Shown here one piece after another: positions 1-64,000 of a DNA stretch of 64,000 bases (within the stretch, counting starts at the first letter, position 1; each line of letters opens with the position of its first letter). The notes under the pieces are model-generated. The model saw only the letters and a list, made by a program, of their open reading frames with translations, did no database searches and was not told where the DNA came from. The DNA is taken from positions 312 through 64,311 of the forward strand of contig CALIBK010000006.1 in NCBI GenBank assembly GCA_938045955.1, read 5' to 3'. The position numbers and the translations under genes were made by a program. This DNA comes from an uncultured bacterium (lineage in GTDB: Bacteria > Desulfobacterota > BSN033 > UBA1163).

Positions 1-35
1 TCAGATAAAAAGCAGGTCTTCATACCCCTCCTTTC

Positions 36-72
36 TTAAAAAAGGCGCCTTTATTTAAGGCGCCTTTTTTTT
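36..72. terminator. Bidirectional Rho-independent terminator. GGCGCC ... GGCGCC stem with a TTTATTTAA loop, flanked by an A-run on the 5' side and a T-run on the 3' side; lies immediately after the rsmE stop.
   Basis: Inverted repeat aaGGCGCC(44-49) / GGCGCCtt(59-64) read directly from the sequence, with A6 before and T8 after. Confidence 0.7.
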
Positions 73-808
73 ACCCAATATCTCCCCATTCATATTGGAG
101 AATACTCATCAGGCAGAGGCTTGCCGTTTCGGCCCTGAGAATCCTTTCACCCAAGCTAATGGGGATAAATCCACCTTTTTTTGAATTCTCAATCTCCTCT
201 TCACTGAATCCTCCCTCCGGCCCAACGACAAAGAAGATCTCTTTTAACATTCTTAACTCTTTTAAAAAATTTTTTAATCTTCTCTTTTCCTTCTCCCATA
301 AGATCAGACGAAGAGATTGAGGAGAGGCGGATTGAAGCATTTCTGAAAAGTCAAGGGAGGGAATGATCTCCGGAATCTTTGCTCTTCCACATTGTTTAGA
401 GGCTTCAATGGCAATTTTTTGCCATCGATGATGACGGTTCAATCTTTTAGACTTATCCAATAAGGGAATAGAACGGGATGAAAAGAAGGGGATGATCTTT
501 TTAACCCCTAACTCGGTTGCTTTCTGGATTAAATAATCCATCTTCTCCCCTTTCAATAGGCTCTGTGCAAGGGTGATCTCCAATGGAGATTCTTTCTGGA
601 TAGAAAGAATCTCTTCAATACGAAGATATACGCTACGGGTTCCCTGGTCAATGATGATTCCCCTATACTCCTTCTCCTGACCATCAAAGAGGATGAGTTC
701 ATCCCCCTCCTTAAGACGAAGGACTCTCCGGATATGACGGACTTCCGGTCCTGTAATTCTTAATCGCCCGTCTTCAATCTCTGGATTGGGAAGATAGAAT
801 CTTGCCAT
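71..808 (-). CDS. rsmE: 16S rRNA (uracil1498-N3)-methyltransferase RsmE
   Basis: 245-aa ORF with an N-terminal PUA-like region and a C-terminal SPOUT fold ending in the typical GPEGGFSEEE motif. Sits in the conserved prmA-rsmE pair. Confidence 0.8.
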   Translation of the reverse strand: MARFYLPNPEIEDGRLRITGPEVRHIRRVLRLKEGDELILFDGQEKEYRGIIIDQGTRSVYLRIEEILSIQKESPLEITLAQSLLKGEKMDYLIQKATELGVKKIIPFFSSRSIPLLDKSKRLNRHHRWQKIAIEASKQCGRAKIPEIIPSLDFSEMLQSASPQSLRLILWEKEKRRLKNFLKELRMLKEIFFVVGPEGGFSEEEIENSKKGGFIPISLGERILRAETASLCLMSILQYEWGDIG

Positions 809-835
809 CCTTTTCTCCTAAAATGAATGAAGAAT

Positions 836-1717
836 TTAAATTCCATTCTTTTGAAAAGTGAGACAAACCCACTCTTCATCCTTGCTGGTTTCGAGATAAT
901 TAAGAGACCTTGATTTTAAATAATGATTGCAAACCTTCTGTTCGTCCTCCTGAAGGATTCCAGAAAGGATTAGAATCCCTTCGGGTTTCAGACGAGTCTC
1001 CATAGGGTCACGGAGTCTCCAGAGCGTCTTTAAATCGATATTGGCCACGATGAGATCAAATTCTTTTCTTATCCTTCCGATGCCTCCCTTTCTAAGATGG
1101 ATGACCCCGGAGAGATGATTTTGTTCCACATTTTTTCTTGCAAGCTTCAGCGCCTCTTCATCAATATCGATCCCCCACACCTCTCCTGCTCCCAAACGAG
1201 CAGCCACAATGGATAAGATCCCTGACCCTGTTCCCACATCGAGAACCGAACCTCCCCTCTCCTTAAGCCTCTTCATCAGGGCCTTTATACAAAGTCTGGT
1301 GGTACTATGAGTACCTGTCCCAAATCCCATCCCGGGAGTGATCAGAACAGGAATCTCTCCCTTTTTCGGTCTTATCTTGACCCAGGGAGGTAAAATTATT
1401 AGTTTAGAGCCGACCCGAACAGGTTTGAAATATTTCTTCCATCCCTCACTCCAATCCTGTTCATTAAGGAATTGGATTTTGATCTCGATGGAAGGAAATT
1501 GAGGAAAAATCCCCTTAAGAGATTTTAAATACTTCTCAAGGGCTCTAATCACTCCATCTATCCTCACTTTATCCGGGAAATAAGCCCTGAGGAGATTAAC
1601 ATTCTTATTCTCTTCGATTTCCTCGACTCCTGAAGCTCCCTGTTCTATCAAAAAGTGAGAAACCATATCGAAATATTCTTTCGGAATCCTCAGGGAAATA
1701 AGATTCCATCCTCTCAT
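836..1717 (-). CDS. prmA: Ribosomal protein L11 methyltransferase PrmA
   Basis: 293 aa with SAM-binding motif VLDVGTGSGILSI. Overall PrmA-like length and layout, upstream of rsmE. Confidence 0.8.
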   Translation of the reverse strand: MRGWNLISLRIPKEYFDMVSHFLIEQGASGVEEIEENKNVNLLRAYFPDKVRIDGVIRALEKYLKSLKGIFPQFPSIEIKIQFLNEQDWSEGWKKYFKPVRVGSKLIILPPWVKIRPKKGEIPVLITPGMGFGTGTHSTTRLCIKALMKRLKERGGSVLDVGTGSGILSIVAARLGAGEVWGIDIDEEALKLARKNVEQNHLSGVIHLRKGGIGRIRKEFDLIVANIDLKTLWRLRDPMETRLKPEGILILSGILQEDEQKVCNHYLKSRSLNYLETSKDEEWVCLTFQKNGI

Positions 1718-1933
1718 GAAAGAAACCCTATCACCTGGAGGATCGAGATGTCAACGAGTCTTTTTATATGCCTTAATCTTTCACTGAAGGGTGAAAATCC
1801 TTTCGGCCTGACAAGGGTGTTCCCGAAACCCTTAGGACGCAGATGAATTCGGTATAAAATGGATTCCTATATTTCAGAGTTGATTTTATAAAATTAAAAA
1901 GGTAAATTTCACAAAAATCAAAGGGGATAAAGA

Positions 1934-2860
1934 ATGGCTATTTCTATTCGAACCCTCTCAAAAAATATCAATCTCATCTTCCTTATCGCATTCCTCTCCG
2001 GTCTTTTATTTGGAAACCATGCCTCTTCCCTTAAGGGATATATCTTGCCTGCCCTCGTCCTTATTATGTCCCTCTCAACCACTCAGATTACCCTCTCTGA
2101 ACTCATTCATTTTAAACATTATCTTCGAGATATTTTGATTGTCTTTTCGATCAACTATCTTCTCCTAAGCGGAATAATTCTTTTGTTCAATCAATGGGTT
2201 ATTAGAGACCAGGACCTTTACTCGGGGTTCGTGGTTATGGCAGCAATTCCTTCGGCCATCGCCATCCTTCCTTTCACCTATCTCCTTAAAGGAGAAATGA
2301 TGGTCTCCTTGATTGGCTCTGCAAGCCTCTATCTCCTTGCTCTGGGAATGGCTCCCCTCATCTCTTTTCATTTCTTAGAGATCGGTCGGATCGAACCCCA
2401 CCGATTGATCTCCTCTCTCATCCAGTTAATTCTTATCCCTTTTATTGTCTCGAGAATTTTACTCAAATGGAAAACCTATCCTTCGATCAAGGATCATATA
2501 ACCCCGCTCGTCACGCTCACTTTCGGATTTATTATTTTCATTGTCATTGGAATCAATCGTTCTACCTTTCTCGGGCATTTCGATATCCTTTTTACTGTCT
2601 CGTGGATTGCTTTTCTCCGAACCTTTGGAACCGGCCATCTCGTTCATCTCGTCTCAAGGATTTTTGGGATAGATCGAAAGAGAAGGATGAGTTATGTCCT
2701 GTTCGGATCGTTTAAAAATCTTGGACTGGCGGCAGCCATCTCGATCTACCTTTTTAATGAAAGGGCTGCCATTCCTTCTGCGGTATCCATTCCTTTTGAA
2801 ATCCTGTTCTTCATCTGGTTTAATTATTATCAAAAAAGGTGGGATCCTGAAAGCTCCTGA
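1934..2860 (+). CDS. Polytopic inner-membrane transporter of about 10 TM segments (AEC / BASS / ACR3-like secondary carrier; family not resolved).
   Basis: 308 aa, highly hydrophobic throughout, with no soluble domain. Confidence 0.35.
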   Translation: MAISIRTLSKNINLIFLIAFLSGLLFGNHASSLKGYILPALVLIMSLSTTQITLSELIHFKHYLRDILIVFSINYLLLSGIILLFNQWVIRDQDLYSGFVVMAAIPSAIAILPFTYLLKGEMMVSLIGSASLYLLALGMAPLISFHFLEIGRIEPHRLISSLIQLILIPFIVSRILLKWKTYPSIKDHITPLVTLTFGFIIFIVIGINRSTFLGHFDILFTVSWIAFLRTFGTGHLVHLVSRIFGIDRKRRMSYVLFGSFKNLGLAAAISIYLFNERAAIPSAVSIPFEILFFIWFNYYQKRWDPESS

Positions 2861-3780
2861 ATTTTATTAAAATAAGAATGGAGGGCTCCGAATAAATGCG
2901 CTTCCTCTTTTATTTTAAATAAATGGGAACGAAAGGAGGCGCTTAACGGAAGCCCTTTCGTATACCAGGCGATGTGCCTTCGGATCTCTTTTATGGCTTT
3001 ATCTTTCTGATAATATTCCATTAAAAGGATCCAGTGACGCTCAATTGCTCCGATCCTCTCTTTTAATGTGGGAACTCTTGAAGAAGAAAAGATCCACGGG
3101 TTCCCGAGGCTCCCCCGTCCAATCATCACCCCATCGCAACCTGTCTCCCTTAATCTCCCCATGGCCATCTGGGGATCGGTAATATCTCCATTTCCGATCA
3201 CAGGAATTGAAACAGACTGTTTGACTCTTCTTACCAGATCCCAGTCGGCTTTTCCGTAAAACCTCTGAACCCCTGTCCGGGGATGAATAAAGATCCCATC
3301 CACCCCGCAATCCTCTGCTATCCTTGCAATCTCTATAGCATTCTGGTGTTTCTCATCCCAACCCGAACGAATCTTGATTGTGAGGGGGATCCGGATGGTT
3401 TTCTTTACCATCATGAGAATCTCTCTGACCCTTTCAGGGTGACGCATTAGCTCCACCCCTGCTTTGACCCGAATCACCTGAGGTGCTGGACATCCCATGT
3501 TAATATTGATCCCATCAGCACCCAAGGACTCTGAAAGGAGTGCAGCCTCCGCTAAATTCACCGGATCGGATCCAAATAATTGGACGAAGAGAGGGTGATC
3601 GTCCCTGTTGATCATGAGTAGGTCCTCTCTCTTTTTCATCAGTCCCTCGGCGCTGATCATCTCTGTAAAGGTAAGGCAACACCCATATTCTCTCATTATC
3701 TGTCTGAAGGGATAATCGGTTATCCCCGACATTGGGGCAAGAACCAACAAGCCGGTCACCGTAAGATTCCCAATCCTCAT
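2830..3780 (-). CDS. dusB: tRNA-dihydrouridine synthase (DusB-like)
   Basis: 316 aa with LAPMSGITDYPFR, a conserved catalytic Cys region and the FMN-binding TIM-barrel signature (NMGCPAPQV). Confidence 0.8.
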   Translation of the reverse strand: MRIGNLTVTGLLVLAPMSGITDYPFRQIMREYGCCLTFTEMISAEGLMKKREDLLMINRDDHPLFVQLFGSDPVNLAEAALLSESLGADGININMGCPAPQVIRVKAGVELMRHPERVREILMMVKKTIRIPLTIKIRSGWDEKHQNAIEIARIAEDCGVDGIFIHPRTGVQRFYGKADWDLVRRVKQSVSIPVIGNGDITDPQMAMGRLRETGCDGVMIGRGSLGNPWIFSSSRVPTLKERIGAIERHWILLMEYYQKDKAIKEIRRHIAWYTKGLPLSASFRSHLFKIKEEAHLFGALHSYFNKIQELSGSHLF

Positions 3781-3801
3781 AAAAGGAAAAAAACCATTGA
3801 A

Positions 3802-4668
3802 TCAGGGCTTTTGTTTATCGTTCCATTTTTTTTTAATCAATTGAATCGCTTCATCGATCCTTAATGGGCTCCCAAAATCAAGACCCTCTTTCTTCAGACC
3901 TCTAAAAAGACGGATCAAGGTAGGTTCTTCTAAATTAAAATTCTCCAGTTCCTTAAACCTTCCAAAGATCTCCTCCGGGCTTCCTCTCTCGCTTAAATGT
4001 CCGTGGCCATGCATCAGATAAAGGATATCGCTGACCTCGGATACAAGATCCACTTCATGGAGAGTCATAATAAAGGTGATCCCCTTTTCCCTATTGAGTT
4101 CATTCAGGATGGAGATAAGTTCCTTCCTTGAAAGGGGATCCAGTCCTGTAAAGGGTTCATCAAGAATGAGAAGATCGGGTTCCATGACCAGGGCTCCTGC
4201 CAGGGCAACCTTTTTCTTCTCGCCACCTGAAAGGTAATGGACCATCTTCTTCTGCAGAGACCCAAGGTTCAGCTTCTCAATGACAGCCTCTGCCAATCCC
4301 TTTGCCTTTTTCTTCTCCAATCCATAATTTAAAGGGGCAAACAGAATGTCATCATACACGGTGGGACCCAGGATCTGTTCATCCACATCCTGCATTACGA
4401 CACCGATCCTCTCCCTGACCTCTGGATACTCTTTTGTGGGATCGATTCCAAAAACCCTGACCCTCCCTTCTTTCGGCACCAAAAGTCCGAGAAGATGTTT
4501 AAGAAGGGTGGTCTTTCCACACCCATTGGAGCCCAGGATAGAAACCCTTTCCCCCCGGTTCACCACAAACTCAAGGCCACAGATCTGAACCTTGGTTTGA
4601 TCGGGATAGACATGGGTAATACAATCGACTTCAATAATCCTTTCTCTTCCTTCCATTCTCTTAATCAC
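3802..4668 (-). CDS. cbiO: ECF / cobalt-nickel transporter ATPase subunit (CbiO/EcfA)
   Basis: Walker A GSNGCGKTT, ABC signature LSGGEKKKVALA, Walker B LLILDEP. Overlaps cbiQ by 8 bp. Confidence 0.85.
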   Translation of the reverse strand: MIKRMEGRERIIEVDCITHVYPDQTKVQICGLEFVVNRGERVSILGSNGCGKTTLLKHLLGLLVPKEGRVRVFGIDPTKEYPEVRERIGVVMQDVDEQILGPTVYDDILFAPLNYGLEKKKAKGLAEAVIEKLNLGSLQKKMVHYLSGGEKKKVALAGALVMEPDLLILDEPFTGLDPLSRKELISILNELNREKGITFIMTLHEVDLVSEVSDILYLMHGHGHLSERGSPEEIFGRFKELENFNLEEPTLIRLFRGLKKEGLDFGSPLRIDEAIQLIKKKWNDKQKP

Positions 4669-5287
4669 TCCTATAATGGATTCTATTCTTAAATCCCCTT
4701 AACCTCATAGATTCATACATCTTCTCACTGTTATTGATCCCTGTCATTATTAAATGGCCAAAGGCGTTCGATAAATTGATTAAACTTCTCCAGGGATGCT
4801 TCCATTGGAATCCTCCTCTCAGGTAAAGGGCGTGTTGGGTCTCCTCTAAGACTTTCAGGAGAATAAACATAGAACGATAGGTTAGGAAAAGGGCTGTCAC
4901 AAAGACCGAAGGAAGAAATCGATTCAAAGTTTGAAAAATGAAAGGATAAGGAGTGGTCGCAAGCAGGAGGACCACCCCGGTGGCTGCAGAAAGAACCTTC
5001 AGGAAAACCAGAAGAATAAAATGGAGCTGAAAGTGAGAAATAAAAATAAAAAGAGTAGCAAATAGAAGAGGATAGAAGGTCAGGGGAAGGACTTTCAGAG
5101 AGGTCCGAGAAATGAAAAAAAGAAGGAGGAGGATCCCGTAGAGAAGAATGAGTCCAGTAAGACTTCTCAGCAGAGTAACCCAAAGGAGGACAAAACCTAT
5201 CCCAAGGATTTTCACCCCTGGAGAAAGACGATGAAGAAAGCTTCCTCCTTCGATTGCGAGATAATCAAGATAGGAAATTTGAATCAT
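4661..5287 (-). CDS. cbiQ: ECF transporter transmembrane T component (CbiQ)
   Basis: 208-aa polytopic membrane protein between cbiM and cbiO; CbiQ-like size and hydrophobicity. Confidence 0.7.
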   Translation of the reverse strand: MIQISYLDYLAIEGGSFLHRLSPGVKILGIGFVLLWVTLLRSLTGLILLYGILLLLFFISRTSLKVLPLTFYPLLFATLFIFISHFQLHFILLVFLKVLSAATGVVLLLATTPYPFIFQTLNRFLPSVFVTALFLTYRSMFILLKVLEETQHALYLRGGFQWKHPWRSLINLSNAFGHLIMTGINNSEKMYESMRLRGFKNRIHYRSD

Positions 5288-5296
5288 AAAGGATCC

Positions 5297-6028
5297 TCAT
5301 CCTTTGTCTATCATCCATAGGAGTTCTGGTCTTAAGCGATATATATATCTAAGAATCAGCGAGGTGATCACCCCTTCAAGTAACCATCCCAGGAACCCCA
5401 AGGATAGGACAATAGCCATGAATCTTCTAAAATTCACCTTTTCTGAAGCTTCTTCTTCGTGTTCTTCGTGCCCGGTCTTCTCCTTTAAAAGTTTTAATTC
5501 AAAAAGTCCTTTTTTTTCATGAGTGTGAAGAAGCTCCTCATAATGGTCTACCCCCAATCGAACCACGCCGATCATGGAAAAAGTAGAAAGTGAGAGGGCA
5601 AGGAAGGTCGAAAGAAAGGCTACAGGGATGATCCGATTCGATATCCTCCAGAAGGCTCGGAAAAAAAAGTGACCCAAAATCCCTTCTAAAGAGAGAATGA
5701 GTGTATTCAGCCCTATGACTGTAATTCCTCCATGCCCAAAAAGAGCTAAGATGAGATTCACGACAAAGGTGGCCAAAAAGATGAGGGAAGGCCCTAAAAG
5801 GATACCCGAAGCTACGGTGAGATTCACATGGTAGGCAATGGGTACAATCTCGACCGAAGCACCCAAAACCATGGCTGCAGCCATCATCCCCAGGAGTGGA
5901 AGCCGCCTGGTAAGATCCTCTTTTTTAATCAGACGGGAAAACAGCCAGGCGATGAGAACAGCCAATACATAACCGGATCCCCATAGCCAAACAGGTAAGA
6001 TTCCATCTGGCAAATGAATATGAGACAT
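5297..6028 (-). CDS. cbiM: Cobalt/nickel ECF transporter substrate-capture component CbiM, with a His-rich C-terminal extension ending in one extra TM segment (possible CbiN-like fusion).
   Basis: N-terminus MSHIHLPDGIL matches the CbiM/NikM MHIPDG signature. About 7 TM segments, then HTHEKKG...GHEEHEEE, then a terminal TM. Confidence 0.75.
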   Translation of the reverse strand: MSHIHLPDGILPVWLWGSGYVLAVLIAWLFSRLIKKEDLTRRLPLLGMMAAAMVLGASVEIVPIAYHVNLTVASGILLGPSLIFLATFVVNLILALFGHGGITVIGLNTLILSLEGILGHFFFRAFWRISNRIIPVAFLSTFLALSLSTFSMIGVVRLGVDHYEELLHTHEKKGLFELKLLKEKTGHEEHEEEASEKVNFRRFMAIVLSLGFLGWLLEGVITSLILRYIYRLRPELLWMIDKG

Positions 6029-6048
6029 CGAATCTCTCCTTTTCGAGT

Positions 6049-6477
6049 TTAAGGTAAAGAAAGGGTGCAGGTTTTACAAACTCCTAAAAAATGAACCCGG
6101 TGATCGGTAACTTTGTAACCCGTCGATTCCGACACCCATTTTGACCATTCGGTCAAATCGTTACACTCGAACTCCACCACCCTCCCACAGGATTGACAGA
6201 CGATATGGTGATGATGATTTTTCAATTTACATGACTTGTATTTCACGGAAGAACCTTTCGAAATTTTAAAAGCCATGCCCAGGGACTCGAATAAATCCAG
6301 GGAACGATAAATCGAAGTCAATCCAACCCTCCTCTTCTTACGCCTTAGATTCTCATATAGTTCGCGAGGACTTAAAGGAACCTCTGAAGAGGAAAGTTCC
6401 TGATAAATCAGAAAGCGGGGGTGACTTATTCGAAGTCTTTTCTCTTGAAATAATTCTTTAAAAAAACCTTTATCCAT
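6049..6477 (-). CDS. Fur-family metalloregulator (Fur/Nur/Zur-like)
   Basis: 142 aa with a winged-helix N-terminal half and a C-terminal metal site with HHHH and CxxC...CxxC (CQSCG ... CKTC). Confidence 0.8.
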   Translation of the reverse strand: MDKGFFKELFQEKRLRISHPRFLIYQELSSSEVPLSPRELYENLRRKKRRVGLTSIYRSLDLFESLGMAFKISKGSSVKYKSCKLKNHHHHIVCQSCGRVVEFECNDLTEWSKWVSESTGYKVTDHRVHFLGVCKTCTLSLP

Positions 6478-6490
6478 AAGGAGTTAGAAA

Positions 6491-6514
6491 ATTAATGAAA
6501 ATATTTTCATTAAT
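6491..6514. promoter_or_regulatory. Perfect 24-bp palindrome ATTAATGAAAATATTTTCATTAAT (Fur-box-like operator) 14 bp upstream of the Fur-family gene start.
   Basis: Exact inverted repeat read from the sequence. AT-rich and resembles Fur-box architecture (GATAATGATAATCATTATC class). Placed in the promoter of the fur-cbiMQO unit. Confidence 0.6.
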
Positions 6515-6566
6515 ATTTTTACCAAGACCATTAATTAATTTCAAGCCCATCCTCTAAGTGAATTTT

Positions 6567-8387
6567 TTATGATTGGGAGACTGGCTTCAAGAAAAATAGC
6601 AAACTTGAGAGGAGGTGACCAAACCCTAACGGGGATTCAAGTAAAAACTCATAAAAGAGGCGAAGAATCTTTTCTGCCTTCTCTTTCATTGAATCATCCT
6701 TCTTAAGAGAACCGAGCCTCAACAGATTCATTACAGCAACCGAGTTGGGCGAAGGGATAGCCTGATCATAGGGGTTCTTGGAACGACCGATCATAGGTAA
6801 GACCTCTCTCTCGGTAAAGAAAACCCCTCCATTTTCATTGTCCCAGAATCGGTCGATCATCACCTCATTGAGTTCATAGGCTTTTATCAGATATTCTCTC
6901 TCCATGGTGGCTTCATAGAGATCGAGAAGGGCTTGAATAAAAAAGGCATAATCTTCTGAGAACCCTTCTCCATGAACCCTTCCATGATAGAAAAGTCTCA
7001 TCAGATCCATTCCCTTCGACATTCTCTTTAGAATAAAGTGAGCGGCCTTCTGAGCGGCTTGAAGATAAACCCTATCCTCCGTAGCGATAAATCCGGAAAC
7101 TAAACCAGAAATCATTAAGCCATTCCACGAGGTGATGATCTTTTCATCTCTATGGGGTCGAATTCTTCTTTCTCTTTCAGTTAGGAGACTCTTCTGCGAT
7201 TCTTTTAAAATCTTTATCAATTCTGAAGGAGAGAGTTTGAATTCGTCTGACATCTTTTCCAAAGTAGAGGCAATGTGAAGGATATTCTTCCCGCGTTCAA
7301 AATTTCCCCGGGAAGTAACTCCATAGTAGGTCGAAAATAATTTTTCTCTTTCTTCGCCCAAAATATGATTGATCTCTTCTTTGGTCCAGAGATAAAACTT
7401 TCCTTCCTCACCTTCGCTATCCGCATCCTGAGCAGAATAGAATCCCCCCTCCGGATGACTCATCTCCCTGAGGATGTAGAAAAGGGTCTCTTCTCCAATC
7501 TGACGATATTTCTCCTTTCGGGTGGCTTGATAGGTCTCAAAATAGAGCTGAGAAAGGAGGGCATTATCATAGAGCATCTTCTCAAAATGGGGAACGAACC
7601 ATTGTTCATCCACAGAATATCGATGAAAGCCTCCCCCGAGATGATCGTAAATCCCTCCTTCTGACATCTTCTCTAAGGTCTTCTCTACCATCTTTAAAGC
7701 CTCATTCTCCCCGGTACTCTTCCAATACCTTAAAAGAAAAGTGAGAATTGGAGGGTTTGGAAATTTTGGAGCCTTTCCGAATCCCCCGTAAAGGGGATCA
7801 AACTGGTTTTTCATCAGCTCGAAAGCCTTAGTAAAGACCCCAACATCCAATTCTTTTCTGGAAGGGACAACTTTTATGGCTTCACGGAGAGCCTCTCTCA
7901 TCTGACTCTCCATATGGGCAATTTCTTTCCGGCGGGTCCGGTAATAATCCGAAACAATCATCAAGACCTTAGAAAATCCAGGTAATCCCATGCGGTCTTC
8001 GGGAGGGAAATAAGTTCCTCCATGAAAAGGAACGAGATCAGGAGTGAGGAAGACCGTCATCGGCCATCCTCCACTTCCGGTCATTAAATGGAGTGCCTTC
8101 ATATAGATTTCATCAAGATCGGGTCTCTCCTCCCGGTCGACTTTGATGTTGATAAATCGTTCATTCATGATTCTCGCAATGGCTTCATTTTCAAAACACT
8201 CCTTCTCCATCCTGTGACACCAATGACATGAGGAATACCCGATACTCAAGAGAATGGGTTTATCCTCATGTTTGGCTCGTGAAAGGGCCTCCTCTCCCCA
8301 TGGATACCAGTCCACCGGATTGTGAGCGTGTTGTAATAGATAGGGACTGGCTTCATGAATCAACCGATTGGTGTATCGAGGTGGCAT
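6567..8387 (-). CDS. Thioredoxin-domain protein of the YyaL / DUF255 family (N-terminal thioredoxin-like domain plus a six-hairpin glycosidase-like domain)
   Basis: 606 aa. N-terminus [12 protein letters not shown]...[14 protein letters not shown] is the DUF255 thioredoxin-like motif. Confidence 0.75.
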
Positions 8388-8461
8388 CTGGATTACGATC
8401 CCCCTTTCAAATTTTTCATAAATCCTATAATATAGTATAAACGAATTATTTGGAGATAGCT

Positions 8462-11005
8462 ATGAGGGATCAGGAAGAGATTGAAAGACTCCGCCAGAGA
8501 ATCTCAGAACTTGAGCGACGGGAGGAGGAACAGAAAGAACGGGAGACCCTTTTCCAGGAGCTCTTTAATGCCACCGAAGAAGCCATCCTTCTGATCGACC
8601 TTAAAGGAAAGATCCTGATGGCGAATCAAAATGCAGCTCGTCTCTATGGTCTTCCTCTGCGAACACTTATCCATACCTCTATTTATAGCTTGATTCCCAG
8701 CGATCGAGTCGAAAGTGCCCGAAAGAAAGTACAAAAAGTAGTAGAGACGTTAAGACCTTTTCGCTTCGAAGGAAGGCAGGGGGAAAGGGTTTTTGAGAAC
8801 AGTCTTTATCCAGTCTTTAACGAAGTGTCTGGAGTTAAAGGGATTGCCATTTATGTTCGAGATATTACTGAAAAGAAACGGCTCGCTACCATCCTGGAAC
8901 AAACCGAAAAAAAATACAGAAATATCTTTGAGCATGCGATGGAAGGCATCTTTCAGGTCGATCCTGAAGGCCGTCTTTTGAGCGCCAATCCTGCGCTGGC
9001 TCAAATCCATGGATATGAATCTCCTGAATCCCTAATTGCCTCGGTGTCCAACGTCTCTATGCTCTATCTCGATCCCAACGAACATCAGCGACTCGTTCGT
9101 CTTCTCTTTGAACAAGGGGCAGTCCAAAATTATGAAGTTAAAATGCGCCGGAAAGATGGATCCCCTCAATGGATCTCCATCAATGTTCGATTGGTTCGAG
9201 ACGATCACGGAAATCCTGCTTACTATGAGGGGACAATGATTGATATTACCCATCGAAAAATGGCAGAAGAGGCTCTCTCAGAAAGCGAAGAACGATATCG
9301 GACCGCCATTGAGCACTCCAACGATGCTGTGGCCATCATTCAGGGAGATCGAATTCAATATGTGAACCGGAGATTCATAGAGATTTTCGGCTACTCCCAT
9401 CCCGATGAACTGGTGGGGCAATCGGTTCTCGTCGTGGTTCATCCAGAGGATCAGGAGAAGGTCCGCTCTGTCAATCAGCGAAGACAGAGGGGAGAATCGG
9501 TCCCCTCTCGATATGAATTCAAAGGAATCACCCGGGACGGAAGGGTCATTTATATTGAAGTCTCTGCTACCAGTATTCAATACCGAGAGGCTCAAGTCTA
9601 TCTCGTTTATCTCAGGGACATCACAGAACGAAAGATGGCCGAGGAATTGATGAAGATGGAACGAGACCGATTTCGAACCCTTTCCGAGAATGCTCCCTTC
9701 GGGATTATCCTGATTAACCGAGAAGGAAAATTTGAGTACGTGAATCCAAAATTTAAAGAGCTCTTTGGCTATGAGCTCCATGAAGTTCCAAATAACCGGG
9801 AATGGTTCAAAAAAGCCTTTCCCGATCAGAAGGTACGGAGAGAGGTCATCTCCGCCTGGGTCTCTTATCTCGAAAGCACCAGGCCAGGAGAAAAGGTTCC
9901 TAAAACCCTCTCCACGACCTGTAAAGATGGATCGGAAAAGGTCATCCACTTCATTCCAGTTCGACTGGCCACAGGGGAATATATTGTCACTCTCGAAGAT
10001 GTCACAGAAAGGATCAGGGCTCACGAAGCATTAATTCGCTCCCATCAGGAGCTCGAGAGGCTTAACCGGGCTAAAAGCAAAGCCGTGAACCTCATCTCCC
10101 ATGAATTGAGAACTCCTCTGTCAGTCATCCAGGGAAATATTCGTCTTTTGAAAAAGAAATTGAAGAGCTCCATGGATGGATCCCTTCAAAAGATGATTGA
10201 TACTCTCGAGAGAAATCTGGAGAGACTCTCTAATATCTCGAAGGAGACCGACGAGATATTCCGCGTCTCTCAAGAGCTGGAGGCGGGGATATTACTGGAC
10301 AATCTGGATCGGCTCTGGGAACGAATCTCAAATCTCTCGGAAATGCCCCGGCGTGTCCGACTCCATTTTAACGAATTGAAGGCATGGCTCAATCAGTACC
10401 TCTCAGGCAGGGTTGAGGAATTTCAATCCATCAACCTCTTCCCTTTTGTCCTGGATGTTCTTGAAAGAGTTAAATCCCTATCCCGGCATCGAAAAATCTA
10501 TTTTCAAGCCACAGGGAAAAACGATCTTTTCGTTTTTCTCGACCCTCTCATCTTACAAAATGTGGTGGAAGGACTTCTCAAGAATGCCGTGGAAAACACC
10601 CCCGATGGGGGAACGGTTCGCATAAAAGTCGAACAGATGCAAGATAAGATATTGCTTCATGTTTCGGATGATGGGGTTGGAATTACAGAAGAAAATCAAC
10701 CCTATATCTTCGATGGACTCTTCCCTACCAAAGAAACTGAACTCTATGCATCGAAAAAGCCTTATGATTTTGGAGCCGGGGGGAAAGGGTTAGACCTTTT
10801 TCGGATGAAGAGGTATGCGGAGCGTTTTGGATTTGACCTTTCCATGACGAGCAAGCGGTGTGTCCATATCCCGACGGAGAAAGACCAGTGCCCCGGGGAT
10901 ATCTCTCAATGTCCTCATGTAAAGGATGCAAGGGAATGTGCAGAAGCCGGGGGGACAACCTTTACAGTCGCTTTCCCGTCAAAGAATCCTCCCGCAAAAA
11001 ATTAA
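8462..11005 (+). CDS. Multi-PAS sensor histidine kinase with an N-terminal coiled coil, about 4 PAS/PAC modules, HisKA (ISHELRTPLSVIQG) and HATPase_c. Cys-rich C-terminal tail.
   Basis: Repeated PAS signatures (ITERK/ITHRK/ITERK junctions), H-box, N/G boxes. Likely ATG at 8462 preceded by GGAGA; the ORF track gives a TTG at 8450. TATAAT at 8426-8431. Confidence 0.85.
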   Translation: MRDQEEIERLRQRISELERREEEQKERETLFQELFNATEEAILLIDLKGKILMANQNAARLYGLPLRTLIHTSIYSLIPSDRVESARKKVQKVVETLRPFRFEGRQGERVFENSLYPVFNEVSGVKGIAIYVRDITEKKRLATILEQTEKKYRNIFEHAMEGIFQVDPEGRLLSANPALAQIHGYESPESLIASVSNVSMLYLDPNEHQRLVRLLFEQGAVQNYEVKMRRKDGSPQWISINVRLVRDDHGNPAYYEGTMIDITHRKMAEEALSESEERYRTAIEHSNDAVAIIQGDRIQYVNRRFIEIFGYSHPDELVGQSVLVVVHPEDQEKVRSVNQRRQRGESVPSRYEFKGITRDGRVIYIEVSATSIQYREAQVYLVYLRDITERKMAEELMKMERDRFRTLSENAPFGIILINREGKFEYVNPKFKELFGYELHEVPNNREWFKKAFPDQKVRREVISAWVSYLESTRPGEKVPKTLSTTCKDGSEKVIHFIPVRLATGEYIVTLEDVTERIRAHEALIRSHQELERLNRAKSKAVNLISHELRTPLSVIQGNIRLLKKKLKSSMDGSLQKMIDTLERNLERLSNISKETDEIFRVSQELEAGILLDNLDRLWERISNLSEMPRRVRLHFNELKAWLNQYLSGRVEEFQSINLFPFVLDVLERVKSLSRHRKIYFQATGKNDLFVFLDPLILQNVVEGLLKNAVENTPDGGTVRIKVEQMQDKILLHVSDDGVGITEENQPYIFDGLFPTKETELYASKKPYDFGAGGKGLDLFRMKRYAERFGFDLSMTSKRCVHIPTEKDQCPGDISQCPHVKDARECAEAGGTTFTVAFPSKNPPAKN

Positions 11006-11014
11006 TTTTTCCCA

Positions 11015-12316
11015 ATGAAAGGGGAACCAAAAATCACCGTAGGAATAACGGAGACGGATGAAATAAAAGGAATCCTGGAAGGAGAATTCTACGTCGAATC
11101 CCTGGGTCCTTTAACGGGTCCCTTCAGTGCCAGGATTGAAGAGGGAAAGATTCATATTTTTGATCATTCCCATAAGAGACTGGATTTTCCTCAAAGCATC
11201 CGGCTTGAGTCTCCTCGGGAGGCTATCTTTACCCTGATTTCCGTTCCCGTCGGGAAAGGCTTCCATTGGGAAAGAAGGGTCTCCTCAAGATTTCAGGGAA
11301 ATTTGATTCTCATGAGGACCTCCGGGAACAGGATGACCCTCATCAACGAGATCCCCCTCGAAGACTATCTTACCAGTGTGGTCGCTTCCGAGATGAACTC
11401 CTCTTTACCCTTAGAGTTTCTAAAGGCCCATGCAATGATGGCTCGAAGTTGGATCCTCTCCCTCATCGAGCGAAAGGATAGGGATCAAAAAATCCTGAGT
11501 AATAAACCTCCAATGAATGGAGAAGTCATACGCTGGTATTCCCATGAAAGTCATGAGCTTTTTGATGTCTGTGCGGAGGATCACTGTCAGCGATACCGGG
11601 GACTTCCAAAGGGAAAGTTTCATAGAATCAGGGAGGCGATTGAGGAGACTCGGGGGCAAGTCCTCTTGTATCAGGGAGAGATTTGTGATGCCCGGTATTC
11701 GAAGGCCTGTGGGGGAATTACAGAGAATTTTGAGACGGCCTGGGAGGAGCGATCGGTTCCCTATCTTCGATCCATTTCAGATGCTCCTTTCTCCTTTCCT
11801 CCCCTCCGAACAGAGGAAGAGGCTGAGCGATGGATCCTTTCGAAACCAGAAGCCTATTGCCATATCAAAGACCATAGCCTCGTTGAAAGAATTCTTCCTG
11901 AACTTGATCGTCAAACCAAAGATTTTTTTCGCTGGAAGGTGGAATATGACCAGGAAGAACTGGAGGAGATTCTTAGGGAGAAATCAGGATATGACTTCGG
12001 GAGACTCAAGGAAATCAATCCCCTTGAGCGGGGACCTTCGGGCAGGATTAAACGATTAAGGATTATGGGCTCTAAATTAAACCTGGTCGTTGGAAAAGAG
12101 CTTGAAATCAGGCGATGGCTTTCGAGAAGTCATCTTTTAAGCAGTGCCTTTACGATTAAAAGAGAAGGACCGAGATGGATTTTTTATGGGGCAGGCTGGG
12201 GTCATGGGGTGGGATTCTGTCAGATTGGTGCAGCCGCAATGTCTCTCAGAGGATTCTCAGCCGAAATGATTCTGAGGCACTATTTTCAGGGTGTGGAAAT
12301 AAAAAAAGTCTACTGA
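11015..12316 (+). CDS. SpoIID/LytB-domain protein (lytic-transglycosylase / amidase enhancer family)
   Basis: 433 aa with the SpoIID signature around YQGEICDARYSKACGGITENFETAWEE. Confidence 0.75.
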   Translation: MKGEPKITVGITETDEIKGILEGEFYVESLGPLTGPFSARIEEGKIHIFDHSHKRLDFPQSIRLESPREAIFTLISVPVGKGFHWERRVSSRFQGNLILMRTSGNRMTLINEIPLEDYLTSVVASEMNSSLPLEFLKAHAMMARSWILSLIERKDRDQKILSNKPPMNGEVIRWYSHESHELFDVCAEDHCQRYRGLPKGKFHRIREAIEETRGQVLLYQGEICDARYSKACGGITENFETAWEERSVPYLRSISDAPFSFPPLRTEEEAERWILSKPEAYCHIKDHSLVERILPELDRQTKDFFRWKVEYDQEELEEILREKSGYDFGRLKEINPLERGPSGRIKRLRIMGSKLNLVVGKELEIRRWLSRSHLLSSAFTIKREGPRWIFYGAGWGHGVGFCQIGAAAMSLRGFSAEMILRHYFQGVEIKKVY

Positions 12317-12317
12317 G

Positions 12318-12405
12318 AATAATCCCTCCGTGAAGGAGAAGATGATTTTAAAGCCGGAAAGGGGTATTTCCGAATCCCTTAGAATGCGGATTGATTTAAT
12401 ACTAA
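12318..12405 (-). repeat. Interspersed repeat family C, copy 1 (reverse orientation)
   Basis: About 80% identical over about 80 bp to 48597-48690 and 57709-57805. Shared core ATCCGCGTTCTAAGGGTTTCGGAAATACCCCTTTAGGCC. Confidence 0.7.
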
Positions 12406-12426
12406 TATAAACGCATTAAATCGGAT

Positions 12427-12550
12427 GAAATGAATGCTTATTCTTGTCATTCCCGCGCAGGCGGGAATCCAGTTTTTTCAAAATGTTTCTGGATTCCTGA
12501 TAACGCAGGAATGACGGTGACTGTAACTTTTTTAATTTCCCTTGTATTAA
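12427..12550 (+). repeat. Interspersed repeat family A, copy 1: MITE/REP-like element made of two mutually inverted hairpins (GTCATTCCCGCGCAGGCGGGAATCCAG ... CTGGATTCCTGATAACGCAGGAATGAC).
   Basis: About 88% identical over about 122 bp to 58039-58160. Translates into the well-known spurious SFPRxRESS / VIPAxxGIQ / FRRNDG peptides (ORF 12447-12659 minus contains VIPALSGIQ). Confidence 0.8.
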
Positions 12551-12727
12551 GGAGGGAAAACGGAACCATCTCACGTGGAAAAAAGGGTTCTGAGTAACAC
12601 GATTCAGGGTTAAGAATGTCTGGAACCATTTTAGGTTGTCTTTCTATGTGTTTCTCCAATACTCCTCTTGGGCTTATTTCATACCTACGAGTGAGGAGTA
12701 ACCACTGAGAAAATAAACCCTGGCGTC

Positions 12728-14014
12728 ATGGATCGATTAAAACGGAAAGCTCCCTCAAGAAACCCCTGGACCTGGGTTCCTTCCCTCTATCTGGCAGAAG
12801 GGATCCCTTACACGATGGCCATGATGGTCTCGGTGGTCCTTTATAAACGACTCGGTCTCTCCAATACCGAGATTGCTCTCTATACAAGCTGGCTCTATCT
12901 CCCCTGGGTCATCAAACCCCTCTGGAGCCCGATCGTGGATCTTCTGGTGAGGAAACGATTCTGGATTCTTTTGACGGAACTTCTTATCAGCCTCTCCTTT
13001 GCCTCCATTGCCTTTACCATTCCTACATCGAGATTTCTTCAATATACTTTAGCTTTTTTCTGGCTGATGGCCTTTAGCTCTGCGACCCATGATATTGCCG
13101 CCGACGGTTTTTATCTCCTGGGACTCTCTCAGGAACTTCAAGCCGCCTTCGTCGGGGTTCGAACTATCTTTTACCGGATCGCCACGATAACGACCAAAGG
13201 GGGTTTAATCCTCCTTGCAGGTTTTCTCGAACAAAGAGGACATTCCATTCCACAGGCCTGGTCGATGACCCTGTGGATCACAGCGATTCTTTTTGCTGCT
13301 CTTCTCCTCTATCATCTTTTTATACTTCCCTTTCCAAAGGAGGATAGATCTGCGAGACGAAATCCTCGCCAACCTTTCCTTTATGAATTTTCCCAAATCT
13401 TCTCTCTCTTCTTTCAGAAGAAAAACATTCTCTCTATCCTTGCCTTCTTTCTCTTTTTTCGTTTTGCTGAAACCCAAATTTTAAAAATCCTACCCCCTTT
13501 CCTTCTCGACCCGGCCTCGAAAGGAGGACTTGGACTCAGCACCACAGAAGTTGGAATCGCTTATGGCACCGTGGGGATGATCTCTTTAATGCTTGGGGGA
13601 CTGCTTGGAGGATACGCCATCTATCGAAAGGGTCTTAAATTCTGGATATGGATCATGGCCTGTGCGATGCATCTCCCAGATGTGGTCTATGTCTTCCTGT
13701 CTCAGATGCTACCCGGAAATTTCTATTTGATCAACTTCTGTGTCGCTCTGGAGCAGTTTGGTTATGGATTCGGGTTTACGGCTTACACGATGTTTATGAT
13801 TATGGTTTCCGAGGGTCCCTACCGGACCGTTCATTACGCTATCTCTACAGGGATTATGGCCTTAGGGATGATGCTCCCGGCCATGGTGAGTGGTTGGCTT
13901 CAGGAGCAGTTAGGGTATCAACACTATTTCCTTTGGGTCCTCATCGCCACGATTCCCGGCTTTATCGTGACAGGGTTGGTCAAGATTGATCCAGAATTTG
14001 GGAAGAAGAAATGA
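12728..14014 (+). CDS. ampG: AmpG-family MFS permease (muropeptide / anhydromuropeptide importer)
   Basis: 428 aa, 12-14 TM. N-terminal AmpG-like motif [11 protein letters not shown]...[20 protein letters not shown]. 4-bp overlap with murU. Confidence 0.7.
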
Positions 14015-14736
14015 GAAGGCGATTCAAGACAGCCTTTATTCTCGGTGCAGGCCTTGGAACGAGGCTTCTTCCTTTAACTGAAAAATGTCCAAAACCCCTC
14101 CTCGAAGTGGGTGGACGACCCCTCATCACCTATGCGATGGATCATCTCATCGAAATAGGGGTGGATCGATTGATTGTGAACACCCATCCTCATCCTGAAC
14201 TCTATTTTAAAAAATTTCCAGACCAAAGATGGCGGGGAGTTCGGATCTTTTTCCGCCATGAACCCGTGCTCCTGGATACAGGAGGAGGGCTTAAGAATAT
14301 TGAAGATCTTCTTTCCGAGGACGAAGCCATTTTCTGTTACAATGGAGACGTCATCAGTAATCTCCCTCTCGAAAGGCTTCGAGAGGAACATGAAAGGCAT
14401 CGGCCGGAAGTAACCCTTGCCCTCCGAAGCCATGGTCCCCTTCTTAACGTAAACCTCAATGAGTCGGGTGAGGTGTGTGATCTTCGACATCAGCTTGGCA
14501 TTAAAGGAGTCCAGAGTCTTCAATTTACAGGAATCTATGCCATAGAGACCTCTTTTCTTAATTATTTAAAAAAGGGTGAATTGACATCGATTGTCACCGC
14601 TTTCCTGAAAAGAATCGTTGATCAACCGGGCTCCATCCGGGGGATCATTATTGATGAAGGAGAATGGGAAGATATTGGTTCTATAAACGCCTACCAAAAA
14701 ATGAAAAAGAGTCTGAAGGAGAAGGGAGTCTATTGA
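14011..14736 (+). CDS. murU: Sugar-1-phosphate nucleotidyltransferase, MurU-like (N-acetylmuramate alpha-1-phosphate uridylyltransferase)
   Basis: 241 aa. [14 protein letters not shown]...KPLL nucleotidyltransferase signature. Sandwiched between ampG and the APH-fold kinase, as in the amgK-murU recycling pair. Confidence 0.7.
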
Positions 14737-14739
14737 AAA

Positions 14740-15786
14740 ATGGCTCCATTTAAATCGCCTGGTTTTGAAGATGAAGGGTTCCTCCCTTTTATTCGGAAAG
14801 CCATTGGACTCTCGGAGTCTATCTCCATTGATCTTTACCCTCTGGAAGGAAGGGGATCAGAGCGGTCCTTTTATCGATTAAAATGGGATCAAAAAGACTC
14901 AGCCATCCTTATTCATTTCGATCCCGATCGAAAAGAGAACACATTATATGCAGGGATTGCCTCCTTTCTTTTCAGAAGGAATATCCCTGTCCCGAAGGTC
15001 ATCTCCCATGATCCCCGTGCTTGCTTTATCATTATCGAAGACCTGGGAGATGTAAGTCTATGGTCCCTCAGAAAAAGGCCCTGGGAGTATCTTCGGACAC
15101 TCTATCGGAAAACCCTTCAGGTCGCCCATCGAATCCACGCCATTTCAGAAGAGGAATTTCCTGATGGAGAAGTTGAACTGATGGAAGGGTTTGGTCCCCA
15201 CCTCTACCAGTGGGAACAGGAATACTTCAAGGAGTATTTCATCAGGAAGGTATGTCGAATCGATCTTCCATTTCCATTTCAGGAAAAACTTGAGGGAGAA
15301 CTTTTCGACCTCCGGGACCGACTTTCAAAAGGGAAAAGGACCCTCATCCATCGAGATTTACAATCGCAAAATGTGATGGTTCGTGAGAACCAAGTCTTTT
15401 TAATCGATTTTCAGGGAATGCGGTTTGGGAATCCTTTTTATGATCTCGGATCCCTTCTCTGTGACCCTTATATGGATTTTTTAGAAGAACAGAGGGAAGA
15501 TCTTCTTGCCTATTATTACGAGCTGAGCCCGAGAGGTCTTGATTGGGAGACTTTTAAGAATTGCTTCTGGGAAGCCTCGGCTCAGCGTCTCATGCAAGCC
15601 CTCGGGGCTTTTGGGTTCTTAGGGGTAAAGAAAGGACTGAGATCTTATCTCGATCATATTCCTCAAGGATTAAAGAATCTCTGGCTCGCCACCTCCAAAG
15701 TCCCCACCCTTTCTACCCTTCAAGAACTCTCAACGACTCTACTCTCGGCCCTTGAATTAATTCATAACTCCAATGAAAAAATTTAA
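14740..15786 (+). CDS. amgK: APH-fold sugar kinase, AmgK-like (anomeric MurNAc/GlcNAc kinase)
   Basis: 348 aa. Catalytic loop LIHRDLQSQNVMV and IDFQG (DFG-like). Starts 3 bp after the murU stop. Confidence 0.7.
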   Translation: MAPFKSPGFEDEGFLPFIRKAIGLSESISIDLYPLEGRGSERSFYRLKWDQKDSAILIHFDPDRKENTLYAGIASFLFRRNIPVPKVISHDPRACFIIIEDLGDVSLWSLRKRPWEYLRTLYRKTLQVAHRIHAISEEEFPDGEVELMEGFGPHLYQWEQEYFKEYFIRKVCRIDLPFPFQEKLEGELFDLRDRLSKGKRTLIHRDLQSQNVMVRENQVFLIDFQGMRFGNPFYDLGSLLCDPYMDFLEEQREDLLAYYYELSPRGLDWETFKNCFWEASAQRLMQALGAFGFLGVKKGLRSYLDHIPQGLKNLWLATSKVPTLSTLQELSTTLLSALELIHNSNEKI

Positions 15787-15807
15787 AGATCAGGTATAAT
15801 TATCCTG

Positions 15808-17283
15808 ATGAAACCTCTTACGGCCATTATTCCATACGATCCAGATCCTTTATGGAATAAGACCCTCGATGCTCTCTCAGACTCTCCTCTGGCGGAGTTC
15901 ATCCTGATCTATCATTCGAAACCTTCTTCCATCCAAAACCCGAAAGTAAAGCTTCTTTTCACCCAAAACATCGGTTCAGGAGAAACTTTCCTTAAGATTC
16001 TAAATTCGATCCAAACCGACTATATCCTCTTTATCTCTGAACCCAGAATTCTTTCCTTTGAGCCCGGGGCCCTGGAGAGATTTATAGAGAAGGCTCGAGA
16101 AAACCGATCCGGGATCGTCTATTCAGATTTTTTTGAAAAAAAAGGAGAGAGAAAAATTTACCACCCCCTGAATGATTATCAGTTCGGCAGTGTGAGAGAC
16201 GATTTTGACTTTGGACCGATCCTCCTCCTTTTCACCCGGGCCATTAAAAAGGTATTAAAAAGATATGGCCTACTTTTAGAAACAGAGTACGGGACCCTTT
16301 ATGATCTGAGGCTCAAAATCTCAATGGATCATCCGATTGATCACTTAAAAGAGCCTCTCTATACGATCTCCCCAAAGGAAGCCATCTCCCGGGAGGAAAA
16401 ACTTTTTTCTTACCTCAACCCCAGGAATCGAAGGATACAGAAGGAACTGGAGAATATCTTCACGGATTACCTCAAAAAGATTGGAGCCTATATTCCTCCA
16501 GACGTTCTGAAGCAGGTCGGGCCGGATACCCTCTCCTATCCGGTGGAAGCCTCTGTGATCATCCCTGTTCGCAATCGAAAGGAAACCATAGGTGAGGCCG
16601 TGGAGAGTGCTTTCTCTCAAAAGACGGATTTCCCTTTCAATATCTTAGTGGTGGATAATCATTCAACGGATGGAACCACAACAGTCCTTTCCAATCTGAG
16701 CAAAAGGAATTCCCGGCTCCTTCATCTCATTCCAAAGAGAACAGATCTCGGGATCGGGGGTTGCTGGAATGAGGCCCTTTATCACCCTGCCTGTGGTCGT
16801 TATGCCATTCAACTGGATTCCGACGACCTTTATTCTGCCCCTTATACTCTTCAAACCATCGTTGATAAATTCAGAAGTGGAAAATTTGCAATGGTCATCG
16901 GTTCATATACTCTGGTGGATTCAAGGCTTAGAGAGATCCCGCCGGGCTTGGTCGATCACCGCGAATGGACAGATGAGAATGGTCATAATAATGCCTTAAG
17001 GGTCAATGGATTTGGAGCTCCAAGGGGCTTTGACACCTCCATTCTCCGAAGGATTGGCTTTCCTAATCTGAGCTATGGGGAGGATTATGCGGTAGGCCTG
17101 AGGATCTGCCGGGAATTCCGAATCGGTCGAATCTATGAAAATCTCTATCTCTGTCGAAGATGGTCAGGAAACAGTGATGCTAATCTTTCCGTAGAAGAGT
17201 TCAATGAGAAGGATGCTCTTAAGGATAAGATTCGAACCGATGAGATCACTGCTCGTCAGAAATTAAACCAATCTAAAGATTAA
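15808..17283 (+). CDS. Family-2 glycosyltransferase (degenerate N-terminal GT-A-like half plus canonical C-terminal GT2 domain)
   Basis: VIIPVRNRKETIGEAVESAFSQ ... ILVVDNHSTDGT and DSDD motifs. Confidence 0.7.
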   Translation: MKPLTAIIPYDPDPLWNKTLDALSDSPLAEFILIYHSKPSSIQNPKVKLLFTQNIGSGETFLKILNSIQTDYILFISEPRILSFEPGALERFIEKARENRSGIVYSDFFEKKGERKIYHPLNDYQFGSVRDDFDFGPILLLFTRAIKKVLKRYGLLLETEYGTLYDLRLKISMDHPIDHLKEPLYTISPKEAISREEKLFSYLNPRNRRIQKELENIFTDYLKKIGAYIPPDVLKQVGPDTLSYPVEASVIIPVRNRKETIGEAVESAFSQKTDFPFNILVVDNHSTDGTTTVLSNLSKRNSRLLHLIPKRTDLGIGGCWNEALYHPACGRYAIQLDSDDLYSAPYTLQTIVDKFRSGKFAMVIGSYTLVDSRLREIPPGLVDHREWTDENGHNNALRVNGFGAPRGFDTSILRRIGFPNLSYGEDYAVGLRICREFRIGRIYENLYLCRRWSGNSDANLSVEEFNEKDALKDKIRTDEITARQKLNQSKD

Positions 17284-17292
17284 GGGATTAAA

Positions 17293-18081
17293 TCAGAGTT
17301 CATTCATGTTTACCCGGGCGACTCTTATCCCGAGACTATCCTGATTCTCCATTAAGTACCGATAAAGGGTCTCTTTGGATAAAGTCACCTCTCCCTCTCT
17401 CTCTGAGGCATGGAGAAGGTGAATTCGGGTCCTTCTCCTTGAGGCAAAACCCACATGCCGGATATCGAGTCCTTCCTTCCGGGTCACCATCGCAATGATA
17501 TCCCCCTCCTGGATCTGAGATTCAATTTCGGGAAGATTCTCTTTGGGGATGAAAAAAAAAGGTTTTCTGCTGAGCTTCTTCTCGATCACCTTCATTTTAT
17601 AAAAATTCCCCCGATGTCTGAGGGGAGGATAGAGGGAGAGATGATCCGTCATAAAATGGAGGGATTTTTTGAAAGGTTTTCCTCCTAACTCCTCACTTAC
17701 CTCTCTTAAAATACCTTTCCTCTCATTGTCTTCCATCCATTCTGAAAAATAGTGGAGCCTTGAGGGATACCCCTGAATCCTTCCTCCCCTGTACCTTATC
17801 CTCTTAAGAATTTTCTTAAAGGTTTCAAAGGACCTCTGATTAGAGGACAAGGTGTAGAGAAGGGCTAAAGTGTTTTCAACGAAGGTCACACAGTCTTGCT
17901 CCTTTAGATTTACAACCAAATACTCTTTCCCTTTTTCTTCAATTGGCGATTTTCGATAAGGAAAATGGATGAAGAACTTTCCCAAAAGAATTATCCTTTT
18001 CCGAGGAGGGAGATCGAAGAGCTTATTTTTTTCAAAATGACCCAAAATTTCTTTAAAAAGGTCTCGATCTGACTTTTCCAT
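17293..18081 (-). CDS. Hypothetical protein, DUF1460-like (possibly cell-wall related)
   Basis: 262-aa soluble protein. Weak resemblance by size and composition only; convergent to the recycling operon. Confidence 0.25.
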   Translation of the reverse strand: MEKSDRDLFKEILGHFEKNKLFDLPPRKRIILLGKFFIHFPYRKSPIEEKGKEYLVVNLKEQDCVTFVENTLALLYTLSSNQRSFETFKKILKRIRYRGGRIQGYPSRLHYFSEWMEDNERKGILREVSEELGGKPFKKSLHFMTDHLSLYPPLRHRGNFYKMKVIEKKLSRKPFFFIPKENLPEIESQIQEGDIIAMVTRKEGLDIRHVGFASRRRTRIHLLHASEREGEVTLSKETLYRYLMENQDSLGIRVARVNMNEL

Positions 18082-18098
18082 TCAAAAATCCTCAGGGT

Positions 18099-19280
18099 CT
18101 AATCCTCTCTTGAAAATTTGAGATACTGGACCAAAAAACTCCCTATGAAAACCCCTCCTCCCAAGACAATAAATCCTGTTGAGAAAGAACCTTTCTCTCC
18201 AAAAAGACCAATTCCCGCAGGAATAACCCCTCCTCCGATTAAAAAGGCAATAGGAACCGTAAAGGAGATGGCTAAGTTCTTAATACTTCTGGGGCCAATA
18301 TGAGAAAGGGCGGCAAAGCCCGCCGGAAAAAACGAGGTTGCAAGGATCGATTGAACAAAAATGTTAATGAGAATTGACCCTTCCCCGGAAAGAAGTCCAA
18401 TCAGTGCGGTGGCCATTCCAGAGGTTAGAAAGACAGCGCTTAAGGTCTTCTTTACTCCTAAACGATCGGTCACCCATCCTGAAACGATTGAGGTTCCAAG
18501 GGGGAATATTCTGGATAGGGCAAGCACCGTATTCGCCCAGGTTCTATCCAATCCTCTTTCAGAAATAAGATAAAGAGGAATCATGGAATAAACCCCAAAA
18601 CTTGTCCCGATTCCGAAAGAGAAAAAAAGAACCATAAGCCAAAAAGATCGTTCTCTGAATAAGGCTTGAAGGGTCTTCAGTCGAGGAGCTTCTCCTAAAA
18701 ATTCTCCTCCTTTCCCTTTAAGATGAAAGACGATCCCCATGCTCACGGAGGCTATTCCGAGAAGGATTAACACCGATTGCCAGGTAAACCAGCCCAAGAG
18801 GAACTCCACCATCAAAGGGGCAAGGACGAAACCAAGATTGGGGGCAAGCTCATGGATGGCAATGGCCTTTCCCCAGTGGCGAGGATGAACCAAAGCCGTG
18901 AGCGTAGCCATTCCTGAGGGAAGATAAAACCCTGCACCTACCCCTATAACGAATAGACTGATCCGTATCCCCCAGAGGGATGAACTCCATCCCATGATCA
19001 GAAGGGTTACCCCAACGATGAGGGATGAAATGAGAATCGTCTTTCGGTGGGAGAGCCAGGAAGAAAGGAAACCCGAAAAGATAAGGCCGAAACAGTATCC
19101 AAAGGATACCAGAAAAAAAAGAGAGCCTGCCTCTTTGTGTCCTATTTTTAACTCCACCTCGATGAGAGGCATCAATGGAGAAAAGACGATCCTCGAAATA
19201 AAATTTAAAGCGAAGATTCCCACCAGGAAGAAAAGGGGACCTATTTGTGTGCGAAAGGAGGTTTCATGAGAAGGGTTCAT
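18099..19280 (-). CDS. MFS transporter
   Basis: 393 aa, 12 TM, with MFS loop 2-3 motif. Overlaps the upstream amidohydrolase by 4 bp. Confidence 0.75.
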   Translation of the reverse strand: MNPSHETSFRTQIGPLFFLVGIFALNFISRIVFSPLMPLIEVELKIGHKEAGSLFFLVSFGYCFGLIFSGFLSSWLSHRKTILISSLIVGVTLLIMGWSSSLWGIRISLFVIGVGAGFYLPSGMATLTALVHPRHWGKAIAIHELAPNLGFVLAPLMVEFLLGWFTWQSVLILLGIASVSMGIVFHLKGKGGEFLGEAPRLKTLQALFRERSFWLMVLFFSFGIGTSFGVYSMIPLYLISERGLDRTWANTVLALSRIFPLGTSIVSGWVTDRLGVKKTLSAVFLTSGMATALIGLLSGEGSILINIFVQSILATSFFPAGFAALSHIGPRSIKNLAISFTVPIAFLIGGGVIPAGIGLFGEKGSFSTGFIVLGGGVFIGSFLVQYLKFSRED

Positions 19281-20467
19281 CCCATCATCCCCAATTCAAG
19301 AACCTGATCGATAATTCTGACAAACATCTCCACTCCAAAGGGAAGAACCTCCTCATCTATATCAAAATGGCTATTATGATAGGGTTGGACAATCCCCTTC
19401 GATTCGTTTCTAATTCCTAACCTGAAGAAGGCCCCCGGCACCTTCTCCAAGTAAAAAGAAAAATCCTCTGCTCCCATAGAGGGCTGAACCTCAACCACAT
19501 TCTCTTCTCCTATGCCTTTTGCACAAGCAGATGAAACGATTCTGATCATCTCAGGTTTATTTATGAGGACAGGATACCCATACTCGTATTCATAATGATA
19601 GTTCATTCCGAATGACCGGGTCACTCCCTGGACCCTCTCTTCGATCCTTTTTTTCATCTTTTCCTGAATCTCTGGGGAAAAGGCCCGGACCGTTCCTAAA
19701 AGTTCTACTTCATCAGGAATGATATTAAAGGCTGTCCCACCGCTGACTTTCCCGATGGTAATCACGGCACTCTCCAGGGGATCGACCTCACGGCTCACGA
19801 TGGAGTGAATCTGTGTAATGAGATGTCCTGTAGCGAGAATGGGATCTCTGGCTAAATGAGGGGAGGCGGCATGGCCACTCCGACCGATGACCTTGATGGT
19901 AAACCGGTCGGCTGAAGCCAGGGCCTTTCCTTCACAGATCCCCACCTTCCCTATCTCGAGTTGTGGAAAAACATGGGCCCCAAAGATCGCGTCCACCCGG
20001 GGGTTCTCAAGGACCCCTTCCTCCACCATTCTTTTCCCTCCCCCTCCTCCTTCTTCTGCCGGTTGAAAGATCCACTTTATATTTCCTTTGATCTGATCCC
20101 GAAGAGAGGAAAGAATTCTTGCCACTCCTAAAAGGATGGTCACATGGGCATCATGCCCGCACGCATGCATCTTCCCTTTGATTTTAGAGGCGTAGGGAAC
20201 CTGATTGAGCTCCTCGATCGGAAGGGCATCCATATCTGCACGAATCGCAACAGTTTTACCCTGAGATTTTCCCCGAAGAAGTCCCACGACCCCTGTTCCT
20301 GCAACTCCTTTTCGAACCTCGAGGCCAAATCGTTCGAGCCATTCAGAAACCAGACGAGACGTCCTGACCTCCTCAAAGCCGAGTTCCGGATACATATGGA
20401 TCTCTCTCCGGATCCCGATCAGCCAATCCTTCATCCCGTAGATGCTTTCTTTCAAACTTCTCTCCAT
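19277..20467 (-). CDS. M20D-family amidohydrolase (N-acyl-L-amino acid / hippurate hydrolase type)
   Basis: 396 aa with metal ligands in HACGHDAH and the ...EEGGGG... region. SD AAGGAGA 6 nt upstream of the ATG. Confidence 0.8.
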   Translation of the reverse strand: MERSLKESIYGMKDWLIGIRREIHMYPELGFEEVRTSRLVSEWLERFGLEVRKGVAGTGVVGLLRGKSQGKTVAIRADMDALPIEELNQVPYASKIKGKMHACGHDAHVTILLGVARILSSLRDQIKGNIKWIFQPAEEGGGGGKRMVEEGVLENPRVDAIFGAHVFPQLEIGKVGICEGKALASADRFTIKVIGRSGHAASPHLARDPILATGHLITQIHSIVSREVDPLESAVITIGKVSGGTAFNIIPDEVELLGTVRAFSPEIQEKMKKRIEERVQGVTRSFGMNYHYEYEYGYPVLINKPEMIRIVSSACAKGIGEENVVEVQPSMGAEDFSFYLEKVPGAFFRLGIRNESKGIVQPYHNSHFDIDEEVLPFGVEMFVRIIDQVLELGMMG

Positions 20468-20585
20468 TCCTGTTCTCCTTCGTTAAACTTATTCGCTAAA
20501 TTCATGAGGTAGGATTTGATTCTAAGTCGCTATCTTCTCTCCTATGAAAAGATTGATTTCCCCGGAGACCACATAGGAGATTTGT

Positions 20586-20627
20586 TCATGAGGATGAGAA
20601 TGGGGAGGAACTCTTAACCACGCTCAT
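20586..20627 (-). CDS. Candidate 13-codon upstream ORF (MSVVKSSSPFSSS) in the roughly 190-nt leader of the amidohydrolase operon
   Basis: AAGGGAGA then 5 nt then ATG; Ser-rich peptide. Followed by a 9-bp inverted repeat TCTCCTATG/CATAGGAGA. Promoter TTGACA(20683-20688)-N18-TATGAT upstream. Confidence 0.25.
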   Translation of the reverse strand: MSVVKSSSPFSSS

Positions 20628-20690
20628 AGGAATCTCCCTTTTTAAATTTTGATGGATTATCATAAAAATTTAAAAATATTCCTGTCAAGC

Positions 20691-20726
20691 AAAATAAAAA
20701 GGCCGACCTTCATAAAGATCGGCCTT
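20691..20726 (-). terminator. Rho-independent terminator (10-bp stem AAGGCCGAUC/GGUCGGCCUU, 8-nt loop, then UUUUUAUUUU on the minus strand)
   Basis: Read directly from the sequence. Lies 50 nt after the small-ORF stop and just before the TTGACA of the amidohydrolase promoter. Confidence 0.7.
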
Positions 20727-20775
20727 CCCTTGCGGGGCTTTCCTTCAGGTGAGCAGTTTAACGTCATGCTCAGGA

Positions 20776-20832
20776 CTAACGCATTGAACCACAGGCTGAA
20801 CAATGGGTGGCATGGGGAAACATCCATCTCAT
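20776..20832 (-). CDS. Small protein gene: 18-aa peptide MRWMFPHATHCSACGSMR
   Basis: Consensus -35 TTGACA (20879-20884), 18-bp spacer, TAAGAT (20855-20860). SD AAAGGAGGTGA 8 nt before the ATG. TAG stop, terminator 50 nt downstream. Confidence 0.5.
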   Translation of the reverse strand: MRWMFPHATHCSACGSMR

Positions 20833-21021
20833 GGACCTCACCTCCTTTAAATTTATCTTAAGGGATACTCTCCCCATCTGTCAAGGAAAAGATTCCGAGC
20901 GCTCTCTGAAAAAATATTCCTCCGTCACTCCTTGGAAAGGATCTAAATTGATTCAACTTAAAAAACTGGCATATTTTAACCTGAATGGAGCGATTTTTCC
21001 TCATGAATTGAATCAAAGATA

Positions 21022-21098
21022 CTGGATTCGGCTTCCGCAGGAATGACGACTACCACCCGATGAATGAAAATGTCATTCCCGTGAAAACAGGAATCGAG
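21022..21098. repeat. Rearranged or partial copy of repeat family A (CTGGATTCGGCTTCCGCAGGAATGAC ... GTCATTCCCGTGAAAACAGGAATC)
   Basis: Both hairpin modules of family A are present but in swapped order, immediately downstream of the HTH gene stop. Confidence 0.6.
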
Positions 21099-21132
21099 AA
21101 GGGTTTATCTTTAAATAATCCCAAGAATCCTC

Positions 21133-21549
21133 TCAATCCCTCCCTTTCCTTTTTAGAAGGGTTAAAAGGTCAGATTCTTTCGAGCCTTTAAGATTAATTT
21201 TTTCCTTTTCCTCCCCTCCCTTCAATTCCTCTCTCTTCCACTCCTTTTCTCTTACCATTCGTTTCTCGATCCAGCGATCAAGGGCTTTCAGGTCAAATAG
21301 GACTCGATCCCCAATTTTTAGATAGGGGAGTTTTTTCTGGGATGCCATTCGGTAGACGGTCTCTATGGATAAACTTAAATATTGAGCCGCCTCCTTTGCA
21401 GTGATCAGCCTTCGAAGCTCTGGAATCTTTTTGATCCGTTCGTCCATCCGTTCGAAATATTTTTCTGCCAAAAGATCCGCTAACGTATTTAAGAATTCCT
21501 TCACGGGAGGACTCATTTCTTCTCTACCCATCTCCCTCTCCTCGATCAA
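21133..21549 (-). CDS. Excisionase-family (MerR-like HTH_17) DNA-binding protein with a charged C-terminal tail
   Basis: 138 aa. ITAKEAAQYLSLSIETVYRMASQKKLPYLKIGDRVLFDLKALDRWIE matches the Xis/HTH_17 helix-turn-helix pattern. 13 bp after the REC-LpxC stop. Confidence 0.65.
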   Translation of the reverse strand: MIEEREMGREEMSPPVKEFLNTLADLLAEKYFERMDERIKKIPELRRLITAKEAAQYLSLSIETVYRMASQKKLPYLKIGDRVLFDLKALDRWIEKRMVREKEWKREELKGGEEKEKINLKGSKESDLLTLLKRKGRD

Positions 21550-21562
21550 AAAGGATCGTATT

Positions 21563-22882
21563 CTATCTTTCTCTTAGCGTGATCTCTTCGTTTATCTTCT
21601 TCATCATGGCAATATTTTCCGTATGTCCCGTGTATCGGGCAACCACCTTCCCCCGGATGGGACGATTAAGAAGATAAAAATCACCTAAAATATCTAAGAT
21701 TTTGTGCCGAACGAATTCGTCCTTGAATCGAAGTTCTGTGTTCACAATCTTCTCATCATCTACCAGGATAAAATTATGGAGTCGACCTCCACTGCCTAAA
21801 CCCATCCGCTCGAGCATCTCAATATCCTTGAGGAAACCAAACGTTCTTGCAGGAGCAATCTCTTTTTTAAAGACCTCTTCGTTTTCCATGGTAAAATGGA
21901 AGGTCTGTTTCCCGATCGGGGGCGGGTAATCTAAAAAATATTGAACCGAAAAGATCTCCGAGGGTTCAATCGTGAGGGATTTATTTTGATGAATCACCTC
22001 GAGCTTCCGATCAATGACAACCTCCTCTACCTCATCCCCCTGTTCTTCGATTCCTGCCTCCTCAATGATCTTACAGAACTCTAAAGCAGACCCATCCATG
22101 ATCGGAATCTCCTCGATCATTTTGACCATCACATTGGTAATCCGATAGGCATGAAAAACAGCCATCAGATGTTCAATTGTCTTGGCCACAGCCCTTCCCT
22201 TCTTTAATGAAGTGGCATAATCTGTCGTTTGGACAAAATCAAGGTGAGCTGGAACGACTTCCTCCGAGGAGAGATTACCGAAAAGAATTCCATGGTTGGG
22301 AGGGAGGGGTTGAAGGAGAAGTCCTGTCTTCATCCCTGAGTGAAGTCCGGTCCCGTAGAGAACCACACTCTGGCGAATCGTTCGTTGAGAAAACGGGGTA
22401 GGAATAAATTTCTCCTTCCGTGTTTGCGAATGAGGGATCCTCTCGTCCGATGAAAGGGAAGGATGAGAAACCTCCTTATGCCTGGGAATCTCCTCTATAG
22501 GCTCCACTCGGGAGAATTCTTTTCCGCTCTCTAAAGCTCGATGAATTGTTGTTAAAAGAGTATCCAGGGAAAGAGGTTTTTCAATAAAATCAAAAGCTCC
22601 TAACTTTACAGCAGCCATTGCCGTGGAGATGGTCGCATGACCTGAGATCATGATGACCGGTTTATCGGAAAGGGATTTGAGATGTTTTAGCACCTCAATC
22701 CCATCCATTCCAGGCATCCAGATATCAAGAAGGGTCACCTCGGGTTGCTCCTGTTTATATATCTGAAGGGCTTCCTCTCCACTTCTTGCAGTCACCACCT
22801 GGAAGCCTTCATCTTCTAACACACCAACCATAGAACGGACGACTCTTTCTTCATCATCCACAATGAGAATCTTTCTCTTCAT
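21563..22882 (-). CDS. lpxC: Fusion protein: NtrC-type response-regulator receiver domain plus UDP-3-O-acyl-N-acetylglucosamine deacetylase (LpxC)
   Basis: Residues 1-120: REC (ILIVDDE, LLDIWMPGMDG, ISGHATI, FIEKP). Residues about 165-439: LpxC (GTGLHSG, EHLMA, EIPIMDGSA, ARTFGF, FKDEFVRHKILDILGD, GHTEN), with all zinc ligands and catalytic residues conserved. Continuous ORF with no internal Met at the junction. Confidence 0.85.
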   Translation of the reverse strand: MKRKILIVDDEERVVRSMVGVLEDEGFQVVTARSGEEALQIYKQEQPEVTLLDIWMPGMDGIEVLKHLKSLSDKPVIMISGHATISTAMAAVKLGAFDFIEKPLSLDTLLTTIHRALESGKEFSRVEPIEEIPRHKEVSHPSLSSDERIPHSQTRKEKFIPTPFSQRTIRQSVVLYGTGLHSGMKTGLLLQPLPPNHGILFGNLSSEEVVPAHLDFVQTTDYATSLKKGRAVAKTIEHLMAVFHAYRITNVMVKMIEEIPIMDGSALEFCKIIEEAGIEEQGDEVEEVVIDRKLEVIHQNKSLTIEPSEIFSVQYFLDYPPPIGKQTFHFTMENEEVFKKEIAPARTFGFLKDIEMLERMGLGSGGRLHNFILVDDEKIVNTELRFKDEFVRHKILDILGDFYLLNRPIRGKVVARYTGHTENIAMMKKINEEITLRER

Positions 22883-22978
22883 CCTTGGTCCCTTCGAAAA
22901 CCCTACTTTATCTGATTAACATAAATCAAAAGGAAAAGGAAGCGATTCGATGGGATCCCCTTATCGAGGTATGATCTT

Positions 22979-24007
22979 TCAAAAATTTCTAACACCCACC
23001 CTTTCTCTCAGGAGTTCATAATCCTCTTCAGTGGAGGCAAATACCCCAATATTTCCTAAACGCACATGGACCAGACCTACAGACTTTACCTCTTGATAGG
23101 CTTCAATCATCTCTGAGAGTTTTGGACTTCGATAACGCTTCATTTGATATTCTGGGAAGAAAGCCAAAATCGTAAAAGGAATGGTGGGTTCCACTTCGAA
23201 TAGAAGTTGAGCGATCTTCTTTAATTGAGGCGTTTCTACAAGATTGGGAATATAGAGGGAAAGGACCTCAAGGACAAACCCTCTTTTAAGAATCTCTTCA
23301 GGGAGTCGGAGAATATTTCGATTAAAACACCCCGTCAACCATTTATGATCTGTCCCTTCAAAGGCTTTGATGTCCAACCAGAAGGAGTCTACCCCCGCCT
23401 CTTTTAGGAGATCAAGGCTCTTAGGGGTCAACCCATATCCATTGGTCTCAATGAGGACCCAGAGTTTTGTTTCTTCCTTAATTCGCCTGCTGCACTCCAC
23501 ATAAAACTCAGGGCAACAGGTAAGATCTCCTCCTGTAAAAGCAACGATATTGCGTGCTGGCCCCCAACCCTGAGGACTTAACACAATATCCCTCTTTTGG
23601 AGAACCTTCGGACAGAGGGAGGAACGTTTTCCATACATCACGCAGGCTCCACAGCAACGACAGGAATCATGAGCATGGAAGGCAGTGGCCCTCTTCCTGG
23701 GTTCTCTCACTGTCACTTCCTTTTCATATTCTTTACAGGCCTTCAAAATATCCTCAGGAGACCACCATTCCCCTTTGGCAATCTTGGTAAAATTCCAGGA
23801 ATGACATTTACGGCAGGAAAAGTTACAGCCCGATTGATAGATAGAAAGGTAGTTTTCTGGTCTTGAGAGATGGACCGAGGAGATGAGCCTCAAAGGACCT
23901 TGATCCGTTTTTTTTAAAGTCACCTCGCAGGCTAACGCCTTTCCCCCCTCCACCTCCGTGTAACAACTTCCCTGAGGATAACCCTGTTGAATCAGATTAC
24001 ATCTCAT
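22979..24007 (-). CDS. Radical SAM protein, PflX / COG1313-like (PFL-activase homologue) with an extra Cys cluster
   Basis: 342 aa. CNFSCRKC (CxxxCxxC) radical-SAM motif plus a second cluster CRCCGAC...C. Confidence 0.7.
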   Translation of the reverse strand: MRCNLIQQGYPQGSCYTEVEGGKALACEVTLKKTDQGPLRLISSVHLSRPENYLSIYQSGCNFSCRKCHSWNFTKIAKGEWWSPEDILKACKEYEKEVTVREPRKRATAFHAHDSCRCCGACVMYGKRSSLCPKVLQKRDIVLSPQGWGPARNIVAFTGGDLTCCPEFYVECSRRIKEETKLWVLIETNGYGLTPKSLDLLKEAGVDSFWLDIKAFEGTDHKWLTGCFNRNILRLPEEILKRGFVLEVLSLYIPNLVETPQLKKIAQLLFEVEPTIPFTILAFFPEYQMKRYRSPKLSEMIEAYQEVKSVGLVHVRLGNIGVFASTEEDYELLRERVGVRNF

Positions 24008-24111
24008 CTAAAAAATTCTATCACAGGCTTTCTTCTACTTGCAAGGGAAGAGAACCCCATTGTATAAAAGATTCAAAGGAAAGAATCGAAGCATTTCTTA
24101 GGAGGAGTCCA

Positions 24112-24882
24112 ATGGAAGAGAAAATCAGACAGGTGGCTCAATGGATTCTTCATTCCAGGAGGATCGTGATATTCTGTGGAGCAGGATTGAGTACCGAATC
24201 GGGGATCCCCGATTTTCGTAGCCCTGGTGGGGTGTGGGATAGATATAACCCGGAAGATTTTTATTTCCAGAACTTTATTTCAAGCGAAGCTTCCCGGGAG
24301 AAATACTGGCAGATGGCTACTGAAATGTATGAATCGATTAAGGGAGCTAAACCCAATCAAGCTCATCTGGCAATCGCAGAATTGGAAAGGTTAGGTAAGC
24401 TGGATTGTGTGATTACCCAGAATATTGACGGCCTTCATCATAAAGCAGGAAATTCTCCGGAAAAGATCATCGAGCTTCATGGAACCGCTCTCTTCGTCAC
24501 GTGTTTAAATTGCCACAAGCGATATGATCGGGATGAGATTCAAGAACGAATTCAGAAAGGGATAAAGGTTCCTTATTGTGACGATTGTGGCGGCCCATTG
24601 AAACCTGCCACCATCTCCTTTGGTCAATCAATGCCTGAGAAGGAGACCCAGGAAGCCTATCAAAGATCCTCCTCCTCTGATCTTTTCATTGTGATTGGCT
24701 CTTCCTTAGTCGTTCAACCTGCGGCCTCTATGCCACTGGTGGCAAAACGGAACGGGGCTAAGTTGGTGATCATCAATAGAGACCCTACCCCTTATGATCA
24801 TTTAGCCGACCTTGTCATAAACGATCTCGCCGGTAAAACGATGGCAGGTATCCTGGAAATCGTTAGATCAGAATTGGCATAA
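24112..24882 (+). CDS. cobB: NAD-dependent protein deacylase, Sir2 family (CobB-like)
   Basis: 256 aa. GAGLSTESGIPDFR Rossmann motif, zinc ribbon CLNC...CDDC, catalytic His in ELHG. Strong SD TAGGAGGAG. Confidence 0.85.
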   Translation: MEEKIRQVAQWILHSRRIVIFCGAGLSTESGIPDFRSPGGVWDRYNPEDFYFQNFISSEASREKYWQMATEMYESIKGAKPNQAHLAIAELERLGKLDCVITQNIDGLHHKAGNSPEKIIELHGTALFVTCLNCHKRYDRDEIQERIQKGIKVPYCDDCGGPLKPATISFGQSMPEKETQEAYQRSSSSDLFIVIGSSLVVQPAASMPLVAKRNGAKLVIINRDPTPYDHLADLVINDLAGKTMAGILEIVRSELA

Positions 24883-25078
24883 GGATTGATCGATAATTTG
24901 GTAACTTTTTGTCCATAAAAAGGACAAATATTGACTTTCCGAGATTCAAATCTCCTCTCTTTTTTAAAAAATTTTGTAAATTCAATTAATTATATTTCCC
25001 AAAAGTTGGTATTTAATTTGCTATGAGATAATTCATGGCCGCCGGGAACTTTAATCTCTGGATAAGAAGATAAAATCC

Positions 25079-25606
25079 ATGTTTTTTCAAAAGGTTTTGG
25101 AAATACCCGTTCTAATTTTAATCGGATCCCTTCTTTTAGGATGTGCGGCATTAAAACCCAAGGAAGAGAATTCCTCTAAACCCCTTGAAATGAAAATTGA
25201 ACAAATTAAAGAAGAAAAAAAGGCCGATGAACCTCCTTCAGAAGTCCAATCTTCAACCCCGACACCGAGTCCGACCCCATCCCATTCTTCACCCCCTGAA
25301 CCTACAAAAATCGTCTCTCCCTCTCCATCTATTATCCAGACTCCAGAACCTCCTTCGACACCATCCCCCTCCTATCGATCAGCCTATATTGTCTGGTCTT
25401 ATGTTAATCTCCGTGAAGGACCTGGAATAAATTATAAAGTGATTGGCACTGCGAAGAAAGGAACCACTATCACTATTCTCGAAGAAAAGGGAAACTGGTT
25501 CCGTGTTCGATTGGAAAATGGAAAAGAAGCATGGATGAGTAAGGGGGCCACTTCCGAAGCCCCTCAACCTCCCCCTCGACCTTCTCACAAACCTAAACCG
25601 ATGTAA
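25079..25606 (+). CDS. Lipoprotein with a Pro/Ser/Thr-rich linker and a C-terminal bacterial SH3 (SH3b) domain
   Basis: Signal peptide plus lipobox LLGC. Low-complexity PSPTPS region. SH3_3-like C-terminus (YKVIGTAKKGTTITILEEKGNWFRV). Confidence 0.6.
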   Translation: MFFQKVLEIPVLILIGSLLLGCAALKPKEENSSKPLEMKIEQIKEEKKADEPPSEVQSSTPTPSPTPSHSSPPEPTKIVSPSPSIIQTPEPPSTPSPSYRSAYIVWSYVNLREGPGINYKVIGTAKKGTTITILEEKGNWFRVRLENGKEAWMSKGATSEAPQPPPRPSHKPKPM

Positions 25607-25622
25607 GGGTGGAAGAGAGGAT

Positions 25623-26654
25623 ATGTTGATCTGCAAGAAATGTTTTCTTGAATATAATGAAGAGAATAAGTTCTGCAGTGAATGTGGAGGCCCTCTTTCT
25701 CCCAAACAGATAATCTCTTCAGGAAAACAAGAACCCTCCCAGGAAGAAGAGGAAAAATCCAAAGAAAAATTTATCTGCCCTCAATGTAAAATCATTTATG
25801 AAAGGACCACTGCTTGTATTCGATGCGGAGAAGAGGTGGTGCCCCTTTCCTGTTTTCATAGAGAAAAAGAGAGGGTTATAGAAGAGGAGGTCGAGGAGCG
25901 GCCAGAATCACAGACCGTTGAAATTTCTCAGCCGGACAAAGAAGTGATGGAACCTCCCTCATCTCCTAAAATAGATAAAAGTACCTTCGAAATTTCTACT
26001 CCTCCTTCCGAACGATCTGAGAAAAAAGGATATGCGAGGACCATTTATGGAGGGGTGCTCTATCGAAGGCCTAAAAGAGATTATAAACGCCTCGGTTTTT
26101 ATCTTGGCGAATTGGTGATCATGATCATTGCAGGAGGATATCTCCTTTGGTCTTTTTCCGTTCATCTTTTTTCAAAGGAGGTTTCTTCAAAAACGAAGAA
26201 TTCTCTGGGGCCATCTGTTCAAGAGCTCTCGTCTTCCATTTCCCCATCTCCCTCCCCTTCTTCCTCTATGACCCCCCTACCAATCATTACTTCACTGGAA
26301 GAGACAGAGACGGTAAAGAAAATAAGGGAACTTCTTGAAAATATTCGGCAGGCAAATCTCCACCAGGATATGGAGTTATTTCTCTCTTGTTTTTCCAAAG
26401 AGTTTAAAGATCGAGAAGGAAAGAAAAGGGCTACCCTTGAGTCCTGGAAGAAATTTAACTATATCGAGCTCTCCTATCATTTGAAAAAATTCTCTCTCTC
26501 CTCCTCCGAAACAGCCAGAGCTAAGGTGGTCTGGTCCCTCAAATACTGTCCAAAGAGCGGAGGTTCTCCTCAAGAGAACAGAACCGTTTTAGAAGTCCTT
26601 TTTCAAAAAGAGGAAGAGGGCTGGAAGATTAAGGAGGTTATCCCGGAAAGTTAA
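25623..26654 (+). CDS. Membrane-anchored double zinc-ribbon protein with a C-terminal NTF2-like / DUF4440-like domain
   Basis: CKKC...CSEC and CPQC...CIRC ribbons, one TM (LGFYLGELVIMIIAGGYLLW), Ser/Pro linker, then an alpha+beta C-terminal domain. Confidence 0.45.
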   Translation: MLICKKCFLEYNEENKFCSECGGPLSPKQIISSGKQEPSQEEEEKSKEKFICPQCKIIYERTTACIRCGEEVVPLSCFHREKERVIEEEVEERPESQTVEISQPDKEVMEPPSSPKIDKSTFEISTPPSERSEKKGYARTIYGGVLYRRPKRDYKRLGFYLGELVIMIIAGGYLLWSFSVHLFSKEVSSKTKNSLGPSVQELSSSISPSPSPSSSMTPLPIITSLEETETVKKIRELLENIRQANLHQDMELFLSCFSKEFKDREGKKRATLESWKKFNYIELSYHLKKFSLSSSETARAKVVWSLKYCPKSGGSPQENRTVLEVLFQKEEEGWKIKEVIPES

Positions 26655-26657
26655 ACC

Positions 26658-27677
26658 TTATCTCTTTTTTTGATTTCCAAGAAATCCTTCATCCAGAATC
26701 CTTCCTGTTCCATCGAATTCTACATAATAAATAAAGGGTGAACGGAAGCCAGGAATATAAAATCTTAAGTCCATAAATTCCACCCGATGCCTTTCCCCAT
26801 TTGATTCGATAGCCTTCACGACCGGAAAACGTGCGAACCAATAAAAGAATCGAATTCCATCTGTATTTAGGGCTCTTTTGACCCAAGGAGAATTCGGTAA
26901 CTTCTCTACAGAACGAAAAAGAATATCCGAAGGGGGACTATAGAGATGATCCAGTTTTCTTAGGTAGGAACCCGAAGAAGCTTCTGGAGAAATCTTCTTT
27001 TCTCGTCTCAAATCCACAAATCCTTGATAAATGCTATGATGGGTCTCTATATAAAGGGCCCAGCGCAAGGGAGAGAGAGGTTGAGGGAGGGCTGCAACCT
27101 GAAGGATTTCTCCGTTCAGTCTCCTGGAAAAGTCCTGGGCTAACCTCAATGCCTTCTGATGGTGAAACCAGCAAAATATAATGTAAATCGTAAGTGAAAA
27201 AAGAATCCCCCGGCAGATCCACGAAGCTCCTTTTCGAATAAAAAGACTTCCGATCCATGGAAGGATAAGGATTCCTGAGAAAATGAAATCAATAATGAAG
27301 ACCAGATCCCATGAAACTCTGTTTTCAGAAAAAGGAGAGAGGATCATGGTCCCATAAGAGGTCAAAAGATCGAGCAGGACATGGCTCACCAATCCGAAAA
27401 GACTGATTAAATAGAAACTCCAGAAATAAGAACACTTCGATACTTTTGTAAACAGCCAGCCCAGGAACCCTGCATAAAAAGGAAGTAAGAGAAAGGAGTG
27501 GGTGAAATCACGATGATATTGAAGATAGAATTGATGATTGAAAAGACCCAGGACAAAGTCTATATCCGGAAAGACTCCCGCTACCATCCCTGCAACACTT
27601 CCCCAGCGCCCTATTCTCGGATCGTCGATCGCCTTTGAAATGACTCCTCCTGTAATGGTATGAGTAATGGAGTCCAC
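26658..27677 (-). CDS. Membrane-bound metal-dependent hydrolase, YdjM / DUF457 family, with an extra C-terminal domain
   Basis: N-terminus MDSITHTITGG... with His-rich membrane hydrolase motifs (HRDFTHS). Confidence 0.5.
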   Translation of the reverse strand: MDSITHTITGGVISKAIDDPRIGRWGSVAGMVAGVFPDIDFVLGLFNHQFYLQYHRDFTHSFLLLPFYAGFLGWLFTKVSKCSYFWSFYLISLFGLVSHVLLDLLTSYGTMILSPFSENRVSWDLVFIIDFIFSGILILPWIGSLFIRKGASWICRGILFSLTIYIIFCWFHHQKALRLAQDFSRRLNGEILQVAALPQPLSPLRWALYIETHHSIYQGFVDLRREKKISPEASSGSYLRKLDHLYSPPSDILFRSVEKLPNSPWVKRALNTDGIRFFYWFARFPVVKAIESNGERHRVEFMDLRFYIPGFRSPFIYYVEFDGTGRILDEGFLGNQKKR

Positions 27678-27722
27678 TCTTTTATGGTAACCTGAAGGGG
27701 TAGAGAAGGCAATCTCTAAACC

Positions 27723-28475
27723 CTAAGCCCTTACCCTTTTAAACCAGTCCACGGTAAGATCGATGGCCCGCTGGCGATGGTCCGGGTGGGTCAACCGATG
27801 ATCTGCCCCTCCAATAATATGCATCTCTTTGGGAAGGTCCAGATGGTTAAAGATGGTGAAAGGTTGTTCCAGTGGAACAAGTTCATCTTTTTCACCATGG
27901 ATGATCAGGCAATTTGAAACCATGGGAAGAAGAGGAAGGAGTCGATGTCTCGGAAGATCTTCAAAAAAAGAGTCTGGAGGAAGGGGATACTCCTCCTCTT
28001 GTTTCCTGTGGCGAAGGTCGTCCATATGAAGGGGAGTAGCCCAGATGACGACCCCTTTTATCGTCCGATCCTTCGAAGCCTGAATGAGAGAGAGAAACCC
28101 TCCAAGGCTGGAACCCACCAGTCCAATTCCACCCGTGGCTCCCAGCCGGTTTTTTACAAACTCGATCGCTGATCGAAGATCCGCCAATTTTTTACTAATC
28201 GTGTTGTCCTCCTCACCCCCTTCACTCTCTCCAATCCCCCTAAAATCAAACCTGAGCAAAGCCATCCCTTCTCTGGAGAATCTTTCCCCCAATGCCACAT
28301 ACTTTTCACTATTTTTACTGGAGAGCAACCCATGGGAGGCGATCACACAGAAAGGATTCTTATGATCGGGAAGATGGAGGATCCCTGAAAGTTTCATTCC
28401 CTCGCTCATGAAATAGACCTTTTCGGCTCTCATCTGTTTTTCTCCATTTCTATCAATCCCATTGCCCTTATTCAT
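27723..28475 (-). CDS. Alpha/beta-hydrolase fold protein (dienelactone hydrolase / esterase-like)
   Basis: GxSxG nucleophile elbow VGSSLGG. Asp and His (GGADHRLT) later. Overlaps the upstream rSAM gene by 8 bp. Confidence 0.65.
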   Translation of the reverse strand: MNKGNGIDRNGEKQMRAEKVYFMSEGMKLSGILHLPDHKNPFCVIASHGLLSSKNSEKYVALGERFSREGMALLRFDFRGIGESEGGEEDNTISKKLADLRSAIEFVKNRLGATGGIGLVGSSLGGFLSLIQASKDRTIKGVVIWATPLHMDDLRHRKQEEEYPLPPDSFFEDLPRHRLLPLLPMVSNCLIIHGEKDELVPLEQPFTIFNHLDLPKEMHIIGGADHRLTHPDHRQRAIDLTVDWFKRVRA

Positions 28476-30171
28476 CTTTCAATTTAACCCCTGCTTCTTT
28501 CATCGCCTGGAGATACTCCTCCTTCAACTTCTCTTTTGGGATTCCGTGATCGATGAAATCCCAGGGAAAAACTTCATCGAGCTCCCTTTCCCGATATACA
28601 TAGAAATCAGGATTGAGGTTGGTCACTCGAAAGGCCTCGGTCCAGTTTCCCTGAAGATGATGAGCAGCCATCAGAACTCTTCCCACCCTTCGATCTCCTC
28701 TTGAAAGAAAGGCCTGAAGGTAGGCCCATTTTGGAAGATCATGAAGGATCCCCATATGTCTTTCGCCCTGAACCCCTTTCTTCAGGACTCTTAATTTTCT
28801 CCTCAACTCTCCTAATTCTTCAAAGGGAGCCCATTGAAAAGGGGTATGGGGCTTCGGGACAAAAGGGCTTACGTTCAGAATCACCCTCCAGCCCTTCTTC
28901 TGTTCCTTTAGATGGGAAAGAAGATGGTGCTTAATCTTTTTAGAAAGAAGAAGGATTCCTTTTACATCCTCTTCGGTCTCAAAGGGGAGACCAATCAGAA
29001 AGTAGGTTTTGATCTGGTATATCCCATTCTTGATGAACATCTCGATGGCCTTCAGAATCTCCTCGTCTGAAAACCCTTTCTTGATGATTTTTCGGAGGCG
29101 CTCTGATCCTGCCTCCGGGGCAATCGCTGCGCTCTGCCCCCCTCCCTCTCTAAGAAATTGAACAAGGGATGGCGAGATCGCATCCACCCTCAACGAGGCC
29201 AGAGAGATTCCCCCCTGTTGATGAAGGATCTCCTCGCAGAGGGAGAGGAGATGAGGATAATCGGAAACGGCTGTCCCTGCCAAACCAATCCTTTTTTTCT
29301 TGGTGAGGGCCTCATTAGATAGGTTTTTGAGAACCGAAAGGCTCCTGTTTCGAAAAGGATAGTAAACGAAACAGGCCGCACAGAATCGGCATCCCCTCGG
29401 GCATCCTCGATTAAGCTCGATCAGGGCCATCTCGCTGAATTCCGTCTCCGGAGTAAAGAGAACGGATTGAGTGCCAAAGCGGTTGAGATCAGATATCCAT
29501 CTTCTTTTTATCTTATTCGGAAGACCAGGATCCGGAGTGATTTCGTCTACCCTCCCATCTTCCCTGTAGGTCACGTGGTAAAATTGGGGGACATAGATTC
29601 CTTCGATAAGAGCTAATCTCTTCAACAGAACTTCTCTTCTGTCCCGGAATGATCGGAAGGTCTTTAAAAATTCATCTATGACCTCTTCCGCCTCCCCTAA
29701 AATAAAAAGGTCAAAAAAATCACTCAGGGGCTCCGGGTTCAGAAAGAGGGCCACCCCTCCACCCAGAATAAGAGGATCGCTTTCTTTTCGAAATCTTCGT
29801 TCCAATGGAAGATGGGCCAAGTGAAGGATCGTTAAGATATTGAGAAAATCATTCTCAAAGGAAACAGAGAAGGCCAAGATATCAAATTCGGTAAGAGGCT
29901 TCTGGGATTCGAGGGAGAAAAGGGGGGTTCCAGTCTTTTGGTATTCCGGAAGATCTTCCGGATCCGGAAGGAAGGCTCTCTCGCAAACCACATCCTCCTC
30001 CTGGTTGAATCTCTGATAAACGCTCTGAAATCCAAGATTGGACATTCCGACATAATAAGAGTTGGGATAGATAAGACCTATGGAGATCTTCCCGCCCCAT
30101 GGTTTTTGATAGACCCCTTTTTCTTTCTCAAGCCTCTTTCTGGCTTTCTGGATATGCTTCCAGGAAATCAT
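28468..30171 (-). CDS. B12-binding-domain radical SAM protein (TIGR03960-like, with a DUF2344-like C-terminal extension)
   Basis: 567 aa. N-terminal cobalamin-binding-like region, CPRGCRFC radical-SAM cluster, long C-terminal domain. Confidence 0.65.
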   Translation of the reverse strand: MISWKHIQKARKRLEKEKGVYQKPWGGKISIGLIYPNSYYVGMSNLGFQSVYQRFNQEEDVVCERAFLPDPEDLPEYQKTGTPLFSLESQKPLTEFDILAFSVSFENDFLNILTILHLAHLPLERRFRKESDPLILGGGVALFLNPEPLSDFFDLFILGEAEEVIDEFLKTFRSFRDRREVLLKRLALIEGIYVPQFYHVTYREDGRVDEITPDPGLPNKIKRRWISDLNRFGTQSVLFTPETEFSEMALIELNRGCPRGCRFCAACFVYYPFRNRSLSVLKNLSNEALTKKKRIGLAGTAVSDYPHLLSLCEEILHQQGGISLASLRVDAISPSLVQFLREGGGQSAAIAPEAGSERLRKIIKKGFSDEEILKAIEMFIKNGIYQIKTYFLIGLPFETEEDVKGILLLSKKIKHHLLSHLKEQKKGWRVILNVSPFVPKPHTPFQWAPFEELGELRRKLRVLKKGVQGERHMGILHDLPKWAYLQAFLSRGDRRVGRVLMAAHHLQGNWTEAFRVTNLNPDFYVYRERELDEVFPWDFIDHGIPKEKLKEEYLQAMKEAGVKLKDE

Positions 30172-30284
30172 CTTTAGGTGATTCGTATTCCAAATCAGGG
30201 AGTTAATAAATCTATTCTATCACAAACCCAAAGAGCGAACCAATAAAAATAGACCATACGAATCGCCTTCAGATGAGTCCTTAT

Positions 30285-31505
30285 TTAATCCGCCTGCTTT
30301 CTCAAGAATGTGGGAATATCAAAACGATCCTGATCCTCTGCGGGGAGATCATAGGGTTCGTCTAATTTCAACTCGTCATAGCGTTCCGTGGCTTTGGTTC
30401 TCCTCATGAAAGTCGGAATCTCCTGATGCTTTTCCTTCATACTGAATGAAAAAGGAGGAATCTCTCGATCCTGTTCCCTATGGTTGAAGGAAGGGGTATA
30501 AATTCTCTTGAACCGATTCAGATTCGATTTTTCAAATCGTTTCTCCTCGACCTTTCCAAAGCCGGTCGCTATCACGGTCACCCGAATCTCCTCCTTCATC
30601 TCCGGATCGATCACCATCCCCCATATAATATTGGCATCCTCATGGGCCTCTTTCTGGATAAGGCTGGTCGCTTCATTGATCTCACTGAGGGTCATATTCT
30701 CTCCACCTGTAATGTTGATGAGAAGCCCCCGAGCCCCTTCAATGGATATATCCTCCAGAAGAGGACTGGAGATCGCCCTCTGGGCTGCTTCGATGGACCG
30801 ATTCTCTCCGGAAGCGATCCCTGTCCCCATCAAGGCCATTCCTGTTTCTGACATAATCGTTCGCACATCCGCAAAATCCAGATTAATGATTCCAGCTCCG
30901 ACAATGATATCCGAAATCCCCTTGGCCGCATGGTAGAGGATTTCGTCGGCTTTTTTGAAGGCCTCCAGAAGGGTCATATTCTTTCCACAGATACTGAGAA
31001 GCCTCTGATTAGGAATCGTGATCAGGGCGTCAGCGGTCATTTTTAAATTAGCCAGTCCTTCCTCTGCCTGTTTCATGCGTTTCTTTCCTTCAAAATGGAA
31101 TGGCTTGGTCACGATCGCCACCGTCAAAGCTCCCAGTTCTCGAGCAACCTCTGCCACCACTGGTGCACCTCCCGTTCCAGTACCCCCTCCGAGACCCGCA
31201 GTGATAAAAACCATATCCGCTCCTTTTAGGGCCTCACGGATCTGATCTATATCCTCTAAGGCCGCCTTCCTCCCAATCTCAGGATTTGCTCCTGCTCCTA
31301 ACCCTTTAGTAAGATTGGCCCCTAACTGCAACTTGATAGGGGCTAAATTCGCGGCCAGCGCCTGGGCATCGGTATTAGCAGCAATAAATTCTACACCCGT
31401 GAGGTTATAGTGAATCATCGTGTTGATGGCATTATTCCCTCCCCCTCCAATTCCAATGATTTTAACTTTTGCAGCCATGTTTTGGTTCTCATCGAATTCA
31501 ATCAT
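30285..31505 (-). CDS. ftsZ: Cell division GTPase FtsZ
   Basis: GGGGNNA tubulin signature, T7 loop and the conserved C-terminal peptide DIPTFLRKQ. Start placed at MIEFDE (31505) because a perfect SD AAAGGAGGT lies 4 nt upstream; the ORF track extends to 31565. Confidence 0.95.
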
Positions 31506-31633
31506 ATCGACCTCCTTTGATTGAAGAGATTTATGGTTTGGGGATCCATGGATTTGAGGCCCCAATCAAAATCTTTCAGACATCATTTCTTCCCTGACCC
31601 CCTGAATCCTTGACCCCGAAATCTCGCCTGAAT

Positions 31634-32860
31634 TTAAAAGAATTCTCCAATCCATTCTCTCATTCGATGGGTGACCTTACTAAAAATATTTTCCTCTCCC
31701 ACCCGAAATCGACTCTTTCCACGGTTTCGACTTCCATAGAGGACCAAACCCACTCCCGTCGCATAGATCGGACTACTGACCAGATCGACCAGACCACCGA
31801 TCCCCGTGGGGACCCCTCTTCGAACAGGAAGATTAAAAATCTGTTCCGTGAGCTCAGGCACCCCTTCTAAAATCGCACTTCCACCGGTGAGGATCACACC
31901 AGCAGGGATGAGATTCGCATAACCCATCCGGACCACCTCCTCATGCACCAGAGTAAGGATTTCCTCCACCCTCGGTTCAATGATTTCTGCCAATGTCTGC
32001 CTGGAGAGCACCCGGGGCCTTCTTCCCCCCACGCTGGGAACCTCGATCGTTTCATCCTTTCGAACCATTGAAGTCAAGGCACATCCATATCGGATTTTAA
32101 TCTTCTCGGCTTCCTCTAACGGGGTTCGTAACCCTATAGAGATATCATGGGTAATATGGTTTCCAGCTAAAGAGAAGACAGCCGTATGTTTAATGGATCC
32201 ATTAGAAAAGATGACCAGATCGGTCGTTCCCCCTCCGATGTCAATGATCGCAGCCCCCAATTCCTTTTCTTCTGGGGTGAGGACAGCCTCGCTTGAACCC
32301 AATTGTTCCAGAACAATATCAGCCACATCGAGTCCTGCCCGATTAGCACATTTAATAATATTCTGAGCAGAGGTGATCGCTCCGGTCACAATATGGACCT
32401 TCCCCTCCAGTCTAATCCCTGACATCCCGACAGGATCTCTGATCCCATCCTGGCCATCCACAATGAATTCTTGAGGAAGAACATGGATGATCTCTCGATC
32501 CATCGGGATAGCTACGGCACTGGCTGCATCAATCACTCGTCTGACATCATTGGAAGTAATCTCTTTATTCTTGATCGCGATAATTCCATGGCTGTTGATC
32601 CCTTTAATATGCCCCCCTGCGATTCCGGCATAGACCGAGGTAATATGACAATCCGCCATGAGTTCCGCTTCCTCCACCGCTTTTTTAATCGATTGGACCG
32701 TACTCTCGATATTGACGACGACTCCTTTTCGTAACCCCTTCGAGGGATGGGTCCCGAGCCCAATGATTTGAACCTGACCATCAACGATCTCTCCCACCAC
32801 GGTACAGATTTTGGTGGTCCCGATGTCCAGGCCCACCACTAATGAATCCTTTTTGCCCAT
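31634..32860 (-). CDS. ftsA: Cell division protein FtsA
   Basis: Actin-like ATPase motifs (VGLDIGTTKI, DIGGGTTD). Confidence 0.95.
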   Translation of the reverse strand: MGKKDSLVVGLDIGTTKICTVVGEIVDGQVQIIGLGTHPSKGLRKGVVVNIESTVQSIKKAVEEAELMADCHITSVYAGIAGGHIKGINSHGIIAIKNKEITSNDVRRVIDAASAVAIPMDREIIHVLPQEFIVDGQDGIRDPVGMSGIRLEGKVHIVTGAITSAQNIIKCANRAGLDVADIVLEQLGSSEAVLTPEEKELGAAIIDIGGGTTDLVIFSNGSIKHTAVFSLAGNHITHDISIGLRTPLEEAEKIKIRYGCALTSMVRKDETIEVPSVGGRRPRVLSRQTLAEIIEPRVEEILTLVHEEVVRMGYANLIPAGVILTGGSAILEGVPELTEQIFNLPVRRGVPTGIGGLVDLVSSPIYATGVGLVLYGSRNRGKSRFRVGEENIFSKVTHRMREWIGEFF

Positions 32861-33696
32861 CTCTCACCCCCTCCTTTCTCATGTCCTTCTTGAGAAACTC
32901 TTCTGACCACCATTCTCCTCACATCACTGCAGTCGATAAAAGCCACTGGAATCCCTCTCTTTCGAAGGTCTTTCAGGATCAATGAAAGCCTTTTTAACTT
33001 CTCTCTGAATTGATCCCAGCCCATTCTCACCTTAATCCCCTCGGTTTGAGTAAAAAGATGAATCCCCTCCTGTCTATCCATGTGGACCTCGGAGATTCTT
33101 TCCAGAAGTGGAACTCTTTCTTGTTCTATAGTCTTCAGCAGCTCGAGGACTTTCAGAAGAAGGTCCTTTACATCTTGCGGATCTTTTTCTACTGCCAATT
33201 TGGTGAATCCTGTAACAAAAGGAAAGTTATATCCATCCCTTTCCCCTACGGGAGAAAAGATCACCCCTTTTGAATCAAGGTAATAAAGTTCGTCGAGTTG
33301 GAGAATGGCTACGGGCTTTCTCTCTTTAATCTCAATGACCAATCTATCCGGGAAAACCTTTCTGACTCTCACCTCCTCGACCCATGGATGGGAGGAGACC
33401 TTCTTGCAAATCTCTTTCAATGAGATCGTAAAAAGATTGGGTCTCCCCTCGAGCCCAAGGAGGGAATGAAGGCTTTTCTCTTCAATCTTTTGACACCCGC
33501 GAATCTCTATCTCTTTAAGGTGGAAAAAGGAATCCTCTGAAAGGGAAAGATACAGATGGTGTCCCACTAAAAGAGAGAGCGCGAGGAGAAGAAGCTGAAA
33601 GGCTATCCGAATCGACTTCTTCAGCCATCCATGGAGCTTCTCTCCAACCCTCTCGATCTCCTTCCTTTTAGGTCTGAAAAATTTCTCTTGACTCAT
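32839..33696 (-). CDS. ftsQ: Cell division protein FtsQ (POTRA domain)
   Basis: N-terminal TM followed by POTRA and FtsQ beta domain; sits between ddl and ftsA. Confidence 0.85.
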   Translation of the reverse strand: MSQEKFFRPKRKEIERVGEKLHGWLKKSIRIAFQLLLLALSLLVGHHLYLSLSEDSFFHLKEIEIRGCQKIEEKSLHSLLGLEGRPNLFTISLKEICKKVSSHPWVEEVRVRKVFPDRLVIEIKERKPVAILQLDELYYLDSKGVIFSPVGERDGYNFPFVTGFTKLAVEKDPQDVKDLLLKVLELLKTIEQERVPLLERISEVHMDRQEGIHLFTQTEGIKVRMGWDQFREKLKRLSLILKDLRKRGIPVAFIDCSDVRRMVVRRVSQEGHEKGGGERWAKRIH

Positions 33697-34646
33697 TTTA
33701 AGATTTTCTTCTCGTTTTCGATTTTCAAGGAAGCCCCGAGGAGAATCTTTTCCACCAAGTCTTCAAAAGGAATTCCTGCATAGGCTGCGGCCTTGGGGAG
33801 AAGGCTCGTCTCTGTCATTCCTGGCATGGTATTCACATCGATGACATAAGGATTTCCTTCTTCATCGGTCATGAGATCCACTCGAGCACAATCGGAACAT
33901 CCCAGGGCCCGAAAGGCCCGCAGGCTTACCTCCTGAGCAAAGAGATACTTCTCTCGATTTAAAGGAGCGGGAATAATATACTCTGTCTCCCCTTTTGTAT
34001 ATTTTGAGTGATAATCATAAAAACCACTCTTAGGTGCAATCTCAATGATAGGAAGGGGAATATTATGGAGAACCCCGACCGTGATCTCTTTTCCTTTCAT
34101 AAAGACCTCCACCAGAATCTCTTCGTCATACTTTCCAGCCTCTTTGAGCGCTGGAAGAATCTCCTCCGCTTTCCTGACAATGGAAACCCCCAGGGTAGAT
34201 CCCTCCCTTGAAGGCTTGACGACGAAAGGAAGAGGAATGGAGATCTGATGGGCCTTTTTCTCAATCTCCTCTCGGTGGAGAACCTCAAAGGGAGGCGTAG
34301 GGATCTTCTCGTAAAGGAATATCTTTTTTGCCATAATCTTATGGAGGGCCAACGCACTGGCCAGCACCCCTGAGCCCGTGTAGGGAATCCTCATCAGTTC
34401 CAGCATCCCCTGAATCGTCCCGTCCTCTCCGTATCTTCCATGGAGAGCTATAAAGGCCACTTCAATTCTTTCCTGAAGGAGTTTCTCTGCGAGATCGTAC
34501 CCTACGTCAATTCCACATACCTGATAGCCCTTATCAAGAAGGGCCTTTATAATAGCCCTTCCTGTTTTGAGGGAAATCTCCCTTTCTCTGGAGAGTCCAC
34601 CCATTAATACTCCAATCTTCTTTTTCTTCAGAGAAGATTCCTTCAT
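33693..34646 (-). CDS. ddl: D-alanine--D-alanine ligase
   Basis: ATP-grasp fold with Ddl motifs (GVLMGGLSREREISL, HGRYGEDG). Confidence 0.95.
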   Translation of the reverse strand: MKESSLKKKKIGVLMGGLSREREISLKTGRAIIKALLDKGYQVCGIDVGYDLAEKLLQERIEVAFIALHGRYGEDGTIQGMLELMRIPYTGSGVLASALALHKIMAKKIFLYEKIPTPPFEVLHREEIEKKAHQISIPLPFVVKPSREGSTLGVSIVRKAEEILPALKEAGKYDEEILVEVFMKGKEITVGVLHNIPLPIIEIAPKSGFYDYHSKYTKGETEYIIPAPLNREKYLFAQEVSLRAFRALGCSDCARVDLMTDEEGNPYVIDVNTMPGMTETSLLPKAAAYAGIPFEDLVEKILLGASLKIENEKKILK

Positions 34647-35545
34647 TCCCCGACCACCCGCACCTCCCTTTCGAGAGAGATGCCTTTCTCTTCATAAACC
34701 TTCTTTTCTATCCACTCCATCAAGTGAAGGACCTCCTCTGCCGTCGCCTTCCCTTGGTTGATGATAAAATTGGCATGCCGCTCAGAGATCATGGCCTGTC
34801 CCAATCGAAATCCCTTCAACCCCACCTCTTCGATCCATTTTCCCGCCGGCCCCTCTTTAGGATTTTTAAAAATGGAACCTGCACTGGGATACTCTATGGG
34901 CTGGGTTCTCCTTCTTCTCTCCGAATAGGACTTGACGGCTTCAAGGATCTCCTCTTTTCGACCTCGTTTTAAACGAAACCTTCCACGAATAATCACCCAT
35001 GGATTAGGAAAGGAAAGGCAGCGATACGAGAAATGAAGTTTCGAGCTCTCCCTTTCCAAAATCTCTCCATCTTCTTTGAGGAAGGTGATCGAATGGACCA
35101 GATCTTTGATTTCAACCCCCCACGCCCCGGCATTCATGGCCAGGCCTCCCCCAACGGTCCCTGGAATTCCAAAGAAAGGTTCCATTCCTGCGAGTCCCTT
35201 CTGGATGGTGTATTGGACCAGTTGATGAAGGGAAAGTCCTGCTTCTGCTTCAACAAATTCTCCATCGAAAAAAACCCTTCTAAACCCCTGGGTTAAACTG
35301 ACGACCCATCCTCTGATCCCTTTGTCCTTTACAATGAGGTTTGTTCCTCGTCCTAAAATGAAAAGTGGAATCTTCTTTCGCTTTGCAATCTTTAGAACTT
35401 TTTTGAGTTCCTCCAGATTCTTCGGGAAAAGCACGACATCCGCTGGGCCTCCCACTCGAAGGGAGGTCAGTTGCCTCATGGGAACGTCAAAAAGAGTTCT
35501 TCCTTCAATCAATCCTTCGGCTAATTTTCTGTAATCCCTCGCCAT
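34643..35545 (-). CDS. murB: UDP-N-acetylenolpyruvoylglucosamine reductase MurB
   Basis: FAD-binding PCMH domain (LGRGTNLI) and MurB C-terminal domain. Confidence 0.9.
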   Translation of the reverse strand: MARDYRKLAEGLIEGRTLFDVPMRQLTSLRVGGPADVVLFPKNLEELKKVLKIAKRKKIPLFILGRGTNLIVKDKGIRGWVVSLTQGFRRVFFDGEFVEAEAGLSLHQLVQYTIQKGLAGMEPFFGIPGTVGGGLAMNAGAWGVEIKDLVHSITFLKEDGEILERESSKLHFSYRCLSFPNPWVIIRGRFRLKRGRKEEILEAVKSYSERRRRTQPIEYPSAGSIFKNPKEGPAGKWIEEVGLKGFRLGQAMISERHANFIINQGKATAEEVLHLMEWIEKKVYEEKGISLEREVRVVGE

Positions 35546-35577
35546 TGGATCCTTTCATTTCTTTTCAATTGAACCTC

Positions 35578-36951
35578 TTACTCCAAACGCTCCACCAGTT
35601 CATCAGCCACCTGCCAGATATCCCCTGCTCCCAGGGTGATGACCATATCGCCAGGTTGAAGGATCTTGAGAAGATGCTCCACGATTTCCTTTTTTTCTGG
35701 AAGATAGGTAGCCTCGCGATGACCTGACTCCCGGATTCCCTCGTAGAGAGCCTTGGCCTCCACTCCTTCGATTCGTTCCTCTCCAGCTGGATAGATCTCC
35801 GTGAGAATAAGAATTTCTGCGTCATAGAAGGCCGTCAGGAATTCACGAAAGAGTGCTTTTGTCCGGGTATACCGATGGGGCTGGAACACCACAATCAGTC
35901 TCCTTTTCCATCCCGTCTTCGCTGCCTTTAGGGTAGCCATCACCTCCACAGGGTGATGTCCGTAATCATCCACCACCAGAATTCCCCTCTTTTCGCCTTT
36001 AATCTGAAAGCGTCTCTGGATTCCGCTGAATTCAGCCAGAGCCTCTTGGACGGTCTGAAAAGAGAGGTCCAGTTCGAAGGCGGCGGCCACCGTAGCTAAG
36101 GCATTATAAACATTATGGAGGCCTGGCATGCGAAGAGTTAATCTTCCTAACCTTCTCCTCTGAAATAGAACATCGAAAGAGGTAGAGAGTCCCTCAAATT
36201 CAATCTCTTCCGCCCTGAAATCTGCCTGGGCAGTCAATCCGTAGGTCGTAAATCTCTTTTTCAGTTTCGGGATGAGGCTTTGAATATTGGGATGATCGAG
36301 GCACACGATGGCCAGTCCAAAAAACGGAATCTTATGGATAAACTGAAGGAAGGTCTCCTTGATTTCCTCAATCCCTTTATAATAATCGAGATGATCTGCA
36401 TCAATGTTAGTGACCACTGCGATGGTTGGCATTAATTTTAAAAAAGAGCCATCACTCTCATCGGCCTCAGCCACCAAAAACTCCCCCTGACCGAGCCTTG
36501 CATTGCTTCCCAGACTGTTCAGTCTGCCTCCAATCACCACGGTAGGATCGAGTCCACCTGCAGCTAAGACAGTGGCAATGAGAGAGGTGGTCGTCGTCTT
36601 TCCATGGGTTCCTGCAATGGCAATCCCCACCTTCATCCGCATCAGTTCAGCGAGCATCTCAGCCCTGGGGATGATAGGGATGTGCCTCTCCTCAGCCGCT
36701 TCGACCTCCGGATTCCCGGGCCGGATGGCAGAAGAGACGACCAGGACATCGGCTTCTTTCACATTCTCTTTTCGATGGCCATAATAAATCTCACAGCCAA
36801 GGGATTGTAGCCTTCGAGTGACCTCCGTCTCTTTCAGGTCTGAACCACTGATGTGATAGCCTAAGTTGAGCAGGACCTCCGCAATCCCGCTCATCCCACT
36901 CCCTCCGATCCCCACAAAATGAATGTTTTTAATCTTTCCTTTCCTGTACAT
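35578..36951 (-). CDS. murC: UDP-N-acetylmuramate--L-alanine ligase MurC
   Basis: Mur-ligase motifs [11 protein letters not shown] and [10 protein letters not shown]. Confidence 0.95.
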
Positions 36952-36963
36952 TTCGGTAAAAAT

Positions 36964-38055
36964 TCAGCCTTTAGGATGCTGACGCTGAACGAGCTGATAA
37001 CAATGAGCTACAATCTCCTGAGCTGCCATCGGTCTTCCGAATCTGCGAATCGAAAACTCCATCTTTTCCCTTTCCTCCGGATGCTCATATAATTGGAGAA
37101 TGGCTTGAGAAAGGGTAGATCCGTTGAGGCATTCATCGCGAATCATTAAGGCGGCCCCTTTCTCCATGAGCCTCTGAGCATTGATGAACTGGTGTTGATG
37201 GGCTGAATAGGGATATGGAATAAGAATGGCGGCCTTTCCACAAACCGCCAATTCGGCAAGGGTGCTGGCTCCTGCTCGTGAGATGACGAGATCTGCCTTT
37301 TGATAGGCCAGGGCCATCTCCTGGATGAAAGGCGTCACTTCTGCCTCATACCCTCTCTCCCGATAACTCCTCTCCACATACTCCAGATCCTCTCTTCCCG
37401 TCTGATGGATCATTTTTATGAAGGGTTTCAATCTCTCAAGAGGTTCAAGGGCTTGGACCATCGCCACATTGATCCGATGCGCTCCTGCACTCCCACCAAA
37501 GATAAGAAGGGTGAATCGCTCCTCTTTTTTTCTGAGGGAACCCAAAGAGATCATCTCTTTTCGAATAGGATTTCCAGTCACAATCGTCTTCCTCCCGGGG
37601 AAATATCCCTTGGTCTCTTCAAAAGAGACAAAAATCCTGTGAACCCACCATTTCAAGAGTCGATTGGTTGCTCCTGGAATGATATTCTGTTCATGAATGG
37701 CACGGGGAAGCCCAAGAAGAGCAGCAGCCAAAAGAACGGGGCCGGAGGCATACCCTCCCACTCCGATGACCATCTCTGGCCGATACCTCTTCAAAATGGT
37801 ATAGGACTCTAAAATGGCCCTGGGGAGAAACGAGAAAGACTTCAACTTCTCCCCGAAAGACTTTCCTCGAATAGGCATGGCCGAAATGGTTCTCAAAGGA
37901 TATCTCCTATTCCCAAGCACCCTCTTCTCAATTCCTCTTTCCGTGCCCACAAAGAGAATCTCGTTGCCCTCCTCCCTTTCCAGAAAGGCCTCAGCGATCG
38001 CCATGGCTGGAAAGAGATGACCTCCTGTGCCTCCCCCTGCAATCACCCATCTCAT
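36964..38055 (-). CDS. murG: UDP-GlcNAc:undecaprenyl-PP-MurNAc-pentapeptide GlcNAc transferase MurG
   Basis: GT28 fold with N-terminal GGTGGHLFPA. Confidence 0.95.
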   Translation of the reverse strand: MRWVIAGGGTGGHLFPAMAIAEAFLEREEGNEILFVGTERGIEKRVLGNRRYPLRTISAMPIRGKSFGEKLKSFSFLPRAILESYTILKRYRPEMVIGVGGYASGPVLLAAALLGLPRAIHEQNIIPGATNRLLKWWVHRIFVSFEETKGYFPGRKTIVTGNPIRKEMISLGSLRKKEERFTLLIFGGSAGAHRINVAMVQALEPLERLKPFIKMIHQTGREDLEYVERSYRERGYEAEVTPFIQEMALAYQKADLVISRAGASTLAELAVCGKAAILIPYPYSAHQHQFINAQRLMEKGAALMIRDECLNGSTLSQAILQLYEHPEEREKMEFSIRRFGRPMAAQEIVAHCYQLVQRQHPKG

Positions 38056-39152
38056 CTACGCTCCGCGTAGGATGAGAGATGAAGAAGAATCCCCATTCCC
38101 ATTAAGTTTACAACCAACGAAGTCCCTCCATAACTGATAAAAGGAAGGGTCAATCCTTTCGTTGGGAGAAGACCTAACACGACCCCCATATTGATCACCG
38201 CTTGAAGAGAAATCATTAGCGTCACGCCTAAAGCGAGATAGCAGGCGAATCGTTCCTGAAGGGAAAGGGCGATTTGAATCCCTCTGAAAGCCAGGATAAA
38301 GAAGAGAAGAACCACTACCATCGCCCCTATCAATCCTAATTCCTCTCCAATAATGGAAAAAATAAAGTCCGTATGGGGGGCGGGAAGGAAGAAAAGTTTC
38401 TGCCTCCCTTCTCCAAGTCCCTGCCCAAAAAGACCTCCTGAACCAAAGGAAAGGAAAGATTGGATAATCTGGAAACTGCTTCCTTTAGGATCTTCCCAGG
38501 GCCGGATGAATCCCATCAACCTTTTATAACGATACTCAGCGCTCATGAGAAAGGTATAGACCAGTGGAATGGCGATCAAAAAGGCAGAGACCAGATAGAT
38601 CACCCTGGCCCCACTGATGAAGAGGAGGATAAATACGAGGATGATCAAGAAAAGGGCCGTTCCGAAATCGGGTTCCTTCAGAATGAGACCGATGAGGATC
38701 CCCGAAAAAAGGACCACAGGAAGAAATCCAAAGAAGAAGCTTCGAATCTTCTCCTCTTTCTTCGTCAGGAGATAGGCCAAGAAAATGACTAATCCCAGCT
38801 TTGCACATTCAGAAGGTTGAAAGGAGAATCCGCCCACTCGAATCCATCGCATCGATCCTCCGGCCCGATACCCAATCCCTGGAATAAGGACCACCATCAA
38901 TAAAAGGATAGAAACAAGGAAGATAGGATAGGCCAATCGTTTAAATCCCTCGTAAGGGAAAAAGATGAAGAGGGACATTAGCAAAATTCCAATCCCTGCA
39001 AAGAGGGCTTGTCGTTTAAGAAAATAGTAAGGGTCGCCAAACCGCTCGTTCGCAAGGATGGCACTGGTACTATAAACCATGACAATCCCGATGCTCACGA
39101 GCATCAAGGTCACAAACAGTAGAACGAGATCGACTCTCCTTTTCCCCTTCAT
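38052..39152 (-). CDS. ftsW: Peptidoglycan glycosyltransferase FtsW (SEDS family)
   Basis: 10-TM SEDS protein in the dcw position between murD and murG. Confidence 0.9.
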   Translation of the reverse strand: MKGKRRVDLVLLFVTLMLVSIGIVMVYSTSAILANERFGDPYYFLKRQALFAGIGILLMSLFIFFPYEGFKRLAYPIFLVSILLLMVVLIPGIGYRAGGSMRWIRVGGFSFQPSECAKLGLVIFLAYLLTKKEEKIRSFFFGFLPVVLFSGILIGLILKEPDFGTALFLIILVFILLFISGARVIYLVSAFLIAIPLVYTFLMSAEYRYKRLMGFIRPWEDPKGSSFQIIQSFLSFGSGGLFGQGLGEGRQKLFFLPAPHTDFIFSIIGEELGLIGAMVVVLLFFILAFRGIQIALSLQERFACYLALGVTLMISLQAVINMGVVLGLLPTKGLTLPFISYGGTSLVVNLMGMGILLHLSSYAERR

Positions 39153-39161
39153 TTTATTCCC

Positions 39162-40508
39162 TTATAACCGTCTCACCAATTCTTTAAAGATATTTCCTCT
39201 CTCCCGATAGTCTTTGAACATATCAAAACTCGAGCAGGCGGGTGAAAGGAGAACCACTTCCCCTGGCCTGGATGTTTGGTAAGCTAATGAAACAGCCTCC
39301 TCCAGACTCTCAGCCTTGAGGGTCTCTGTGAATGAACCTAACTCCTGAGCCATCCTTTCTCTGGCTTCTCCGATCAGGATCAACCGCTTCACTCGCTTCT
39401 GGATGAGATCTTTCAATGGGGAAAGGTCGGTCTTCTTATCCTTTCCACCGGCAATCAGGATCACCGGTTCTGAAAAGCTCTGGAGTGATTTCACGACTGA
39501 GCCAACATTGGTTCCTTTGGAGTCATTATAGAATCGGATTCCTCCGACCTCTCTCACAAATTCAAGGCGATGCTCTAATCCTTGGAACCTTTCAAGGGCT
39601 TTTTGAATCGTTCGTGGTGAACATCCGAAGAGCCTTGCCGCGAGAATCGCTGCCATCATATTCTCGATATTATGAACCCCTTTTAAGGGGACCTCCCTAA
39701 GGGAATATCGTTCTTCGAGAGAATTCATCCTCAGGACAATCTCCTCTCCATTAGAAAAGGCCCCCTCCTCTATGGCTTTACCCAAGGTAAAAAAAAGTTT
39801 TTTCCCGGAAATCTTATCCAAGGAACCCATTACGAGCGGATCATCTCGATTCAGGACCGCCCAATCTTCAATGGTTTGATTCTCAAAAATTCTAAGCTTA
39901 GCCTGGATATAAGCTTTAAAATTTGGATAACGATCGAGATGATCCTCTGTGATATTCAGGAGGACCGAACAGCGAGGTCGAAACCTCTCAATCCTTTCTA
40001 ACTGGAAACTGGAGATCTCAACGACCAGGACTTCCCATCGCTCTTTTCCATCAGCAAAAAGGATAAGGGGCTCTCCCACATTCCCGCCTATCCCCACTCG
40101 TTTTCCCTCCTCCTTGAGCATCTCTCCCGTAAGGAGCGTGGTCGTGGTTTTTCCGTTTGTTCCAGTGATCGCAATGAGGGGAGCCTCAAGAAAGTGGTAG
40201 GCGAGTTCGATCTCGCTGATCACGGGAATTCCTTTTTTTAAGGCCTTTTGAATCGGCTCAATACCCGGATCGACCCCCGGACTCAGGACGATCAAATCCT
40301 GTCGCAGGAAATGTTCAATCGAATGCCTTCCCCATTCTATCTCTATCTCCCAGGATCGTAATTCTTCCCATACCTCTCTCATCTCTTCCTTGGATCTTAT
40401 TTCTGAGGCACTCAAGAGTGACCCCTTTTCTTTAAGAAATTTCAGAGTGGCCAATCCTGTCCTGGCCAATCCGACTACCAGTACTTTTCTCCCACGAAGA
40501 TGGATCAT
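39162..40508 (-). CDS. murD: UDP-N-acetylmuramoylalanine--D-glutamate ligase MurD
   Basis: Mur-ligase motif GTNGKTTTT and MurD-specific N-terminal domain. Confidence 0.95.
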   Translation of the reverse strand: MIHLRGRKVLVVGLARTGLATLKFLKEKGSLLSASEIRSKEEMREVWEELRSWEIEIEWGRHSIEHFLRQDLIVLSPGVDPGIEPIQKALKKGIPVISEIELAYHFLEAPLIAITGTNGKTTTTLLTGEMLKEEGKRVGIGGNVGEPLILFADGKERWEVLVVEISSFQLERIERFRPRCSVLLNITEDHLDRYPNFKAYIQAKLRIFENQTIEDWAVLNRDDPLVMGSLDKISGKKLFFTLGKAIEEGAFSNGEEIVLRMNSLEERYSLREVPLKGVHNIENMMAAILAARLFGCSPRTIQKALERFQGLEHRLEFVREVGGIRFYNDSKGTNVGSVVKSLQSFSEPVILIAGGKDKKTDLSPLKDLIQKRVKRLILIGEARERMAQELGSFTETLKAESLEEAVSLAYQTSRPGEVVLLSPACSSFDMFKDYRERGNIFKELVRRL

Positions 40509-40520
40509 GTCGACCTTTTC

Positions 40521-41597
40521 TTATCTTAATTTCAGTGTACTAATGGCAATGAGCCCCAGGATGATCCCGATGATCCAGAATCGAACAATGATCTTAGGTT
40601 CGGCCCACCCTTTGAGTTCAAAATGATGATGAAGAGGGGCCATCCGAAACACCCTTTTCTTTCGAAGTTTATAGGAGATCACCTGCAGAATGACTGAAAG
40701 GGCTTCGATGACAAAGATTCCCCCTGTGATCACCAAAAGAAACTCCTGCTTGGTCACAAGGGCAATGGTTCCCAGGGAGGCCCCCAAAGCCAGAGAACCC
40801 ACATCCCCCATAAAGACCTGAGCAGGATAGGTATTAAACCAGAGGAAACCGAGCCCAGCTCCCACCAGCGCTCCACAGAGAATGGTCAACTCTCCACTCC
40901 CCCGAACAAAGGGAATCTGAAGGTAACTGGCAAATCGAAAATGGCCCGCAAGATAACAGAAGAGCATAAAGGTAGCACTCGTGATGAGAACCGGACCGAT
41001 GGCCAATCCATCCAATCCATCTGTGAGATTGACTGCATTGGCTGTCCCGACAATGACGAGCATCCCAAAAAGGATGTACCAATTCCCTAAATCCGGCATC
41101 ACCCTCTTGAAAAAAGGAAAGACTAATCGAGAATTATGATCCATCAAATGAAATAGAATGAAACTTGACGCCAGTCCCATGGCCACCTGGACAGGGAATT
41201 TATATCGAGCTCGAATTCCCAATCCATTCTTTTCTTTAATTTTTCTATAATCATCTAAAAAACCTAACCCCCCGAATCCCAAAGTGGTCAATAAAACGAT
41301 CCAGATATATCGATTGGTGAGGTCTACCCAGAGAAGGGTGGGGAGGAATAGAGCGGCCAAAATAATCCCTCCTCCCATCGTAGGGGTTCCGTTTTTGGAA
41401 AGGTGTCGAGAGGGAACATCGTCTCTCACGATCTGTTGAATTTGAAAGGCTTTCAACTTCTGGATGATCCATGGACCCATTACAAAACTAACGATAAGGG
41501 CTGTGAGAATGGCATAGATGGTCCGGAAGGTAATATATCGAAAGACATTAAAGAAAGTGAAATATTCATGAAGGGGATAAAGAAAATGATAAAGCAT
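40521..41597 (-). CDS. mraY: Phospho-N-acetylmuramoyl-pentapeptide transferase MraY
   Basis: Polytopic membrane protein with the conserved [13 protein letters not shown] and DD motifs. Confidence 0.95.
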
Positions 41598-41601
41598 CTT
41601 T

Positions 41602-42999
41602 TCAGCTCCTCCTTTGGATCAATCCCTCCACAATCTTTTCCATGGCCATACCCCTCGACCCTTTGACCAATATCCAATCCCCTTCACGGATCATCTGATC
41701 TAACCATAGGATGGCCTCTTCATGATCTTTAGCCGTAAAGGTCCTCTCCGGTTTCATTCCATGATGAATGGCTGAATCTTTGAGGATCCTTGTTTTTTCA
41801 CCAAAAGTGATAAGGAGGTCTATCTTTAACTCGGAAACTCTTCTTCCGATCCATCGATGAGCTTCCTCACCAAATTCTCCCAACTCCAGCATGTCCCCAA
41901 GGACAGCGATGCTCCTTCCTTCTCCCTTGATCTCGGCAAGCGTCTCCAACGCCATCTCCATCGACCTTGGATTGGCATTATAGGTGTCATTCAGGAGATG
42001 AATTTGGCCTGGAAGCTCCTTATATTCCATCCTCATGGGGAAGGGACGAAAATGCTCCAATGCCTCTTTCGCCTTCTCCAAGGGGATTCCAAAAAGAGTA
42101 GCCCCTGCAATTGCCGAGAGAGCATTCAGAACAAAATGCCTCCCCAATAAAGGAAGATGAATTTCCAATTCTTCTCCTTCCATCGAGACATGAAAATAGG
42201 TTCCCTCCTCCTTTAATTGAATCTCTTTCGCCATCACGTCTGAGGGGTTTTCAATCCCGTAAGAGATTTTCTGACCAAGGAAAGTCCGGGCGAGCTCCAC
42301 GACCAGAGGATCATCCTGATTGACCAGGATAGACCCATCCTGTCTCATCCTTCGAAAGAGTTCTCCCTTTTCCTCTTTAATCTTTTCGATACTCCTCATC
42401 CCTTCCAGATGAACGGGATGGATGTTCGTAATCAGGGCCACATCAGGCTCCGAAATCTCTGTCAATCTTCGAATCTCTCCGGGAACATTCATCCCCATCT
42501 CGAGGACGACAACCCTCTCCTTCTCTGTAAGATTTAAAAGGGTCAGGGGGAGTCCGATAAGATTATTGAGATTTCCTTCCGTTTTAAGAACGGGAAAGGT
42601 GGTCTTGAGGCAGGTGGCGATCATCTCCTTGGTGGTCGTCTTTCCATTACTACCGGTGATCGCTACGACCGGTGTTCGATACTTTCTCCTCCGCTCCCTT
42701 GCGAGATCCCCCAGTGCCCGTAGGGTATCCTCGACAGCGATGACCACTTTTGAAGGATCACCATTCCACGAAATCTCCCTCGCCTTCTCTTCCTCTACGA
42801 TCACTCCACCAGCCTTCTTCAGAGCTTCCAAAGCAAAGTCATGGCCATTGAATCGAGTTCCTTTGAGAGCAATGAAGAGCTCTTCTTCGAGGAGGGTTCT
42901 GGAATCCGTAGAGATTCCTCGAAAAAGAACTCCTTCTCTTTTCCCTTGTATAAGTCTTCCCCCTGTTGCCTTTAAAACCTCCTCAATCGTAAAAGTCAT
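41602..42999 (-). CDS. murF: UDP-MurNAc-tripeptide--D-alanyl-D-alanine ligase MurF
   Basis: [10 protein letters not shown]-loop and Mur-ligase C-terminal domain. Confidence 0.95.
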
Positions 43000-44576
43000 C
43001 CTTCCCCCAATGCCTTCTGAGCCTCTATGCGATCATCAAAAGGAAACCTCTCTTTTCCAATAATCTGATAGTTTTCATGTCCCTTTCCAGCGATTAAAAT
43101 GATATCGAAAGGAGAGGCTATCTGAATGGCCATTCGAATAGCCTCTCGTCGATCAGGAATAATAAGATATCCTCTGGTAAAGTTCCGAAGATCATTTTTA
43201 TGAGGATGGAGTTTTTTAACTCCAATTGAATGGAATCCCAACTCAGCCTCCTCGATAATGGCCAAAGGATCTTCTGTTCTTGGATTGTCGGAGGTCAGAA
43301 CGACCAAATCACTCAATCTTCCGGCCACCTCGGCCATGAGGGGACGTTTCACTCGATCCCTATCCCCTCCACAGCCAAAGACGGTGATCATCCTCCCTTT
43401 CGGCTCCGTTCGGGTATGAAGTTCTGTTAACGCAGTTAAAACCTGCTTTAGGGCATCGGGGGTATGGGCATAATCAACGAACACTCGAACACCCTTCGGA
43501 TTTTCAACCCTTTCCAATCTTCCTGGGACCCCCTTCACCTCTTCCAATCCTTCCCGAATCACCTCAAGGGAAAGGTCTGCTCCAATCCCCGTCGCCACAG
43601 CTGCCATAAGATTATAAAGATTAAATCTTCCAATCAGTTTGGAACGGAGGGGGAACTCCCCATGAGGGGTCTTGACCCGACAGGAGAGACCCTCAAAGGA
43701 AGCCATAACCTCCCGAACTGAGACCTCAGAGGAGGGATGAAATCCATAGCGAAGGACAGGCAAAGAGAGCCCTTCGATGATCTCCTCTCCCCTTGGATCG
43801 TCCCGGTTCGTCACAGCAAACCTCTTTGGCTTTTCACTCATCACCAGATATTCAGAGAAGAGCTTTCGTTTACTTTCAAAATATCGATCCAGTGTTTTAT
43901 GATAATCCAGATGCTCTGTTGAAAGGTTTGTAAAAACGACTCCATCAAATTGACACCCTCTCACTCGAGCCATCTCCAGGGCATGAGAGGAGACCTCAAG
44001 GATCACACAGCTGACCCCTTCCTTCCTCATCTCCCAGAGCATTCGTTGAAGATCCAATGACTCAGGAGTCGTATTGGGTGCTGGAAAGATCCGATTTTTA
44101 TACCGATAATTGATCGTTCCAATCACCCCCACGGTCTCCCCCGCTTTCTTGAAGATGGATTCTAAGAGATAGGTAATGGTCGTCTTTCCGTTGGTTCCCG
44201 TGATCCCGATAAGCCTGAATTGGGATGAGGGGTGCTCATAAAACTTAGAAGAAATTTCGGCCAGGGCCTCTCGAGTACTCCCCACCAAGATGGAAGTGAC
44301 GGAGGGAGGAAGAGAGACCGCGTCATCTTCCAGAAGAATTGCAATGGCTCCTCTTTGGACCGCTTCACCAATAAAGCGGTGTCCATCTCTCTCGAGTCCC
44401 CGGATAGCCACAAAGAGATAATCCTGTTTAACCTTATGAGAATGATAGGCAATTCCTTCAATCTCTCTGTCTCTCTCTCCGTTAATCTTTTTGATCCTTA
44501 ATCCCTCAAGCAATCTCATCAATTTCATGGTCTCATCATCAAAAAAGGTAACGGTTTTCCTGATAGGGTTATCCAC
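42996..44576 (-). CDS. murE: UDP-MurNAc-L-Ala-D-Glu--2,6-diaminopimelate ligase MurE
   Basis: GTNGKTTIT P-loop and the DNPR motif typical of meso-DAP-adding MurE. The N-terminal approximately 16 codons are uncertain; an internal MKLMRL start is possible. Confidence 0.9.
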   Translation of the reverse strand: MDNPIRKTVTFFDDETMKLMRLLEGLRIKKINGERDREIEGIAYHSHKVKQDYLFVAIRGLERDGHRFIGEAVQRGAIAILLEDDAVSLPPSVTSILVGSTREALAEISSKFYEHPSSQFRLIGITGTNGKTTITYLLESIFKKAGETVGVIGTINYRYKNRIFPAPNTTPESLDLQRMLWEMRKEGVSCVILEVSSHALEMARVRGCQFDGVVFTNLSTEHLDYHKTLDRYFESKRKLFSEYLVMSEKPKRFAVTNRDDPRGEEIIEGLSLPVLRYGFHPSSEVSVREVMASFEGLSCRVKTPHGEFPLRSKLIGRFNLYNLMAAVATGIGADLSLEVIREGLEEVKGVPGRLERVENPKGVRVFVDYAHTPDALKQVLTALTELHTRTEPKGRMITVFGCGGDRDRVKRPLMAEVAGRLSDLVVLTSDNPRTEDPLAIIEEAELGFHSIGVKKLHPHKNDLRNFTRGYLIIPDRREAIRMAIQIASPFDIILIAGKGHENYQIIGKERFPFDDRIEAQKALGEG

Positions 44577-44587
44577 GGAGATTCCTC

Positions 44588-46558
44588 TCAGGAAGGGGAT
44601 TCAAGTTTTAAGTAACAGATCTCTCCTTTCTCAACGAGTGTTCCAGGTTTAGGACTCTGTTCGGTGACCTTTCCGCTACCTGAAACTTTGATAATGAGCC
44701 CTCTCCCTTCAATCCGGCTCAGGGCATTTCTCAAGGTGAGGCCGGTAAGATCGGGCATAATCATCCTTCCCGTTTCTTCTCCCACTCTTTCTTTTTCAAA
44801 AGAAGGCTGAACCTCTTTGGTTTCCCCTAAGGGGGAAAATTCATTTTTGACAATCTGGATTCCTTTTGGTAGAACCTGAAGATAAGGAAGGGCCCTTTCA
44901 ACAATTGATCTAAAGACAGGAGCTGCAACTACTCCTCCCAAATTACTTCCACGAGGCTCATCAATAACGACCACAACCACCATCTTAGGGTCTTCTACCG
45001 GTGCTAATCCCATGAATCCACTCATATAGTGTTCCGTAGAATAACCCCCCAAAATGGGATCTACCTTCTGGGCTGTTCCTGTCTTTCCGGCGATCTCGTA
45101 TCCCTGAGGTACGGCCTGCTCGCCTGTTCCGCCTTTTTCAGTCGTCGCTTTGAGTAAGGCAATGAGAGTCTTGCTGGTCTCTTCAGAGATGACCCGTTTG
45201 ACCTCCTCTGGTTGAAAAACCTGAAGGGTCTCTCTTTTCTCGTTTGTAATTCTCTCCACAATATAAGGTCTCATCTGTCTTCCACCATTGGCGATGGTGG
45301 AAAGGGCTACTGCCAGTTGAATTCCTGTGACTGAAATCCCCTGTCCGAAAGAGATGGTATCTAAGGAGACAGGAGACCAGTATCTTGGATGACGAAGGAG
45401 ACCTTTAGCTTCTCCAGGGAGGCCCACGTGAGTCTTTTCTCCAAAACCAAATTCTCGAATGTATCGATAGAATCGATCTTTTCCGATCTTCTCAGCAACT
45501 TTCGAGGCCCCAATATTACTTGAAACTTTTAGAATCTGTTTGAAGGTCAACCACCCGTGAGGAGAATGATCACGAATGGTCCGATCATAAACCGTATAAG
45601 CCCCATTCTCACAGTAAAAGGAGTCCGAGGGATGAACCATTCTCTCTTCGAGAGCGGCAGCGGCCAAGAAGACCTTAAACATCGAGCCCGGCTCAAAGAC
45701 ATCCGTGATCGCTCGATTCTTCCAGGTTCTGGGTCGGTAGTTTAAAAATTGATTCGGGTTAAAGAAGGGGGAGGAGGCCATCGCTAAGATCTTTCCTGTT
45801 TTGGGTTCCATGATGATGACGAGTCCCCCTCTGGCCTCCCATTTTTGAACCGCCTGTTCCAGTTCTGTCTCGGCAATCCGTTGAAGATGGGTATCCAGAG
45901 TGAGGATAATGTTTCGAGACTCGCTTTCCTTTTCGATAGGGGGATCATTTAGAAAGATTCCCCTGCCTATGGCATCCCGTTCCATCATCCACACCAGGGG
46001 TTTCCCGTTGAGAAGTTCATTATATTGAAATTCGATCCCCTCCAATCCCTTCGAATCGAGTCCTACAAATCCAATGACATGAGCGGCCAGTTGATGATAG
46101 GGATAGAACCGTTTATTCTCCTTTAAAAATTGGATTCCCGGAAGACGAAGAGCCTTGATCGCTTCAGCCTCCCCTGGGGAGATGTGTCGTTTGATCCATT
46201 CAAATGACGACTTTCCCCTTCGCAATTTCTCCTGGATTTCTTTTGAATCGAGTTGAAGGATTCTGGCTAATTCTCTGGCCGTTCTTTCCACCTCCATTAC
46301 CTTCTTGGTTTCGGCATACACGGAATCAACCTCAAGACTCACGGCGAGCTCATTTCCATTTCGATCATAGATGATCCCTCTTTTAGGGAGGAGAGGAACT
46401 TCAGAAATTCTCTGTTGAGTGGCCAATCGATAGAGTTGTTCCTTTTTTAGGACTTGAAGTTGAAACATCCTCCCCGTAATCAGAACAAAACAGCAGAAGA
46501 GGAGGGAGGTTAAGAAGATAATTCTGACCTTAAACCAATTGATGGATCTCCTTTTCAT
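44588..46558 (-). CDS. ftsI: Division-specific transpeptidase FtsI (class B PBP) with a C-terminal PASTA-like domain
   Basis: N-terminal TM, SxxK (SMFK), SxN and KTG(T) motifs. The final approximately 60 aa resemble a PASTA module. Confidence 0.9.
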   Translation of the reverse strand: MKRRSINWFKVRIIFLTSLLFCCFVLITGRMFQLQVLKKEQLYRLATQQRISEVPLLPKRGIIYDRNGNELAVSLEVDSVYAETKKVMEVERTARELARILQLDSKEIQEKLRRGKSSFEWIKRHISPGEAEAIKALRLPGIQFLKENKRFYPYHQLAAHVIGFVGLDSKGLEGIEFQYNELLNGKPLVWMMERDAIGRGIFLNDPPIEKESESRNIILTLDTHLQRIAETELEQAVQKWEARGGLVIIMEPKTGKILAMASSPFFNPNQFLNYRPRTWKNRAITDVFEPGSMFKVFLAAAALEERMVHPSDSFYCENGAYTVYDRTIRDHSPHGWLTFKQILKVSSNIGASKVAEKIGKDRFYRYIREFGFGEKTHVGLPGEAKGLLRHPRYWSPVSLDTISFGQGISVTGIQLAVALSTIANGGRQMRPYIVERITNEKRETLQVFQPEEVKRVISEETSKTLIALLKATTEKGGTGEQAVPQGYEIAGKTGTAQKVDPILGGYSTEHYMSGFMGLAPVEDPKMVVVVVIDEPRGSNLGGVVAAPVFRSIVERALPYLQVLPKGIQIVKNEFSPLGETKEVQPSFEKERVGEETGRMIMPDLTGLTLRNALSRIEGRGLIIKVSGSGKVTEQSPKPGTLVEKGEICYLKLESPS

Positions 46559-46896
46559 CGGATGATGATCACCTGATCCGGTTTTGGTTTAACCATTCTT
46601 AATTCTTCTGTAGCCACCTTTTCGATTCGCTCATAGGACTTGAGGATCGCCACTTCTAATCGTAATCGTTTATTGATTTCCTGAAGATTTCTTTCCTCCC
46701 TCAATGCCTTTGAGATTTCGTATCCATACTGAATGATCTGGATCCTCGACCAGACATAAAAGAGAGAACCCCCGATCAAAAAAAGCAGGAAAAGACTGAA
46801 AAAAAGAACCTGTTTTAATTTTGTTGCTCTCTTTTTCCTCTTCGAATTGTTTTCTTCCCGGAGGAGATGTTCACTTCTTCCTTTATACTCTCCCAT
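46555..46896 (-). CDS. ftsL: Cell division protein FtsL
   Basis: 113-aa bitopic protein (one TM plus coiled coil) between rsmH and ftsI. Confidence 0.75.
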   Translation of the reverse strand: MGEYKGRSEHLLREENNSKRKKRATKLKQVLFFSLFLLFLIGGSLFYVWSRIQIIQYGYEISKALREERNLQEINKRLRLEVAILKSYERIEKVATEELRMVKPKPDQVIIIR

Positions 46897-46905
46897 CAGG
46901 ATGCC

Positions 46906-47790
46906 TCACACCCTTTCAGCACACCGAAGTTTTGCGCTACGGGAACGAGGATTCTCCCTCTGTTCTTCGATCGTAGGGGTGACGGGCTTAGGGGTCACGA
47001 TTCTGATCACCCCTTCCTTTTCCCATCTTCGAAACGCCTCTTTAACGATTCGGTCTTCCAGAGAGTGAAAGGAAAGGATCACGATTCGTCCCCCCTTTTT
47101 GAGAACCTGCCATCCCACATCCAGAATTTTTCTTAAATTATCAAGTTCCTCATTGACCCTGATTCGAAGAGCCTGAAAGGTTCTTGTCGCCGGATCGATT
47201 CTCTTAGAGTGAAATCTTTTAGGAATCGCCCGATGGACAATCCTCCGAAGTGCCTGAGTTGTTTGAATCGGTTGTATCTCCCTCTCCTTTACGACAGCTT
47301 TTGCTATTCTTCGAGCAAAGGGTTCTTCCCCATACTCTCTAAAGATTCTCTCCAGTTCAGGGAGAGAGAGATGATTCACGAGGTCAGCCGCGGTACAACC
47401 GGTTCGTTGATCCATTCTCATATCCAGAGGACCTTCCTTTTGAAAACTAAAACCCCTCTCTCCTCTTTCTAATTGGATGGAAGAAAGACCTAAATCCAGA
47501 AGAATTCCGTCCACCTTTTCAATATTTTTCATCTTCAATATCTCTGGTAGGTGAATAAAGTTCTCCTTGATGAGGTGCACTCTCTCCCCATAAGGGTCCA
47601 ATCTTTTTTGGGCCTCCTTAATGGCTTCTTCATCCCATTCTATTCCAAGGAGGATCCCATCGGGAGCTGTCCTCTTGAGAATCTCCTCTGCATGTCCCCC
47701 TCCCCCCAATGTGGCATCCACATAAATCCTTCCGGATTTGCACTGCAAATAACTCATCACCTCTTCCAACATGACAGGGATATGAACCAA
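46906..47790 (-). CDS. rsmH: 16S rRNA (cytosine1402-N4)-methyltransferase RsmH (MraW)
   Basis: N-terminus HIPVMLEEV...DATLGGGGH SAM-binding motif. Confidence 0.95.
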   Translation of the reverse strand: MVHIPVMLEEVMSYLQCKSGRIYVDATLGGGGHAEEILKRTAPDGILLGIEWDEEAIKEAQKRLDPYGERVHLIKENFIHLPEILKMKNIEKVDGILLDLGLSSIQLERGERGFSFQKEGPLDMRMDQRTGCTAADLVNHLSLPELERIFREYGEEPFARRIAKAVVKEREIQPIQTTQALRRIVHRAIPKRFHSKRIDPATRTFQALRIRVNEELDNLRKILDVGWQVLKKGGRIVILSFHSLEDRIVKEAFRRWEKEGVIRIVTPKPVTPTIEEQRENPRSRSAKLRCAERV

Positions 47791-47801
47791 TGATGTGCAT
47801 C

Positions 47802-48245
47802 CTATAGACCAAGACTGGCGAGCGTATCTCTGATCTGATCAAATCCTTCTTCAACTTGTCGAACCACTTCAAGCCAGCGCTCCTTTGCAAAGATTTCAAT
47901 GAACCTCCCCTCACCGACCAGAACGACATCCTTCTTAAGATTGGCATAATCTCTCAAGGACTGGGGGATAAGAAGCCTTCCTAATTTATCGATGGTGCAG
48001 TCAATGGCACTTGAATAAAAATATCTTAAGAATGCACTGGTCTCTTTTCTTATGATTGAAAAAGAACCAATCTTCTGTTCTACCAGAAGATTCCATTCCT
48101 CGTAAGGAAAAGCGACCAGACACCCGTCAAAGTTCGTGATTACTAAGCGATCATCATATTTTTTGCTGAGGATTTCGCGGAATTTTGAAGGGATACTGAT
48201 ACGACCTTTTGAGTCTATGGTGTGTTCATATCGACCACGAAACAC
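47802..48245 (-). CDS. mraZ: Transcriptional regulator MraZ
   Basis: 147 aa with duplicated DXXXR-containing MraZ/SpoVT-AbrB halves. GTG start with SD GGGGGTGA. Confidence 0.9.
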   Translation of the reverse strand: MFRGRYEHTIDSKGRISIPSKFREILSKKYDDRLVITNFDGCLVAFPYEEWNLLVEQKIGSFSIIRKETSAFLRYFYSSAIDCTIDKLGRLLIPQSLRDYANLKKDVVLVGEGRFIEIFAKERWLEVVRQVEEGFDQIRDTLASLGL

Positions 48246-48267
48246 CTTTCACCCCCATTTGAGAACC

Positions 48268-48296
48268 ATACCACCTTTTCCCACATTTTCCCACTT
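48268..48296 (-). promoter_or_regulatory. Putative MraZ operator: three direct repeats GTGGGA-N4-GTGGGA-N4-GGTGGT at 10-bp periodicity in the mraZ leader
   Basis: Repeats read from the minus strand (aagTGGGaaaaTGTGGGaaaaGGTGGta). MraZ is known to bind tandem TGGGN repeats spaced one helical turn apart in its own promoter. Confidence 0.55.
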
Positions 48297-48304
48297 AGCC
48301 TTTA

Positions 48305-48333
48305 TGGATACACGGAAAATTTAAATTTGTCAA
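48305..48333 (-). promoter_or_regulatory. Candidate dcw (Pmra) promoter: consensus -35 TTGACA (48328-48333), 17-bp spacer, weak -10 TATCCA
   Basis: Hexamers read from the minus strand upstream of the MraZ repeats. Confidence 0.4.
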
Positions 48334-48596
48334 GTGAAATTTTATAGTTACTCCAATTTTTTTCGAATTCCGTTAAATCTACAATATATTTGAAAATCAG
48401 AGTTTATAATTACTATATTTAGTAAGTTTCTTCCACTTTTAAGGAAGAATTTTTTCAGAAGTAATCCATCCCTTATGAGGGGAGAATTGGCCTGATAAGG
48501 TTATGAGTGCGGTAATCTTAAATTGACCAAAAAGCTTTCAGGTTCAATCCGATTCGATGAGAAACCATTTTTTTACGGTGAATCCTTCCATATTCC

Positions 48597-48690
48597 ATTT
48601 TATCCTGAATCCCTTCGCGTTCTCAGGGTTTCGGAAATACCCCTTTCAGGCCAAAATGGCTCCTCTTTCTATAGATTGCAATCAGGGATT
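48597..48690 (+). repeat. Interspersed repeat family C, copy 2
   Basis: See 12318-12405. The same core CCTGAATCCCTTCGCGTTCTCAGGGTTTCGGAAATACCCCTTTCAGGCCAAAATGG plus a shared TTTCTATAGATTGCAAT tail. Confidence 0.7.
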
Positions 48691-48698
48691 TCTTTTCA

Positions 48699-50737
<2,039 letters not shown>

Positions 50738-50862
50738 AAAAAACCCTTTTAACCACTCCTGTTTAATAGAACTTCATTTTTTTCTTTTCTTCCTTTTGCA
50801 ATTTAATTATACTTCAGAGAAAACACCCTTGAAAAATCCATCCCTTGAATGGAGGAAGAGCT

Positions 50863-51516
50863 ATGGGAATATTTAGAAAAGGAAGAGAGCGGGATGTCAT
50901 CACCATGATCTTCAATCATCTTCAAAAGGTTCAGGAATGCCTGGAGCAGACCCAAAAGACGATGAACCATTATCTGGATGGCAAAATTGATGAGGCAAAA
51001 GCCGAGGCTCTCAAAACAGACCATCTCGAAACAGAGGCAGACCATATTCGGCGCTCCATTGTAGATATTCTTTTTCGGGGAGCCTTTCTTCCTATCTTTC
51101 GGGTAGAGATTCATAACTTTGTTGAAAAGGTAGATCAAATTGCAGACAATGCTGAGATCTGTTGTGATTTTCTCCTCGGCCAGCGGCCTTACGTTCCTGA
51201 GGAATTCAAAAAAAGATTTCTTAAAATCATGGAAGACACTCTTCCCATGTTTCATTGCCTTCGAGAGGCCACGGAAAATTTCTTCGGAAAAGGGGATCAC
51301 GAGTTGATTCGAAAGAGGGTTACGGAGATTGGGATTTCAGAATCCTCGATCGATGATGAGGAATGGAAACTCACCCGGGACATCTATACCTCTAATCTCT
51401 CCCTCGCCGAAAAGATCCATCTGAAACGATGCCTCGATACGATAACCAGTATGTCCGACCAAATCGAAGATACCTCGGACTGGTTAGAAGTCCTTTTGAT
51501 CAGCAGTAAAGTCTGA
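50863..51516 (+). CDS. DUF47 / PhoU-like phosphate transport regulator partner of PiT
   Basis: Helical TIGR00153-like protein directly upstream of the PiT gene. Start chosen at the ATG with SD GGAGGAAG; the ORF track starts 18 nt earlier. Confidence 0.7.
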   Translation: MGIFRKGRERDVITMIFNHLQKVQECLEQTQKTMNHYLDGKIDEAKAEALKTDHLETEADHIRRSIVDILFRGAFLPIFRVEIHNFVEKVDQIADNAEICCDFLLGQRPYVPEEFKKRFLKIMEDTLPMFHCLREATENFFGKGDHELIRKRVTEIGISESSIDDEEWKLTRDIYTSNLSLAEKIHLKRCLDTITSMSDQIEDTSDWLEVLLISSKV

Positions 51517-51550
51517 TCGGTCAGTTTATCTCTATCTGGGAGAACCATCG

Positions 51551-52477
51551 ATGTGGGAACTTTCGGCTGGAATCTTTATGGGTTGGAGTCTTGGAAGTAA
51601 CGATGCGGCAAACTTCTTCGGAACAGGGGTAGGTGCGAAAATCATCACCTATCGGAAAGCCACCCTTCTGATCGCGCTCTTCGTTGTGATAGGAGCCTTA
51701 TTAGAAGGAGAGAAGTGTTTCGCCACGGTGGGCGAAATCTCCAAACTCGATCTTAAAATGGCCTTCTTCACCACCCTCTCTGCCGCATCGATGGTCACCC
51801 TGTTTACTTATTTTGGGCTTCCTACCTCTACATCCCAGGCCATTGTTGGAGCGATCCTGGGTGGAGGACTTTATCTGGGAAAAGCGGATTTCACTAAACT
51901 TTATAAAATTCTTCTCTGTTGGATCTTGACTCCTGTTGGAGCATTGATCATCAGTTTTCTCCTTTACCATATATTAGGAAGGGCGGTCAACCGATACCTG
52001 AAACGCCCTCTCCTTCGAGATGCCATGATTAAAGGGGGACTGGTGATCTCTGGATGTTTTGGGGCTTATGCCCTTGGGTCAAATAATGTGGCCAATGTCA
52101 CTGGAGTTTATGTGACGACAGGGGCGCTCTCTCCTTTTTACGGGGCGTTGATAGGAAGTTTGAGTATCGCTTTGGGAGTCCTCACTTATAGCGGAAAGGT
52201 GATGGAAACCGTGGGAAGAAAGATTGTAGCCTTAGATCCCTATTCTGCTTTCATTGCTGGAGTGGGTTCAGCCCTTATCGTGTGGATCTTCACTCAGGTA
52301 GGCGTTCCAGTCTCTTCCTCCCAGGCGGTCGTTGGAGCCGTTACAGGGGTAGGACTCGTAAAAGGAATCCGCGCGGTGAGCCTCAAGAGTCTTGTTGAAA
52401 TTGTAGTGGGATGGGTATCAACCCCTCTAACCGGAGGAATCGTCTGTTATATTTTACTCGTCTTATTCTATCGCTAA
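51551..52477 (+). CDS. pit: Inorganic phosphate transporter, PiT family
   Basis: Duplicated PiT signature GSNDAAN / GSNNVAN with about 10 TM segments. Confidence 0.85.
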   Translation: MWELSAGIFMGWSLGSNDAANFFGTGVGAKIITYRKATLLIALFVVIGALLEGEKCFATVGEISKLDLKMAFFTTLSAASMVTLFTYFGLPTSTSQAIVGAILGGGLYLGKADFTKLYKILLCWILTPVGALIISFLLYHILGRAVNRYLKRPLLRDAMIKGGLVISGCFGAYALGSNNVANVTGVYVTTGALSPFYGALIGSLSIALGVLTYSGKVMETVGRKIVALDPYSAFIAGVGSALIVWIFTQVGVPVSSSQAVVGAVTGVGLVKGIRAVSLKSLVEIVVGWVSTPLTGGIVCYILLVLFYR

Positions 52478-52499
52478 TCTCAAAGAGAGGTGGTCTCAA

Positions 52500-53432
52500 A
52501 TGAAAAGAGTGGTGATCGATTGTGATGTGGGAGTGGATGACGCAATGGCTTTAATCCTTGCCTATGGTTCACAGGAACTGGAAATAAAGGCAATCACGGG
52601 AGTCAACGGAAATGTCCCCCTAAACCAGGTTTTCGAAAATATCCAGAAGATCCTCTCTCTGATTCGTCCCTTCTATCCTCCTCTGATCGCAAAAGGAGCG
52701 GATAAACCCTTAACAGGAGAAACCCTTTATGCCCATTCCGTTCACGGGATAGATGGATTGGGAGGGGCTGATATTCCAATTAATGAAACAGAGAGATTCT
52801 GGGAAACTTCTCCCTTGAAAGCATCTGAACTTCTTCCAACGATGGCCCGTCAATTCCCCAAAGAACTTATGCTCATTGCAACAGGTCCTCTGACCAATCT
52901 AGCCTTGGGGATTCAAAGAGATTTTGAAGGGATGAAAAATTTTAAAGAGATCATCATTATGGGGGGAGCCATTCGAACGAGGGGAAATACGACACCCTAT
53001 GCTGAATTCAATATTTATTCCGATCCCTTGGCCGCCCGGATCGTTTTGGAAAGCGGGATTCCCATCACTCTGGTTCCCCTCGATGTCACCCATCAGGTCT
53101 TTCTTACTTCCGATCTCATGGAACAAAAAATTAAACCCCTTCAAAATCTCCTTTCTAATTTTATTATTCAGGCTACAGGCTATGAGTCTTTATCCCGAAA
53201 ATTTAGAAATCGAGAGACCATCTTCCTCCACGATCCTCTGGCGGTTGGAGTAGCGATCGATCCTACCTTAGTTAGGACAGAAAACCTCTCGCTGGAAGTA
53301 GAGCTTCAGAGGGGAGAATATTATGGGAGGATAAAAGAAAGAGCTGCTGATGCAAAAATCAATGTTTGCCTTGAAGTAGACAGAAAGAGGTTCTTAGAAC
53401 TTTTTATCTCAAGCCTGAGGAAAAGGACATGA
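52500..53432 (+). CDS. Inosine-uridine-preferring nucleoside hydrolase family protein
   Basis: N-terminal Ca-binding DXDXXXDD motif (IDCDVGVDDAMAL) and IU-NH fold length. Confidence 0.85.
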   Translation: MKRVVIDCDVGVDDAMALILAYGSQELEIKAITGVNGNVPLNQVFENIQKILSLIRPFYPPLIAKGADKPLTGETLYAHSVHGIDGLGGADIPINETERFWETSPLKASELLPTMARQFPKELMLIATGPLTNLALGIQRDFEGMKNFKEIIIMGGAIRTRGNTTPYAEFNIYSDPLAARIVLESGIPITLVPLDVTHQVFLTSDLMEQKIKPLQNLLSNFIIQATGYESLSRKFRNRETIFLHDPLAVGVAIDPTLVRTENLSLEVELQRGEYYGRIKERAADAKINVCLEVDRKRFLELFISSLRKRT

Positions 53433-53436
53433 GATT

Positions 53437-54357
53437 ATGGGCCATCGGATTCTTGTGCTTGGGAGTTCGAATATTGATCTGATTATGAGTCTTCCCCGGT
53501 TTCACCATCCCGGGGAGACAGTTCAAGCTCACCATTTCCATACGGCGTTCGGAGGGAAAGGGGCAAATCAGGCAGTTGCCGTAAAAAGATTGGGGGGCGA
53601 GGTGATCTTTATAACGAAATTGGGAAACGATTTTTATGGAAAATCTTACCACCGTTATCTCGCCAAACAGGGAATTCCTCAACAATTCTTTCTGGTAGAT
53701 AAAAAAACATCCACTGGGATGGCCTTTATTGAGCTGGATCCGAAGGGAGAAAATCGAATTGCGGTCTTTGGGGGAGCAAATCATCATCTCTTTGTGAATG
53801 ATTTAAAGAGGCTCTCCCCTTTATGGAAGAAAGCCAGACTGTTTGTCTCACAGCTGGAAATTCCAATGAAAACAGTAAAGTGGGGCTTAATAATGGCAAA
53901 AAGATATGGAGCTTTAACGATTCTTAATCCCTCCCCTCCCTTTCCCCTTTCTCCTGAATGTCTCACTTTAGTGGATTATCTGGTGCCCAACGAATTAGAA
54001 GCCCAGATTCTTTCCGGAATAACGTTTCGAAAGGAGAATGACCTTCCAAAGATTGCTAAAAGATTTCTCTCCATGGGTACAAAAAATGTGATTATTACCC
54101 TGGGATCCCAAGGTCTCTTTTTTAAAAATCGTGATGAAGAACTCAGAATGGAAGCATTTAAGGTGAAAGTAGTGGATACGACCGCTGCAGGAGATGCCTT
54201 TATGGGAGGTCTTGTCTATGGCCTTTCAGAAGAGAAATCGATTGCTGAAGCACTGCGAATAGCCAATGCAGCAGGAGCTCTTGCAACAACCCGATTGGGC
54301 GCTCAACCCTCCCTTCCCTCCAAAAGAGAACTTTTTTGCTTTTTACGCCATCATTGA
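53437..54357 (+). CDS. rbsK: Ribokinase / PfkB-family sugar kinase
   Basis: GG dipeptide lid (AFGGKGANQA), anion hole DTTAAGDAF, ribokinase-like length. Confidence 0.8.
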   Translation: MGHRILVLGSSNIDLIMSLPRFHHPGETVQAHHFHTAFGGKGANQAVAVKRLGGEVIFITKLGNDFYGKSYHRYLAKQGIPQQFFLVDKKTSTGMAFIELDPKGENRIAVFGGANHHLFVNDLKRLSPLWKKARLFVSQLEIPMKTVKWGLIMAKRYGALTILNPSPPFPLSPECLTLVDYLVPNELEAQILSGITFRKENDLPKIAKRFLSMGTKNVIITLGSQGLFFKNRDEELRMEAFKVKVVDTTAAGDAFMGGLVYGLSEEKSIAEALRIANAAGALATTRLGAQPSLPSKRELFCFLRHH

Positions 54358-54444
54358 TTAATATAATTTTTCAAGAGGAGGAGAGGTTTACTTAAAAAAA
54401 GAGGAATTCTTCTCACATTTTCTGGGGGATTGAAAGGAAGTCAA

Positions 54445-55716
54445 ATGAAAACCTATCCGATTCCCTGCGGGAAAAAAGACCTTTTCCTATCCCTTCCTGA
54501 TCATGTTGCGGTTCAATATGTGGAATCCCCTAAAATGGTGTCTATTTCGAATGTGAAAGAAGCAATTGAACAGGCTTTACAGAATCCTATCGGATCTTCT
54601 CGATTAAGGGATCGCGTAAAGGCCGGACAAAAAGTGGCCTTGATTGTGACCGACATTACGAGGAAACTTCCCGAGGAGGTGATCCTTCCCCTCTTGATTA
54701 AAGAACTTGAGGCAGGTGGAGTCAAAAAGAAAGATATCACCGCTATTGTAGCCACAGGAACCCATCGACCCAATACTTTTGAGGAGCTAAAAGAAAAATT
54801 TGGCGAGGTCGTTAACGAAATTCCCTTTATCAATCATGATGCCTATAATCAAAAAGAATTGATTCGTTTGGGAATGACGGAAGGAGGAATCCCCCTGATT
54901 TTCAATCGGAGGGTCGTGGAGGCAGATATTCGGATCTCAACGGGAGTCATTGAGACTCACCTCTTTGCTGGATACAGTGGAGGGGTAAAAAGCATTGCCG
55001 TGGGGATAGCAGGGGAGGAGACGATCGCAGCAACCCATAACTACTCCATGATGGAGGAAACCCGATTGGGAGTGGTGGAGGGGAATCGTTTCAGGAGATT
55101 TCTTACAGAGGCGACATGTGCTCTGGGGCTTCACTTCATTATCAATGTCGTTCAAACGGGGAAAAAAGAGATTGTAAAAGTGGTGGCGGGAGATCCTATC
55201 GAGGCTTTTCAGGAGGGGGTGAAGGTAGCCCGAAAACTCTATGAAGTGGAGATTCAAGAACCAGGAGAAATTGTGGTAAGCGGAGTCAGTTATCCTAAGA
55301 GTCGGGATCTCTATCAGGCGACCCGGGCAGCGAATGTTGTCGTGTTTGGGCCGAAACCCGTGGTCACGGAGGGAGGGGTAATTCTCATTCCTGCACCCTG
55401 TGAGGATGGTTGTGGGCATCCTGGCTACTGCGAGATCATGAAGAAGGCCCAGGATGCAGATGATATCATCCGCATCTCTCGAGAGGAGGGGTTTGCCCCG
55501 GGAGAACAGAAGGCCTTTATCCTGGCTCGAATTCTTAAGCGTGCAAGAATAGTGATGACGGATTGTCTTCTCCCTGAAGAAACATTAAAAGAATTGTATC
55601 TCGATTCTGCTCCCACCCTTCAAGAAGCCTTAAATCGTGAATTAGAGAAGAATCCAGGAGCAAGGGTCATTCTAATTCCGGATGGGCTATTGACCCTGCC
55701 CATTCTTAAAAATTAG
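54445..55716 (+). CDS. larA: LarA-family nickel-pincer-nucleotide-dependent 2-hydroxyacid racemase/epimerase homologue (DUF2088)
   Basis: About 424 aa with the LarA N-terminal domain, including conserved His/Lys positions (TGTHRP, HLFAGYSGG). Start at the ATG with SD GAAAGGAAG. Confidence 0.7.
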   Translation: MKTYPIPCGKKDLFLSLPDHVAVQYVESPKMVSISNVKEAIEQALQNPIGSSRLRDRVKAGQKVALIVTDITRKLPEEVILPLLIKELEAGGVKKKDITAIVATGTHRPNTFEELKEKFGEVVNEIPFINHDAYNQKELIRLGMTEGGIPLIFNRRVVEADIRISTGVIETHLFAGYSGGVKSIAVGIAGEETIAATHNYSMMEETRLGVVEGNRFRRFLTEATCALGLHFIINVVQTGKKEIVKVVAGDPIEAFQEGVKVARKLYEVEIQEPGEIVVSGVSYPKSRDLYQATRAANVVVFGPKPVVTEGGVILIPAPCEDGCGHPGYCEIMKKAQDADDIIRISREEGFAPGEQKAFILARILKRARIVMTDCLLPEETLKELYLDSAPTLQEALNRELEKNPGARVILIPDGLLTLPILKN

Positions 55717-55732
55717 GGTTCATTTGGAGGTC

Positions 55733-56641
55733 ATGATGAACTTTCAACCCAGAGGTATTATTCCGGCCATGGTGACTCCGGTCACGAAAGAGGGAAAGAT
55801 TAACGAGATGGCCCTCAGAAAGCTCACCCGATATCTCATTGAAGGAGGGGTTCACGGCCTTTTCCCTGTGGGCAGTCAGGGAGAATTTTACGCGCTTACT
55901 TTTGAAGAAAAGAAAAAGATCGTGGAGATCGTCATCGATGAGACCAACGGTCGGGTACCGGTCTATGTGGGAACAGGGGCTGTGACGACTCGAGAAGCCA
56001 TTGCCCTGACTCAAATGGCTGAATCGGCTGGAGCCAGTGCAGTGTCTGTCATTACCCCGTATTTTATCCGACCGAATGATGAGGAATTAATGGAATATTA
56101 CACCTCGATTGCAAATTCAACTCGCCTTCCTGTCCTTCTCTATAATAATCCCCCTCGAACAGGAGTCAATCTCTCTGCTGACTTTGTGGTTCGTGCCTCC
56201 CGGATAGAAAATATTGTAGGGATTAAAGATTCTTCCGGTGATCTTACCCTTACGGCTGAATATATTCGAAGAACGGGAGAAAAGTTTTCTGTCCTTGCGG
56301 GACGAGATACTCTGATCTATGGAACCCTTTGCTATGGTGGAAAAGGGGCCATTGCCGCGACAGCCAATGTAGCTCCCAAATTGATTGTCGAGATTTACGA
56401 AGCCTTTATGGCAGGAGATCATCAGAAGGCTCTCTCAGCCCAATTTCGATTGGCTCCTCTTCGATTGGCCTTCGATCTGGGAACATTCCCTGTGGTGATC
56501 AAAGAGGCTCTAAATCTTATCGGAATAGAAGCAGGGATTGGAATTCCACCTGTGGGAGGAATTAGCCTGAAAGCTAAAGAAGAACTAAAAGAAATTTTGA
56601 AAAATTTGGGACTTTTAAAGAAAAATAAGTATGGTGAGTGA
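55733..56641 (+). CDS. DapA/NAL-family class I aldolase (dihydrodipicolinate synthase family; candidate 2-keto-3-deoxy-acid aldolase)
   Basis: TIM-barrel Schiff-base lysine region GIKDSSGD, GSQGEF motif, Tyr motifs. SD GGAGG. Confidence 0.75.
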   Translation: MMNFQPRGIIPAMVTPVTKEGKINEMALRKLTRYLIEGGVHGLFPVGSQGEFYALTFEEKKKIVEIVIDETNGRVPVYVGTGAVTTREAIALTQMAESAGASAVSVITPYFIRPNDEELMEYYTSIANSTRLPVLLYNNPPRTGVNLSADFVVRASRIENIVGIKDSSGDLTLTAEYIRRTGEKFSVLAGRDTLIYGTLCYGGKGAIAATANVAPKLIVEIYEAFMAGDHQKALSAQFRLAPLRLAFDLGTFPVVIKEALNLIGIEAGIGIPPVGGISLKAKEELKEILKNLGLLKKNKYGE

Positions 56642-56684
56642 TTCAATTTTGCTGTGAAATGGATTAACCACTTATAATTGTCAT

Positions 56685-57644
56685 TCATTGCTTAGGTTGA
56701 TTCACTGGATGAAGGGGTAATTTCCCTTCCAAAACACGAATCACATCCTCGGCCACCAAACTCATTCTTCTCAAGGCTTCTTCTGTATGGGCTGCCATAT
56801 GAGGAGTCCCGATAAAGTTATCCAATTCGAATAGAGGATTATCCTTCGGAGTCGGTTCGATCTCAAACACATCTGCCCCTGCCCCTGCAATCATTCCTTC
56901 TTTTAAGACTTTATATAAGGCTTTCTCATCCCAGATCGGGCCTCTCGCCAGATTAATAATATAAGCCGTAGGCTTCATTTTCATAAATTCTTCTTCTTTA
57001 ATGAGGTGCCTGGTTTCGGGAAGCATAGGGAGATTGATGGAGATAAAGTCAGACCTTCTCAAGAGCTCCTCCAGTCCCACTTTTTCTGCATGAATCTCTG
57101 CTTCCATCTCCTCGTATCGAATGGTATCGTAGTACAGGACTTTCATATCAAACCCTTTATAACCGGTTCGTCCAATAGCTTTTCCAATCCGGCCAAACCC
57201 TAAGATCCCTAATGTCTTTCCGTGAAGTTCATTCCCGATATATTCATACCTTGCCTGCCATCGCCCTTCCCGCAAGGCGATGTCCGCTTTTTTCAATTTT
57301 TTTGATAACATCAGGGTGAGTCCAAAGAAATGTTCTGCCACCGAAAGATCATTCGCCTCGGGGGTATTGACGACCCATATCCCCTTCTCTGTAGCTGCCT
57401 CGAGATCAATATTTTCTACCCCTACCCCATGTCTTCCGATGACTTTCAGTTTCGGCGCATGGTCGATGATCCTCCGAGTCACTTTTCCATTCGCTCGGAT
57501 AATAATCGCATCCACGCTTTTCACCTCATTGATCAATGAATCCTCTTCAATTGAGCTGGCGAAAACGATCTCCCCCTTCTCTCTCAGAAGGGACTTCCCT
57601 TCTTCATGAATCTCCTCATAGAGTAAAAATCTAAATTTTTTCAT
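56685..57644 (-). CDS. D-isomer-specific 2-hydroxyacid dehydrogenase (glycerate / hydroxypyruvate / phosphoglycerate dehydrogenase type)
   Basis: NAD Rossmann motif GILGFGRIGKAIG. Catalytic Arg/Glu/His triad region. Confidence 0.85.
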   Translation of the reverse strand: MKKFRFLLYEEIHEEGKSLLREKGEIVFASSIEEDSLINEVKSVDAIIIRANGKVTRRIIDHAPKLKVIGRHGVGVENIDLEAATEKGIWVVNTPEANDLSVAEHFFGLTLMLSKKLKKADIALREGRWQARYEYIGNELHGKTLGILGFGRIGKAIGRTGYKGFDMKVLYYDTIRYEEMEAEIHAEKVGLEELLRRSDFISINLPMLPETRHLIKEEEFMKMKPTAYIINLARGPIWDEKALYKVLKEGMIAGAGADVFEIEPTPKDNPLFELDNFIGTPHMAAHTEEALRRMSLVAEDVIRVLEGKLPLHPVNQPKQ

Positions 57645-57708
57645 ATTCCTCTCCTAAAAATATTTTTTTCTTTCTAACTTATATAGAATCCATTATTCTT
57701 GGCTGGGA

Positions 57709-57805
57709 AACAGGCCTGAATCCATCCGCGTTCTAAGGGTTTAGAAATACCCCCTTAGGCCAAAATGAATCCACTCCTTCAGGAGGATTTCTATAATTAC
57801 AATTT
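57709..57805 (+). repeat. Interspersed repeat family C, copy 3
   Basis: See 12318-12405. Ends in TTTCTATAATTACAAT, containing a TATAAT hexamer. Confidence 0.7.
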
Positions 57806-58038
57806 TTGTATATATTTTACTAAATCTTTTTTCAATTATTCTCAACATAACTTATCCACATAAGATCTTCATTAAGTCCTCTAAGATAGGGGGTTGATGA
57901 TATGTGGAAGATTTGCCTCTTTTTTGAGGTGTTCAAATGACTTAAGCTTTTTAAGAGTCGGATTGGCATGTTTTCGTTGGTATCCACGGTCGATACAGAA
58001 TTCATTGAGGATGAAGGTTTTATCTTTTCGTATCTGGG

Positions 58039-58160
58039 GAAATGAATGCTTATTTTTCATTCCCTCGCAGTCGGGAATCCAGTCTTTTCAAAATGTTTCT
58101 GGATTCCTGCTTCCGCAGGAATGACGGCAACTATAACTTTTTTAATTTCGTTTGTATTAA
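58039..58160 (+). repeat. Interspersed repeat family A, copy 2
   Basis: About 88% identical to 12427-12550 with the same two hairpins. Its 3' end TTGTAT serves as the -35 for the downstream gene. Confidence 0.8.
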
Positions 58161-58181
58161 TTCCCTGGCAGGTGCTATAAT
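58152..58181 (+). promoter_or_regulatory. Promoter of the nucleotidyltransferase gene: TTGTAT-N18-TATAAT, with an extended TGcTATAAT. About 6-nt leader (near-leaderless mRNA).
   Basis: Hexamers and spacing read directly. The -35 comes from the repeat terminus. Confidence 0.5.
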
Positions 58182-58194
58182 TTTTAAGACCAAA

Positions 58195-58767
58195 ATGAAT
58201 TCTCAAAGGATATTCGAAACTATAAAAAAAACGGAGTCTCCTCTCAAAAGGCAGCTTCTCATGGTGGGGTTAATCACTAAACTTCTCGAAGAGAAGGGAA
58301 AGAAAGCTCCCATCATTATTGGCGGATGTGCTTTATCTTATTATTCAAGAGAAGTTTACTTTACTTCAGATATAGATTTGGCTTATTCGGATAGAGAGGC
58401 ACTCGATGAAATTATGAGAGAAATCGGTTTCCAAAAGAGGGGTCGATATTGGATCCAGGAAGAATTGAAAATGGCTGTCGAGGCGCCAGCTTCTCAACTG
58501 GGTGAGGAACAGGCTCCTGTAGAGATTGTCGAAGTTGGGGAAGGGCTTCAATGTATCCTCATTGGGATAGAAGATCTCATCATCGATCGTATGAATGCCT
58601 GTAAGCATTGGAAGTCAGAGATCGATTGTGAAATGGTAGAACTCCTGCTAAACCATTATTATAATGAAATTGATTGGCCCTATCTTGAAGGGAAAGCACT
58701 CAAACCAGAAAATGATATTTTCCAGGAACTTCGAGAAATAAAGAATAAGATTCAGGAGAGAAGATGA
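58195..58767 (+). CDS. Pol-beta-superfamily nucleotidyltransferase (AbiEii / DUF1814-like minimal NTase core plus a helical C-terminal domain)
   Basis: hGG-x13-DhD motif IIIGGCALSYYSREVYFTSDIDLAY. Start moved to MNSQRIF because the first 51 codons of ORF 58042 are repeat-encoded (FSFPRSRESS...FRRNDG). Confidence 0.6.
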   Translation: MNSQRIFETIKKTESPLKRQLLMVGLITKLLEEKGKKAPIIIGGCALSYYSREVYFTSDIDLAYSDREALDEIMREIGFQKRGRYWIQEELKMAVEAPASQLGEEQAPVEIVEVGEGLQCILIGIEDLIIDRMNACKHWKSEIDCEMVELLLNHYYNEIDWPYLEGKALKPENDIFQELREIKNKIQERR

Positions 58768-58982
58768 GGGTAAAGAAATACGAGGAAAGGTCACCGGTAG
58801 ATTTTCTTCTTCTCAGGGAGAAACTCGGACTGAAGAGATACCGAAAGACGGCCAAAAGAGATGAAGAGAAAAGGGAGATTCTCTTGGAACTCGGCTTAAA
58901 GAAAATAAAAGAGAAAGAAAAAGGCGACTTTATTCCACTTGGCTACAGAAGAAGAAAAGTTAAAATTTTATCTGAAGAATAA
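58764..58982 (+). CDS. Small basic / charged protein (72 aa) translationally coupled (ATGA overlap) to the nucleotidyltransferase
   Basis: ORF overlaps the upstream stop by 4 nt. Lys/Arg/Glu-rich with no recognisable domain. Confidence 0.4.
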   Translation: MRVKKYEERSPVDFLLLREKLGLKRYRKTAKRDEEKREILLELGLKKIKEKEKGDFIPLGYRRRKVKILSEE

Positions 58983-59130
58983 ACCCTTTCAAAAATCTCT
59001 CGAATCTACGTTTTGAATGATCTTTCTGACTGATTGAATCATAATCTTTCCCTTAACTTAATGTTCGAAAGAGGAATTGCCTTATTGACCAAACCCCCTA
59101 AATTTGGTATTCATAAAAATAATAAATCTT

Positions 59131-61026
59131 ATGCCGTTTGGATATAATGGAAAGATATTAAGGGTTGATCTGGACAGGGGATCCATAAGCATTGAGGAAC
59201 CGGACGAAAACGTATATTGCCGCTATCTTGGAGGAGGAACGTTTGCCCTCTATTATCTATTGAAGGAATTCAAGCCGAAGTCTGATCCTCTCGGGCCAGA
59301 AAATATCCTCGTATTTATAGGCTCCGTCATCTCCGGGACACCTGCCGTGGGGTTAAGCCGTTTCTCTGCTGCAGCGAAATCCCCTTTGACTAATGCCTTC
59401 GGGGAAGCAGAGGCAGGCGGGTGGTGGATCCCCGAATTAAAGTTTGCAGGGTACGATGCCGTTATCATTAAGGGAAGGGCAAACCACCCGGTCTATCTCT
59501 GGATTCATGATGGTGAGGCCGAGATTAAGGATGCCCGCCATCTCTGGGGAAAGTTTACGAAAGAAACCCAGGAAGAGATTAGAAAGGAACTTCGAGATGA
59601 GCACATCCGAATCGCCTCGATCGGACCTGCTGGGGAGAAGTTAGTAAGGGTTGCCTGTATTCTGAACGAGCTCAAACATGCCAATGGCAGAACGGGTCTG
59701 GGCGCTGTGATGGGATCGAAGAACCTAAAGGCCATTGCAGTGAGAGGGAACAAGCGAATGGAGGTAGCCGATGAAGAAGCGGTAAGGAGAATAACGAAAT
59801 GGCTGAGAGATACTTATGAAGAACCTTACTTTAGCATAGGGAATCTCGGGACAGCCCGTGTTACGGTAATGCTGAGTGAGCAGGGTATTCTTCCTACCTT
59901 TAATTTTAGACAGGGTTCATTCGAAGGGGCTGAGGCCATCAGTGGCGAGACCATGTCCAAAACGATTCTGGTTCGCAGAGGAACATGCTATGGGTGCTTC
60001 ATCAGGTGCAAAAGGGAGGTCCGTGTTACGGAACCTTATCTGGTGGACCCAATCTATGGAGGACCTGAATATGAGACGGTGGCCGCCTTTGGCTCTATGT
60101 GTGGCATAGACAACTTAAAAGCCATCTCCTGGGCGAATCAACTCTGTAATGCCTATGGCCTTGATACTATTTCAACGGGAGGCCTCATCTCTTTTGCCAT
60201 GGAGTGTTACGAGAACGATATCCTCAAGAGCACCGATACGGGCGGACTCGACCTTCGCTTCGGCAATGTGGAAGCTATGATCAAAATGGTCGAAATGATC
60301 GGAAAACGTGAAGGCTTAGGGGATCTTCTCGCCGATGGAATGTCCTTGGCAGCAAGGAAACTTGGTAAAGGGGCTGAAGGCTTTGCAATGCATGTCAAAG
60401 GAATGCCTCTTCCCTTCCATGAACCAAGAGGAAAGGTTGGAGTGGGGATCGGTTACGCTGTATCTCCAACTGGGCCTGATCATATGGAATTTCCACACGA
60501 TCCTTTTTGGGCGACCGATGCCGGCATCTCTCTTCTCAGACCTTTGGGAATTCTTGAGCCTGTCGATGTTTTTGACCTTGGACCAAAGAAGGTGAGGCTC
60601 TTCGTCTATCTTCAGCAATACTGGGATCTCCTTAACTCCCTGGGAATCTGTATGTTTACAGCAAAACCCTTTGGACCCCATACCTTCAATGAAATCGTTG
60701 ATTATGTGAAGGCAGTCACTGGATGGGAGACAAGCCTCTTTGATCTTTTAAAAGTTGGAGAGAGACACGCAAATATGGCGAGAATCTTTAATCTTCGGGA
60801 AGGCCTTACGTCAAAAGATGACATCCTTCCAGAGCGATTATTTCAACCGATGGAGGGAGGTACACTAAAAGGAAAGAAGATAGACCAGGAAGAGTTCTTG
60901 AAGGCCATAAAAACGTATTATCAAATGATGGGCTGGGATCCTGAATCCGGTGTTCCTAAAAAAGAAAAATTGGCCGAATTGGATCTCGATTGGCTCATCG
61001 ATTATGCCCCTTCCCTTTTTTCTTAA
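59131..61026 (+). CDS. aor: Tungsten-containing aldehyde:ferredoxin oxidoreductase (AOR family)
   Basis: N-terminus MPFGYNGKILRVDL, the AOR N-domain, and 4Fe-4S/pterin ligand region (E...H, CxxC...C: RGTCYGCFIRC). ATG at 59131 preferred over the TTG at 59104. Confidence 0.85.
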   Translation: MPFGYNGKILRVDLDRGSISIEEPDENVYCRYLGGGTFALYYLLKEFKPKSDPLGPENILVFIGSVISGTPAVGLSRFSAAAKSPLTNAFGEAEAGGWWIPELKFAGYDAVIIKGRANHPVYLWIHDGEAEIKDARHLWGKFTKETQEEIRKELRDEHIRIASIGPAGEKLVRVACILNELKHANGRTGLGAVMGSKNLKAIAVRGNKRMEVADEEAVRRITKWLRDTYEEPYFSIGNLGTARVTVMLSEQGILPTFNFRQGSFEGAEAISGETMSKTILVRRGTCYGCFIRCKREVRVTEPYLVDPIYGGPEYETVAAFGSMCGIDNLKAISWANQLCNAYGLDTISTGGLISFAMECYENDILKSTDTGGLDLRFGNVEAMIKMVEMIGKREGLGDLLADGMSLAARKLGKGAEGFAMHVKGMPLPFHEPRGKVGVGIGYAVSPTGPDHMEFPHDPFWATDAGISLLRPLGILEPVDVFDLGPKKVRLFVYLQQYWDLLNSLGICMFTAKPFGPHTFNEIVDYVKAVTGWETSLFDLLKVGERHANMARIFNLREGLTSKDDILPERLFQPMEGGTLKGKKIDQEEFLKAIKTYYQMMGWDPESGVPKKEKLAELDLDWLIDYAPSLFS

Positions 61027-61206
61027 AATTCACTTTACTGAACCTGTCAGCGCTCTAACCGAAAAAGGGATCGAATCTCCGAAAATATTCATTCCGAAAT
61101 AGAATTCATGAAGAATTAAAGAAAAGAGCCTTATCCCTAAAATGAAGTAATTTCATAATTTCCAAAGAAAAAAATAGTCCAAAAAACAAAAAATCCCCCG
61201 GCCTAA

Positions 61207-62373
61207 TTAATCTCAGGAGATGGTTATGCCCTTGCCTATCGAGCAGGAGCTGAATTGGTGAATATGGAATTTATCCAGATTGGTCCTGCCTCTCTTAAGA
61301 CCAGACTGAATTGCTCCGGAAGCCTGATGAGGGCTCTGCCCAGGGTGATTAATGAAAAGGGGGAAGAGTTTTTAAAAAATTACTTCCCCAAGGCGACTTC
61401 TCCCTCCGAAATCAGCAATCTTATTTTTGAGAAAGGCTCAAGCTGGCCAGTCTCTATAGAGAAGAGAACCCATATCCTTGATGTGGCCATGTTTAAAGAA
61501 ATATATCGAGGACACCGGATTTATCTCGATTACCGGTTTAATCCAGAAGGATTTCGATTTCAAGATCTGGATCCAAAATGGCAGGAAAGGTACCAAAGAG
61601 AAATTAAAAATCCTGCTCCTTCGGAATGGAGAGAAAGGTCCCCATTCGATCGTCTTTTAGAGATTAATCCTGAGTCGATCGAATGGCTAAAAGAATACGG
61701 AATTGACCTTACGAAGGGAGACCTTATAGAGATCGCCCCCTGTATTTAACACTTCCAGGGAGGGGTCAAGATTAGAAAAAGGGGGGAGACATCTCTAAAG
61801 GGACTCTTTGCTGCGGGAGAATGCGCTGGGGGTCAGCATGGAGCTAATCGTCCCGGAGGAAATGCCCTGCTGGATGGTCAGGTTTTCGGAAGAATTGCAG
61901 GTCGCGAAGCCGCCCTTGAGGCAATGAGAATCGAACCTCCAGGAATTCCCCAAAAACAGATCCAAACCTATATGAAGGAGCTTAAAAATCTAAACGAAGG
62001 AGAAAGAGCGTCGGAAATAAGAAAGGAGATTCAATCCCTTACCTCTCAGTTTGCCAGTATCGTTCGAACTGAGAAGGGATTAAAAGAGGGATTGATAATC
62101 CTTAAATTCTTAAAGAAAAAAGGAATTGCTCAGGATGAAAAAGGCCTTATCTTTGCACTGGAGACAAAAAACTTGATGGAAGTCGCTGAGATGATCTTCC
62201 GGGCCTGTCTTTTAAGAAAAGAATCTCGAGGCCCTCATCTCTTTTTTGAACGTTTTGATGATTTAAAGCCTGTCTCATCAAAAGACCCGGAGTGGAGAAA
62301 ATATATTGTCCTTCGAAAGGAAGGCGAAAAGATGATCCTTATGAAAAGAGCCCCCGTTCCATTGTCTTTTTGA
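61207..62373 (+). pseudogene. Remnant of an FrdA/SdhA/NadB/KstD-type FAD flavoprotein. The N-terminal FAD-binding domain is absent and there is an in-frame TAA at 61747-61749.
   Basis: Frame-1 translation gives ...GDGYALAYRAGAELVNMEFIQ... then TAA, then ...GLFAAGECAGGQHGANRPGGNALLDGQVFGRIAG.... No upstream coding capacity between AOR (ends 61026) and 61207. Confidence 0.6.
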
Positions 62374-62399
62374 TAGGAGGAAATTCGGTGGAGTTCAAA

Positions 62400-63596
62400 A
62401 TGATTCGCTCTCCCATCCCCATAGGCAAAAAGGTTGCCTCTAATCGAATTGTTAATCAACCCATGGAATGTAACGATGGGGACTCCTGTGGAAATCCAAC
62501 AGAACTTACGTTTAAACGCTATCGGAAACTCGCTGAGGGAGGGGCAGGAATCATCTTTATCGAATCCATGACCTTTACTTATAAAAGTCGGGCAAGGAAG
62601 AATCAATTAAAGATTTCTGAAGACACAGCAAAGGGGCTGGAAAAGCTGGTGAGAGAGATGAGAGAGATCAATCCTCATCCTCTCATTTTGTTTCAAATCA
62701 CCCATTCAGGGAGGTACAGTGGATCAGATTTCTCAAACGTGGTTTCTGTTTATCCAACAGGAGATCCCCAAGTCCATCTACTTACCGAAAAAGAGATCGA
62801 AGAGATAAGCCAGGGGTTTGTCAAAGCCACCCTGATCGCCAAACAGGTAGGGGCTGATGGCATCGATTTCAAACATTGTCATGGATACCTGTGTGGGGAG
62901 ATCCTTAGACCTGCCAACCGAAGGCCTGATCGTTTCGGAGGGAGTTTTGAAAATAGAACAAGGTTTTTCCGCGAGACAATGGAACAGATTAAGAAAGCGA
63001 TCGGAAGGGACTCCTTTCTTCTCGGCTTGAGGTTTTCAATCTACGAGGGGATTCCAGGAGGATTTGGGACTCCGGGTCCAGAAGAGGTGGAAGAGGATCT
63101 CTCCGAGCCTCTCCGTTTTGCAAAGATGGTTGAGGAAACAGGAATGGATTTTATCAATGTCTCCGCTGGAATTCCTGCGATCACCCCTGAAATCGTAAGA
63201 CCTACAAAAAAATATCCTGAAGGGATTTATCGACATTTTGGATGGGCTAAAGCAATAAAGCAGATGGTCCGAATTCCAGTGATTGGCTCAGGGTACAGCT
63301 ATCTTCGGGACGGAAAGAACGACCTCAAAGAATCCGATCCATCGAAGAAGAGTTTTCTTTACTGGGCAGAAAAGAATCTTAAAGAGGGTAAAGTGGATCT
63401 GGTGGGAATTGGAAGACAGTCCCTTGCAGATCCCCTCTTTGCCAGAAAGATTCTTTCAGGGAATCTCGATCAGATCAATTATTGCACCGCCTGTGGAGGA
63501 TGTAGTGTGCTGTTAGGTTCTCAGAAAGAGGTGGGGTGTGCGGTCTATGACGAATATTACAAAGAAGTGCTGAGAAAAATTAAAAATGAAATCTGA
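62400..63596 (+). CDS. Old Yellow Enzyme-family NAD(P)H:flavin oxidoreductase (ene-reductase / 2,4-dienoyl-CoA reductase-like)
   Basis: TIM-barrel FMN motifs (HCHGYLCGEIL..., GRDSFLLGLRFS, VDLVGIGRQSLADP) and a C-terminal Cys cluster CTACGGCS. Start at the ATG 62400 after SD GGAGGAAA; the earlier part of ORF 62292 overlaps the flavoprotein remnant. Confidence 0.75.
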   Translation: MIRSPIPIGKKVASNRIVNQPMECNDGDSCGNPTELTFKRYRKLAEGGAGIIFIESMTFTYKSRARKNQLKISEDTAKGLEKLVREMREINPHPLILFQITHSGRYSGSDFSNVVSVYPTGDPQVHLLTEKEIEEISQGFVKATLIAKQVGADGIDFKHCHGYLCGEILRPANRRPDRFGGSFENRTRFFRETMEQIKKAIGRDSFLLGLRFSIYEGIPGGFGTPGPEEVEEDLSEPLRFAKMVEETGMDFINVSAGIPAITPEIVRPTKKYPEGIYRHFGWAKAIKQMVRIPVIGSGYSYLRDGKNDLKESDPSKKSFLYWAEKNLKEGKVDLVGIGRQSLADPLFARKILSGNLDQINYCTACGGCSVLLGSQKEVGCAVYDEYYKEVLRKIKNEI

Positions 63597-63631
63597 TAAA
63601 GAAATAAAAAATATTGAAAGGAGGAGAGATA

Positions 63632-64000
63632 ATGTACGATATTGTGACCTTCGGTGAGGCCATGGTAAGGCTCTCGCCTCCCCACTTTCAAAGATTGGAG
63701 CAGGCAAGGACACTGGATCTTCATGTGGGAGGAGCGGAACTGAATGTGGCGGTGGGTGTGACACGATTTGGAATGAAGAGCGCCTGGGTCTCCAAACTTC
63801 CAAAGAATTCATTGGGATGGCTGATCCGGGATCGGGCTCAGGAATTTGGAGTGGATTGCTCCCATATAGTCTGGTCAGATCAAGGAAGAGCAGGAATCTA
63901 TTTTGTGGAATTTGGGGCTTCCCCCCGGGCCTCCAGTGTCCTTTACGATCGAAGTCATTCAGCCATCAGCATGGTTCAGCCCGGGGAGATTGATTGGGCA
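63632..64000 (+). CDS. kdgK: PfkB-family sugar kinase, 2-dehydro-3-deoxygluconokinase (KdgK)-like. 5' portion only; runs off the window.
   Basis: N-terminus MYDIVTFGEAMVRLSPP and GGAELNVAVG are typical KdgK/PfkB motifs. SD AAGGAGGAGAGA. Confidence 0.7.
   Translation, partial: MYDIVTFGEAMVRLSPPHFQRLEQARTLDLHVGGAELNVAVGVTRFGMKSAWVSKLPKNSLGWLIRDRAQEFGVDCSHIVWSDQGRAGIYFVEFGASPRASSVLYDRSHSAISMVQPGEIDWA

Follow-up and report, generated by a model that had tools for sequence, protein, structure and literature searches.

An interspersed intergenic hairpin repeat of an uncultured bacterium is an NTS/SRM-type doublet at the centre of a MITE-like foldback element

What is a short palindromic sequence that recurs between the genes of an uncultured bacterium, and what could have put it there? 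The stretch of DNA that raises this question, hereafter the window, is 64,000 nt (64 kb) long, comes from a Thermodesulfobacteriota/Syntrophaceae-like bacterium, and carries housekeeping genes, including a dcw cluster, LigA, a PAS kinase and SpoIID. A sequence-only reading of the window had described two similar copies of a repeat at 12427-12550 and 58039-58160, each built from two mutually inverted hairpins with an 8-bp stem. Both copies are there, at 87-89% identity by repeat search and by alignment. MAFFT and global alignment pair 12428-12552 with 58038-58162, identical in 110 of 127 columns (86.6%), with similarity dropping sharply on either side, and the repeat search of the window pairs 12444-12550 with 58054-58160 without gaps at 89% identity. 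The homology is real, but the extent first given for the copies was too short for copy A, which comparison with a third copy, on contig L266, places at 12401-12551; copy B lacks the left ~26 nt. Each copy consists of two 27-nt hairpin units in inverted orientation with 16 nt between them (inverted-repeat arms 12446-12472/12489-12515 in copy A and 58057-58082/58099-58124 in copy B), and 8-bp stems are present in 12446-12472 and 58099-58125, as had been claimed. The outer halves of the units read GTCATTCC/GGAATGAC and the inner halves GGAATCCAG/CTGGATTCC. The features are listed here, with terminal inverted repeats abbreviated as TIRs and the NTS motif introduced below.

12401-12551, + strand: copy A of the repeat (family A), full length, 151 nt, delimited by three-way alignment with copy B and the L266 copy; in order, left TIR, flank, NTS unit(+), 16-nt spacer, NTS unit(-), flank, right TIR
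12401-12413, + strand: left TIR of copy A, ACTAATATAAACG, fitting the left end of the L266 copy (ACTAATACATACG) and, in reverse complement, the right ends that copy B and the L266 copy have (TTAATACAAACG)
12446-12472, + strand: left unit of copy A, GTCATTCCCGCGCAGGCGGGAATCCAG, an inverted repeat with an 8-bp stem and a GCAG loop
12473-12488: spacer between the units of copy A, TTTTTTCAAAATGTTT, 16 nt, A/T-rich
12489-12515, - strand: right unit of copy A, GTCATTCCTGCGTTATCAGGAATCCAG, NTS-type, with a weakened inner stem
12539-12551, + strand: right TIR of copy A, CCCTTGTATTAAG; the three-copy homology stops at ...TTGTATTAA
12320-12711, + strand: insertion of 392 nt, lineage-specific, on which copy A lies, with the direct repeat ACTGAGAA (8 nt) at its borders (12312-12319 and 12704-12711)
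21022-21048, - strand: degenerate unit of locus 3 (CGTCATTCCTGCGGAAGCCGAATCCAG), its stem with one base deleted, read from the sequence
21072-21098, + strand: NTS-type unit of locus 3, GTCATTCCCGTGAAAACAGGAATCGAG, with one stem mismatch
58038-58162, + strand: copy B of family A, from the alignment, without the left TIR and ~26 nt of left flank
58056-58082, + strand: left unit of copy B, TTCATTCCCTCGCAGTCGGGAATCCAG, decayed (GTC changed to TTC, two stem pairs broken)
58099-58125, - strand: right unit of copy B, GTCATTCCTGCGGAAGCAGGAATCCAG, intact, with an 8-bp stem, a compensatory change from C-G to U-A and a GGAA loop

Altogether the 64 kb hold six units at three intergenic loci. Their pattern, GTCATTCC-N10-GGAATCNAG with at most two mismatches, has 5 matches in the window against 0.06 +/- 0.24 in shuffled sequence, where 5 was reached in 0 of 100 shuffles, so the hairpin units are not there by chance. 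As single-stranded DNA, the core of copy A (12428-12552) folds at -22.2 kcal/mol (z = -5.2 for the + strand and -4.7 for the - strand) and copy B at -14.6 kcal/mol (z = -2.3); the fold of locus 3 is no better than that of shuffles. This last locus (21022-21098) had been taken for a rearranged or partial copy. It does contain two hairpin units and a few flanking bases, but the units are degenerate, stand in swapped, tail-to-tail order 24 nt apart, and share no 125-nt element with the other copies. The flank of its unit at 21022-21048 is similar to the right half of family A, and the sequence 5' of its unit at 21072-21098, GATGAATGAAAAT, to the family-A left flank. A public contig that is 99.7% identical to the window carries the same elements, and the sequence of copy B is identical in two further assemblies of the same strain. 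Of the 58 differences from the 99.7%-identical strain, 4 fall at the right unit of copy A (12500, 12502, 12509 and 12519). We make no claim of hypervariability: it shows at this one unit only, copy B does not vary from strain to strain, and a coding region has a similar cluster. The element is now decaying neutrally: copy B is truncated and has one dead unit, and locus 3 is a wreck.

A full-text search of the literature for the unit sequence led to the paper of Chenal et al. (Nat Commun 2025; PMC11893778) and identified the repeat, which the sequence-only reading had not recognised when it proposed that Rfam and the literature be searched. The NTS (Neisseria Transformation Sequence), CGTCATTCCCGCGMAVGCGGGAATCYRG, is an oriented hairpin of 28 nt within which lies the older dRS3 motif ATTCCC-N8-GGGAAT, and the SRM (Ssn-related motif) is a degenerate form of the hairpin; one mismatch was allowed there in matching the NTS consensus (PMC11893778). 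SsnA (cd10448), a small protein of the GIY-YIG type, binds and cuts the NTS solely as single-stranded DNA, not as double-stranded DNA or RNA. The cut falls a few bases 5' of the hairpin, with binding most dependent on the C immediately 3' of the palindrome and cleavage most dependent on the three bases 5' of it. Homologues of ssnA and SRMs co-occur across phyla and the gene is often flanked by the repeats, while activity has been shown for the Neisseria and Wolbachia enzymes alone (PMC11893778).

The units in the window have this layout, GTC followed by ATTCCCGCG-loop-CGCGGGAAT and CCAG, as an oriented palindrome of 27-28 nt that contains dRS3. The 28-mer at 12445-12472(+) is one mismatch away from CGTCATTCCCGCGMAVGCGGGAATCYRG and fits the SRM search pattern exactly. 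The unit at 58099-58126(-) has three mismatches to the NTS, two of which form a compensatory pair, and that at 58055-58082(+) has four; both the GTC 5' and the C 3' of the palindrome are present in four of the six units. By sequence and structure, the flagged hairpins are therefore NTS/SRM-type repeats, which they resemble further in being intergenic, multi-copy and spread across phyla. The early suggestion that they might be protein-binding sites was right in kind, in that units of this type are bound and cut as single-stranded DNA by Ssn GIY-YIG nucleases. They differ from the NTS/SRM as described in forming tight doublets within a TIR-bounded foldback element of ~150 nt and in having no ssnA gene in the 64-kb window. 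The polarity of the doublets is head-to-head, with the GTC (cleavage) sides outward. A text search of the main text of PMC11893778 did not find the host lineage (uncultured, Thermodesulfobacteriota-like). The same main text does not use 'REPIN', 'MITE' or 'tandem' or describe doublets, and it uses 'inverted' for the hairpin itself only. The doublet-centred architecture, absent from that main text, is a modest extension of the published work.

The unit was also compared with NIME arrays and with Rfam families. NIME arrays are long, with dRS3 sequences separated by RS elements of 50-150 bp, and have been thought to be specific to Neisseria (Bentley et al. 2007, PMC1797815). An ATTCC...GGAAT-type palindrome is found in all six units of the window, and 12449-12468 and 58059-58078 fit ATTCCC-N8-GGGAAT exactly; unlike dRS3 in NIME, however, the units occur as isolated doublets, with spacers of 16 and 24 nt, and form no arrays. 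Rfam returned no match in the window at gathering thresholds. At E<=1 it gave sub-threshold, hairpin-driven matches to FtrB, WsnRNA46 and miRNAs. FtrB (RF02748, Francisella sRNA B) matches 12425-12540 at 25.3 bits against a gathering threshold of 66, a match explained by the presence in the FtrB consensus of GuCauuCcCGCGuAGGCGgGaauC, which is an NTS unit; WsnRNA46 (RF02625, Wolbachia) scores 21.8 bits against 65.3. With scores so far under the thresholds we rejected membership in either family, and these matches indicate only that such hairpins are embedded in annotated small RNAs elsewhere.

How widely is the unit distributed? We scanned one genome per GTDB species with the pattern GGAATCCAG-N15-17-CTGGATTCC and found doublets at 120 or more loci, with flanks that complete both hairpins in most of the listed matches. 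The listed matches come from Nitrospirota, Thermodesulfovibrionales, Delta-, Alpha-, Beta- and Gammaproteobacteria, Patescibacteria, Planctomycetota, Chloroflexota, Acidobacteria, Binatia, Methylomirabilota and others. Metagenomes, scanned for doublets whose spacer has TTTTCAA, likewise gave at least 120 loci. The exact family-A spacer had no match in metagenomes, and the outer flanks of family A were seen in none of the loci fetched from looser metagenome and genome scans. BLAST of the doublet against PLSDB matched replicons of Cupriavidus (full doublet), Legionella, Azospirillum, sphingomonads, Photobacterium and Aeromonas, and at least 40 places in Neisseria gonorrhoeae; the PLSDB matches are almost always unannotated. 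Doublets also occur on 14 viral contigs.

The NTS-type unit is under structural selection across phyla. When 246 27-mers were taken blindly beside a fixed GGAATCCAG, 129 of them began with GTCATTCC (at most one mismatch); among these 129 the inner stem pairs alternate between C-G, U-A and G-C, and the loops are GNRA-like (GAAA, GAAG, GCAG and similar). Pairing holds in 96.5% of cells across 54 distinct units drawn from many phyla, compared with 16-53% in slid controls, and stem pairs 9-18, 10-17 and 11-16 show double compensatory changes in 28 cells, a number equalled in none of 500 shuffles.

The element that surrounds the doublet in the window could be delimited through a third copy. Used as a protein query, the 52-aa ORF that spans copy A had a single match, a 58-aa 'hypothetical protein' encoded on an unrelated metagenome contig (L266, JGI Ga0436465_0641319), where a further copy of family A lies beside a DUF5615 gene; this brings the family-A copies found to three in all. 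In the three-way alignment the right end (...TTTGTATTAA) is common to all copies. A further ~26 nt at the left is common to copy A and the L266 copy and missing from copy B, so that copy A spans 12401-12551 and copy B is 5'-truncated. The ends are inverted, ACTAATA(Y)A(W)ACG ... CGTTTGTATTAAT, and give a TIR of 13 nt (ACTAATAYAWACG / CGTTTGTATTAAT) that extends imperfectly to ~24 nt in the L266 copy. That copy folds back over its whole length at -24.8 kcal/mol, and a direct repeat of 8 nt, AACTCCGA / AACTCCAA, which matches at 7 of 8 positions, flanks it; copy A's own ends have no flanking duplication. The impression of a further repeat, Repeat X, adjoining the L266 copy was tested and ruled out. 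Family A is a non-coding, MITE-like foldback element of ~150 nt, bounded by TIRs and present in at least two unrelated contigs, and it has spread, with two copies in the window and one on the metagenome contig. In length (~150 nt), TIRs, non-coding and intergenic nature and insertion polymorphism between relatives it is like the Correia elements (CREE), from which it differs in having no sequence similarity to them, an NTS doublet at its centre and a target duplication in one copy only (7 of 8 nt).

Comparison with relatives shows that the locus of copy A was filled within this lineage. The SpoIID and MFS genes are separated by 411 nt in the window and by 18-19 nt in the contigs of four relatives (L122-L125; SpoIID 72-85% identical), and no NTS unit lies in the relatives' loci. 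After the second ACTGAGAA repeat the ancestral spacer, GAAAATAAACC..., is intact. What is empty in the relatives is the whole 392-nt block and not the element alone; the insertion at locus A is lineage-specific. Target sites had been proposed as a check on mobility, and the outcome is divided, with an empty site for the 392-nt block and a 7/8 repeat around the L266 copy, but no duplication at copy A's own ends. Upstream synteny is lacking at the dehydrogenase loci of relatives (L260-L263), which provided no empty site for copy B. All repeat copies are intergenic, as had been stated, and Pfam annotation of the genes in the 64-kb window revealed no transposase, RAYT or GIY-YIG/Ssn gene. The cross-phylum unit, the third copy and the relatives without the insertion agree with the initial view of a dispersed, MITE- or REP-like palindromic family.

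Doublets from metagenomes fall into further families of elements, 130-170 nt long, each with its own TIRs around a central doublet:

F1: 143 nt, TIR GAGGCTCTTGCAAAAC; 9 of 13 copies have an exact flanking duplication of 4 bp and 3 more a 3/4 match
F2: 131 nt, TIR GAGAGCTTTGAA, with 4-5-bp target-site duplications
F3 and F5: 137-148 nt, TIR TAGAGTCTGT..ATAAAC, with TA-like flanks
F4: 139 nt, TIR AGGCTGTGTCGCAAT, sitting within palindromic flanks

The spacer motif of copy A, TTTTCAA-N4-TT, recurs in several of these families; its final TT was not set by the search. No autonomous partner was found for F1-F5; the sole long TIR pairs have ordinary genes between them (a glycosyltransferase-like ORF and, by eye, MarC-type membrane protein and release-factor-like ORFs). 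GIY-YIG ORFs (PF01541; E values of 1e-15 to 1e-16 for the three ORFs tested) lie beside or between units at L062, L074, L116, L177 and L216, which makes 5 of ~265 fetched loci with such a gene near a doublet. At L177 and L216 the gene is preceded by a (+) unit and followed by a (-) unit, with the polarity of the doublet.

These observations are consistent with a model, to which we give a probability of about 70%, in which the NTS/SRM doublet is the core of a MITE-like element, its intact units are recognised by an Ssn nuclease encoded in trans, and it is a gene-less derivative of an NTS(+)-ssnA-NTS(-) unit. The derivation is suggested by geometry, since the doublet is arranged as such units are in other genomes and would be a miniature of them minus the gene. 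Any enzyme partner would act in trans, because the window has no Ssn nuclease, RAYT or transposase. When the region becomes single-stranded, during lagging-strand replication, repair or as incoming DNA, intact units would extrude as very stable hairpins with GNRA-like loops, and a putative Ssn nuclease, predicted to be encoded elsewhere in the genome, could recognise them. Recognition and cutting might leave nicks or hot spots of recombination at the locus; the analogy of REPIN-RAYT pairs suggests that copying of the non-autonomous doublet element may follow. Effects on neighbouring genes, such as a terminator-like hairpin after the SpoIID gene and extended ORF calls, would be by-products. TIRs and target-site duplications are hallmarks of DDE transposition, and what speaks against the model is that a nuclease making one cut per strand does not by itself account for them, that the window has no Ssn gene, that Ssn activity has been shown for Neisseria and Wolbachia enzymes alone, that copy A lacks a flanking duplication, and that both the family-A copies (three) and the fetched loci with a GIY-YIG gene near a doublet (5 of ~265) are few. 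We can also imagine, though we doubt it, a broader scheme in which head-to-head NTS doublets are the core of a cross-phylum superfamily of ~130-170-nt foldback MITEs (family A and F1-F5), all gene-less derivatives of NTS(+)-ssnA-NTS(-) units, with Ssn and its hairpins acting as a REPIN/RAYT-like replicator or as a new hairpin-dependent transposon. A replicator of this kind is raised in the Ssn paper only as a hypothesis (PMC11893778).

The main rival to trans-acting Ssn recognition is that DDE transposases move the elements through their TIRs, so that family A and its cousins are ordinary MITEs and the NTS doublet, as a passenger or as a core that stabilises the foldback, does not determine mobility. 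The clear TIRs, the 4-5-bp duplications in F1 and F2, the 7/8 match of the 8-nt repeat around the L266 copy and the 8-nt direct repeat that flanks the 392-nt insertion all speak for this explanation, as does the finding that TIRs differ between families while the core stays the same. We nevertheless consider it unlikely: no autonomous partner with matching TIRs was found, many alphaproteobacterial doublets have no evident conserved flanks, and at least six unrelated families with one conserved, covarying core are hard to explain unless the core is functional. Far less probable still is a REP/REPIN doublet kept by a RAYT (a Y1 HUH transposase), as in Escherichia coli and Pseudomonas. REPINs are described as two REPs in inverted orientation with a short spacer that form one hairpin (Bertels & Rainey 2011; Nunvar 2010; Ton-Hoang 2012), and the window doublet, inverted, closely spaced, able to form one long hairpin, intergenic and multi-copy, agrees with that definition; it is also non-autonomous with a presumed trans-acting partner, a single-copy nuclease. 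The Pfam-annotated genes of the window include no Y1 transposase, however, the unit has been linked by experiment to another enzyme family, the GIY-YIG Ssn proteins, and the neighbours of doublets that we found, at loci screened for GIY-YIG, are GIY-YIG genes. The doublet further lacks a GTAG-type motif, and its NTS core is conserved across phyla. REPs are usually lineage-specific. That the repeat is nothing but a local duplication within one genome, with no family behind it, we regard as next to impossible, even though the window has two full copies only, the exact family-A spacer has no metagenome match and the outer flanks occur in no other fetched locus. The third copy beside DUF5615 on the unrelated JGI contig contradicts it, and the core unit is pan-bacterial; the outcome that had been named as counting against a dispersed family, a similarity confined to the two loci, did not occur.

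It is likewise improbable that the copies are regulatory cassettes, serving as a terminator after the SpoIID gene, as a promoter for the DUF6036 gene or as a small RNA, although each role has something in its favour. The left unit of each copy is terminator-like on the + strand, with CCAGTTTTTT after its hairpin; the DUF6036 start is 32 nt downstream of element DNA; and the consensus behind the sub-threshold Rfam matches, FtrB and WsnRNA46, has the same hairpin. The claim that the copies sit beside promoters or terminators holds to this extent, but weakly, and does not extend to the right units. A co-oriented upstream gene that could be terminated exists for copy A only and not for copy B, and relatives manage with a SpoIID-MFS gap of 18-19 nt. 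Copy B had been said to donate a -35 hexamer to the downstream gene. The candidate, TTGTAT (58152-58157), agrees with TTGACA at 3 of 6 positions, the promoter scan did not call it, and the extended -10, TGcTATAAT (58173-58181), lies outside the element, so that neither the donated hexamer nor the idea of a mobile promoter/terminator cassette found support. The Rfam scores of 22-25 bits against gathering thresholds of 65-66 speak against a small RNA, and the units are visibly decaying.

For gene annotation, the consequence is that three public gene calls are artefacts of translated repeat. The DUF6036 gene is publicly called at 241 aa, with a start inside copy B, and its Pfam domain fits a 190-aa version; locus 3 is covered by small public ORFs of 71 aa and 43 aa. 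The peptides VIPALSGIQ and SFPRSRESS...FRRNDG, to which the sequence-only reading drew attention, are indeed present in the ORF translations, as is LDSRLRGND. Its further statement that such peptides pollute many proteomes as spurious proteins is borne out in that public gene calls run through the units, but many proteomes were not confirmed, the 52-aa query having returned one protein.

With the unit identified, an anonymous REP-like repeat becomes a named and experimentally characterised motif, the NTS/SRM target of an Ssn single-stranded DNA nuclease, and the motif is extended to an uncultured, sulfate-reducer-like lineage. The trans-acting Ssn reading predicts an ssnA gene elsewhere in the genome and cleavage, a few nt 5' of GTC, of two specified units, the left one of copy A and the right one of copy B. 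The interest lies mostly in the doublet-centred architecture and less in the window copies, which are few and partly decayed; it may be of use for thinking about REPIN/RAYT-type replicators and about Ssn enzymes as single-stranded DNA tools. A doublet core shared by several elements with TIRs and target-site duplications in many phyla suggests, though it does not prove, that NTS-Ssn pairs are mobile or domesticated replicators. If the superfamily were real, an Ssn-hairpin replicator or transposon would have spread through uncultured bacteria.

The interval between the SpoIID and MFS genes in the window carries a lineage-specific insertion of 392 nt (12320-12711), where the related contigs that share this gene pair have only 18-19 nt. 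An 8-nt direct repeat, ACTGAGAA, is found at both bounds of the insertion, which holds a copy of a second repeat, repeat X, together with family-A copy A (12401-12551) and ~150 nt of unique DNA. We suggest that the insertion may be a composite mobile unit. Repeat X is unrelated to family A, spans ~65-75 nt around the core ATTTTGGCCTGAAAGGGGTATTTCCGAAACCCTGAGAACGCGAAGGGATTCAGG, and occurs four times in the window, each time upstream of and co-oriented with a gene or open reading frame (ORF).

Copies of repeat X in the window
1801-1863, plus strand, upstream of an unknown ORF at 1934
12325-12396, plus strand, upstream of the MFS gene at 12728
48604-48666, minus strand, upstream of mraZ
57715-57786, minus strand, upstream of a 2-hydroxyacid dehydrogenase gene

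An Rfam search with two of these copies (12325-12396 and 57715-57786) returned no match. Repeat X possibly represents a promoter-proximal or 5'-UTR element.

The two family-A copies were also compared between strains. The window shows 58 differences from a 99.7%-identical contig; four of them (12500, 12502, 12509, and 12519) are grouped in copy A's right hairpin, and a similar cluster lies in a coding region (16262-16279). Copy B (58038-58162) does not vary between strains. An independent short-read assembly of the same strain (L265; Logan ERR9287617) starts at window position 58101, exactly in the spacer of the copy B doublet, a break that is expected of repeated or palindromic sequence. The region downstream of copy B (58195-58982) contains a DUF6036 nucleotidyltransferase-like gene, overlapped by an ORF of 72 aa for which a Pfam search found no match. 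Synteny of this region is absent in the relatives, and the two genes possibly form a small accessory, toxin-antitoxin-like module.

The doublet of Neisseria Transformation Sequence (NTS) hairpins is also central to at least five families (F1-F5) of foldback, MITE-like elements of 130-170 nt at metagenome loci L126-L245 (for example, L242 1030-1172 and 1434-1576). The terminal inverted repeats differ by family; target-site duplications of 4-5 bp are present in F1 and F2, and palindromic flanks enclose the F4 copies. The head-to-head doublet is present as well in 14 viral or proviral IMG/VR contigs (L246-L259).

An NTS-type hairpin (GuCauuCcCGCGuAGGCGgGaauC) lies inside the consensus of the Rfam family FtrB (Francisella sRNA B), which matches the window weakly at 12425-12540, and the same segment also gives a weak match to WsnRNA46 of Wolbachia; the scores, 25.3 and 21.8 bits, respectively, are below the gathering scores of 66 and 65.3. 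The annotated sRNAs FtrB and WsnRNA46 may be transcripts of NTS/Ssn-related motif (SRM) repeats.

Follow-up and report, generated by a model that had tools for sequence, protein, structure and literature searches.

The 64-kb stretch of DNA analysed here (hereafter, the window) carries on its minus strand a small open reading frame (sORF) of 18 codons that, judged by comparison with its homologues, is a real and previously unannotated micro-protein gene. It has its own promoter, ribosome-binding site and terminator, and comparison across lineages identifies it as a member of a solid new micro-protein family. The product is most likely a trans-acting peptide that is metal- or redox-active, as predicted from its residues and from the mobility of its gene.

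Anatomy of the unit

A sequence-only reading of the window had described a stand-alone small-protein gene with a consensus promoter, a strong Shine-Dalgarno (SD) sequence and a terminator, and each of these signals is present where it had been placed. The unit spans approximately 155 nt and is described by the sequence pattern TGGATGTTYCCNCAYGCNACNCAYTGY. Its features and those of the adjoining region are as follows.

20879..20884, minus strand: -35 hexamer TTGACA of the micro-gene's own promoter (direct sequence and consensus scan)
20855..20860, minus strand: -10 hexamer TAAGAT of the same promoter, separated from the -35 by an 18-nt spacer (consensus scan)
20838..20848, minus strand: SD sequence AAAGGAGGTGA, 11 nt complementary to the canonical 16S 3' end
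20776..20832, minus strand: sORF, 18 sense codons MRWMFPHATHCSACGSMR and TAG, with ATG at 20832-20830 and TAG at 20778-20776 (homologous ORFs in relatives)
20770..20775, minus strand: TCC TGA, the last sense codon and stop of the relatives' 20-codon form, untranslated in the window owing to the earlier TAG
20750..20772, minus strand: conserved hairpin TGAGCA-N11-TGCTCA, starting at the ancestral TGA stop (exact pattern only in sORF-bearing loci)
20691..20729, minus strand: intrinsic terminator, a GC-rich hairpin (GGCCGATC.../...GGTCGGCC) at 20729-20696 followed by TTTTTATTTT, with the T-run extending to approximately 20691
20659..20688, minus strand: neighbouring promoter TTGACA-N18-TATGAT, outside the micro-gene, aligning with the cupin promoter of loci L163 and L166
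20525..20627, minus strand: cupin_2 pseudogene remnant, with the start MSVVKS..., an internal deletion and frameshift, then PPHSHPHEQISYVVSGEINLFIGEK (three-frame translation)

From the position of the -10 hexamer, transcription is predicted to start at approximately 20846-20850, right at the SD. The ATG lies 5 nt past the SD 11-mer, which equals the 8 nt reported earlier when counted from the GGAGG core. In a consensus scan of an 8-kb stretch, the two top promoters were that of the micro-gene and the neighbouring one. The arrangement TTGACA-N17-19-TANNNT occurs four times in 64 kb (0.84 expected), two of these at the sORF unit, and AAGGAGGTGA was found once within the 64-kb window. The anti-SD match of 11 nt compares with a maximum of 9 and a median of 5 among 55 long ORFs of the window, and the terminator stem of 15 pairs is by far the longest in the 8-kb stretch scanned. 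The unit is single-copy in the window by repeat search. A chance origin is excluded, mainly because 11 other distinct lineages carry the complete unit. REP-like pieces of "repeat A", which had been described as a rearranged copy approximately 200 bp upstream of the unit, are real and were confirmed at 21022-21100.

The expression signals are kept among the relatives. The -35 region CTTGACAG is present in nine of ten aligned relatives (the hexamer of L174 is TTGACG), the -10 at the equivalent place reads TAAAAT, TAAGAT or TAGAAT, and GGAGGTGA-N5-ATG is without variation in all intact copies. Every relative has the terminator, in which one stem pair covaries GC/AU, past a spacer of 20-45 nt that is not conserved. 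Sequestration of the SD by RNA structure was rejected, given the lack of covariation and an SD-ATG spacer that varies.

The peptide has the form M-R-W-M-F-P-H-A-T-H-C-S-(A/T)-C-G-S followed by a short variable basic tail, and is written MRWMFPHATHCSTCGSIRRS. It comprises 18 aa in the window and 20 aa in most relatives (18, 20 or 24 aa overall). The H-x2-H-C-x2-C cluster recognized earlier lies within the core WMFPHATHCSxCG, which is invariant among intact copies, and variation is confined to the tail past residue 16. At codon 19 the window and L163-165 have TAG, whereas other copies encode R, W, L or E there. That M1 is the start follows from in-frame stops just upstream (TAA in L094, a stop in L163 and L166). 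The copy in L177 may carry a 20-residue N-terminal extension before the core, which there comes after an HTH-like stretch; a MerR/HTH origin of this extension is a lead and not a result, with a Pfam MerR match of E = 0.3 only. UGA read-through or selenocysteine insertion at the ancestral stop was also rejected, as the window and L163 already stop at TAG, and the window and L085 have a second TGA three nt later.

Occurrence in relatives and selection on the peptide

Homologous units were found in 11 further distinct lineages of uncultured Thermodesulfobacteriota-like bacteria (loci L163-165, L166-168, L087, L090, L091, L094, L169, L172, L174, L085, P0122 and L177). The sample of approximately 12 lineages covers one clade, its loci having been fished via the linked REC-LpxC and HTH_17 genes. 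The unit is absent, over at least 4 kb downstream of HTH_17, from five related lineages (L089, L170, L171, L173 and L176), so that it is either accessory or located elsewhere in the genome. Save for the cluster used to fish the loci, no gene co-occurs consistently with the unit.

Gene callers put spurious antisense ORFs across the sORF. An exhaustive phmmer search with the window's 33-aa in-frame extension against the cluster representatives of a 15-billion-protein collection recovered the members P0122 and P0123, both accidental read-through gene calls, and a third match, P0121, which is a repetitive false positive; P0123 as query returned only itself. The peptide, doubled to a 40-mer, yielded no candidate in a word-index search of 5.8 billion protein clusters from the same collection. 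The back-translated peptide pattern had 0 matches in viral contigs, the peptide had no match in the plasmid search, and the phage search gave only E = 7 matches inside transposase zinc ribbons. A PDB sequence search with the peptide gave E > 1. The 20-mer peptides matched no NCBIfam family, precursor families included. The peptide string is absent from the full-text literature (0 papers), a general search giving generic small-protein papers only, and no family, protein database entry or paper describing the peptide was found. Scanning all loci for other SD-preceded CxxCG sORFs recovered only the peptide family described here.

Among nine distinct intact copies, the variable columns of the first 18 codons are distributed 2/1/13 over codon positions 1/2/3 (binomial P ~1e-4); of the 13 changes at third positions, 12 are synonymous. 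Pooled Nei-Gojobori values in the sORF frame are pS 0.50 and pN 0.034 (pN/pS 0.069), and pN/pS in the two other frames is 1.9 and 2.4. No indels occur in codons 1-18. The sORF thus has the features of a protein-coding gene: synonymous substitutions concentrated in one frame, a conserved start with a well-spaced ribosome-binding site, and an indel-free frame. In contrast to the invariant peptide core, the flanking REC-LpxC shows identities of only 64-75% in metagenome loci, and HTH_17 shows 67-95% among loci. Comparison of the window with L163 demonstrated that AFOR, most of the cupin and DctPQM are gone on both sides of the unit, which is itself intact.

RNA structure left no signal in the ORF, with an RNAalifold covariation term of +0.11 kcal/mol and a single compensatory pair, in the terminator. 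The substitution pattern shows that selection preserves the peptide sequence and not RNA structure. The decayed copy in L085 has lost its promoter and has a weakened SD; it alone carries R2N, P6L, H7Q and H10P (pN/pS 0.27). This decay is as expected if selection acts on expression and peptide sequence together. The earlier suggestion of a genuine, stand-alone micro-protein is strongly supported by the codon-periodic substitutions, the pN/pS of 0.07 and the conserved signals.

Neighbourhood and alternative readings

The genes around the unit are not constant. Upstream lies HTH_17, AFOR or an acyl-CoA dehydrogenase gene, and downstream genes in relatives are a cupin, a 5'-nucleotidase and an MFS gene, with a convergent cupin in L169. 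Within the set of related loci fetched, the window is alone in having an M20 gene directly after the unit. The second promoter, which had been assigned to the M20 operon, is present at 20688-20659, but its alignment indicates that it is ancestrally the promoter of the cupin_2 gene. The cupin behind the aligned promoter is intact (112 aa) in L163 and L166, and is a frameshifted remnant in the window. A tblastn search with the L163 cupin found 88% identity over residues 45-69; the window is without the rest of the cupin and without DctP, DctM and DctQ.

In L163 and L166 an oppositely oriented AFOR sits between HTH_17 and the sORF, and the sORF's own -35 and -10 are kept in 10 lineages. Because the neighbours differ and the promoter, SD and terminator are kept, the unit does not attenuate the M20 operon and is no 3' cistron of the REC-LpxC/HTH transcript; both had been offered as alternatives.

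A purely protein-coding role leaves the sequence-level conservation of the post-stop hairpin unexplained. Its 23-nt sequence is kept in all copies, with a nearly invariant stem that is formed in 98% of cells, and the next 20-45 nt are not kept. Coding cannot account for this, given that another in-frame TGA lies three nt past the TGA stop in both the window and L085. The mRNA might therefore have a dual function, acting also as a small regulatory or protein-binding RNA via the hairpin TGAGCA-(A/T)GACGTTAAAC-TGCTCA at the stop codon. We consider this rather unlikely, since compensatory changes are absent from the stem, which shows just one G-U and one broken pair, and the loop has scattered single substitutions in five of ten lineages, unlike a base-pairing seed. 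A search of the window for targets of the loop was at the level of chance (3 matches at ≤1 mismatch, one being the site itself, vs 1.5 expected), and the whole window had 0 Rfam matches at gathering thresholds.

The invariant 16-residue core, very small size and strong expression signals would also suit the precursor of a RiPP or peptide cofactor, in the manner of PqqA or MftA, whose His/Cys/Trp core an enzyme encoded outside the unit would cross-link. All loci have a radical SAM gene 2-6 kb upstream (22979-24007 in the window), L172 and L174 have B12-radical SAM genes 2-4 kb downstream, and the possible extension in L177 could be a leader. However, the best scores of the neighbouring radical SAM protein are to glycyl-radical-enzyme activases, far below cut-off, with no SPASM or RRE match, and the protein is equally present in lineages without the sORF. 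The main family has neither a leader peptide nor a leader-core layout; no protease, exporter, YcaO, MNIO or lanthipeptide enzyme is linked, and the NCBIfam precursor families gave no match. A precursor function is improbable on these grounds.

Attenuator leaders and arrest peptides such as trpL, hisL, TnaC and the Erm leaders share with the sORF its layout, in which a strong SD and a short ORF precede a terminator hairpin, and a same-strand gene beyond the terminator completes the classical attenuator layout. Complete invariance, as in residues 1-16, is also a typical trait of nascent chains contacting the ribosomal exit tunnel, and the conserved hairpin would be melted by a ribosome occupying codons 16-20. 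The peptide could in this way act in cis, by attenuation or by ribosome arrest, on terminator read-through into the downstream gene. Several differences from these leaders make such control very improbable. There is no conserved single downstream gene or operon, as set out above, and the downstream gene has its own consensus-type promoter past the terminator in the window, L163 and L166. Among reference genomes, the nearest M20 orthologue (L003, 72%) has no sORF in its upstream region, which differs from that of the window. The sORF has no regulatory amino-acid runs and no repeated codons. Mutually exclusive terminator/antiterminator pairings, for which a folding check had been suggested, did not appear: in minimum-free-energy and consensus folds the hairpins are independent, without alternative pairing with the terminator arm, and the spacer between them is not conserved. 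An arrest peptide of the TnaC, SecM or Erm-leader type is further disfavoured in that residues 17-20 and the stop position, the usual place of an arrest motif, are the variable part. A type I toxin peptide was rejected as well, as the peptide has no hydrophobic stretch and the non-conserved spacer leaves no conserved antisense signal.

A non-coding sRNA with an incidental ORF, or a fragment left by the decay of a larger zinc-ribbon or HTH gene, has next to no credence left: a weak cmscan match to the Caulobacter sRNA CC2171 (RF01867, the best sub-threshold Rfam match), the likeness of the peptide to only half a zinc ribbon and the position of the core after an HTH-like stretch in L177 speak for it, but the codon-periodic, synonymous substitutions and the pN/pS already largely refute it, the ORF region is without covariation, and in a relic one would not expect a consensus promoter, an 11-nt SD and 16 invariant residues to survive over a synonymous divergence of ~0.5. 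Like CC2171, the unit has a predicted ~160-nt transcript starting AAAGGAGGUGA and a GC-rich terminator end, but only these generic ends (the SD and terminator) align and the middle does not, at 23.7 bits against a gathering score of 75.

Proposed function of the peptide

The reading we favour, and hold to be probable, is that of a monocistronic micro-gene making a soluble peptide that acts in trans, with a metal or redox site completed as a dimer or on a partner. The near-consensus sigma-70 promoter would give a minus-strand transcript of ~160 nt, from ~20848 to ~20691, which would be translated from the exceptionally strong SD into a soluble peptide (18 aa here) and would end at its own intrinsic terminator. 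The hairpin at the ancestral stop would probably stabilise or process this short mRNA. Action in trans, and not control of the downstream gene, is indicated because the unit moves relative to its neighbours.

The invariant P-H-x-x-H-C-x-x-C-G segment may fold as a short helix or knuckle. In a helix, His7, His10, Cys11 and Cys14 (i, i+3, i+4 and i+7) would fall on one face, and this face could bind Zn, Fe or Cu, or cycle as a CxxC dithiol/disulfide. Because four ligands so close together cannot easily close round one ion, the site would most likely be completed by a dimer or by clasping a larger partner, and the activity of the clasped partner protein would then be modulated.

The H-x2-H-C-x2-C-G motif weakly resembles a zinc-ribbon knuckle. 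Sub-threshold Pfam matches were obtained to the second knuckle of zf-ChsH2 (E = 0.004), Zn_ribbon_RanBP (0.003) and Zn_ribbon_IS1595 (0.024), and PDB chain 9myr_B contains 'FP-RTHCPTCGS'. The peptide's segment RWMFPHATHCSTCGS aligns to positions 19-33 of 37 of zf-ChsH2 (PF12172), at the '...fP....C..CGs' knuckle. All three families, zf-ChsH2 (the DUF35 N-terminal ribbon) among them, are rubredoxin-type zinc ribbons, and the likeness is to the second knuckle. Membership of that fold was rejected (17.4 bits vs a cut-off of 23.2, with only the second knuckle present): unlike a zinc ribbon, the peptide has no first CxxC knuckle, and two His precede the CxxC instead. We read the similarity as motif resemblance, short of demonstrated homology.

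ZAS anti-sigma factors of the RsrA/ChrR type (Pfam zf-HC2) carry the motif H-x3-C-x2-C, which His7-x3-Cys11-x2-Cys14 fits exactly. ZAS domains are four-helix structures of ~80-90 residues, and assignment to them was rejected for a peptide of 18-20 aa with a sigma factor gene adjoining only in L177. There, the one divergent copy lies directly upstream of an ECF-type sigma factor gene; the other 11 lineages have no adjoining sigma factor gene, and a tblastn search with the L177 sigma factor against the window and all loci found nothing else.

Bacterial micro-proteins of <50 aa that bind larger proteins include MgrB, MntS, AcrZ, CydX and SpoVM, as well as PatS at 13-17 aa. The sORF resembles them in being a very short ORF that stands alone, with expression signals of its own and amino-acid conservation, missed by gene callers and too small for an enzyme, and it has no sequence similarity to any of the six. 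Most characterised micro-proteins of this kind are hydrophobic membrane helices; the window peptide, in contrast, is soluble, basic and rich in His and Cys, and with its family stands at the extreme lower end of the size range (18-20 aa). As a more tentative and rather doubtful extension, the family may represent a new class, either of stand-alone 18-20-aa metallo- or redox-peptides, in which one two-turn helix or knuckle bearing H-x2-H-C-x2-C would bridge a metal between two copies or clasp a partner protein as a switch in trans, or of leaderless Cys/His/Trp cofactor precursors. Candidate partners in such a class would be a sigma factor, or the linked REC-LpxC or HTH_17 regulators.

Annotators should not label the sORF a leader of the M20 operon. 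It illustrates cleanly how a gene far smaller than gene callers accept can be functional. That the peptide matters to these bacteria is clearly indicated because it is more conserved than its neighbours, has the strongest SD in the window and survived deletions on its flanks. At 18 residues it can feasibly be synthesised and tested directly, which would offer a route to function in an unculturable lineage.

Layout of the micro-gene

The sequence-only reading had described a miniature gene on the minus strand, complete with its own promoter, Shine-Dalgarno (SD) sequence and terminator. Every element was found in the window, which is a metagenome-assembled contig (ERZ6863514), and the description is accurate:

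20884-20879, minus: -35 box TTGACA
20860-20855, minus: -10 box TAAGAT, after an 18-nt spacer
20848-20838, minus: SD AAAGGAGGTGA, then GGTCC
20832 (ATG) to 20778-20776 (TAG), minus: short ORF (sORF), peptide MRWMFPHATHCSACGSMR
20750-20772, minus: inverted repeat TGAGCA-N11-TGCTCA, its first bases forming the ancestral TGA stop
20729-20696, minus: terminator, a GC-rich hairpin and then TTTTTATTTT, about 46 nt past the TAG
20688-20659, minus: second promoter TTGACA-N18-TATGAT, directly after the terminator

A mechanical consensus scan ranked the two promoter-like sites as the best two in 8 kb and the terminator stem as the longest. By chance, 0.84 matches to TTGACA-N17-19-TANNNT would be expected in 64 kb; four are present, half of them at the sORF. 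Complementarity to the anti-SD extends over 11 nt, compared with a maximum of 9 and a median of 5 among 55 long ORFs; the 10-mer AAGGAGGTGA is found once in the window, where the whole unit is single-copy. The proposed SD-ATG spacing of 8 nt holds when counted from the GGAGG core and becomes 5 nt from the end of the 11-mer. In the promoter spacer (20861-20878; alignment A2 columns 20-35), the half nearest the -35 box is rich in purines and partly conserved between lineages (GGAGAGGGA-like), which could reflect a regulator binding site or merely common ancestry.

Automatic gene calling misses the true 18-20-aa ORF in every case. What it predicts across the micro-gene and promoter are spurious antisense ORFs of 71-74 aa or a read-through ORF of 98 aa (window 20831-21046, plus strand, equivalent to L001 5422-5637; L174 9547-9771; protein P0122).

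Relatives and coding evidence

Related loci (L-numbers) were fetched via two linked genes, those for the receiver-domain-LpxC fusion (REC-LpxC) and the HTH_17 protein, and were searched for the sORF by blastn/tblastn, an nhmmer profile and peptide regular expressions. All fetched relatives share a gene cluster, interrupted in some by an aldehyde dehydrogenase gene or an IS element:

21133-21549, minus: HTH_17 "excisionase-family" protein, 130-140 aa
21563-22882, minus: receiver-domain-LpxC fusion
22979-24007, minus: activase-like radical SAM protein carrying an additional Cys cluster
24112-24882, plus: divergent SIR2

The sORF unit is present in L163-165, L166-168, L087, L090, L091, L094, L169, L172, L174 and, decayed, L085. 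Two further members came from an exhaustive phmmer search covering 1.84 billion representative proteins: P0122, an accidental 98-aa read-through gene call over the sORF, and P0123 (locus L177), a divergent copy in another gene context. They bring the total to 12 distinct lineages. The sampled distribution is one clade of uncultured bacteria; close homologues of the window's proteins carry the NCBI name Thermodesulfobacteriota. In L089, L170, L171, L173 and L176, at least the first 4 kb downstream of HTH_17 lack the unit.

The ORF is 20 codons long in most relatives, with TGA lying two codons past the window's TAG; the window and L163-165 have TAG as codon 19, and P0122 carries TGG in place of the TGA, which extends the ORF by four codons. 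Residues 1-16 read M R W M F P H A T H C S (A/T) C G S in all intact copies, and WMFPHATHCSxCG is retained even in the divergent L177. Among nine distinct intact copies, on which the nucleotide statistics rest, the first 18 codons contain 16 variable columns, split 2/1/13 over codon positions 1/2/3 (binomial P ~1e-4 for at least 13 of 16 at one position, by our own arithmetic). Thirteen of 15 degenerate third positions vary, all but one of these third-position changes are synonymous, and there are no indels. Pooled Nei-Gojobori estimates are pS = 0.50 and pN = 0.034 (ratio 0.069) in the sORF frame, compared with ratios of 1.9 and 2.4 for the same nucleotides in the two other frames. RNAalifold detected no covariation in the ORF (covariation term +0.11 kcal/mol, with the sole compensatory pair in the terminator). 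The start is fixed at M1 because in-frame stops lie immediately upstream in L094 (TAA), L163 and L166. L085 has lost the promoter and has a weakened SD, and it alone carries several replacements (R2N, P6L, H7Q, H10P; pN/pS 0.27 versus the other copies); loss of expression and loss of constraint on the peptide therefore go together. Judged by this substitution pattern, the sORF is protein-coding, as first proposed.

A stand-alone unit among changing neighbours

Conservation begins at the -35 box (CTTGACAG), spans the -10 box (TAAAAT, TAAGAT or TAGAAT), SD, ORF and 23-nt hairpin, lapses over a 20-45-nt spacer and returns in the terminator (AAGGCCGG...CCGGCCTTTTT). The neighbours differ between lineages:

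Upstream, HTH_17: window, L090, L091, L094, L085, L172, L174
Upstream, divergent AFOR gene: L163, L166
Upstream, acyl-CoA dehydrogenase: L087
Downstream, cupin_2: L163, L166
Downstream, 5'-nucleotidase: L087, L172
Downstream, MFS transporter: L174
Downstream, convergent cupin: L169
Downstream, M20 operon: window only

Two alternatives to a free-standing gene had been raised. A leader or attenuator of the M20 amidohydrolase operon is rejected: downstream genes vary, folds of the window transcript and the consensus fold contain no terminator/antiterminator alternative, and the locus of the nearest M20 amidohydrolase in reference genomes (L003, 72% identity) lacks the sORF and carries another gene upstream. 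Membership of the REC-LpxC/HTH transcript as its 3' cistron fails on the unit's own conserved -35 and -10 boxes and on the changing upstream gene, which in L163 and L166 is the divergent AFOR gene. The sORF is thus predicted to be a stand-alone unit, neither leader nor 3' cistron.

The window's closest relative is L163 (HTH_17 95% identical), compared with which three segments are missing:

Segment 1: the AFOR gene, replaced by about 140 nt with REP-like palindromes
Segment 2: an internal part of the cupin gene
Segment 3: the cupin 3' part through DctP, DctM and DctQ

These deletions left the micro-gene intact between them. A frameshifted cupin_2 remnant persists at 20627-20525 (minus), reading MSVVKS... 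and then PPHSHPHEQISYVVSGEINLFIGEK; it shares 88% identity with the intact cupin of L163 (8623-8961) over residues 45-69. By this comparison the second promoter is the cupin promoter, now facing the remnant, and, because the bulk of the cupin gene and DctP/DctM/DctQ were lost, also the M20 operon. The promoter itself was correctly recognized; as for driving the M20 operon, it may read into it by default.

REP-like units (GTCATTCCCGCGCAGGCGGGAATCCAG and CTGGATTCCTG...CAGGAATGAC) form two full copies, 89% identical, at 12444-12550 and 58054-58160. Two inverted single units (21022-21048 / 21072-21100) lie in the HTH_17-sORF spacer at the exact site of the L163 AFOR gene, and correspond to the repeat A copy noted earlier upstream of the sORF.

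Possible function of the peptide

The peptide had no match in NCBIfam, nothing significant resembled it in plasmids, phages or viral contigs, a 5.8-billion-cluster protein database yielded no candidate, and our literature search found no paper on it; Rfam gave no match at gathering thresholds. The only likenesses, all sub-threshold, were to the second knuckle of Pfam zf-ChsH2 (E = 0.004, 17.4 vs 23.2 bits), Zn_ribbon_RanBP, Zn_ribbon_IS1595 and PDB chain 9myr_B (FP-RTHCPTCGS). Within the invariant segment P6-H7-A-T-H10-C11-S-x-C14-G15, four candidate ligands are spaced i, i+3, i+4 and i+7, on one helix face. H-x3-C-x2-C is the zinc motif of anti-sigma factors, and the segment fits it. The best reading is a micro-protein that would act in trans and be metal- or redox-active, its site perhaps completed by dimerisation or on a partner protein.

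The main rival is a dual-function RNA, in which the transcript both codes and acts through its hairpin. TGAGCA-N11-TGCTCA is present in all sORF-bearing loci, with a nearly invariant stem beside a freely varying spacer; its sequence is conserved without covariation, and the repeat might just as well serve as a DNA operator as form a hairpin in RNA. We interpret it as an element for mRNA stability or processing. A RiPP precursor, suggested by the nearby radical SAM protein, is unlikely because that protein is activase-like, matches neither SPASM nor RRE and is retained in loci where the sORF is absent. A membrane peptide or type I toxin is ruled out because there is no hydrophobic stretch.

The divergent copy L177 (1301-1560), a single sequence, gives a lead, not evidence. 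It is preceded by DUF3179, and the next gene downstream encodes an ECF-type sigma factor. Its core (K)WMFPHATHCSVCGAIRKS follows a residual AGGTGA-N11-GTG; an alternative in-frame start, GGAGG-N7-ATG behind a consensus promoter, would give a 39-aa form with a 20-codon N-terminal extension (MKSLKIGQLAKKAQVNIETV) faintly like the start of a MerR-type HTH (Pfam E = 0.3). The L177 terminator directly adjoins a degenerate hairpin.

We conclude that the sORF is a real, conserved and previously unannotated micro-protein gene. Bacterial micro-proteins of this kind are known already; the family is new. The coding evidence is unusually clean for such a small gene, and the peptide is chemically suggestive and open to synthesis.

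Follow-up and report, generated by a model that had tools for sequence, protein, structure and literature searches.

Closest described systems

The synthesis of outer-membrane lipid A is controlled at the LpxC step, and the enzyme is a major target for antibiotics. To our knowledge, the mechanisms known to control it, regulated proteolysis and MurA coupling, come almost all from a few Proteobacteria. In P. aeruginosa, control takes the form of MurA-LpxC coupling. The E. coli enzyme is controlled through FtsH/LapB/PbgA proteolysis (PMC13333357, PMC12444477). The reviews of lipid A regulation that were searched contain none of the terms 'response regulator', 'receiver', 'fusion' and 'fused'. The protein described here, REC-LpxC, has the enzyme fold, zinc site and catalytic residues of stand-alone LpxC, but it carries a regulation module, a phospho-receiver (REC), as part of its own chain.

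One further natural LpxC fusion is known, that with FabZ/FabA in Bacteroidota and the PVC/FCB groups (NF009667). There too LpxC is one domain of a larger protein; however, its partner is a metabolic enzyme placed C-terminally, whereas the partner in REC-LpxC is a signalling domain placed N-terminally. The NF009667 model gives 210 bits on the new protein against a cut-off of 465. The standard case of a receiver gating a fused enzyme is CheB, a REC-methylesterase in which the unphosphorylated receiver occludes the active site. In both CheB and REC-LpxC a flexible linker connects a receiver at the N-terminus to a hydrolase at the C-terminus, although the catalytic fold and the pathway of CheB are unrelated to those of LpxC.

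On the side of signalling, the closest systems are NtrY/NtrX-like pairs of the D. vulgaris DVU2931/DVU2934 type. They resemble REC-LpxC in the NtrX-type receiver, in the NtrY-type kinase that adjoins the fusion in relatives and in the genomic slot downstream of ntrY, and LpxC/lipid A is the common regulatory target. For D. vulgaris DVU2934, lpxC is the single mapped target (PMC3333781), and in R. sphaeroides devoid of ntrYX the lpxC transcript is up 8.8-fold (PMC7240162). The difference is that REC-LpxC has neither the sigma54 AAA+ domain nor HTH_8.

The fusion gene and its two domains

The gene lies in a window of 64 kb, this being the whole stretch of DNA analysed, and is organized as follows.

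21563..22882, minus strand: REC-LpxC fusion gene, a single 439-aa ORF with an ATG start; PF00072 and PF03331 in one polypeptide
22529..22882, minus strand: receiver, aa 1-118, NtrX-like; D9/D10, phospho-acceptor D53, S80, F99, K102
22394..22528, minus strand: inter-domain linker, aa 119-163, disordered and unconserved
21563..22393, minus strand: LpxC deacetylase domain, aa 164-439; E237; zinc ligands H238/H393/D397; K394, D401, T347, H420

On the best reading, the gene encodes a true response regulator with LpxC, the lipid A committed-step enzyme, as its output domain, both enzymatic activity and phosphotransfer being predicted. The initial annotation had proposed a receiver and a full-length LpxC joined in one ORF by a linker of roughly 45 aa (here aa ~119-163), and this architecture is confirmed. 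The Pfam scan finds PF00072 (Response_reg, 106 bits, aa 5-113) followed by PF03331 (LpxC, 284 bits, aa 166-430, model positions 1-266 of 268) in the same polypeptide, and every phospho-site, zinc and catalytic motif that had been quoted is present. A fusion created by misassembly or a frameshift, which the annotation had raised as a possible source of error, is ruled out. Two separate records, an ENA and a Logan assembly, contain the protein in identical form. A reading in which an artefact joins two separate genes is hardly credible: hundreds of clusters drawn from JGI, ENA, NCBI and Logan show the architecture, and so do 18 species-representative genomes.

The receiver carries D9/D10, the acceptor D53 in LLDIWMPGMDG (codon 22724-22726), S80 in ISGH, F99, and K102 in FIEKP. 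An alignment of 279 fused sequences, the lineage of the window included, shows that D9, D10, D53, S80, F99 and K102 are kept in 272-278 of them. The AF2 model predicts the (beta-alpha)5 pattern. The domain had been assigned to the NtrC family, and this holds; more precisely, it is NtrX-like. NtrX (NF051870) is the best NCBIfam response-regulator model, scoring 122 bits on the REC part only against a cut-off of 600, and the identity is 56% to NtrX receivers (range 47-63%) vs. 31% to other NtrC-family receivers. NtrX signature motifs and the kinase-facing helix alpha1 are retained. The receiver tree, built on 116 columns, is poorly resolved and consistent with an NtrX-type affinity; it is too short to give a clean origin, so the origin is argued from synteny and motifs. 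According to Pfam, the protein of the window contains neither sigma54 AAA+ (PF00158) nor HTH_8 (PF02954). REC-LpxC is thus derived from the NtrX/sigma54 enhancer-binding family and is not a member of it, as its architecture and its score below the equivalog cut-off indicate. Its receiver has NtrX-type affinity, and in relatives its gene occupies the slot downstream of ntrY. The stand-alone NtrX-like regulators of related loci also score below the NtrX equivalog cut-off (507 vs. 600 bits), with GAFTGA kept. As far as is known, the NtrX of Brucella is without GAFTGA.

The C-terminal part is, on sequence grounds, a full-length LpxC with the complete zinc and catalytic set, and deacetylase activity is predicted for it. 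Its motifs are E237-H238 (EHLMA), H393/K394/D397/D401 (HKILDILGD) and H420 (GHTEN). The domain aligns with solved LpxC structures (E ~1e-48): E237, H238, H393, K394, D397, D401 and H420 fall on catalytic/zinc residues of P. aeruginosa LpxC, and T347, F348 and K394 match substrate-contacting positions of solved LpxC. All 279 fused sequences have E237, H238, H393, D397, K394, D401 and H420, and 278 have T347. The AF2 model superimposes on A. aeolicus LpxC with a TM of 0.90-0.91 and an rmsd of 2.5 A over 272 columns; insert II (aa 350-381), the part that builds the acyl-chain passage, has low model confidence. The protein scores 249 bits with the NCBIfam LpxC equivalog TIGR00325 (cut-off 187), matching it only to position 274 of 297. 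E. coli LpxC has an extra C-terminal stretch that is missing from the fusion. With the same model, the fused LpxC clade scores 228-253 bits vs. 340-361 bits for neighbouring stand-alone LpxC. Both halves of the protein look functional.

The linker is disordered in the AF2 model (pLDDT 24-34). Across diverse relatives its length varies from 18 to 93 aa and its mean identity is 12%, compared with 43% for REC and 48% for LpxC. The lack of conservation and the variable length argue against a rigid REC-LpxC coupling. The pTM of the whole protein reaches 0.80 even though the linker is disordered, a value that points to a definite arrangement of the two domains in the model.

Gene neighbourhood in the window

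The other features of the window that bear on the fusion gene are these.

21133..21549, minus strand: HTH_17/excisionase-family DNA-binding gene, downstream of the fusion
22979..24007, minus strand: radical SAM gene upstream of the fusion at a distance of 96 nt; product of 342 aa, weakly PFL-activase/YjjW-like
24015..24044, minus strand: candidate sigma70-like promoter ahead of the radical SAM gene, a consensus match only, of a kind counted no more often than in shuffled sequence
8450..11005, plus strand: 4xPAS-HisKA-HATPase histidine kinase (Pfam)

The neighbours are as originally described: the radical SAM gene upstream and the excisionase-family HTH gene 13 nt downstream, all on the same strand. 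The 13 nt are counted from the fusion stop to a TTG start; the public gene call starts the HTH_17 gene 31 nt after the stop. The sigma70-like candidate may drive the three-gene unit. The tight unit that had been pointed out is therefore present in the window, but it is kept only in close relatives with at least ~70% identity (L003, L005, L007). At 55-57% identity (L008, L009) it is absent, and the fusion has a sigma factor, Hsp20 and an Asp/Glu racemase as its neighbours there. Such a distribution indicates lineage synteny rather than a demonstrated functional module, and the idea that the radical SAM and HTH_17 genes form a functional module with REC-LpxC was rejected.

The initial annotation had also drawn attention to an orphan multi-PAS kinase. 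The gene exists, but its product differs from the type of kinase that adjoins the fusion elsewhere: identity to NtrY-type kinases is 23% and is confined to the kinase core, and the gene is not syntenic in the relative L003. Its candidacy as the partner finds no support. The rest of the 64-kb window lacks lipid A genes, NtrY-type kinases and further response regulators. Across its own lineage (L001-L009) the fusion gene is an orphan, with no kinase gene adjoining it. The last gene of the dcw cluster is ftsZ (30285-31565), and no lpxC follows it, just as had been observed. As an argument that the fusion is the only LpxC this is weak, because in related lineages lpxC normally adjoins ruvB/ntrYX, not ftsZ.

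Spread and phylogeny of the fused family

The REC-LpxC architecture is found in hundreds of listed 90%-identity clusters and in thousands of word-sharing matches in metagenomes; the best 120 clusters of each cluster search all have it. The carriers are MAGs of uncultured bacteria labelled Thermodesulfobacteriota, Binatia, Acidobacteriota and Nitrospinota. The architecture had been taken as apparently uncharacterised. A full-text literature search found no paper that describes it (classic response-regulator census papers lie outside the scope of that search, so a passing mention there is possible), but it is not rare, being very common in metagenomes. Existing annotation labels the fused proteins as plain LpxC or NtrX, which makes for a systematic annotation problem.

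A neighbour-joining tree, the only type built, separates the LpxC domains of fused and stand-alone proteins with a bootstrap of 80/100. The fused clade sits on a long branch, with 33-42% identity to stand-alone LpxC. The LpxC domain of the window has a median identity of 54% to fused and 37% to stand-alone LpxC. The family appears from these sequences to be large and of single origin. A few LpxC-only sequences of ~290 aa nest within the fused clade.

The ruvB-ntrY locus and the kinase gene

Species-representative genomes contribute 18 fused loci, two of them on short contigs. Nine of these loci have an NtrY-type kinase gene that ends 0-86 nt upstream of the fusion on the same strand (~370 nt in L011). 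A kinase gene with the NtrY_N-HAMP-PAS-HisKA-HATPase architecture lies directly upstream in L010-L016, L021, L024, L087 and L089. The same type of kinase gene, with the same spacing and strand, is also upstream in two of three contexts of a longer form, REC-AAA+-LpxC. This adjacency suggests that an NtrY-type kinase probably phosphorylates members of the REC-LpxC family.

In related lineages with stand-alone LpxC the locus reads yebC-ruvC-ruvB-lpxC-(DUF4390)-ntrY-ntrX. The distant fused loci read yebC-ruvC-ruvB-ntrY-[REC-LpxC]: the slot of stand-alone lpxC is empty and the fusion stands in the position of ntrX. None of the fused loci has a second LpxC within ~10 kb on either side. These data are circumstantial support for the fused gene as the only LpxC, the stand-alone copy having apparently been replaced in situ at the ancestral locus. 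Among 32 stand-alone lpxC genes, 21 have a sigma54 -24/-12 element upstream, where 0.04 would be expected per upstream region; fused genes have essentially none. One locus (L070) matches the operon layout of D. vulgaris DVU2934. The proposal of direct two-component control of LpxC is thus backed by comparative genomics, with ntrY adjoining the fusion in relatives and the fusion in the ntrX slot.

Proposed origin and mechanism

The longer proteins consist of REC, a degenerate sigma54 AAA+ domain and LpxC; GAFTGA is lost, Walker B and the arginine finger are degenerate, and there is no HTH_8. The probable course of events starts from an ancestral state in which lpxC lay beside the genes of an NtrY-type kinase and an NtrX-like activator and was transcribed by sigma54 under their control. 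LpxC would then have taken the place of the DNA-binding end of the activator to give REC-AAA+-LpxC, and the decaying AAA+ domain would later have been lost, leaving the REC-linker-LpxC form seen in the window. A membrane-embedded NtrY-type kinase, such as adjoins the fusion in relatives, would phosphorylate D53, and the phosphorylated receiver would alter LpxC activity within the same polypeptide. Since the output is the enzyme itself, control would be post-translational, not transcriptional. CheB is, we infer, the most plausible mechanistic analogy, and the most likely route by this analogy would be that an inhibitory contact between REC and LpxC is released. An envelope or redox signal could thereby set the lipid A flux post-translationally. 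What we infer here comprises phosphotransfer, the direction and mechanism of control, the identity of the kinase in the genome of the window and the sole-copy status of the gene.

The favoured reading, which we hold with moderate confidence, is that the protein is an NtrX-derived response regulator with LpxC activity as its output and that transcriptional control of lpxC was rewired to direct control at the protein level. The fused gene is probably the main LpxC of the cell. The main alternative on this point is that an ordinary stand-alone lpxC exists elsewhere, with REC-LpxC as an extra copy that depends on a signal and raises lipid A flux only in certain conditions. The separate, divergent clade of the fused LpxC domains, their TIGR00325 scores ~100 bits below those of stand-alone neighbours and the few ~290-aa LpxC-only sequences inside the clade would all fit such an accessory paralogue. 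It nevertheless seems unlikely, since every shared ruvB-ntrY locus that carries the fusion has its stand-alone slot empty, no second LpxC lies within ~10 kb of the fused loci, the catalytic residues are invariant (279/279) and the score is above the curated equivalog cut-off. The long branch and the 33-42% identity could also be read as a changed function, the LpxC-like domain deacetylating another substrate or serving another glycolipid pathway under two-component control, and the poorly modelled insert II leaves room for this. Yet the full zinc and catalytic set is kept together with the substrate-contacting T347, F348 and K394, the score exceeds the equivalog trusted cut-off, the fold matches with a TM of 0.90 and the fusion takes the place of the housekeeping lpxC in the same locus, all of which makes a change of substrate quite improbable.

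Another possibility concerns the receiver, which might be a relic or act independently of phosphorylation; as a leftover, or as a constitutive tag for dimerisation or stability, it would not signal in the orphan lineage. No kinase gene adjoins the fusion in that lineage, and the AAA+ module of the longer forms is visibly decaying. However, at least 272 of the 279 sequences, those of the orphan lineage among them, retain D9, D10, D53, S80, F99 and K102, REC has stayed near LpxC in mean identity while the linker has drifted, and the kinase-facing helix alpha1 persists with the NtrX signature motifs. Loss of signalling is accordingly improbable to much the same degree as a change of substrate. 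A broader proposal is that REC-LpxC and REC-AAA+-LpxC together form a widespread undescribed class of regulators, in which an NtrY-type phosphorelay directly sets the sole LpxC and a sigma54 activator has captured its own target gene; on this our judgement is evenly balanced.

Implications

With lpxC behind a sigma54 promoter beside ntrYX, then REC-(decaying AAA+)-LpxC, and finally REC-LpxC, the forms available for comparison make up an unusually complete series. They illustrate how a regulator can fuse with its own target, and they point to a concrete candidate kinase family, the NtrY type. The puzzling envelope phenotypes of NtrYX systems are thereby linked to LpxC. If the proposed reading is true, the built-in receiver would be a different solution to LpxC control, direct and phosphorylation-dependent, spread across several phyla that have been little studied (Thermodesulfobacteriota, Binatota, Acidobacteriota and Nitrospinota). 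In function it would be the two-component counterpart of the enterobacterial PbgA-LapB-FtsH circuit, and it would make the rewiring of transcriptional into post-translational control of lipid A synthesis traceable.

Architecture and Conservation of the REC-LpxC Protein

21563-22882, minus strand, REC-LpxC fusion gene, a single 439-aa ORF

The initial annotation, which placed a phospho-receiver (REC) and LpxC in a single polypeptide, is confirmed: one ORF carries a Pfam match to Response_reg (PF00072; aa 5-113, 106 bits) followed by one to LpxC (PF03331; aa 166-430, 284 bits, entire model covered). Against the NCBIfam LpxC equivalog TIGR00325 the protein reaches 249 bits (curated cut-off 187 bits); among response-regulator models, NtrX scores highest on the N-terminus, with 122 bits. 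Residues 164-428 align with the solved LpxC of P. aeruginosa, A. aeolicus, and E. coli with E ~1e-48, and the N-terminus with solved NtrC-family receivers (A. aeolicus NtrC1/NtrC4, Brucella NtrX); none of the solved structures covers both halves. All the functional residues quoted at the outset are found, namely D9, D10, acceptor D53, S80, F99, and K102 in the receiver, and E237, zinc ligands H238/H393/D397, K394, D401, T347, and H420 in LpxC. In the AlphaFold2 model (mean pLDDT 79.6, pTM 0.80), the receiver is folded as (beta-alpha)5 and the linker (aa 122-160) is disordered; the C-terminal part has the LpxC fold and superimposes on A. aeolicus LpxC with a TM of 0.90-0.91. By all sequence and fold criteria tested, the fusion belongs to both the LpxC and the receiver family. 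Insert II of LpxC, the acyl-chain passage (aa 350-381, 21740-21835), is modelled with pLDDT <50, the remaining domain being confident; this could reflect a shallow alignment or genuine flexibility or regulation there.

The architecture is not rare: in the database searches it recurs in hundreds of clusters from several sources. The best 120 clusters for the window protein are all REC + LpxC (69-100% identity), a distant fused homologue used as query gives a further 120 best clusters of identical architecture, and the window protein itself occurs, residue for residue, in two separate assembly records. In a survey counting full-length fused genes in one genome per species, the closest is from Syntrophorhabdus (73% identity), and others occur in MAGs labelled Syntrophobacter, Syntrophobacteraceae, and other Thermodesulfobacteriota, as well as Candidatus Binatia, Acidobacteriota, and Nitrospinaceae. 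Database names for these proteins are plain 'LpxC'. The zinc and catalytic LpxC residues are invariant in 279/279 fused sequences (T347 in 278/279) and the receiver phospho-site residues are retained in 272-278/279; purifying selection therefore acts on the canonical chemistry of both domains. The linker has a mean identity of 12% and a length of 18-93 aa.

Stand-Alone lpxC beside ntrY-ntrX

In the fetched loci of Geobacter/Desulfuromonadales, Desulfobacterales, Syntrophales, and Acidobacteriota, a stand-alone lpxC, (DUF4390), an NtrY-type kinase gene (NtrY_N-HAMP-PAS-HisKA-HATPase), and an NtrX-like sigma54 activator gene (REC-Sigma54_activat-HTH_8) lie on one strand, in many cases with yebC-ruvC-ruvB upstream. 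The DUF4390 gene is regularly found between lpxC and ntrY in Desulfobacterales/Syntrophales (L047:8675-9262 and ~30 other loci). A sigma54 -24/-12 element, TGGCAY-N5-TTGCW, precedes 21 of the 32 stand-alone lpxC genes in such operons, mostly by 45-100 nt (chance ~0.04 per scanned window); examples are the loci L029 (~10017), L038, L036, L033, and L047. The implication is that, in Desulfobacterota and Acidobacteriota alike, transcription of lpxC depends on an enhancer-binding protein as well as on sigma54. It agrees with the experimental finding that lpxC is the single target of the D. vulgaris regulator DVU2934, whose operon partners are the kinase DVU2931 and the HD-GYP regulator DVU2933 (PMC3333781); the Desulfovibrio locus L070 has an identical gene layout. 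In R. sphaeroides without NtrYX, lpxC transcripts rise 8.8-fold (PMC7240162). Sigma54 control of LpxC is also predicted in Leptospira, with a sigma54 promoter predicted upstream of lpxC (PMC12655853), and in Myxococcia (PMC12316311).

The NtrY-type kinase at L013:7740-9971 has the Leptospira LIC_11548 kinase family as its top NCBIfam match (281 bits, below cut-off). Judging from its locus tag, LIC_11548 presumably adjoins the sigma54 activator EbpB (LIC_11549), and the kinase-activator-lpxC link may reach into spirochaetes.

Probable Descent of the Fusion from NtrX

In nine related loci (L010-L016, L021, L024) REC-LpxC follows an NtrY-type kinase gene on the same strand at a distance of 0-86 nt (~370 nt in L011), in the order yebC-ruvC-ruvB-ntrY-[REC-LpxC]-DUF2203-queG. 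This is the lpxC-ntrY-ntrX locus, except that no stand-alone lpxC fills its usual slot and LpxC is in the former NtrX output position. The identity of the window receiver to NtrX receivers is 56%, vs. 31% to other NtrC-family receivers of the same loci, and it shares with NtrX the motifs DIWMPGMDG, MISGH[GA]TI.TA, and GAFDFIEKPLSLD.

A long form of ~720-745 aa, REC-Sigma54_activat-AAA_lid-LpxC, has LpxC in place of HTH_8, and its genes are often directly 3' of an NtrY-type kinase gene. Examples are the following:

L023:9848-11980
L022:1278-3284
L087:8001-10205
L089:8001-10190
proteins P0121 and P0391-P0509

Its AAA+ module keeps Walker A, but the GAFTGA loop that contacts sigma54 is gone and both Walker B and the arginine finger are degenerate; the module may have been repurposed for oligomerisation or nucleotide binding. 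This long form, whose lid is AAA_lid_14, is abundant and often carries the JGI label 'NtrX'. A neighbour-joining tree places the LpxC domains of every fused protein, whether short or long, in a single clade apart from all sampled stand-alone LpxC (bootstrap 80/100), and the two forms are interleaved within it. Four LpxC-only sequences of ~283-292 aa (P0155, P0167, P0187, P0197) are nested there and may be truncated gene calls or cases of secondary receiver loss.

On the best reading, the fusion evolved from an NtrX-type regulator of lpxC, which took over its target enzyme as its own output. Although NtrX-derived, it is not a member of the NtrX family, since it has neither AAA+ nor HTH_8.

The Orphan Setting in the Window

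22979-24007, radical SAM gene, weakly YjjW/PFL-activase-like
24112-27677, block conserved in close relatives: YdjM, unknown 343-aa protein, SH3-domain protein, Sir2
28468-48245, minus strand, complete dcw cluster, mraZ to ftsZ
12728-17283, four-gene cluster: MFS/BT1 transporter, NTP_transferase, APH/EcKL-type kinase, family-2 glycosyltransferase

In the window and in the relatives L001-L009, REC-LpxC has no adjoining ntrY. In relatives of at least ~70% identity the fused gene lies between the radical SAM and HTH_17 genes, next to the divergent Sir2/SH3/YdjM block, with ftsZ ~7.4 kb off. At 55-57% identity the radical SAM and HTH_17 neighbours are swapped for other genes, so the proposed three-gene module is lineage synteny. 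The absence of lpxC after ftsZ, where a Radical_SAM_N2 gene follows the dcw cluster, likewise loses its force as an argument for a sole LpxC copy, because related lineages carry lpxC beside ntrY-ntrX, often with ruvB upstream.

The 64 kb of the window hold no NtrY-type kinase, further response regulator, or further lipid A gene. The 4xPAS kinase (8450-11005), considered as a partner, finds no support in that role: it differs in type from NtrY, and its position is not shared by relatives. An NtrY-type protein encoded in another part of the genome would be the expected partner. In L018:7499-9724 and L019:3572-5790, from one orphan fused lineage, an HDOD gene and a PAS-HisKA-HATPase kinase gene, both divergent, adjoin REC-LpxC, and this kinase may be an alternative partner. 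The four-gene cluster, which is also conserved in the relative L003, is reminiscent of a Lic-type (phosphocholine-like) pathway for surface decoration.

Proposed Mechanism and Alternatives

Intact receiver and LpxC domains in one chain, the kinase gene adjacent in relatives, and descent from the lpxC regulator support and sharpen the original proposal of direct two-component control. An NtrY-type kinase would phosphorylate D53, which would alter LpxC activity. The disordered, unconserved linker of variable length argues against signal passage via a rigid connector, which leaves direct receiver-LpxC contact, receiver dimerisation, or stability as the route. CheB-type gated enzymes would be the closest mechanistic likeness, and the model's pTM hints at the fixed docking of the receiver onto LpxC that a CheB-like inhibitory gate requires. 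The ancestral activator turns lpxC on in its phosphorylated state, and on this model we favour, though with low confidence, an activating effect of phosphorylation on LpxC.

That the fused gene is an accessory second LpxC copy seems rather unlikely, as in the ntrY-linked relatives the stand-alone lpxC has been replaced within its own locus, and the catalytic residues are invariant. A changed substrate is improbable given the conserved active site and an equivalog score exceeding the cut-off, and there is equally little reason to regard the receiver as a relic when its phospho-site is conserved. An artefact recurring in so many clusters of diverse source is scarcely credible.

Relation to Known LpxC Control

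Coupling to MurA is a known control of LpxC, unlike the built-in receiver of the fusion. The same difference holds for FtsH/LapB/PbgA proteolysis (PMC13333357, PMC12444477). The words 'response regulator', 'receiver', 'fusion', and 'fused' are absent from two recent reviews of lipid A/LpxC regulation. The only LpxC fusion found discussed in the literature is LpxC-FabA/FabZ, although an earlier passing mention of REC-LpxC is possible. REC-LpxC is common in databases and appears to be uncharacterised. It would be a response regulator whose enzymatic output is new, and with it a new mode of LpxC control.

Follow-up and report, generated by a model that had tools for sequence, protein, structure and literature searches.

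The reading we propose is that the three genes at 54445-57644 represent a reduced version of a catabolic module found in more than one phylum, and that the substrate degraded by this module would be an imported 2-hydroxy-dicarboxylic acid instead of a sugar acid entering an Entner-Doudoroff-like route; for this function we judge the balance to be even. In its full form, the module comprises a TctABC (or TRAP) transporter, a LarA homologue (LarAH), a DapA-like aldolase, a class II aldolase of the HpcH/HpaI type, a D-isomer-specific 2-hydroxyacid dehydrogenase (HADH) and a regulator of the GntR-FCD or IclR type. The window, that is, the whole stretch of 64,000 nucleotides that was analysed, carries the following features:

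50863-51516, + strand: PhoU-like regulator (Pfam, source contig)
51551-52477, + strand: PHO4/Pit phosphate transporter (Pfam, source contig)
52500-53432, + strand: IUNH, IU-type ribonucleoside hydrolase (PF01156, 264 bits)
53437-54357, + strand: ribokinase (RbsK), PfkB family (TIGR02152, 327 bits)
54445-55716, + strand: LarAH, 423 aa (Lar_N and LarA_C domains)
55733-56641, + strand: DapA-like class I (Schiff-base) pyruvate aldolase or dehydratase (PF00701, 270 bits)
56685-57644, - strand: HADH (2-Hacid_dh and 2-Hacid_dh_C domains)
59131-61026, + strand: aldehyde:ferredoxin oxidoreductase, AOR (AFOR_N and AFOR_C domains)
63632 onward: PfkB-family fragment of 123 aa, the gene being cut by the end of the window

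A sequence-only reading of this DNA had described the five consecutive genes from IUNH to HADH, the last one convergent to the other four; open reading frames and Pfam/NCBIfam profiles confirm their positions, their families and the opposite strand of HADH. Translation of LarAH begins at the ATG in position 54445, which replaces a TTG at 54430 and gives a 423-aa product identical to the database protein P0001, and the start of the DapA-like gene was corrected to 55733. Dozens of diverged loci share the arrangement, so that chance is far from sufficient to explain the clustering.

Synteny was counted in about 85 orthologous LarAH loci, each count being taken from those with enough flank. In 42 of 65 loci LarAH is followed, as a rule immediately, by the DapA-like gene, which has HpcH behind it in 29 of 35; HADH is found near LarAH in 18 of 50 loci and directly adjoins it, in the same direction, in L090, L092, L093 and L095. 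In 21 loci the gene immediately preceding LarAH is TctC, and 17 of these loci have a single nucleotide between the TctC stop and the LarAH start, and LarAH is translationally coupled to the Tct transporter genes. Other orthologous loci carry TRAP DctPQM. In Neomoorella humiferrea, HpcH, the DHDPS-like gene, 2-Hacid_dh, LarAH and TctBAC form a single tight co-directional operon (identities of 62.6% for LarAH, 65% for the DapA-like protein, 51% for TctC, 44% for HADH and 42% for HpcH; 61-62% identity in the Moorellaceae orthologues), and L092, L093 and L095 are similarly organised. This operon and the recurrence of its parts bear out the earlier grouping of LarAH, a Schiff-base aldolase and a D-2-hydroxyacid dehydrogenase as a unit. 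L090 and L093 also carry genes of a Hyi-like fold (AP_endonuc_2) and of a GarR-like fold (NAD_binding_2), and in L092 the next genes downstream are those of an oxaloacetate decarboxylase Na+ pump and PEPCK. We count against the proposed pathway that other genes, for example a LacI-ABC-AKR or a corrinoid methyltransferase set, stand downstream in about one third of the orthologous loci, and that the window copy has no HpcH and no carboxylate transporter within its 64 kb.

In an alignment mapped on 5HUQ, LarAH conserves D70, R73, H107, H172, K182 and H198, and the equivalents of LarA1 D72, R75, H108, H174, K184 and H200 are invariant across 24 LarAH orthologues; the cofactor-tethering lysine, the catalytic histidine pair and the Ni-ligand histidine are all present. 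With all its catalytic and NPN-binding residues kept, LarAH is predicted to be a competent NPN-dependent 2-hydroxyacid racemase/epimerase of an uncharacterised clade; larBCE were not found within the 64-kb window, a further point against the proposed pathway. Its specificity motif is G-QK at the LarA1 positions D356/W358/T359, W358/T359 being replaced by Q355/K356, and the carboxylate-binding Lys298 of LarA1 is replaced by Arg (R294). Malate racemases have H or Q followed by K at W358/T359 (PMC11770544), this lysine being proposed to bind the second carboxylate (PMC11770544; PMC7583248), whereas the code of gluconate epimerases is E, V, A, H (PMC11770544). Judged by this published code, which is itself empirical, the LarAH motif is like that of malate racemases and unlike that of gluconate epimerases. 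The arginine at the Lys298 position nevertheless sets LarAH apart from all characterised malate racemases, and LarAH reaches none of the NCBIfam LarAH family cutoffs, the best model being the LarAH6 malate racemase (383 bits against a cutoff of 500) and the hexonate-epimerase model giving 45.8 bits against 500. In neighbour-joining trees, the orthologue group has a bootstrap of 100/100 and falls outside the Mar1, Mar2 and Group 4 clades, in an Arg298 superclade (154/200) that includes Desguin's Group 25, there labelled 'Unknown function'. The phylogeny that had been suggested as a check leads to the Arg298/Group 25 lineage.

The DapA-like gene is named 4-hydroxy-tetrahydrodipicolinate synthase by annotation pipelines, and its product passes the curated dapA cutoff (TIGR00674, 245 bits against 206), which we also count against the proposed pathway. 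The protein retains Y133, R138, K161 and I203, and the changes T45Q, Y107F, D187R and NPIPVK to TFPVVIK are invariant in a clade of 81-99% internal identity and are shared by the Moorellaceae orthologue at 65% identity. From these residues, the protein is probably not a genuine DapA and the pipeline label mistaken; to our knowledge, however, no loss of DapA activity is known to result from Y107F. The top PDB matches are true DHDPS enzymes (198 bits), with YagE-type aldolases at 172 bits. In DapA, Arg138 binds the carboxylate of the aldehyde substrate; the DapA-like protein keeps this residue, whereas the partner of a more distant LarA cousin with a 'GHK' motif has a lysine there. For HADH, the best solved relatives are 1WWK (280 bits) and the Pyrococcus glyoxylate reductases (233-245 bits), which places it near the short PGDHs and the glyoxylate/hydroxypyruvate reductases. 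Since its closest solved relatives are of this type, HADH could act downstream as such a reductase, which would count against the order of steps proposed below. In some relatives, genes for ferredoxin and a 2-oxoacid:ferredoxin oxidoreductase as well as an HpaB/AbfD-like gene share an operon with HADH, and the 2-oxoacid:ferredoxin oxidoreductase neighbour supports that order.

The upstream genes behave differently. The ribokinase passes its equivalog cutoff (327 bits against 299.65), the KdgK models giving only 44-82 bits, and IUNH scores below the cutoffs of the RihA, RihC and UriH models. IUNH is directly upstream of RbsK in 13 of the 14 loci with enough flank (with a gap of 4 bp in the window), and RbsK is upstream of LarAH in 27 of 68 loci. 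The linkage of the pair to LarAH is limited to about 35-40% of the Thermodesulfobacteriota loci and is missing from every Firmicute orthologue context. An IUNH and a ribokinase form a self-sufficient pair for nucleoside utilisation, as in the Corynebacterium uri operon, and the pair looks like a separate module from ribonucleosides to ribose-5-phosphate, added on in one lineage and not part of a sugar-acid island as first supposed. The co-directional PhoU-like and Pit genes end 22 bp upstream of IUNH, the order Pit-IUNH-RbsK occurs in 5 loci, and these genes may be transcribed together with the nucleoside module. RbsK is retained upstream of LarAH through rearrangements (RbsK-NitroR-LarAH, RbsK-Tct-LarAH), a persistence that hints at a functional link of which our model makes no use.

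Such a link would be explained if a ribosylated or nucleoside-like hydroxy acid were imported, its ribose released and phosphorylated and its acid moiety passed to LarAH and the aldolase in a single integrated pathway. The recurrent IUNH-RbsK-LarAH order with its constant spacer of about 78 nt, the position of RbsK even with NitroR or Tct genes inserted, and the gaps of 4-87 bp from Pit through the DapA-like gene without an evident terminator all fit this scheme; we hold it highly improbable given the self-sufficiency of the pair and its absence from all Firmicute contexts and most Thermodesulfobacteriota loci, and we know of no such ribosylated acid. The (semi)phosphorylative Entner-Doudoroff-like route of the sequence-only reading is also unlikely. 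There, LarAH would act on an aldonate, the DapA-like protein as a KDG-type aldolase, AOR on glyceraldehyde, HADH on glycerate, and the PfkB kinases on ribose and KDG. KDG aldolases of the DHDPS family do exist, the DapA-like protein scores 142 bits with the archaeal KDG-aldolase model, the 'GHK' cousins have acid-sugar dehydratases of the UxaA and IlvD types and an AOR as neighbours, and RbsK stays beside LarAH. However, a dehydratase making a 2-keto-3-deoxy acid is absent from the window and from the flanks of all the orthologues examined, the transporters are of carboxylate (TTT/TRAP) type, and the LarAH motif, the ribokinase call and the Firmicute contexts without IUNH-RbsK all speak against this route. 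AOR does belong to its family but not to the GAPOR type (NCBIfam GAPOR model, 32.7 bits against 1300). Although 8 other loci have an AOR-family gene within 10 kb, 3 of these genes being convergent on HpcH, they are paralogues at variable positions and not orthologues (33-41% identity in these 8 loci, 33-45% over all the loci compared), and AOR is not a conserved partner of the module. Nor can the 'KdgK-like' call be upheld for the terminal PfkB fragment, which tblastn does not match to the ribokinase at E <= 1e-4 and which is not conserved near LarAH in the orthologous loci.

The use of tartrate or malate isomers is closer to our model, and we regard it as rather unlikely. LarAH would interconvert D-, L- and meso-tartrate or D- and L-malate, HADH would form oxaloglycolate or oxaloacetate, and the HpcH-type enzyme would serve mainly as a β-keto-acid decarboxylase giving tartronate semialdehyde/hydroxypyruvate or pyruvate, to be reduced to glycerate in turn. 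The malate-racemase-like motif, the suggestion of tartrate for Mar1 by its 2020 authors, the linkage of Mar1's group to TctC/TctA, the downstream genes in L092 and the Hyi-like and GarR-like genes favour it, and the malate racemases LarAH62 and LarAH27 also epimerise tartrate (PMC11770544). It gives no role, however, to the DapA-like enzyme, whose linkage is the tightest and whose conservation the highest among the partners, and LarAH is below both malate racemase family cutoffs, outside their clades and marked by Arg298. A partly coincidental adjacency, with a genuine lysine-pathway DapA, a stand-alone LarAH racemase and a cluster kept by descent, would agree with the TIGR00674 score, the DHDPS matches, the retained K161, Y133 and R138 and the unanimous DapA label. 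We consider it very improbable: the same pair forms an operon with HpcH, HADH and Tct in another phylum and with the genes ordered differently, which argues against simple descent, the invariant substitutions and the loss of NPIPVK point away from DapA, YagE-type aldolases score nearly as high, and neither dapB nor other lysine-pathway genes appear among the annotated contexts or the annotated recurrent neighbour clusters.

In the hydroxy-dicarboxylate model, a TTT or TRAP system would import a 2-hydroxy di- (or tri-)carboxylic acid, whose acidic nature we infer from four independent lines: the G-QK motif, Arg138 of the DapA-like protein, the TctC/TRAP linkage and the GntR-FCD/IclR regulators. 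LarAH would invert C2 by proton-coupled hydride transfer, making both stereoisomers usable, and the 2-oxo acid would arise by oxidation of the D-2-hydroxy acid through the D-specific HADH, no other route to the 2-oxo group being available since no dehydratase is present. The DapA-like (Schiff-base) and HpcH (metal-dependent) aldolases would then split a 4-hydroxy-2-oxo-dicarboxylate into pyruvate and a carboxylated aldehyde, for which the Hyi-like and GarR-like genes suggest glyoxylate or tartronate semialdehyde. The need for two aldolases is unexplained, and malate itself requires none; both points count against the model. Candidate substrates would be 3-deoxy-aldarates, e.g. 2,4-dihydroxyglutarate via 4-hydroxy-2-oxoglutarate, 2-keto-3-deoxy-aldarates, and tartrate- or malate-like acids. 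Mammals provide a chemical precedent in the reversible reduction of HOG to dihydroxyglutarate and a DHDPS-family HOG aldolase (PMC11261398). Whatever the substrate, our observations support LarAH, the DapA-like aldolase and HADH as a functional unit conserved from the relatives of sulfate reducers to Moorella.

The sequence-only reading had made a nucleoside/sugar-acid island out of five consecutive genes, all of which were recovered as open reading frames of the families it had proposed, Pfam and NCBIfam being in agreement. They lie on a metagenomic contig from a lineage of the Thermodesulfobacteriota (Syntrophaceae/Syntrophorhabdus-like).

Genes of the window considered here
52500-53432: IUNH, IU-nucleoside hydrolase, family confirmed by Pfam/NCBIfam
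53437-54357: RbsK, PfkB kinase passing the TIGR02152 equivalog cutoff
54445-55716 (+): LarAH, the LarA homologue (Lar_N + LarA_C), start ATG at 54445, 423 aa, database protein P0001
55733-56641 (+): DapA-like protein, DHDPS family (Pfam/NCBIfam)
56685-57644 (-): HADH, D-2-hydroxyacid dehydrogenase, convergent (Pfam/NCBIfam)
59131-61026: AOR, aldehyde:ferredoxin oxidoreductase, a real gene, not GAPOR-type
63632 onward: PfkB-family fragment, 123 aa inside the window, at its edge

In LarAH, Pfam detects Lar_N (PF09861, 216.6 bits) and LarA_C (PF21113, 58.5 bits), and the closest solved structures are 2YJG, 6D6Z, 9EID and 5HUQ (E 1e-62 to 1e-53). When its residues are mapped on the numbering of LarA1 (5HUQ/8EZF), the catalytic His108/His174 correspond to His107/His172, invariant in 24 orthologues and in all the relatives sampled, and the cofactor tether Lys184, the nickel ligand His200, Asp72 and Arg75 correspond to Lys182, His198, Asp70 and Arg73, invariant in the 24 orthologues. 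The tethering lysine and the catalytic histidine pair, whose loss had been named as a reason to abandon the assignment, are thus all kept. The Lys298 of LarA1, which binds the substrate α-carboxylate (PMC11851776), is replaced by Arg294; this arginine (Arg298 in LarA1 numbering) shows no variation within the clade and is almost universal in the superclade around it, every characterised reference having a lysine. The change is conservative and the carboxylate is probably still bound.

The published positions for specificity are F175/F176/W358/T359 of LarA1 (PMC11770544), where LarAH has L, F, Q and K; its Gly353, Gln355 and Lys356 provide the H/Q followed by K which, at the last two of these positions, constitutes the 'GHK' motif of the malate racemases (PMC11770544; PMC7583248). 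The gluconate epimerases read E, V, A, H instead (PMC11770544), and an identity as gluconate 2-epimerase/hexonate epimerase (groups 18-20) is discarded, the NF052594 score being 45.8 bits against 500. Membership of the curated malate racemases is rejected as well (LarAH6, NF052593, 383 against 500 bits; LarAH5, NF052595, 331 against 462), and none of ten sampled relatives reaches any curated LarAH cutoff. The malate racemases Mar1/LarAH5, Mar2/LarAH6 (PDB 6D6Z) and LarAH62 share with LarAH the Lar_N + LarA_C fold, all the residues binding the nickel-pincer cofactor (NPN), the catalytic residues and the G-[H/Q]-K on the C-terminal helix, and LarAH6 is its best-scoring curated model (383 bits). 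Nevertheless, the identity is only ~33%, LarAH reads 'YQTR' where they read 'YQQK', it carries an unlike Leu-Phe after the second catalytic histidine, and its branch lies apart from the references Mar1, Mar2 and Group 4. In the dataset of Desguin et al. 2020, the MAR groups 4, 5 and 6 all read 'Y Q Q K'.

In a representative search, the clade grades into relatives of 47-35% identity, nearly all with Arg298. A neighbour-joining tree, which is a distance tree only and has its reference sequences cut at ~400 aa, supports the orthologue group in 100/100 replicates and an Arg298 superclade in 154/200 bootstraps; the two Group 25 sequences fall inside the latter, and LarA (Lp, Tt), Mar1, Mar2, Groups 3, 4, 6 and 8 and the HGR reference fall outside it. 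The phylogeny that had been called for therefore gives LarAH a place in the Arg298 superclade, without any grouping with Mar1, Mar2 or Group 4. Group 25 (haloarchaea, Roseiflexus) is the only group of the 2020 dataset with an arginine at the Lys298 position, by a substring search of full sequences, and shares the YQ[TS]R and the superclade with LarAH; it differs by a Gln-Tyr after His174, by GQR in place of GQK and by an identity of ~35-38%. It is listed as 'Unknown function' with a helicase as its sole recorded context, which is uninformative (Desguin et al. 2020). The orthologue group itself is defined by the signature L[F/L] / YQTR / FPGQKAI.

Neither LarB, LarC nor LarE was found in the window (Pfam-checked ORFs and other translations read) or in the annotated neighbourhoods. 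In many LarAH groups, larBCE are not among the neighbouring genes (Desguin et al. 2020 context table), and Moorella thermoacetica possesses a LarC (PMC13510736). Elsewhere in the window, an ECF-type cobalt/nickel uptake system is encoded at 3802-6477 (-), with CbiO (3802-4668), CbiQ (4661-5287), CbiM (5297-6028) and a Fur-family regulator (6049-6477); a supply of nickel for the NPN cofactor by CbiMQO is possible.

The gene context was established on 85 loci bearing LarAH orthologues of 74-100% identity, obtained by an alignment-based metagenome scan, in which ORFs were called and all neighbours clustered, the linkage counts being normalised to the loci having enough flank.

Linkage of neighbouring genes to LarAH (loci with the arrangement/loci with enough flank)
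DapA-like downstream of LarAH: 42/65, at 81-99% identity, a conservation above that of LarAH itself
HpcH/HpaI class II aldolase directly after DapA-like: 29/35
HADH 1-8.5 kb downstream, convergent: 18/50
RbsK upstream of LarAH: 27/68
IUNH upstream of LarAH: 15/44
IUNH directly upstream of RbsK: 13/14

Genes of the TctABC transporter are also present, TctC in 29, TctA in 21 and TctB in 12 loci. TctC precedes LarAH in 21 loci, and in 17 of these a single nucleotide separates its stop from the LarAH start, a spacing verified in the sequence of locus L038 and amounting to translational coupling of the carboxylate-binding protein with the racemase. The consensus order is [IUNH RbsK] [nitroreductase] [TctBAC] LarAH DapA-like HpcH ... 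HADH< IclR> DctPQM SDR, parts of which are shuffled from genome to genome; HADH shares its operon, in some relatives, with ferredoxin, a 2-oxoacid:ferredoxin oxidoreductase and an HpaB/AbfD-like gene. A tblastn search of the 64 kb with the cluster partners detected no HpcH, Tct, TRAP (DctPQM) or second DHDPS gene, and the window copy is a trimmed version of the conserved module.

The same architecture is encountered across phyla. The cultured Moorellaceae possess LarAH orthologues of 61-62% identity with an identical specificity signature (homology search and alignment), and in the complete genome of Neomoorella humiferrea (CP136419.1, locus L090) HpcH, DHDPS-like, 2-Hacid_dh, LarAH, TctB, TctA and TctC form one co-directional operon with gaps of 5-36 bp from HpcH to TctC, LarAH being placed near 504624-505910. 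The partners there are orthologues of the window or clade genes, at 65% (DapA-like), 51% (TctC), 44% (HADH) and 42% (HpcH) identity, and the core is followed by URO-D-like, AP_endonuc_2 (hydroxypyruvate-isomerase fold), NAD_binding_2 (tartronate-semialdehyde-reductase fold) and GntR-FCD genes. Locus L095 contains DHDPS, 2-Hacid_dh, LarAH and Tct genes; L093 contains 2-Hacid_dh, LarAH and TctBAC with HpcH further along, and an aldehyde dehydrogenase with no AOR; L092, which carries a 'GHK' cousin, presents GntR, 2-Hacid_dh, DHDPS, LarAH, DctPQM and HpcH, then an oxaloacetate decarboxylase pump. IUNH, RbsK and sugar-acid dehydratases are all absent from these four annotated contexts (L090, L092, L093, L095). 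The functional link of LarAH with the aldolase and the dehydrogenase, already proposed from the window sequence, is thus borne out by its recurrence in the orthologous loci and in the Moorellaceae operon.

The DapA-like protein requires a new reading. It passes the dapA equivalog cutoff (TIGR00674, 245.1 against 206.15 bits) and every pipeline names it 4-hydroxy-tetrahydrodipicolinate synthase. In the numbering of an E. coli DapA reference, whose landmarks are self-consistent, the Schiff-base Lys161, Tyr133 and Arg138 are invariant in 21 clade members and Gly186 and Ile203 are also kept; Lys161, Tyr133, Arg138 and the TIM-barrel fold are common to the DHDPS/NAL family, compared here through DapA, the YagE/YjhH KDG-type aldolases, HOGA1, KdgD and the TIGR02313 'HpaI-NOT-DapA' aldolase. 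On the other hand, T45Q, Y107F and D187R are invariant in the clade, Thr44 is mostly replaced by Ser, and TFPVVIK stands in place of NPIPVK, so that the Thr44-Tyr107-Tyr133 triad and the GTTGE and NPIPVK motifs of DapA are not found; Y107F breaks the relay formed by this triad, and the lysine allosteric residues are absent from the clade. T45Q produces GSQGEF, which resembles the GSNGEF motif of HOGA1. The Moorellaceae orthologues display the same hallmarks, and the partner of the GHK cousin has a Lys at 138. No dapB or other lysine-pathway gene occurs in the annotated contexts or in the annotated recurrent neighbour clusters, and, unlike DapA, the DapA-like gene always lies in a catabolic operon. 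This constant catabolic context, the lack of lysine-pathway neighbours and the residue changes lead us to regard a pyruvate aldolase or dehydratase derived from DapA as the most likely identity of the protein, and by analogy with DapA the basic residue kept at position 138 suggests a carboxylate on the distal part of its substrate.

The general model we propose, to which we grant about an even chance of being correct, is the catabolism of an imported hydroxy-dicarboxylate, any particular substrate deserving less confidence than the model itself. Four features, each independent of the others, speak for an acidic (di- or tricarboxylic) substrate of the 2-hydroxy acid type: the G-QK of LarAH, the Arg138 of the aldolase, the coupled TTT/TRAP transporters and the GntR-FCD/IclR regulators. 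The minimal pathway is built from exactly the conserved genes, and its order of steps, like its substrate, is what we infer. The 2-hydroxy acid would be taken up, its C2 would be inverted by LarAH, the product would undergo a D-specific oxidation by HADH, and a retro-aldol cleavage would then release pyruvate and a carboxy-aldehyde. Since no dehydratase lies beside the orthologues, HADH would be the sole core enzyme able to make the 2-oxo group for a pyruvate aldolase. The Hyi-like and GarR-like accessory genes and the kinship of HADH with glyoxylate/hydroxypyruvate reductases suggest that the carboxy-aldehyde is glyoxylate or tartronate semialdehyde. The candidate substrates would include 2,4-dihydroxyglutarate via 4-hydroxy-2-oxoglutarate, for which a mammalian precedent exists (PMC11261398), other 3-deoxy- or 2-keto-3-deoxy-aldarates, and tartrate- or malate-like acids.

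The (semi)phosphorylative Entner-Doudoroff-like route, or a nucleoside route, in which the sequence-only reading had assembled the same genes with AOR and a KdgK-like kinase, has in its favour the LarAH/aldolase/HADH unit, which stands. Neither the dehydratase that it would need nor a GAPOR-type AOR is supported. A sugar-acid dehydratase was found neither in the window (Pfam on selected ORFs, other translations read, tblastn with cluster partners) nor beside the GQK orthologues; such dehydratases adjoin only more distant 'GHK' cousins of 45-49% identity, which have UxaA/GarD-type and IlvD/Edd-type dehydratases, Ldh_2, 2-Hacid_dh, AOR and OFOR alongside, a context implying that the specificity has diverged inside the wider lineage. 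AOR, for which a GAPOR-type oxidation had been supposed, scores 32.7 bits on NF040818 against 1300, an identity we reject, and 232 against 868 on the generic AOR model; the AOR-family genes near LarAH elsewhere are just 33-41% identical to it and variably placed, hence it is not a conserved partner. The fragment at 63632 matches PfkB generically (54.8 bits over the 123 aa lying in the window). The evidence as a whole favours hydroxy-dicarboxylate catabolism over the sugar-acid or nucleoside route. In the cousins' loci L096/L097 (4518-12981) and L098 (6812-16982), the 'GHK', Arg298 proteins belong to operons with a SAF + GD_AH (UxaA/GarD-type) dehydratase, an IlvD/Edd dehydratase, 2-Hacid_dh and OFOR, with Ldh_2 and AOR in L096/L097; this different, acid-sugar-like context resembles the picture initially drawn for the window.

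As for the nucleoside genes, RbsK exceeds the TIGR02152 cutoff (327.3 against 299.65 bits) and is below that of PRK11142 (299 against 341); its identification as KdgK is rejected by the profile scores, and that as a pentose-bisphosphate R1P kinase by 87 bits against 500. IUNH stays under every RihA, RihC and UriH equivalog cutoff. The two genes are neighbours on one strand, as in the nucleoside pairs Rih/UriH + RbsK, with 4 bp between them; unlike these, they are joined at one end to a phosphate-transporter (PhoU-Pit) unit, which precedes them, and at the other to the LarAH module; the intergenic gaps from PhoU-Pit to LarAH are 4-87 bp, and the four elements may be co-transcribed. A promoter/terminator scan gave counts no different from shuffles (17 against 12.6±3.5 and 18 against 10.8±3.5) and so cannot set operon boundaries, and Rfam at gathering thresholds had no match in 48000-64000. 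The best reading of IUNH-RbsK is that of a distinct module, leading from nucleosides to ribose-5-phosphate and lying outside the cross-phylum core.

The RbsK-LarAH spacer is conserved in a subset of close relatives only and is uninformative for the window, whose own spacer (54358-54444, 87 nt) lacks the conserved sequence. In L008, L010, L013, L042, L047, L059 and L062 this spacer of ~78 nt carries TTGATCAA...AGAATTCAATAT, which might serve as an operator or as an internal promoter. In several loci (L020, L023, L029, L031, L045, L052), DapA-like and HpcH are replaced downstream of LarAH by a divergent GntR-FCD regulator with corrinoid-protein and URO-D-like methyltransferase genes, a small ThiS-like ORF standing between LarAH and this set in four of the six (L020, L023, L045, L052); in other loci their place is taken by LacI together with an ABC transporter and an aldo-keto reductase. 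A URO-D-family gene also recurs in or beside the tct genes near LarAH in Thermodesulfobacteriota and Moorellaceae (L003, L005, L016, L030, L090 at 14471-15481, L095 at 13433-14626) and may encode an accessory enzyme that has so far been overlooked in the pathway.

Several genes of the window bear on its rearrangements or on other functions. A 439-aa fusion of a response-regulator receiver domain with LpxC, an unusual architecture (21563-22882, -), is followed by an HTH_17 protein (21133-21549, -); since this pair lies directly upstream of LarAH in L031, L050, L052 and L064, the window genome has a ~32-kb synteny break. Between HADH and AOR (58042-58982, +) lie a 241-aa ORF of the DUF6036 nucleotidyltransferase-like type and, overlapping it, an ORF of 72 aa. 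In L003 and L005, the place immediately upstream of LarAH is taken by Polbeta/HepT-type pairs, and all these genes have the look of small mobile insertions, similar to toxin-antitoxin systems, in the surroundings of the module. Two ORF fragments (164 + 149 aa) between AOR and an OYE-family gene (61255-62373, +), with Succ_DH_flav_C as sole detectable domain and the FAD-binding N-terminal domain missing, are probably a truncated or frameshifted flavoprotein pseudogene. The 12728-18081 set, reminiscent of AmgK/MurU-type cell-wall sugar recycling, comprises an MFS gene, an NTP_transferase (14011-14736), a phosphotransferase-like gene (14740-15786), a glycosyltransferase-like gene and an AmiA-like amidase (17293-18081), the NTP_transferase and the amidase being assigned by Pfam and the rest read by eye.

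Among known systems, the module recalls glucarate/galactarate catabolism (the HpcH-family aldolase GarL, the DHDPS-family dehydratase KdgD, GarR and a Hyi-type isomerase): both pair an HpcH-family with a DHDPS-family enzyme, both have an acidic substrate (a predicted one for the module), both have, in certain loci, GarR-like and Hyi-like accessory genes, and both include a dehydrogenase akin to the hydroxypyruvate/glyoxylate reductases. The scores are far under the cutoffs of the GarL (132-136 against ~400 bits) and KdgD models (143-150 against 278-374), and the GQK orthologues have, instead of a GudD/GarD-type dehydratase, an NPN racemase and a D-2-hydroxyacid dehydrogenase. The Mar1 group is linked to TctC/TctA in the context table of Desguin et al. 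2020, where no association of malate racemases with DapA-like or HpcH aldolases is reported; COG0329 (DapA) and COG3836 (HpcH) are missing from this table, and consequently no LarAH group is linked to them there. Our literature searches returned no paper linking LarA homologues with TctC, HpcH or DapA-like genes. More tentatively, and with the balance of probability somewhat against it, the module could represent an undescribed anaerobic pathway. In it, an NPN epimerase of the Arg298 lineage would channel the stereoisomers of a hydroxy-dicarboxylate taken up from outside (2,4-dihydroxyglutarate, for instance, or a different 3-deoxy-aldarate) towards a D-specific dehydrogenase; a pair of aldolases, one of class I and one of class II, would then release pyruvate and glyoxylate or tartronate semialdehyde.

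In conclusion, LarAH belongs to a LarA-family clade that is uncharacterised, and its operon context is likewise undescribed. Most enzymes of the LarA superfamily are without known substrates, and the lineage of Group 25 and its relatives, marked by Arg298, is without any assigned activity; our observations provide a sharply defined orthologue group with its signature and a cross-phylum gene context, which narrows the choice of substrate to an acidic 2-hydroxy acid that is imported and ends in pyruvate-aldolase cleavage. As some hosts are in culture and their genomes are complete (Neomoorella humiferrea, Moorella spp.), the model is directly testable and offers the nickel-pincer field a tractable target for substrate discovery. 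A systematic mis-annotation also comes to light: hundreds of proteins that the databases call '4-hydroxy-tetrahydrodipicolinate synthase' probably function as catabolic aldolases. If the more tentative pathway above is true, LarAH would provide the first case of a LarA-family enzyme coupled with retro-aldol cleavage, a new physiological role would be added to the nickel-pincer cofactor and a widespread 'DapA' annotation would be reassigned. The organisms of the window's lineage being abundant sediment Thermodesulfobacteriota, the pathway may matter for the turnover of organic acids in anoxic sediments.
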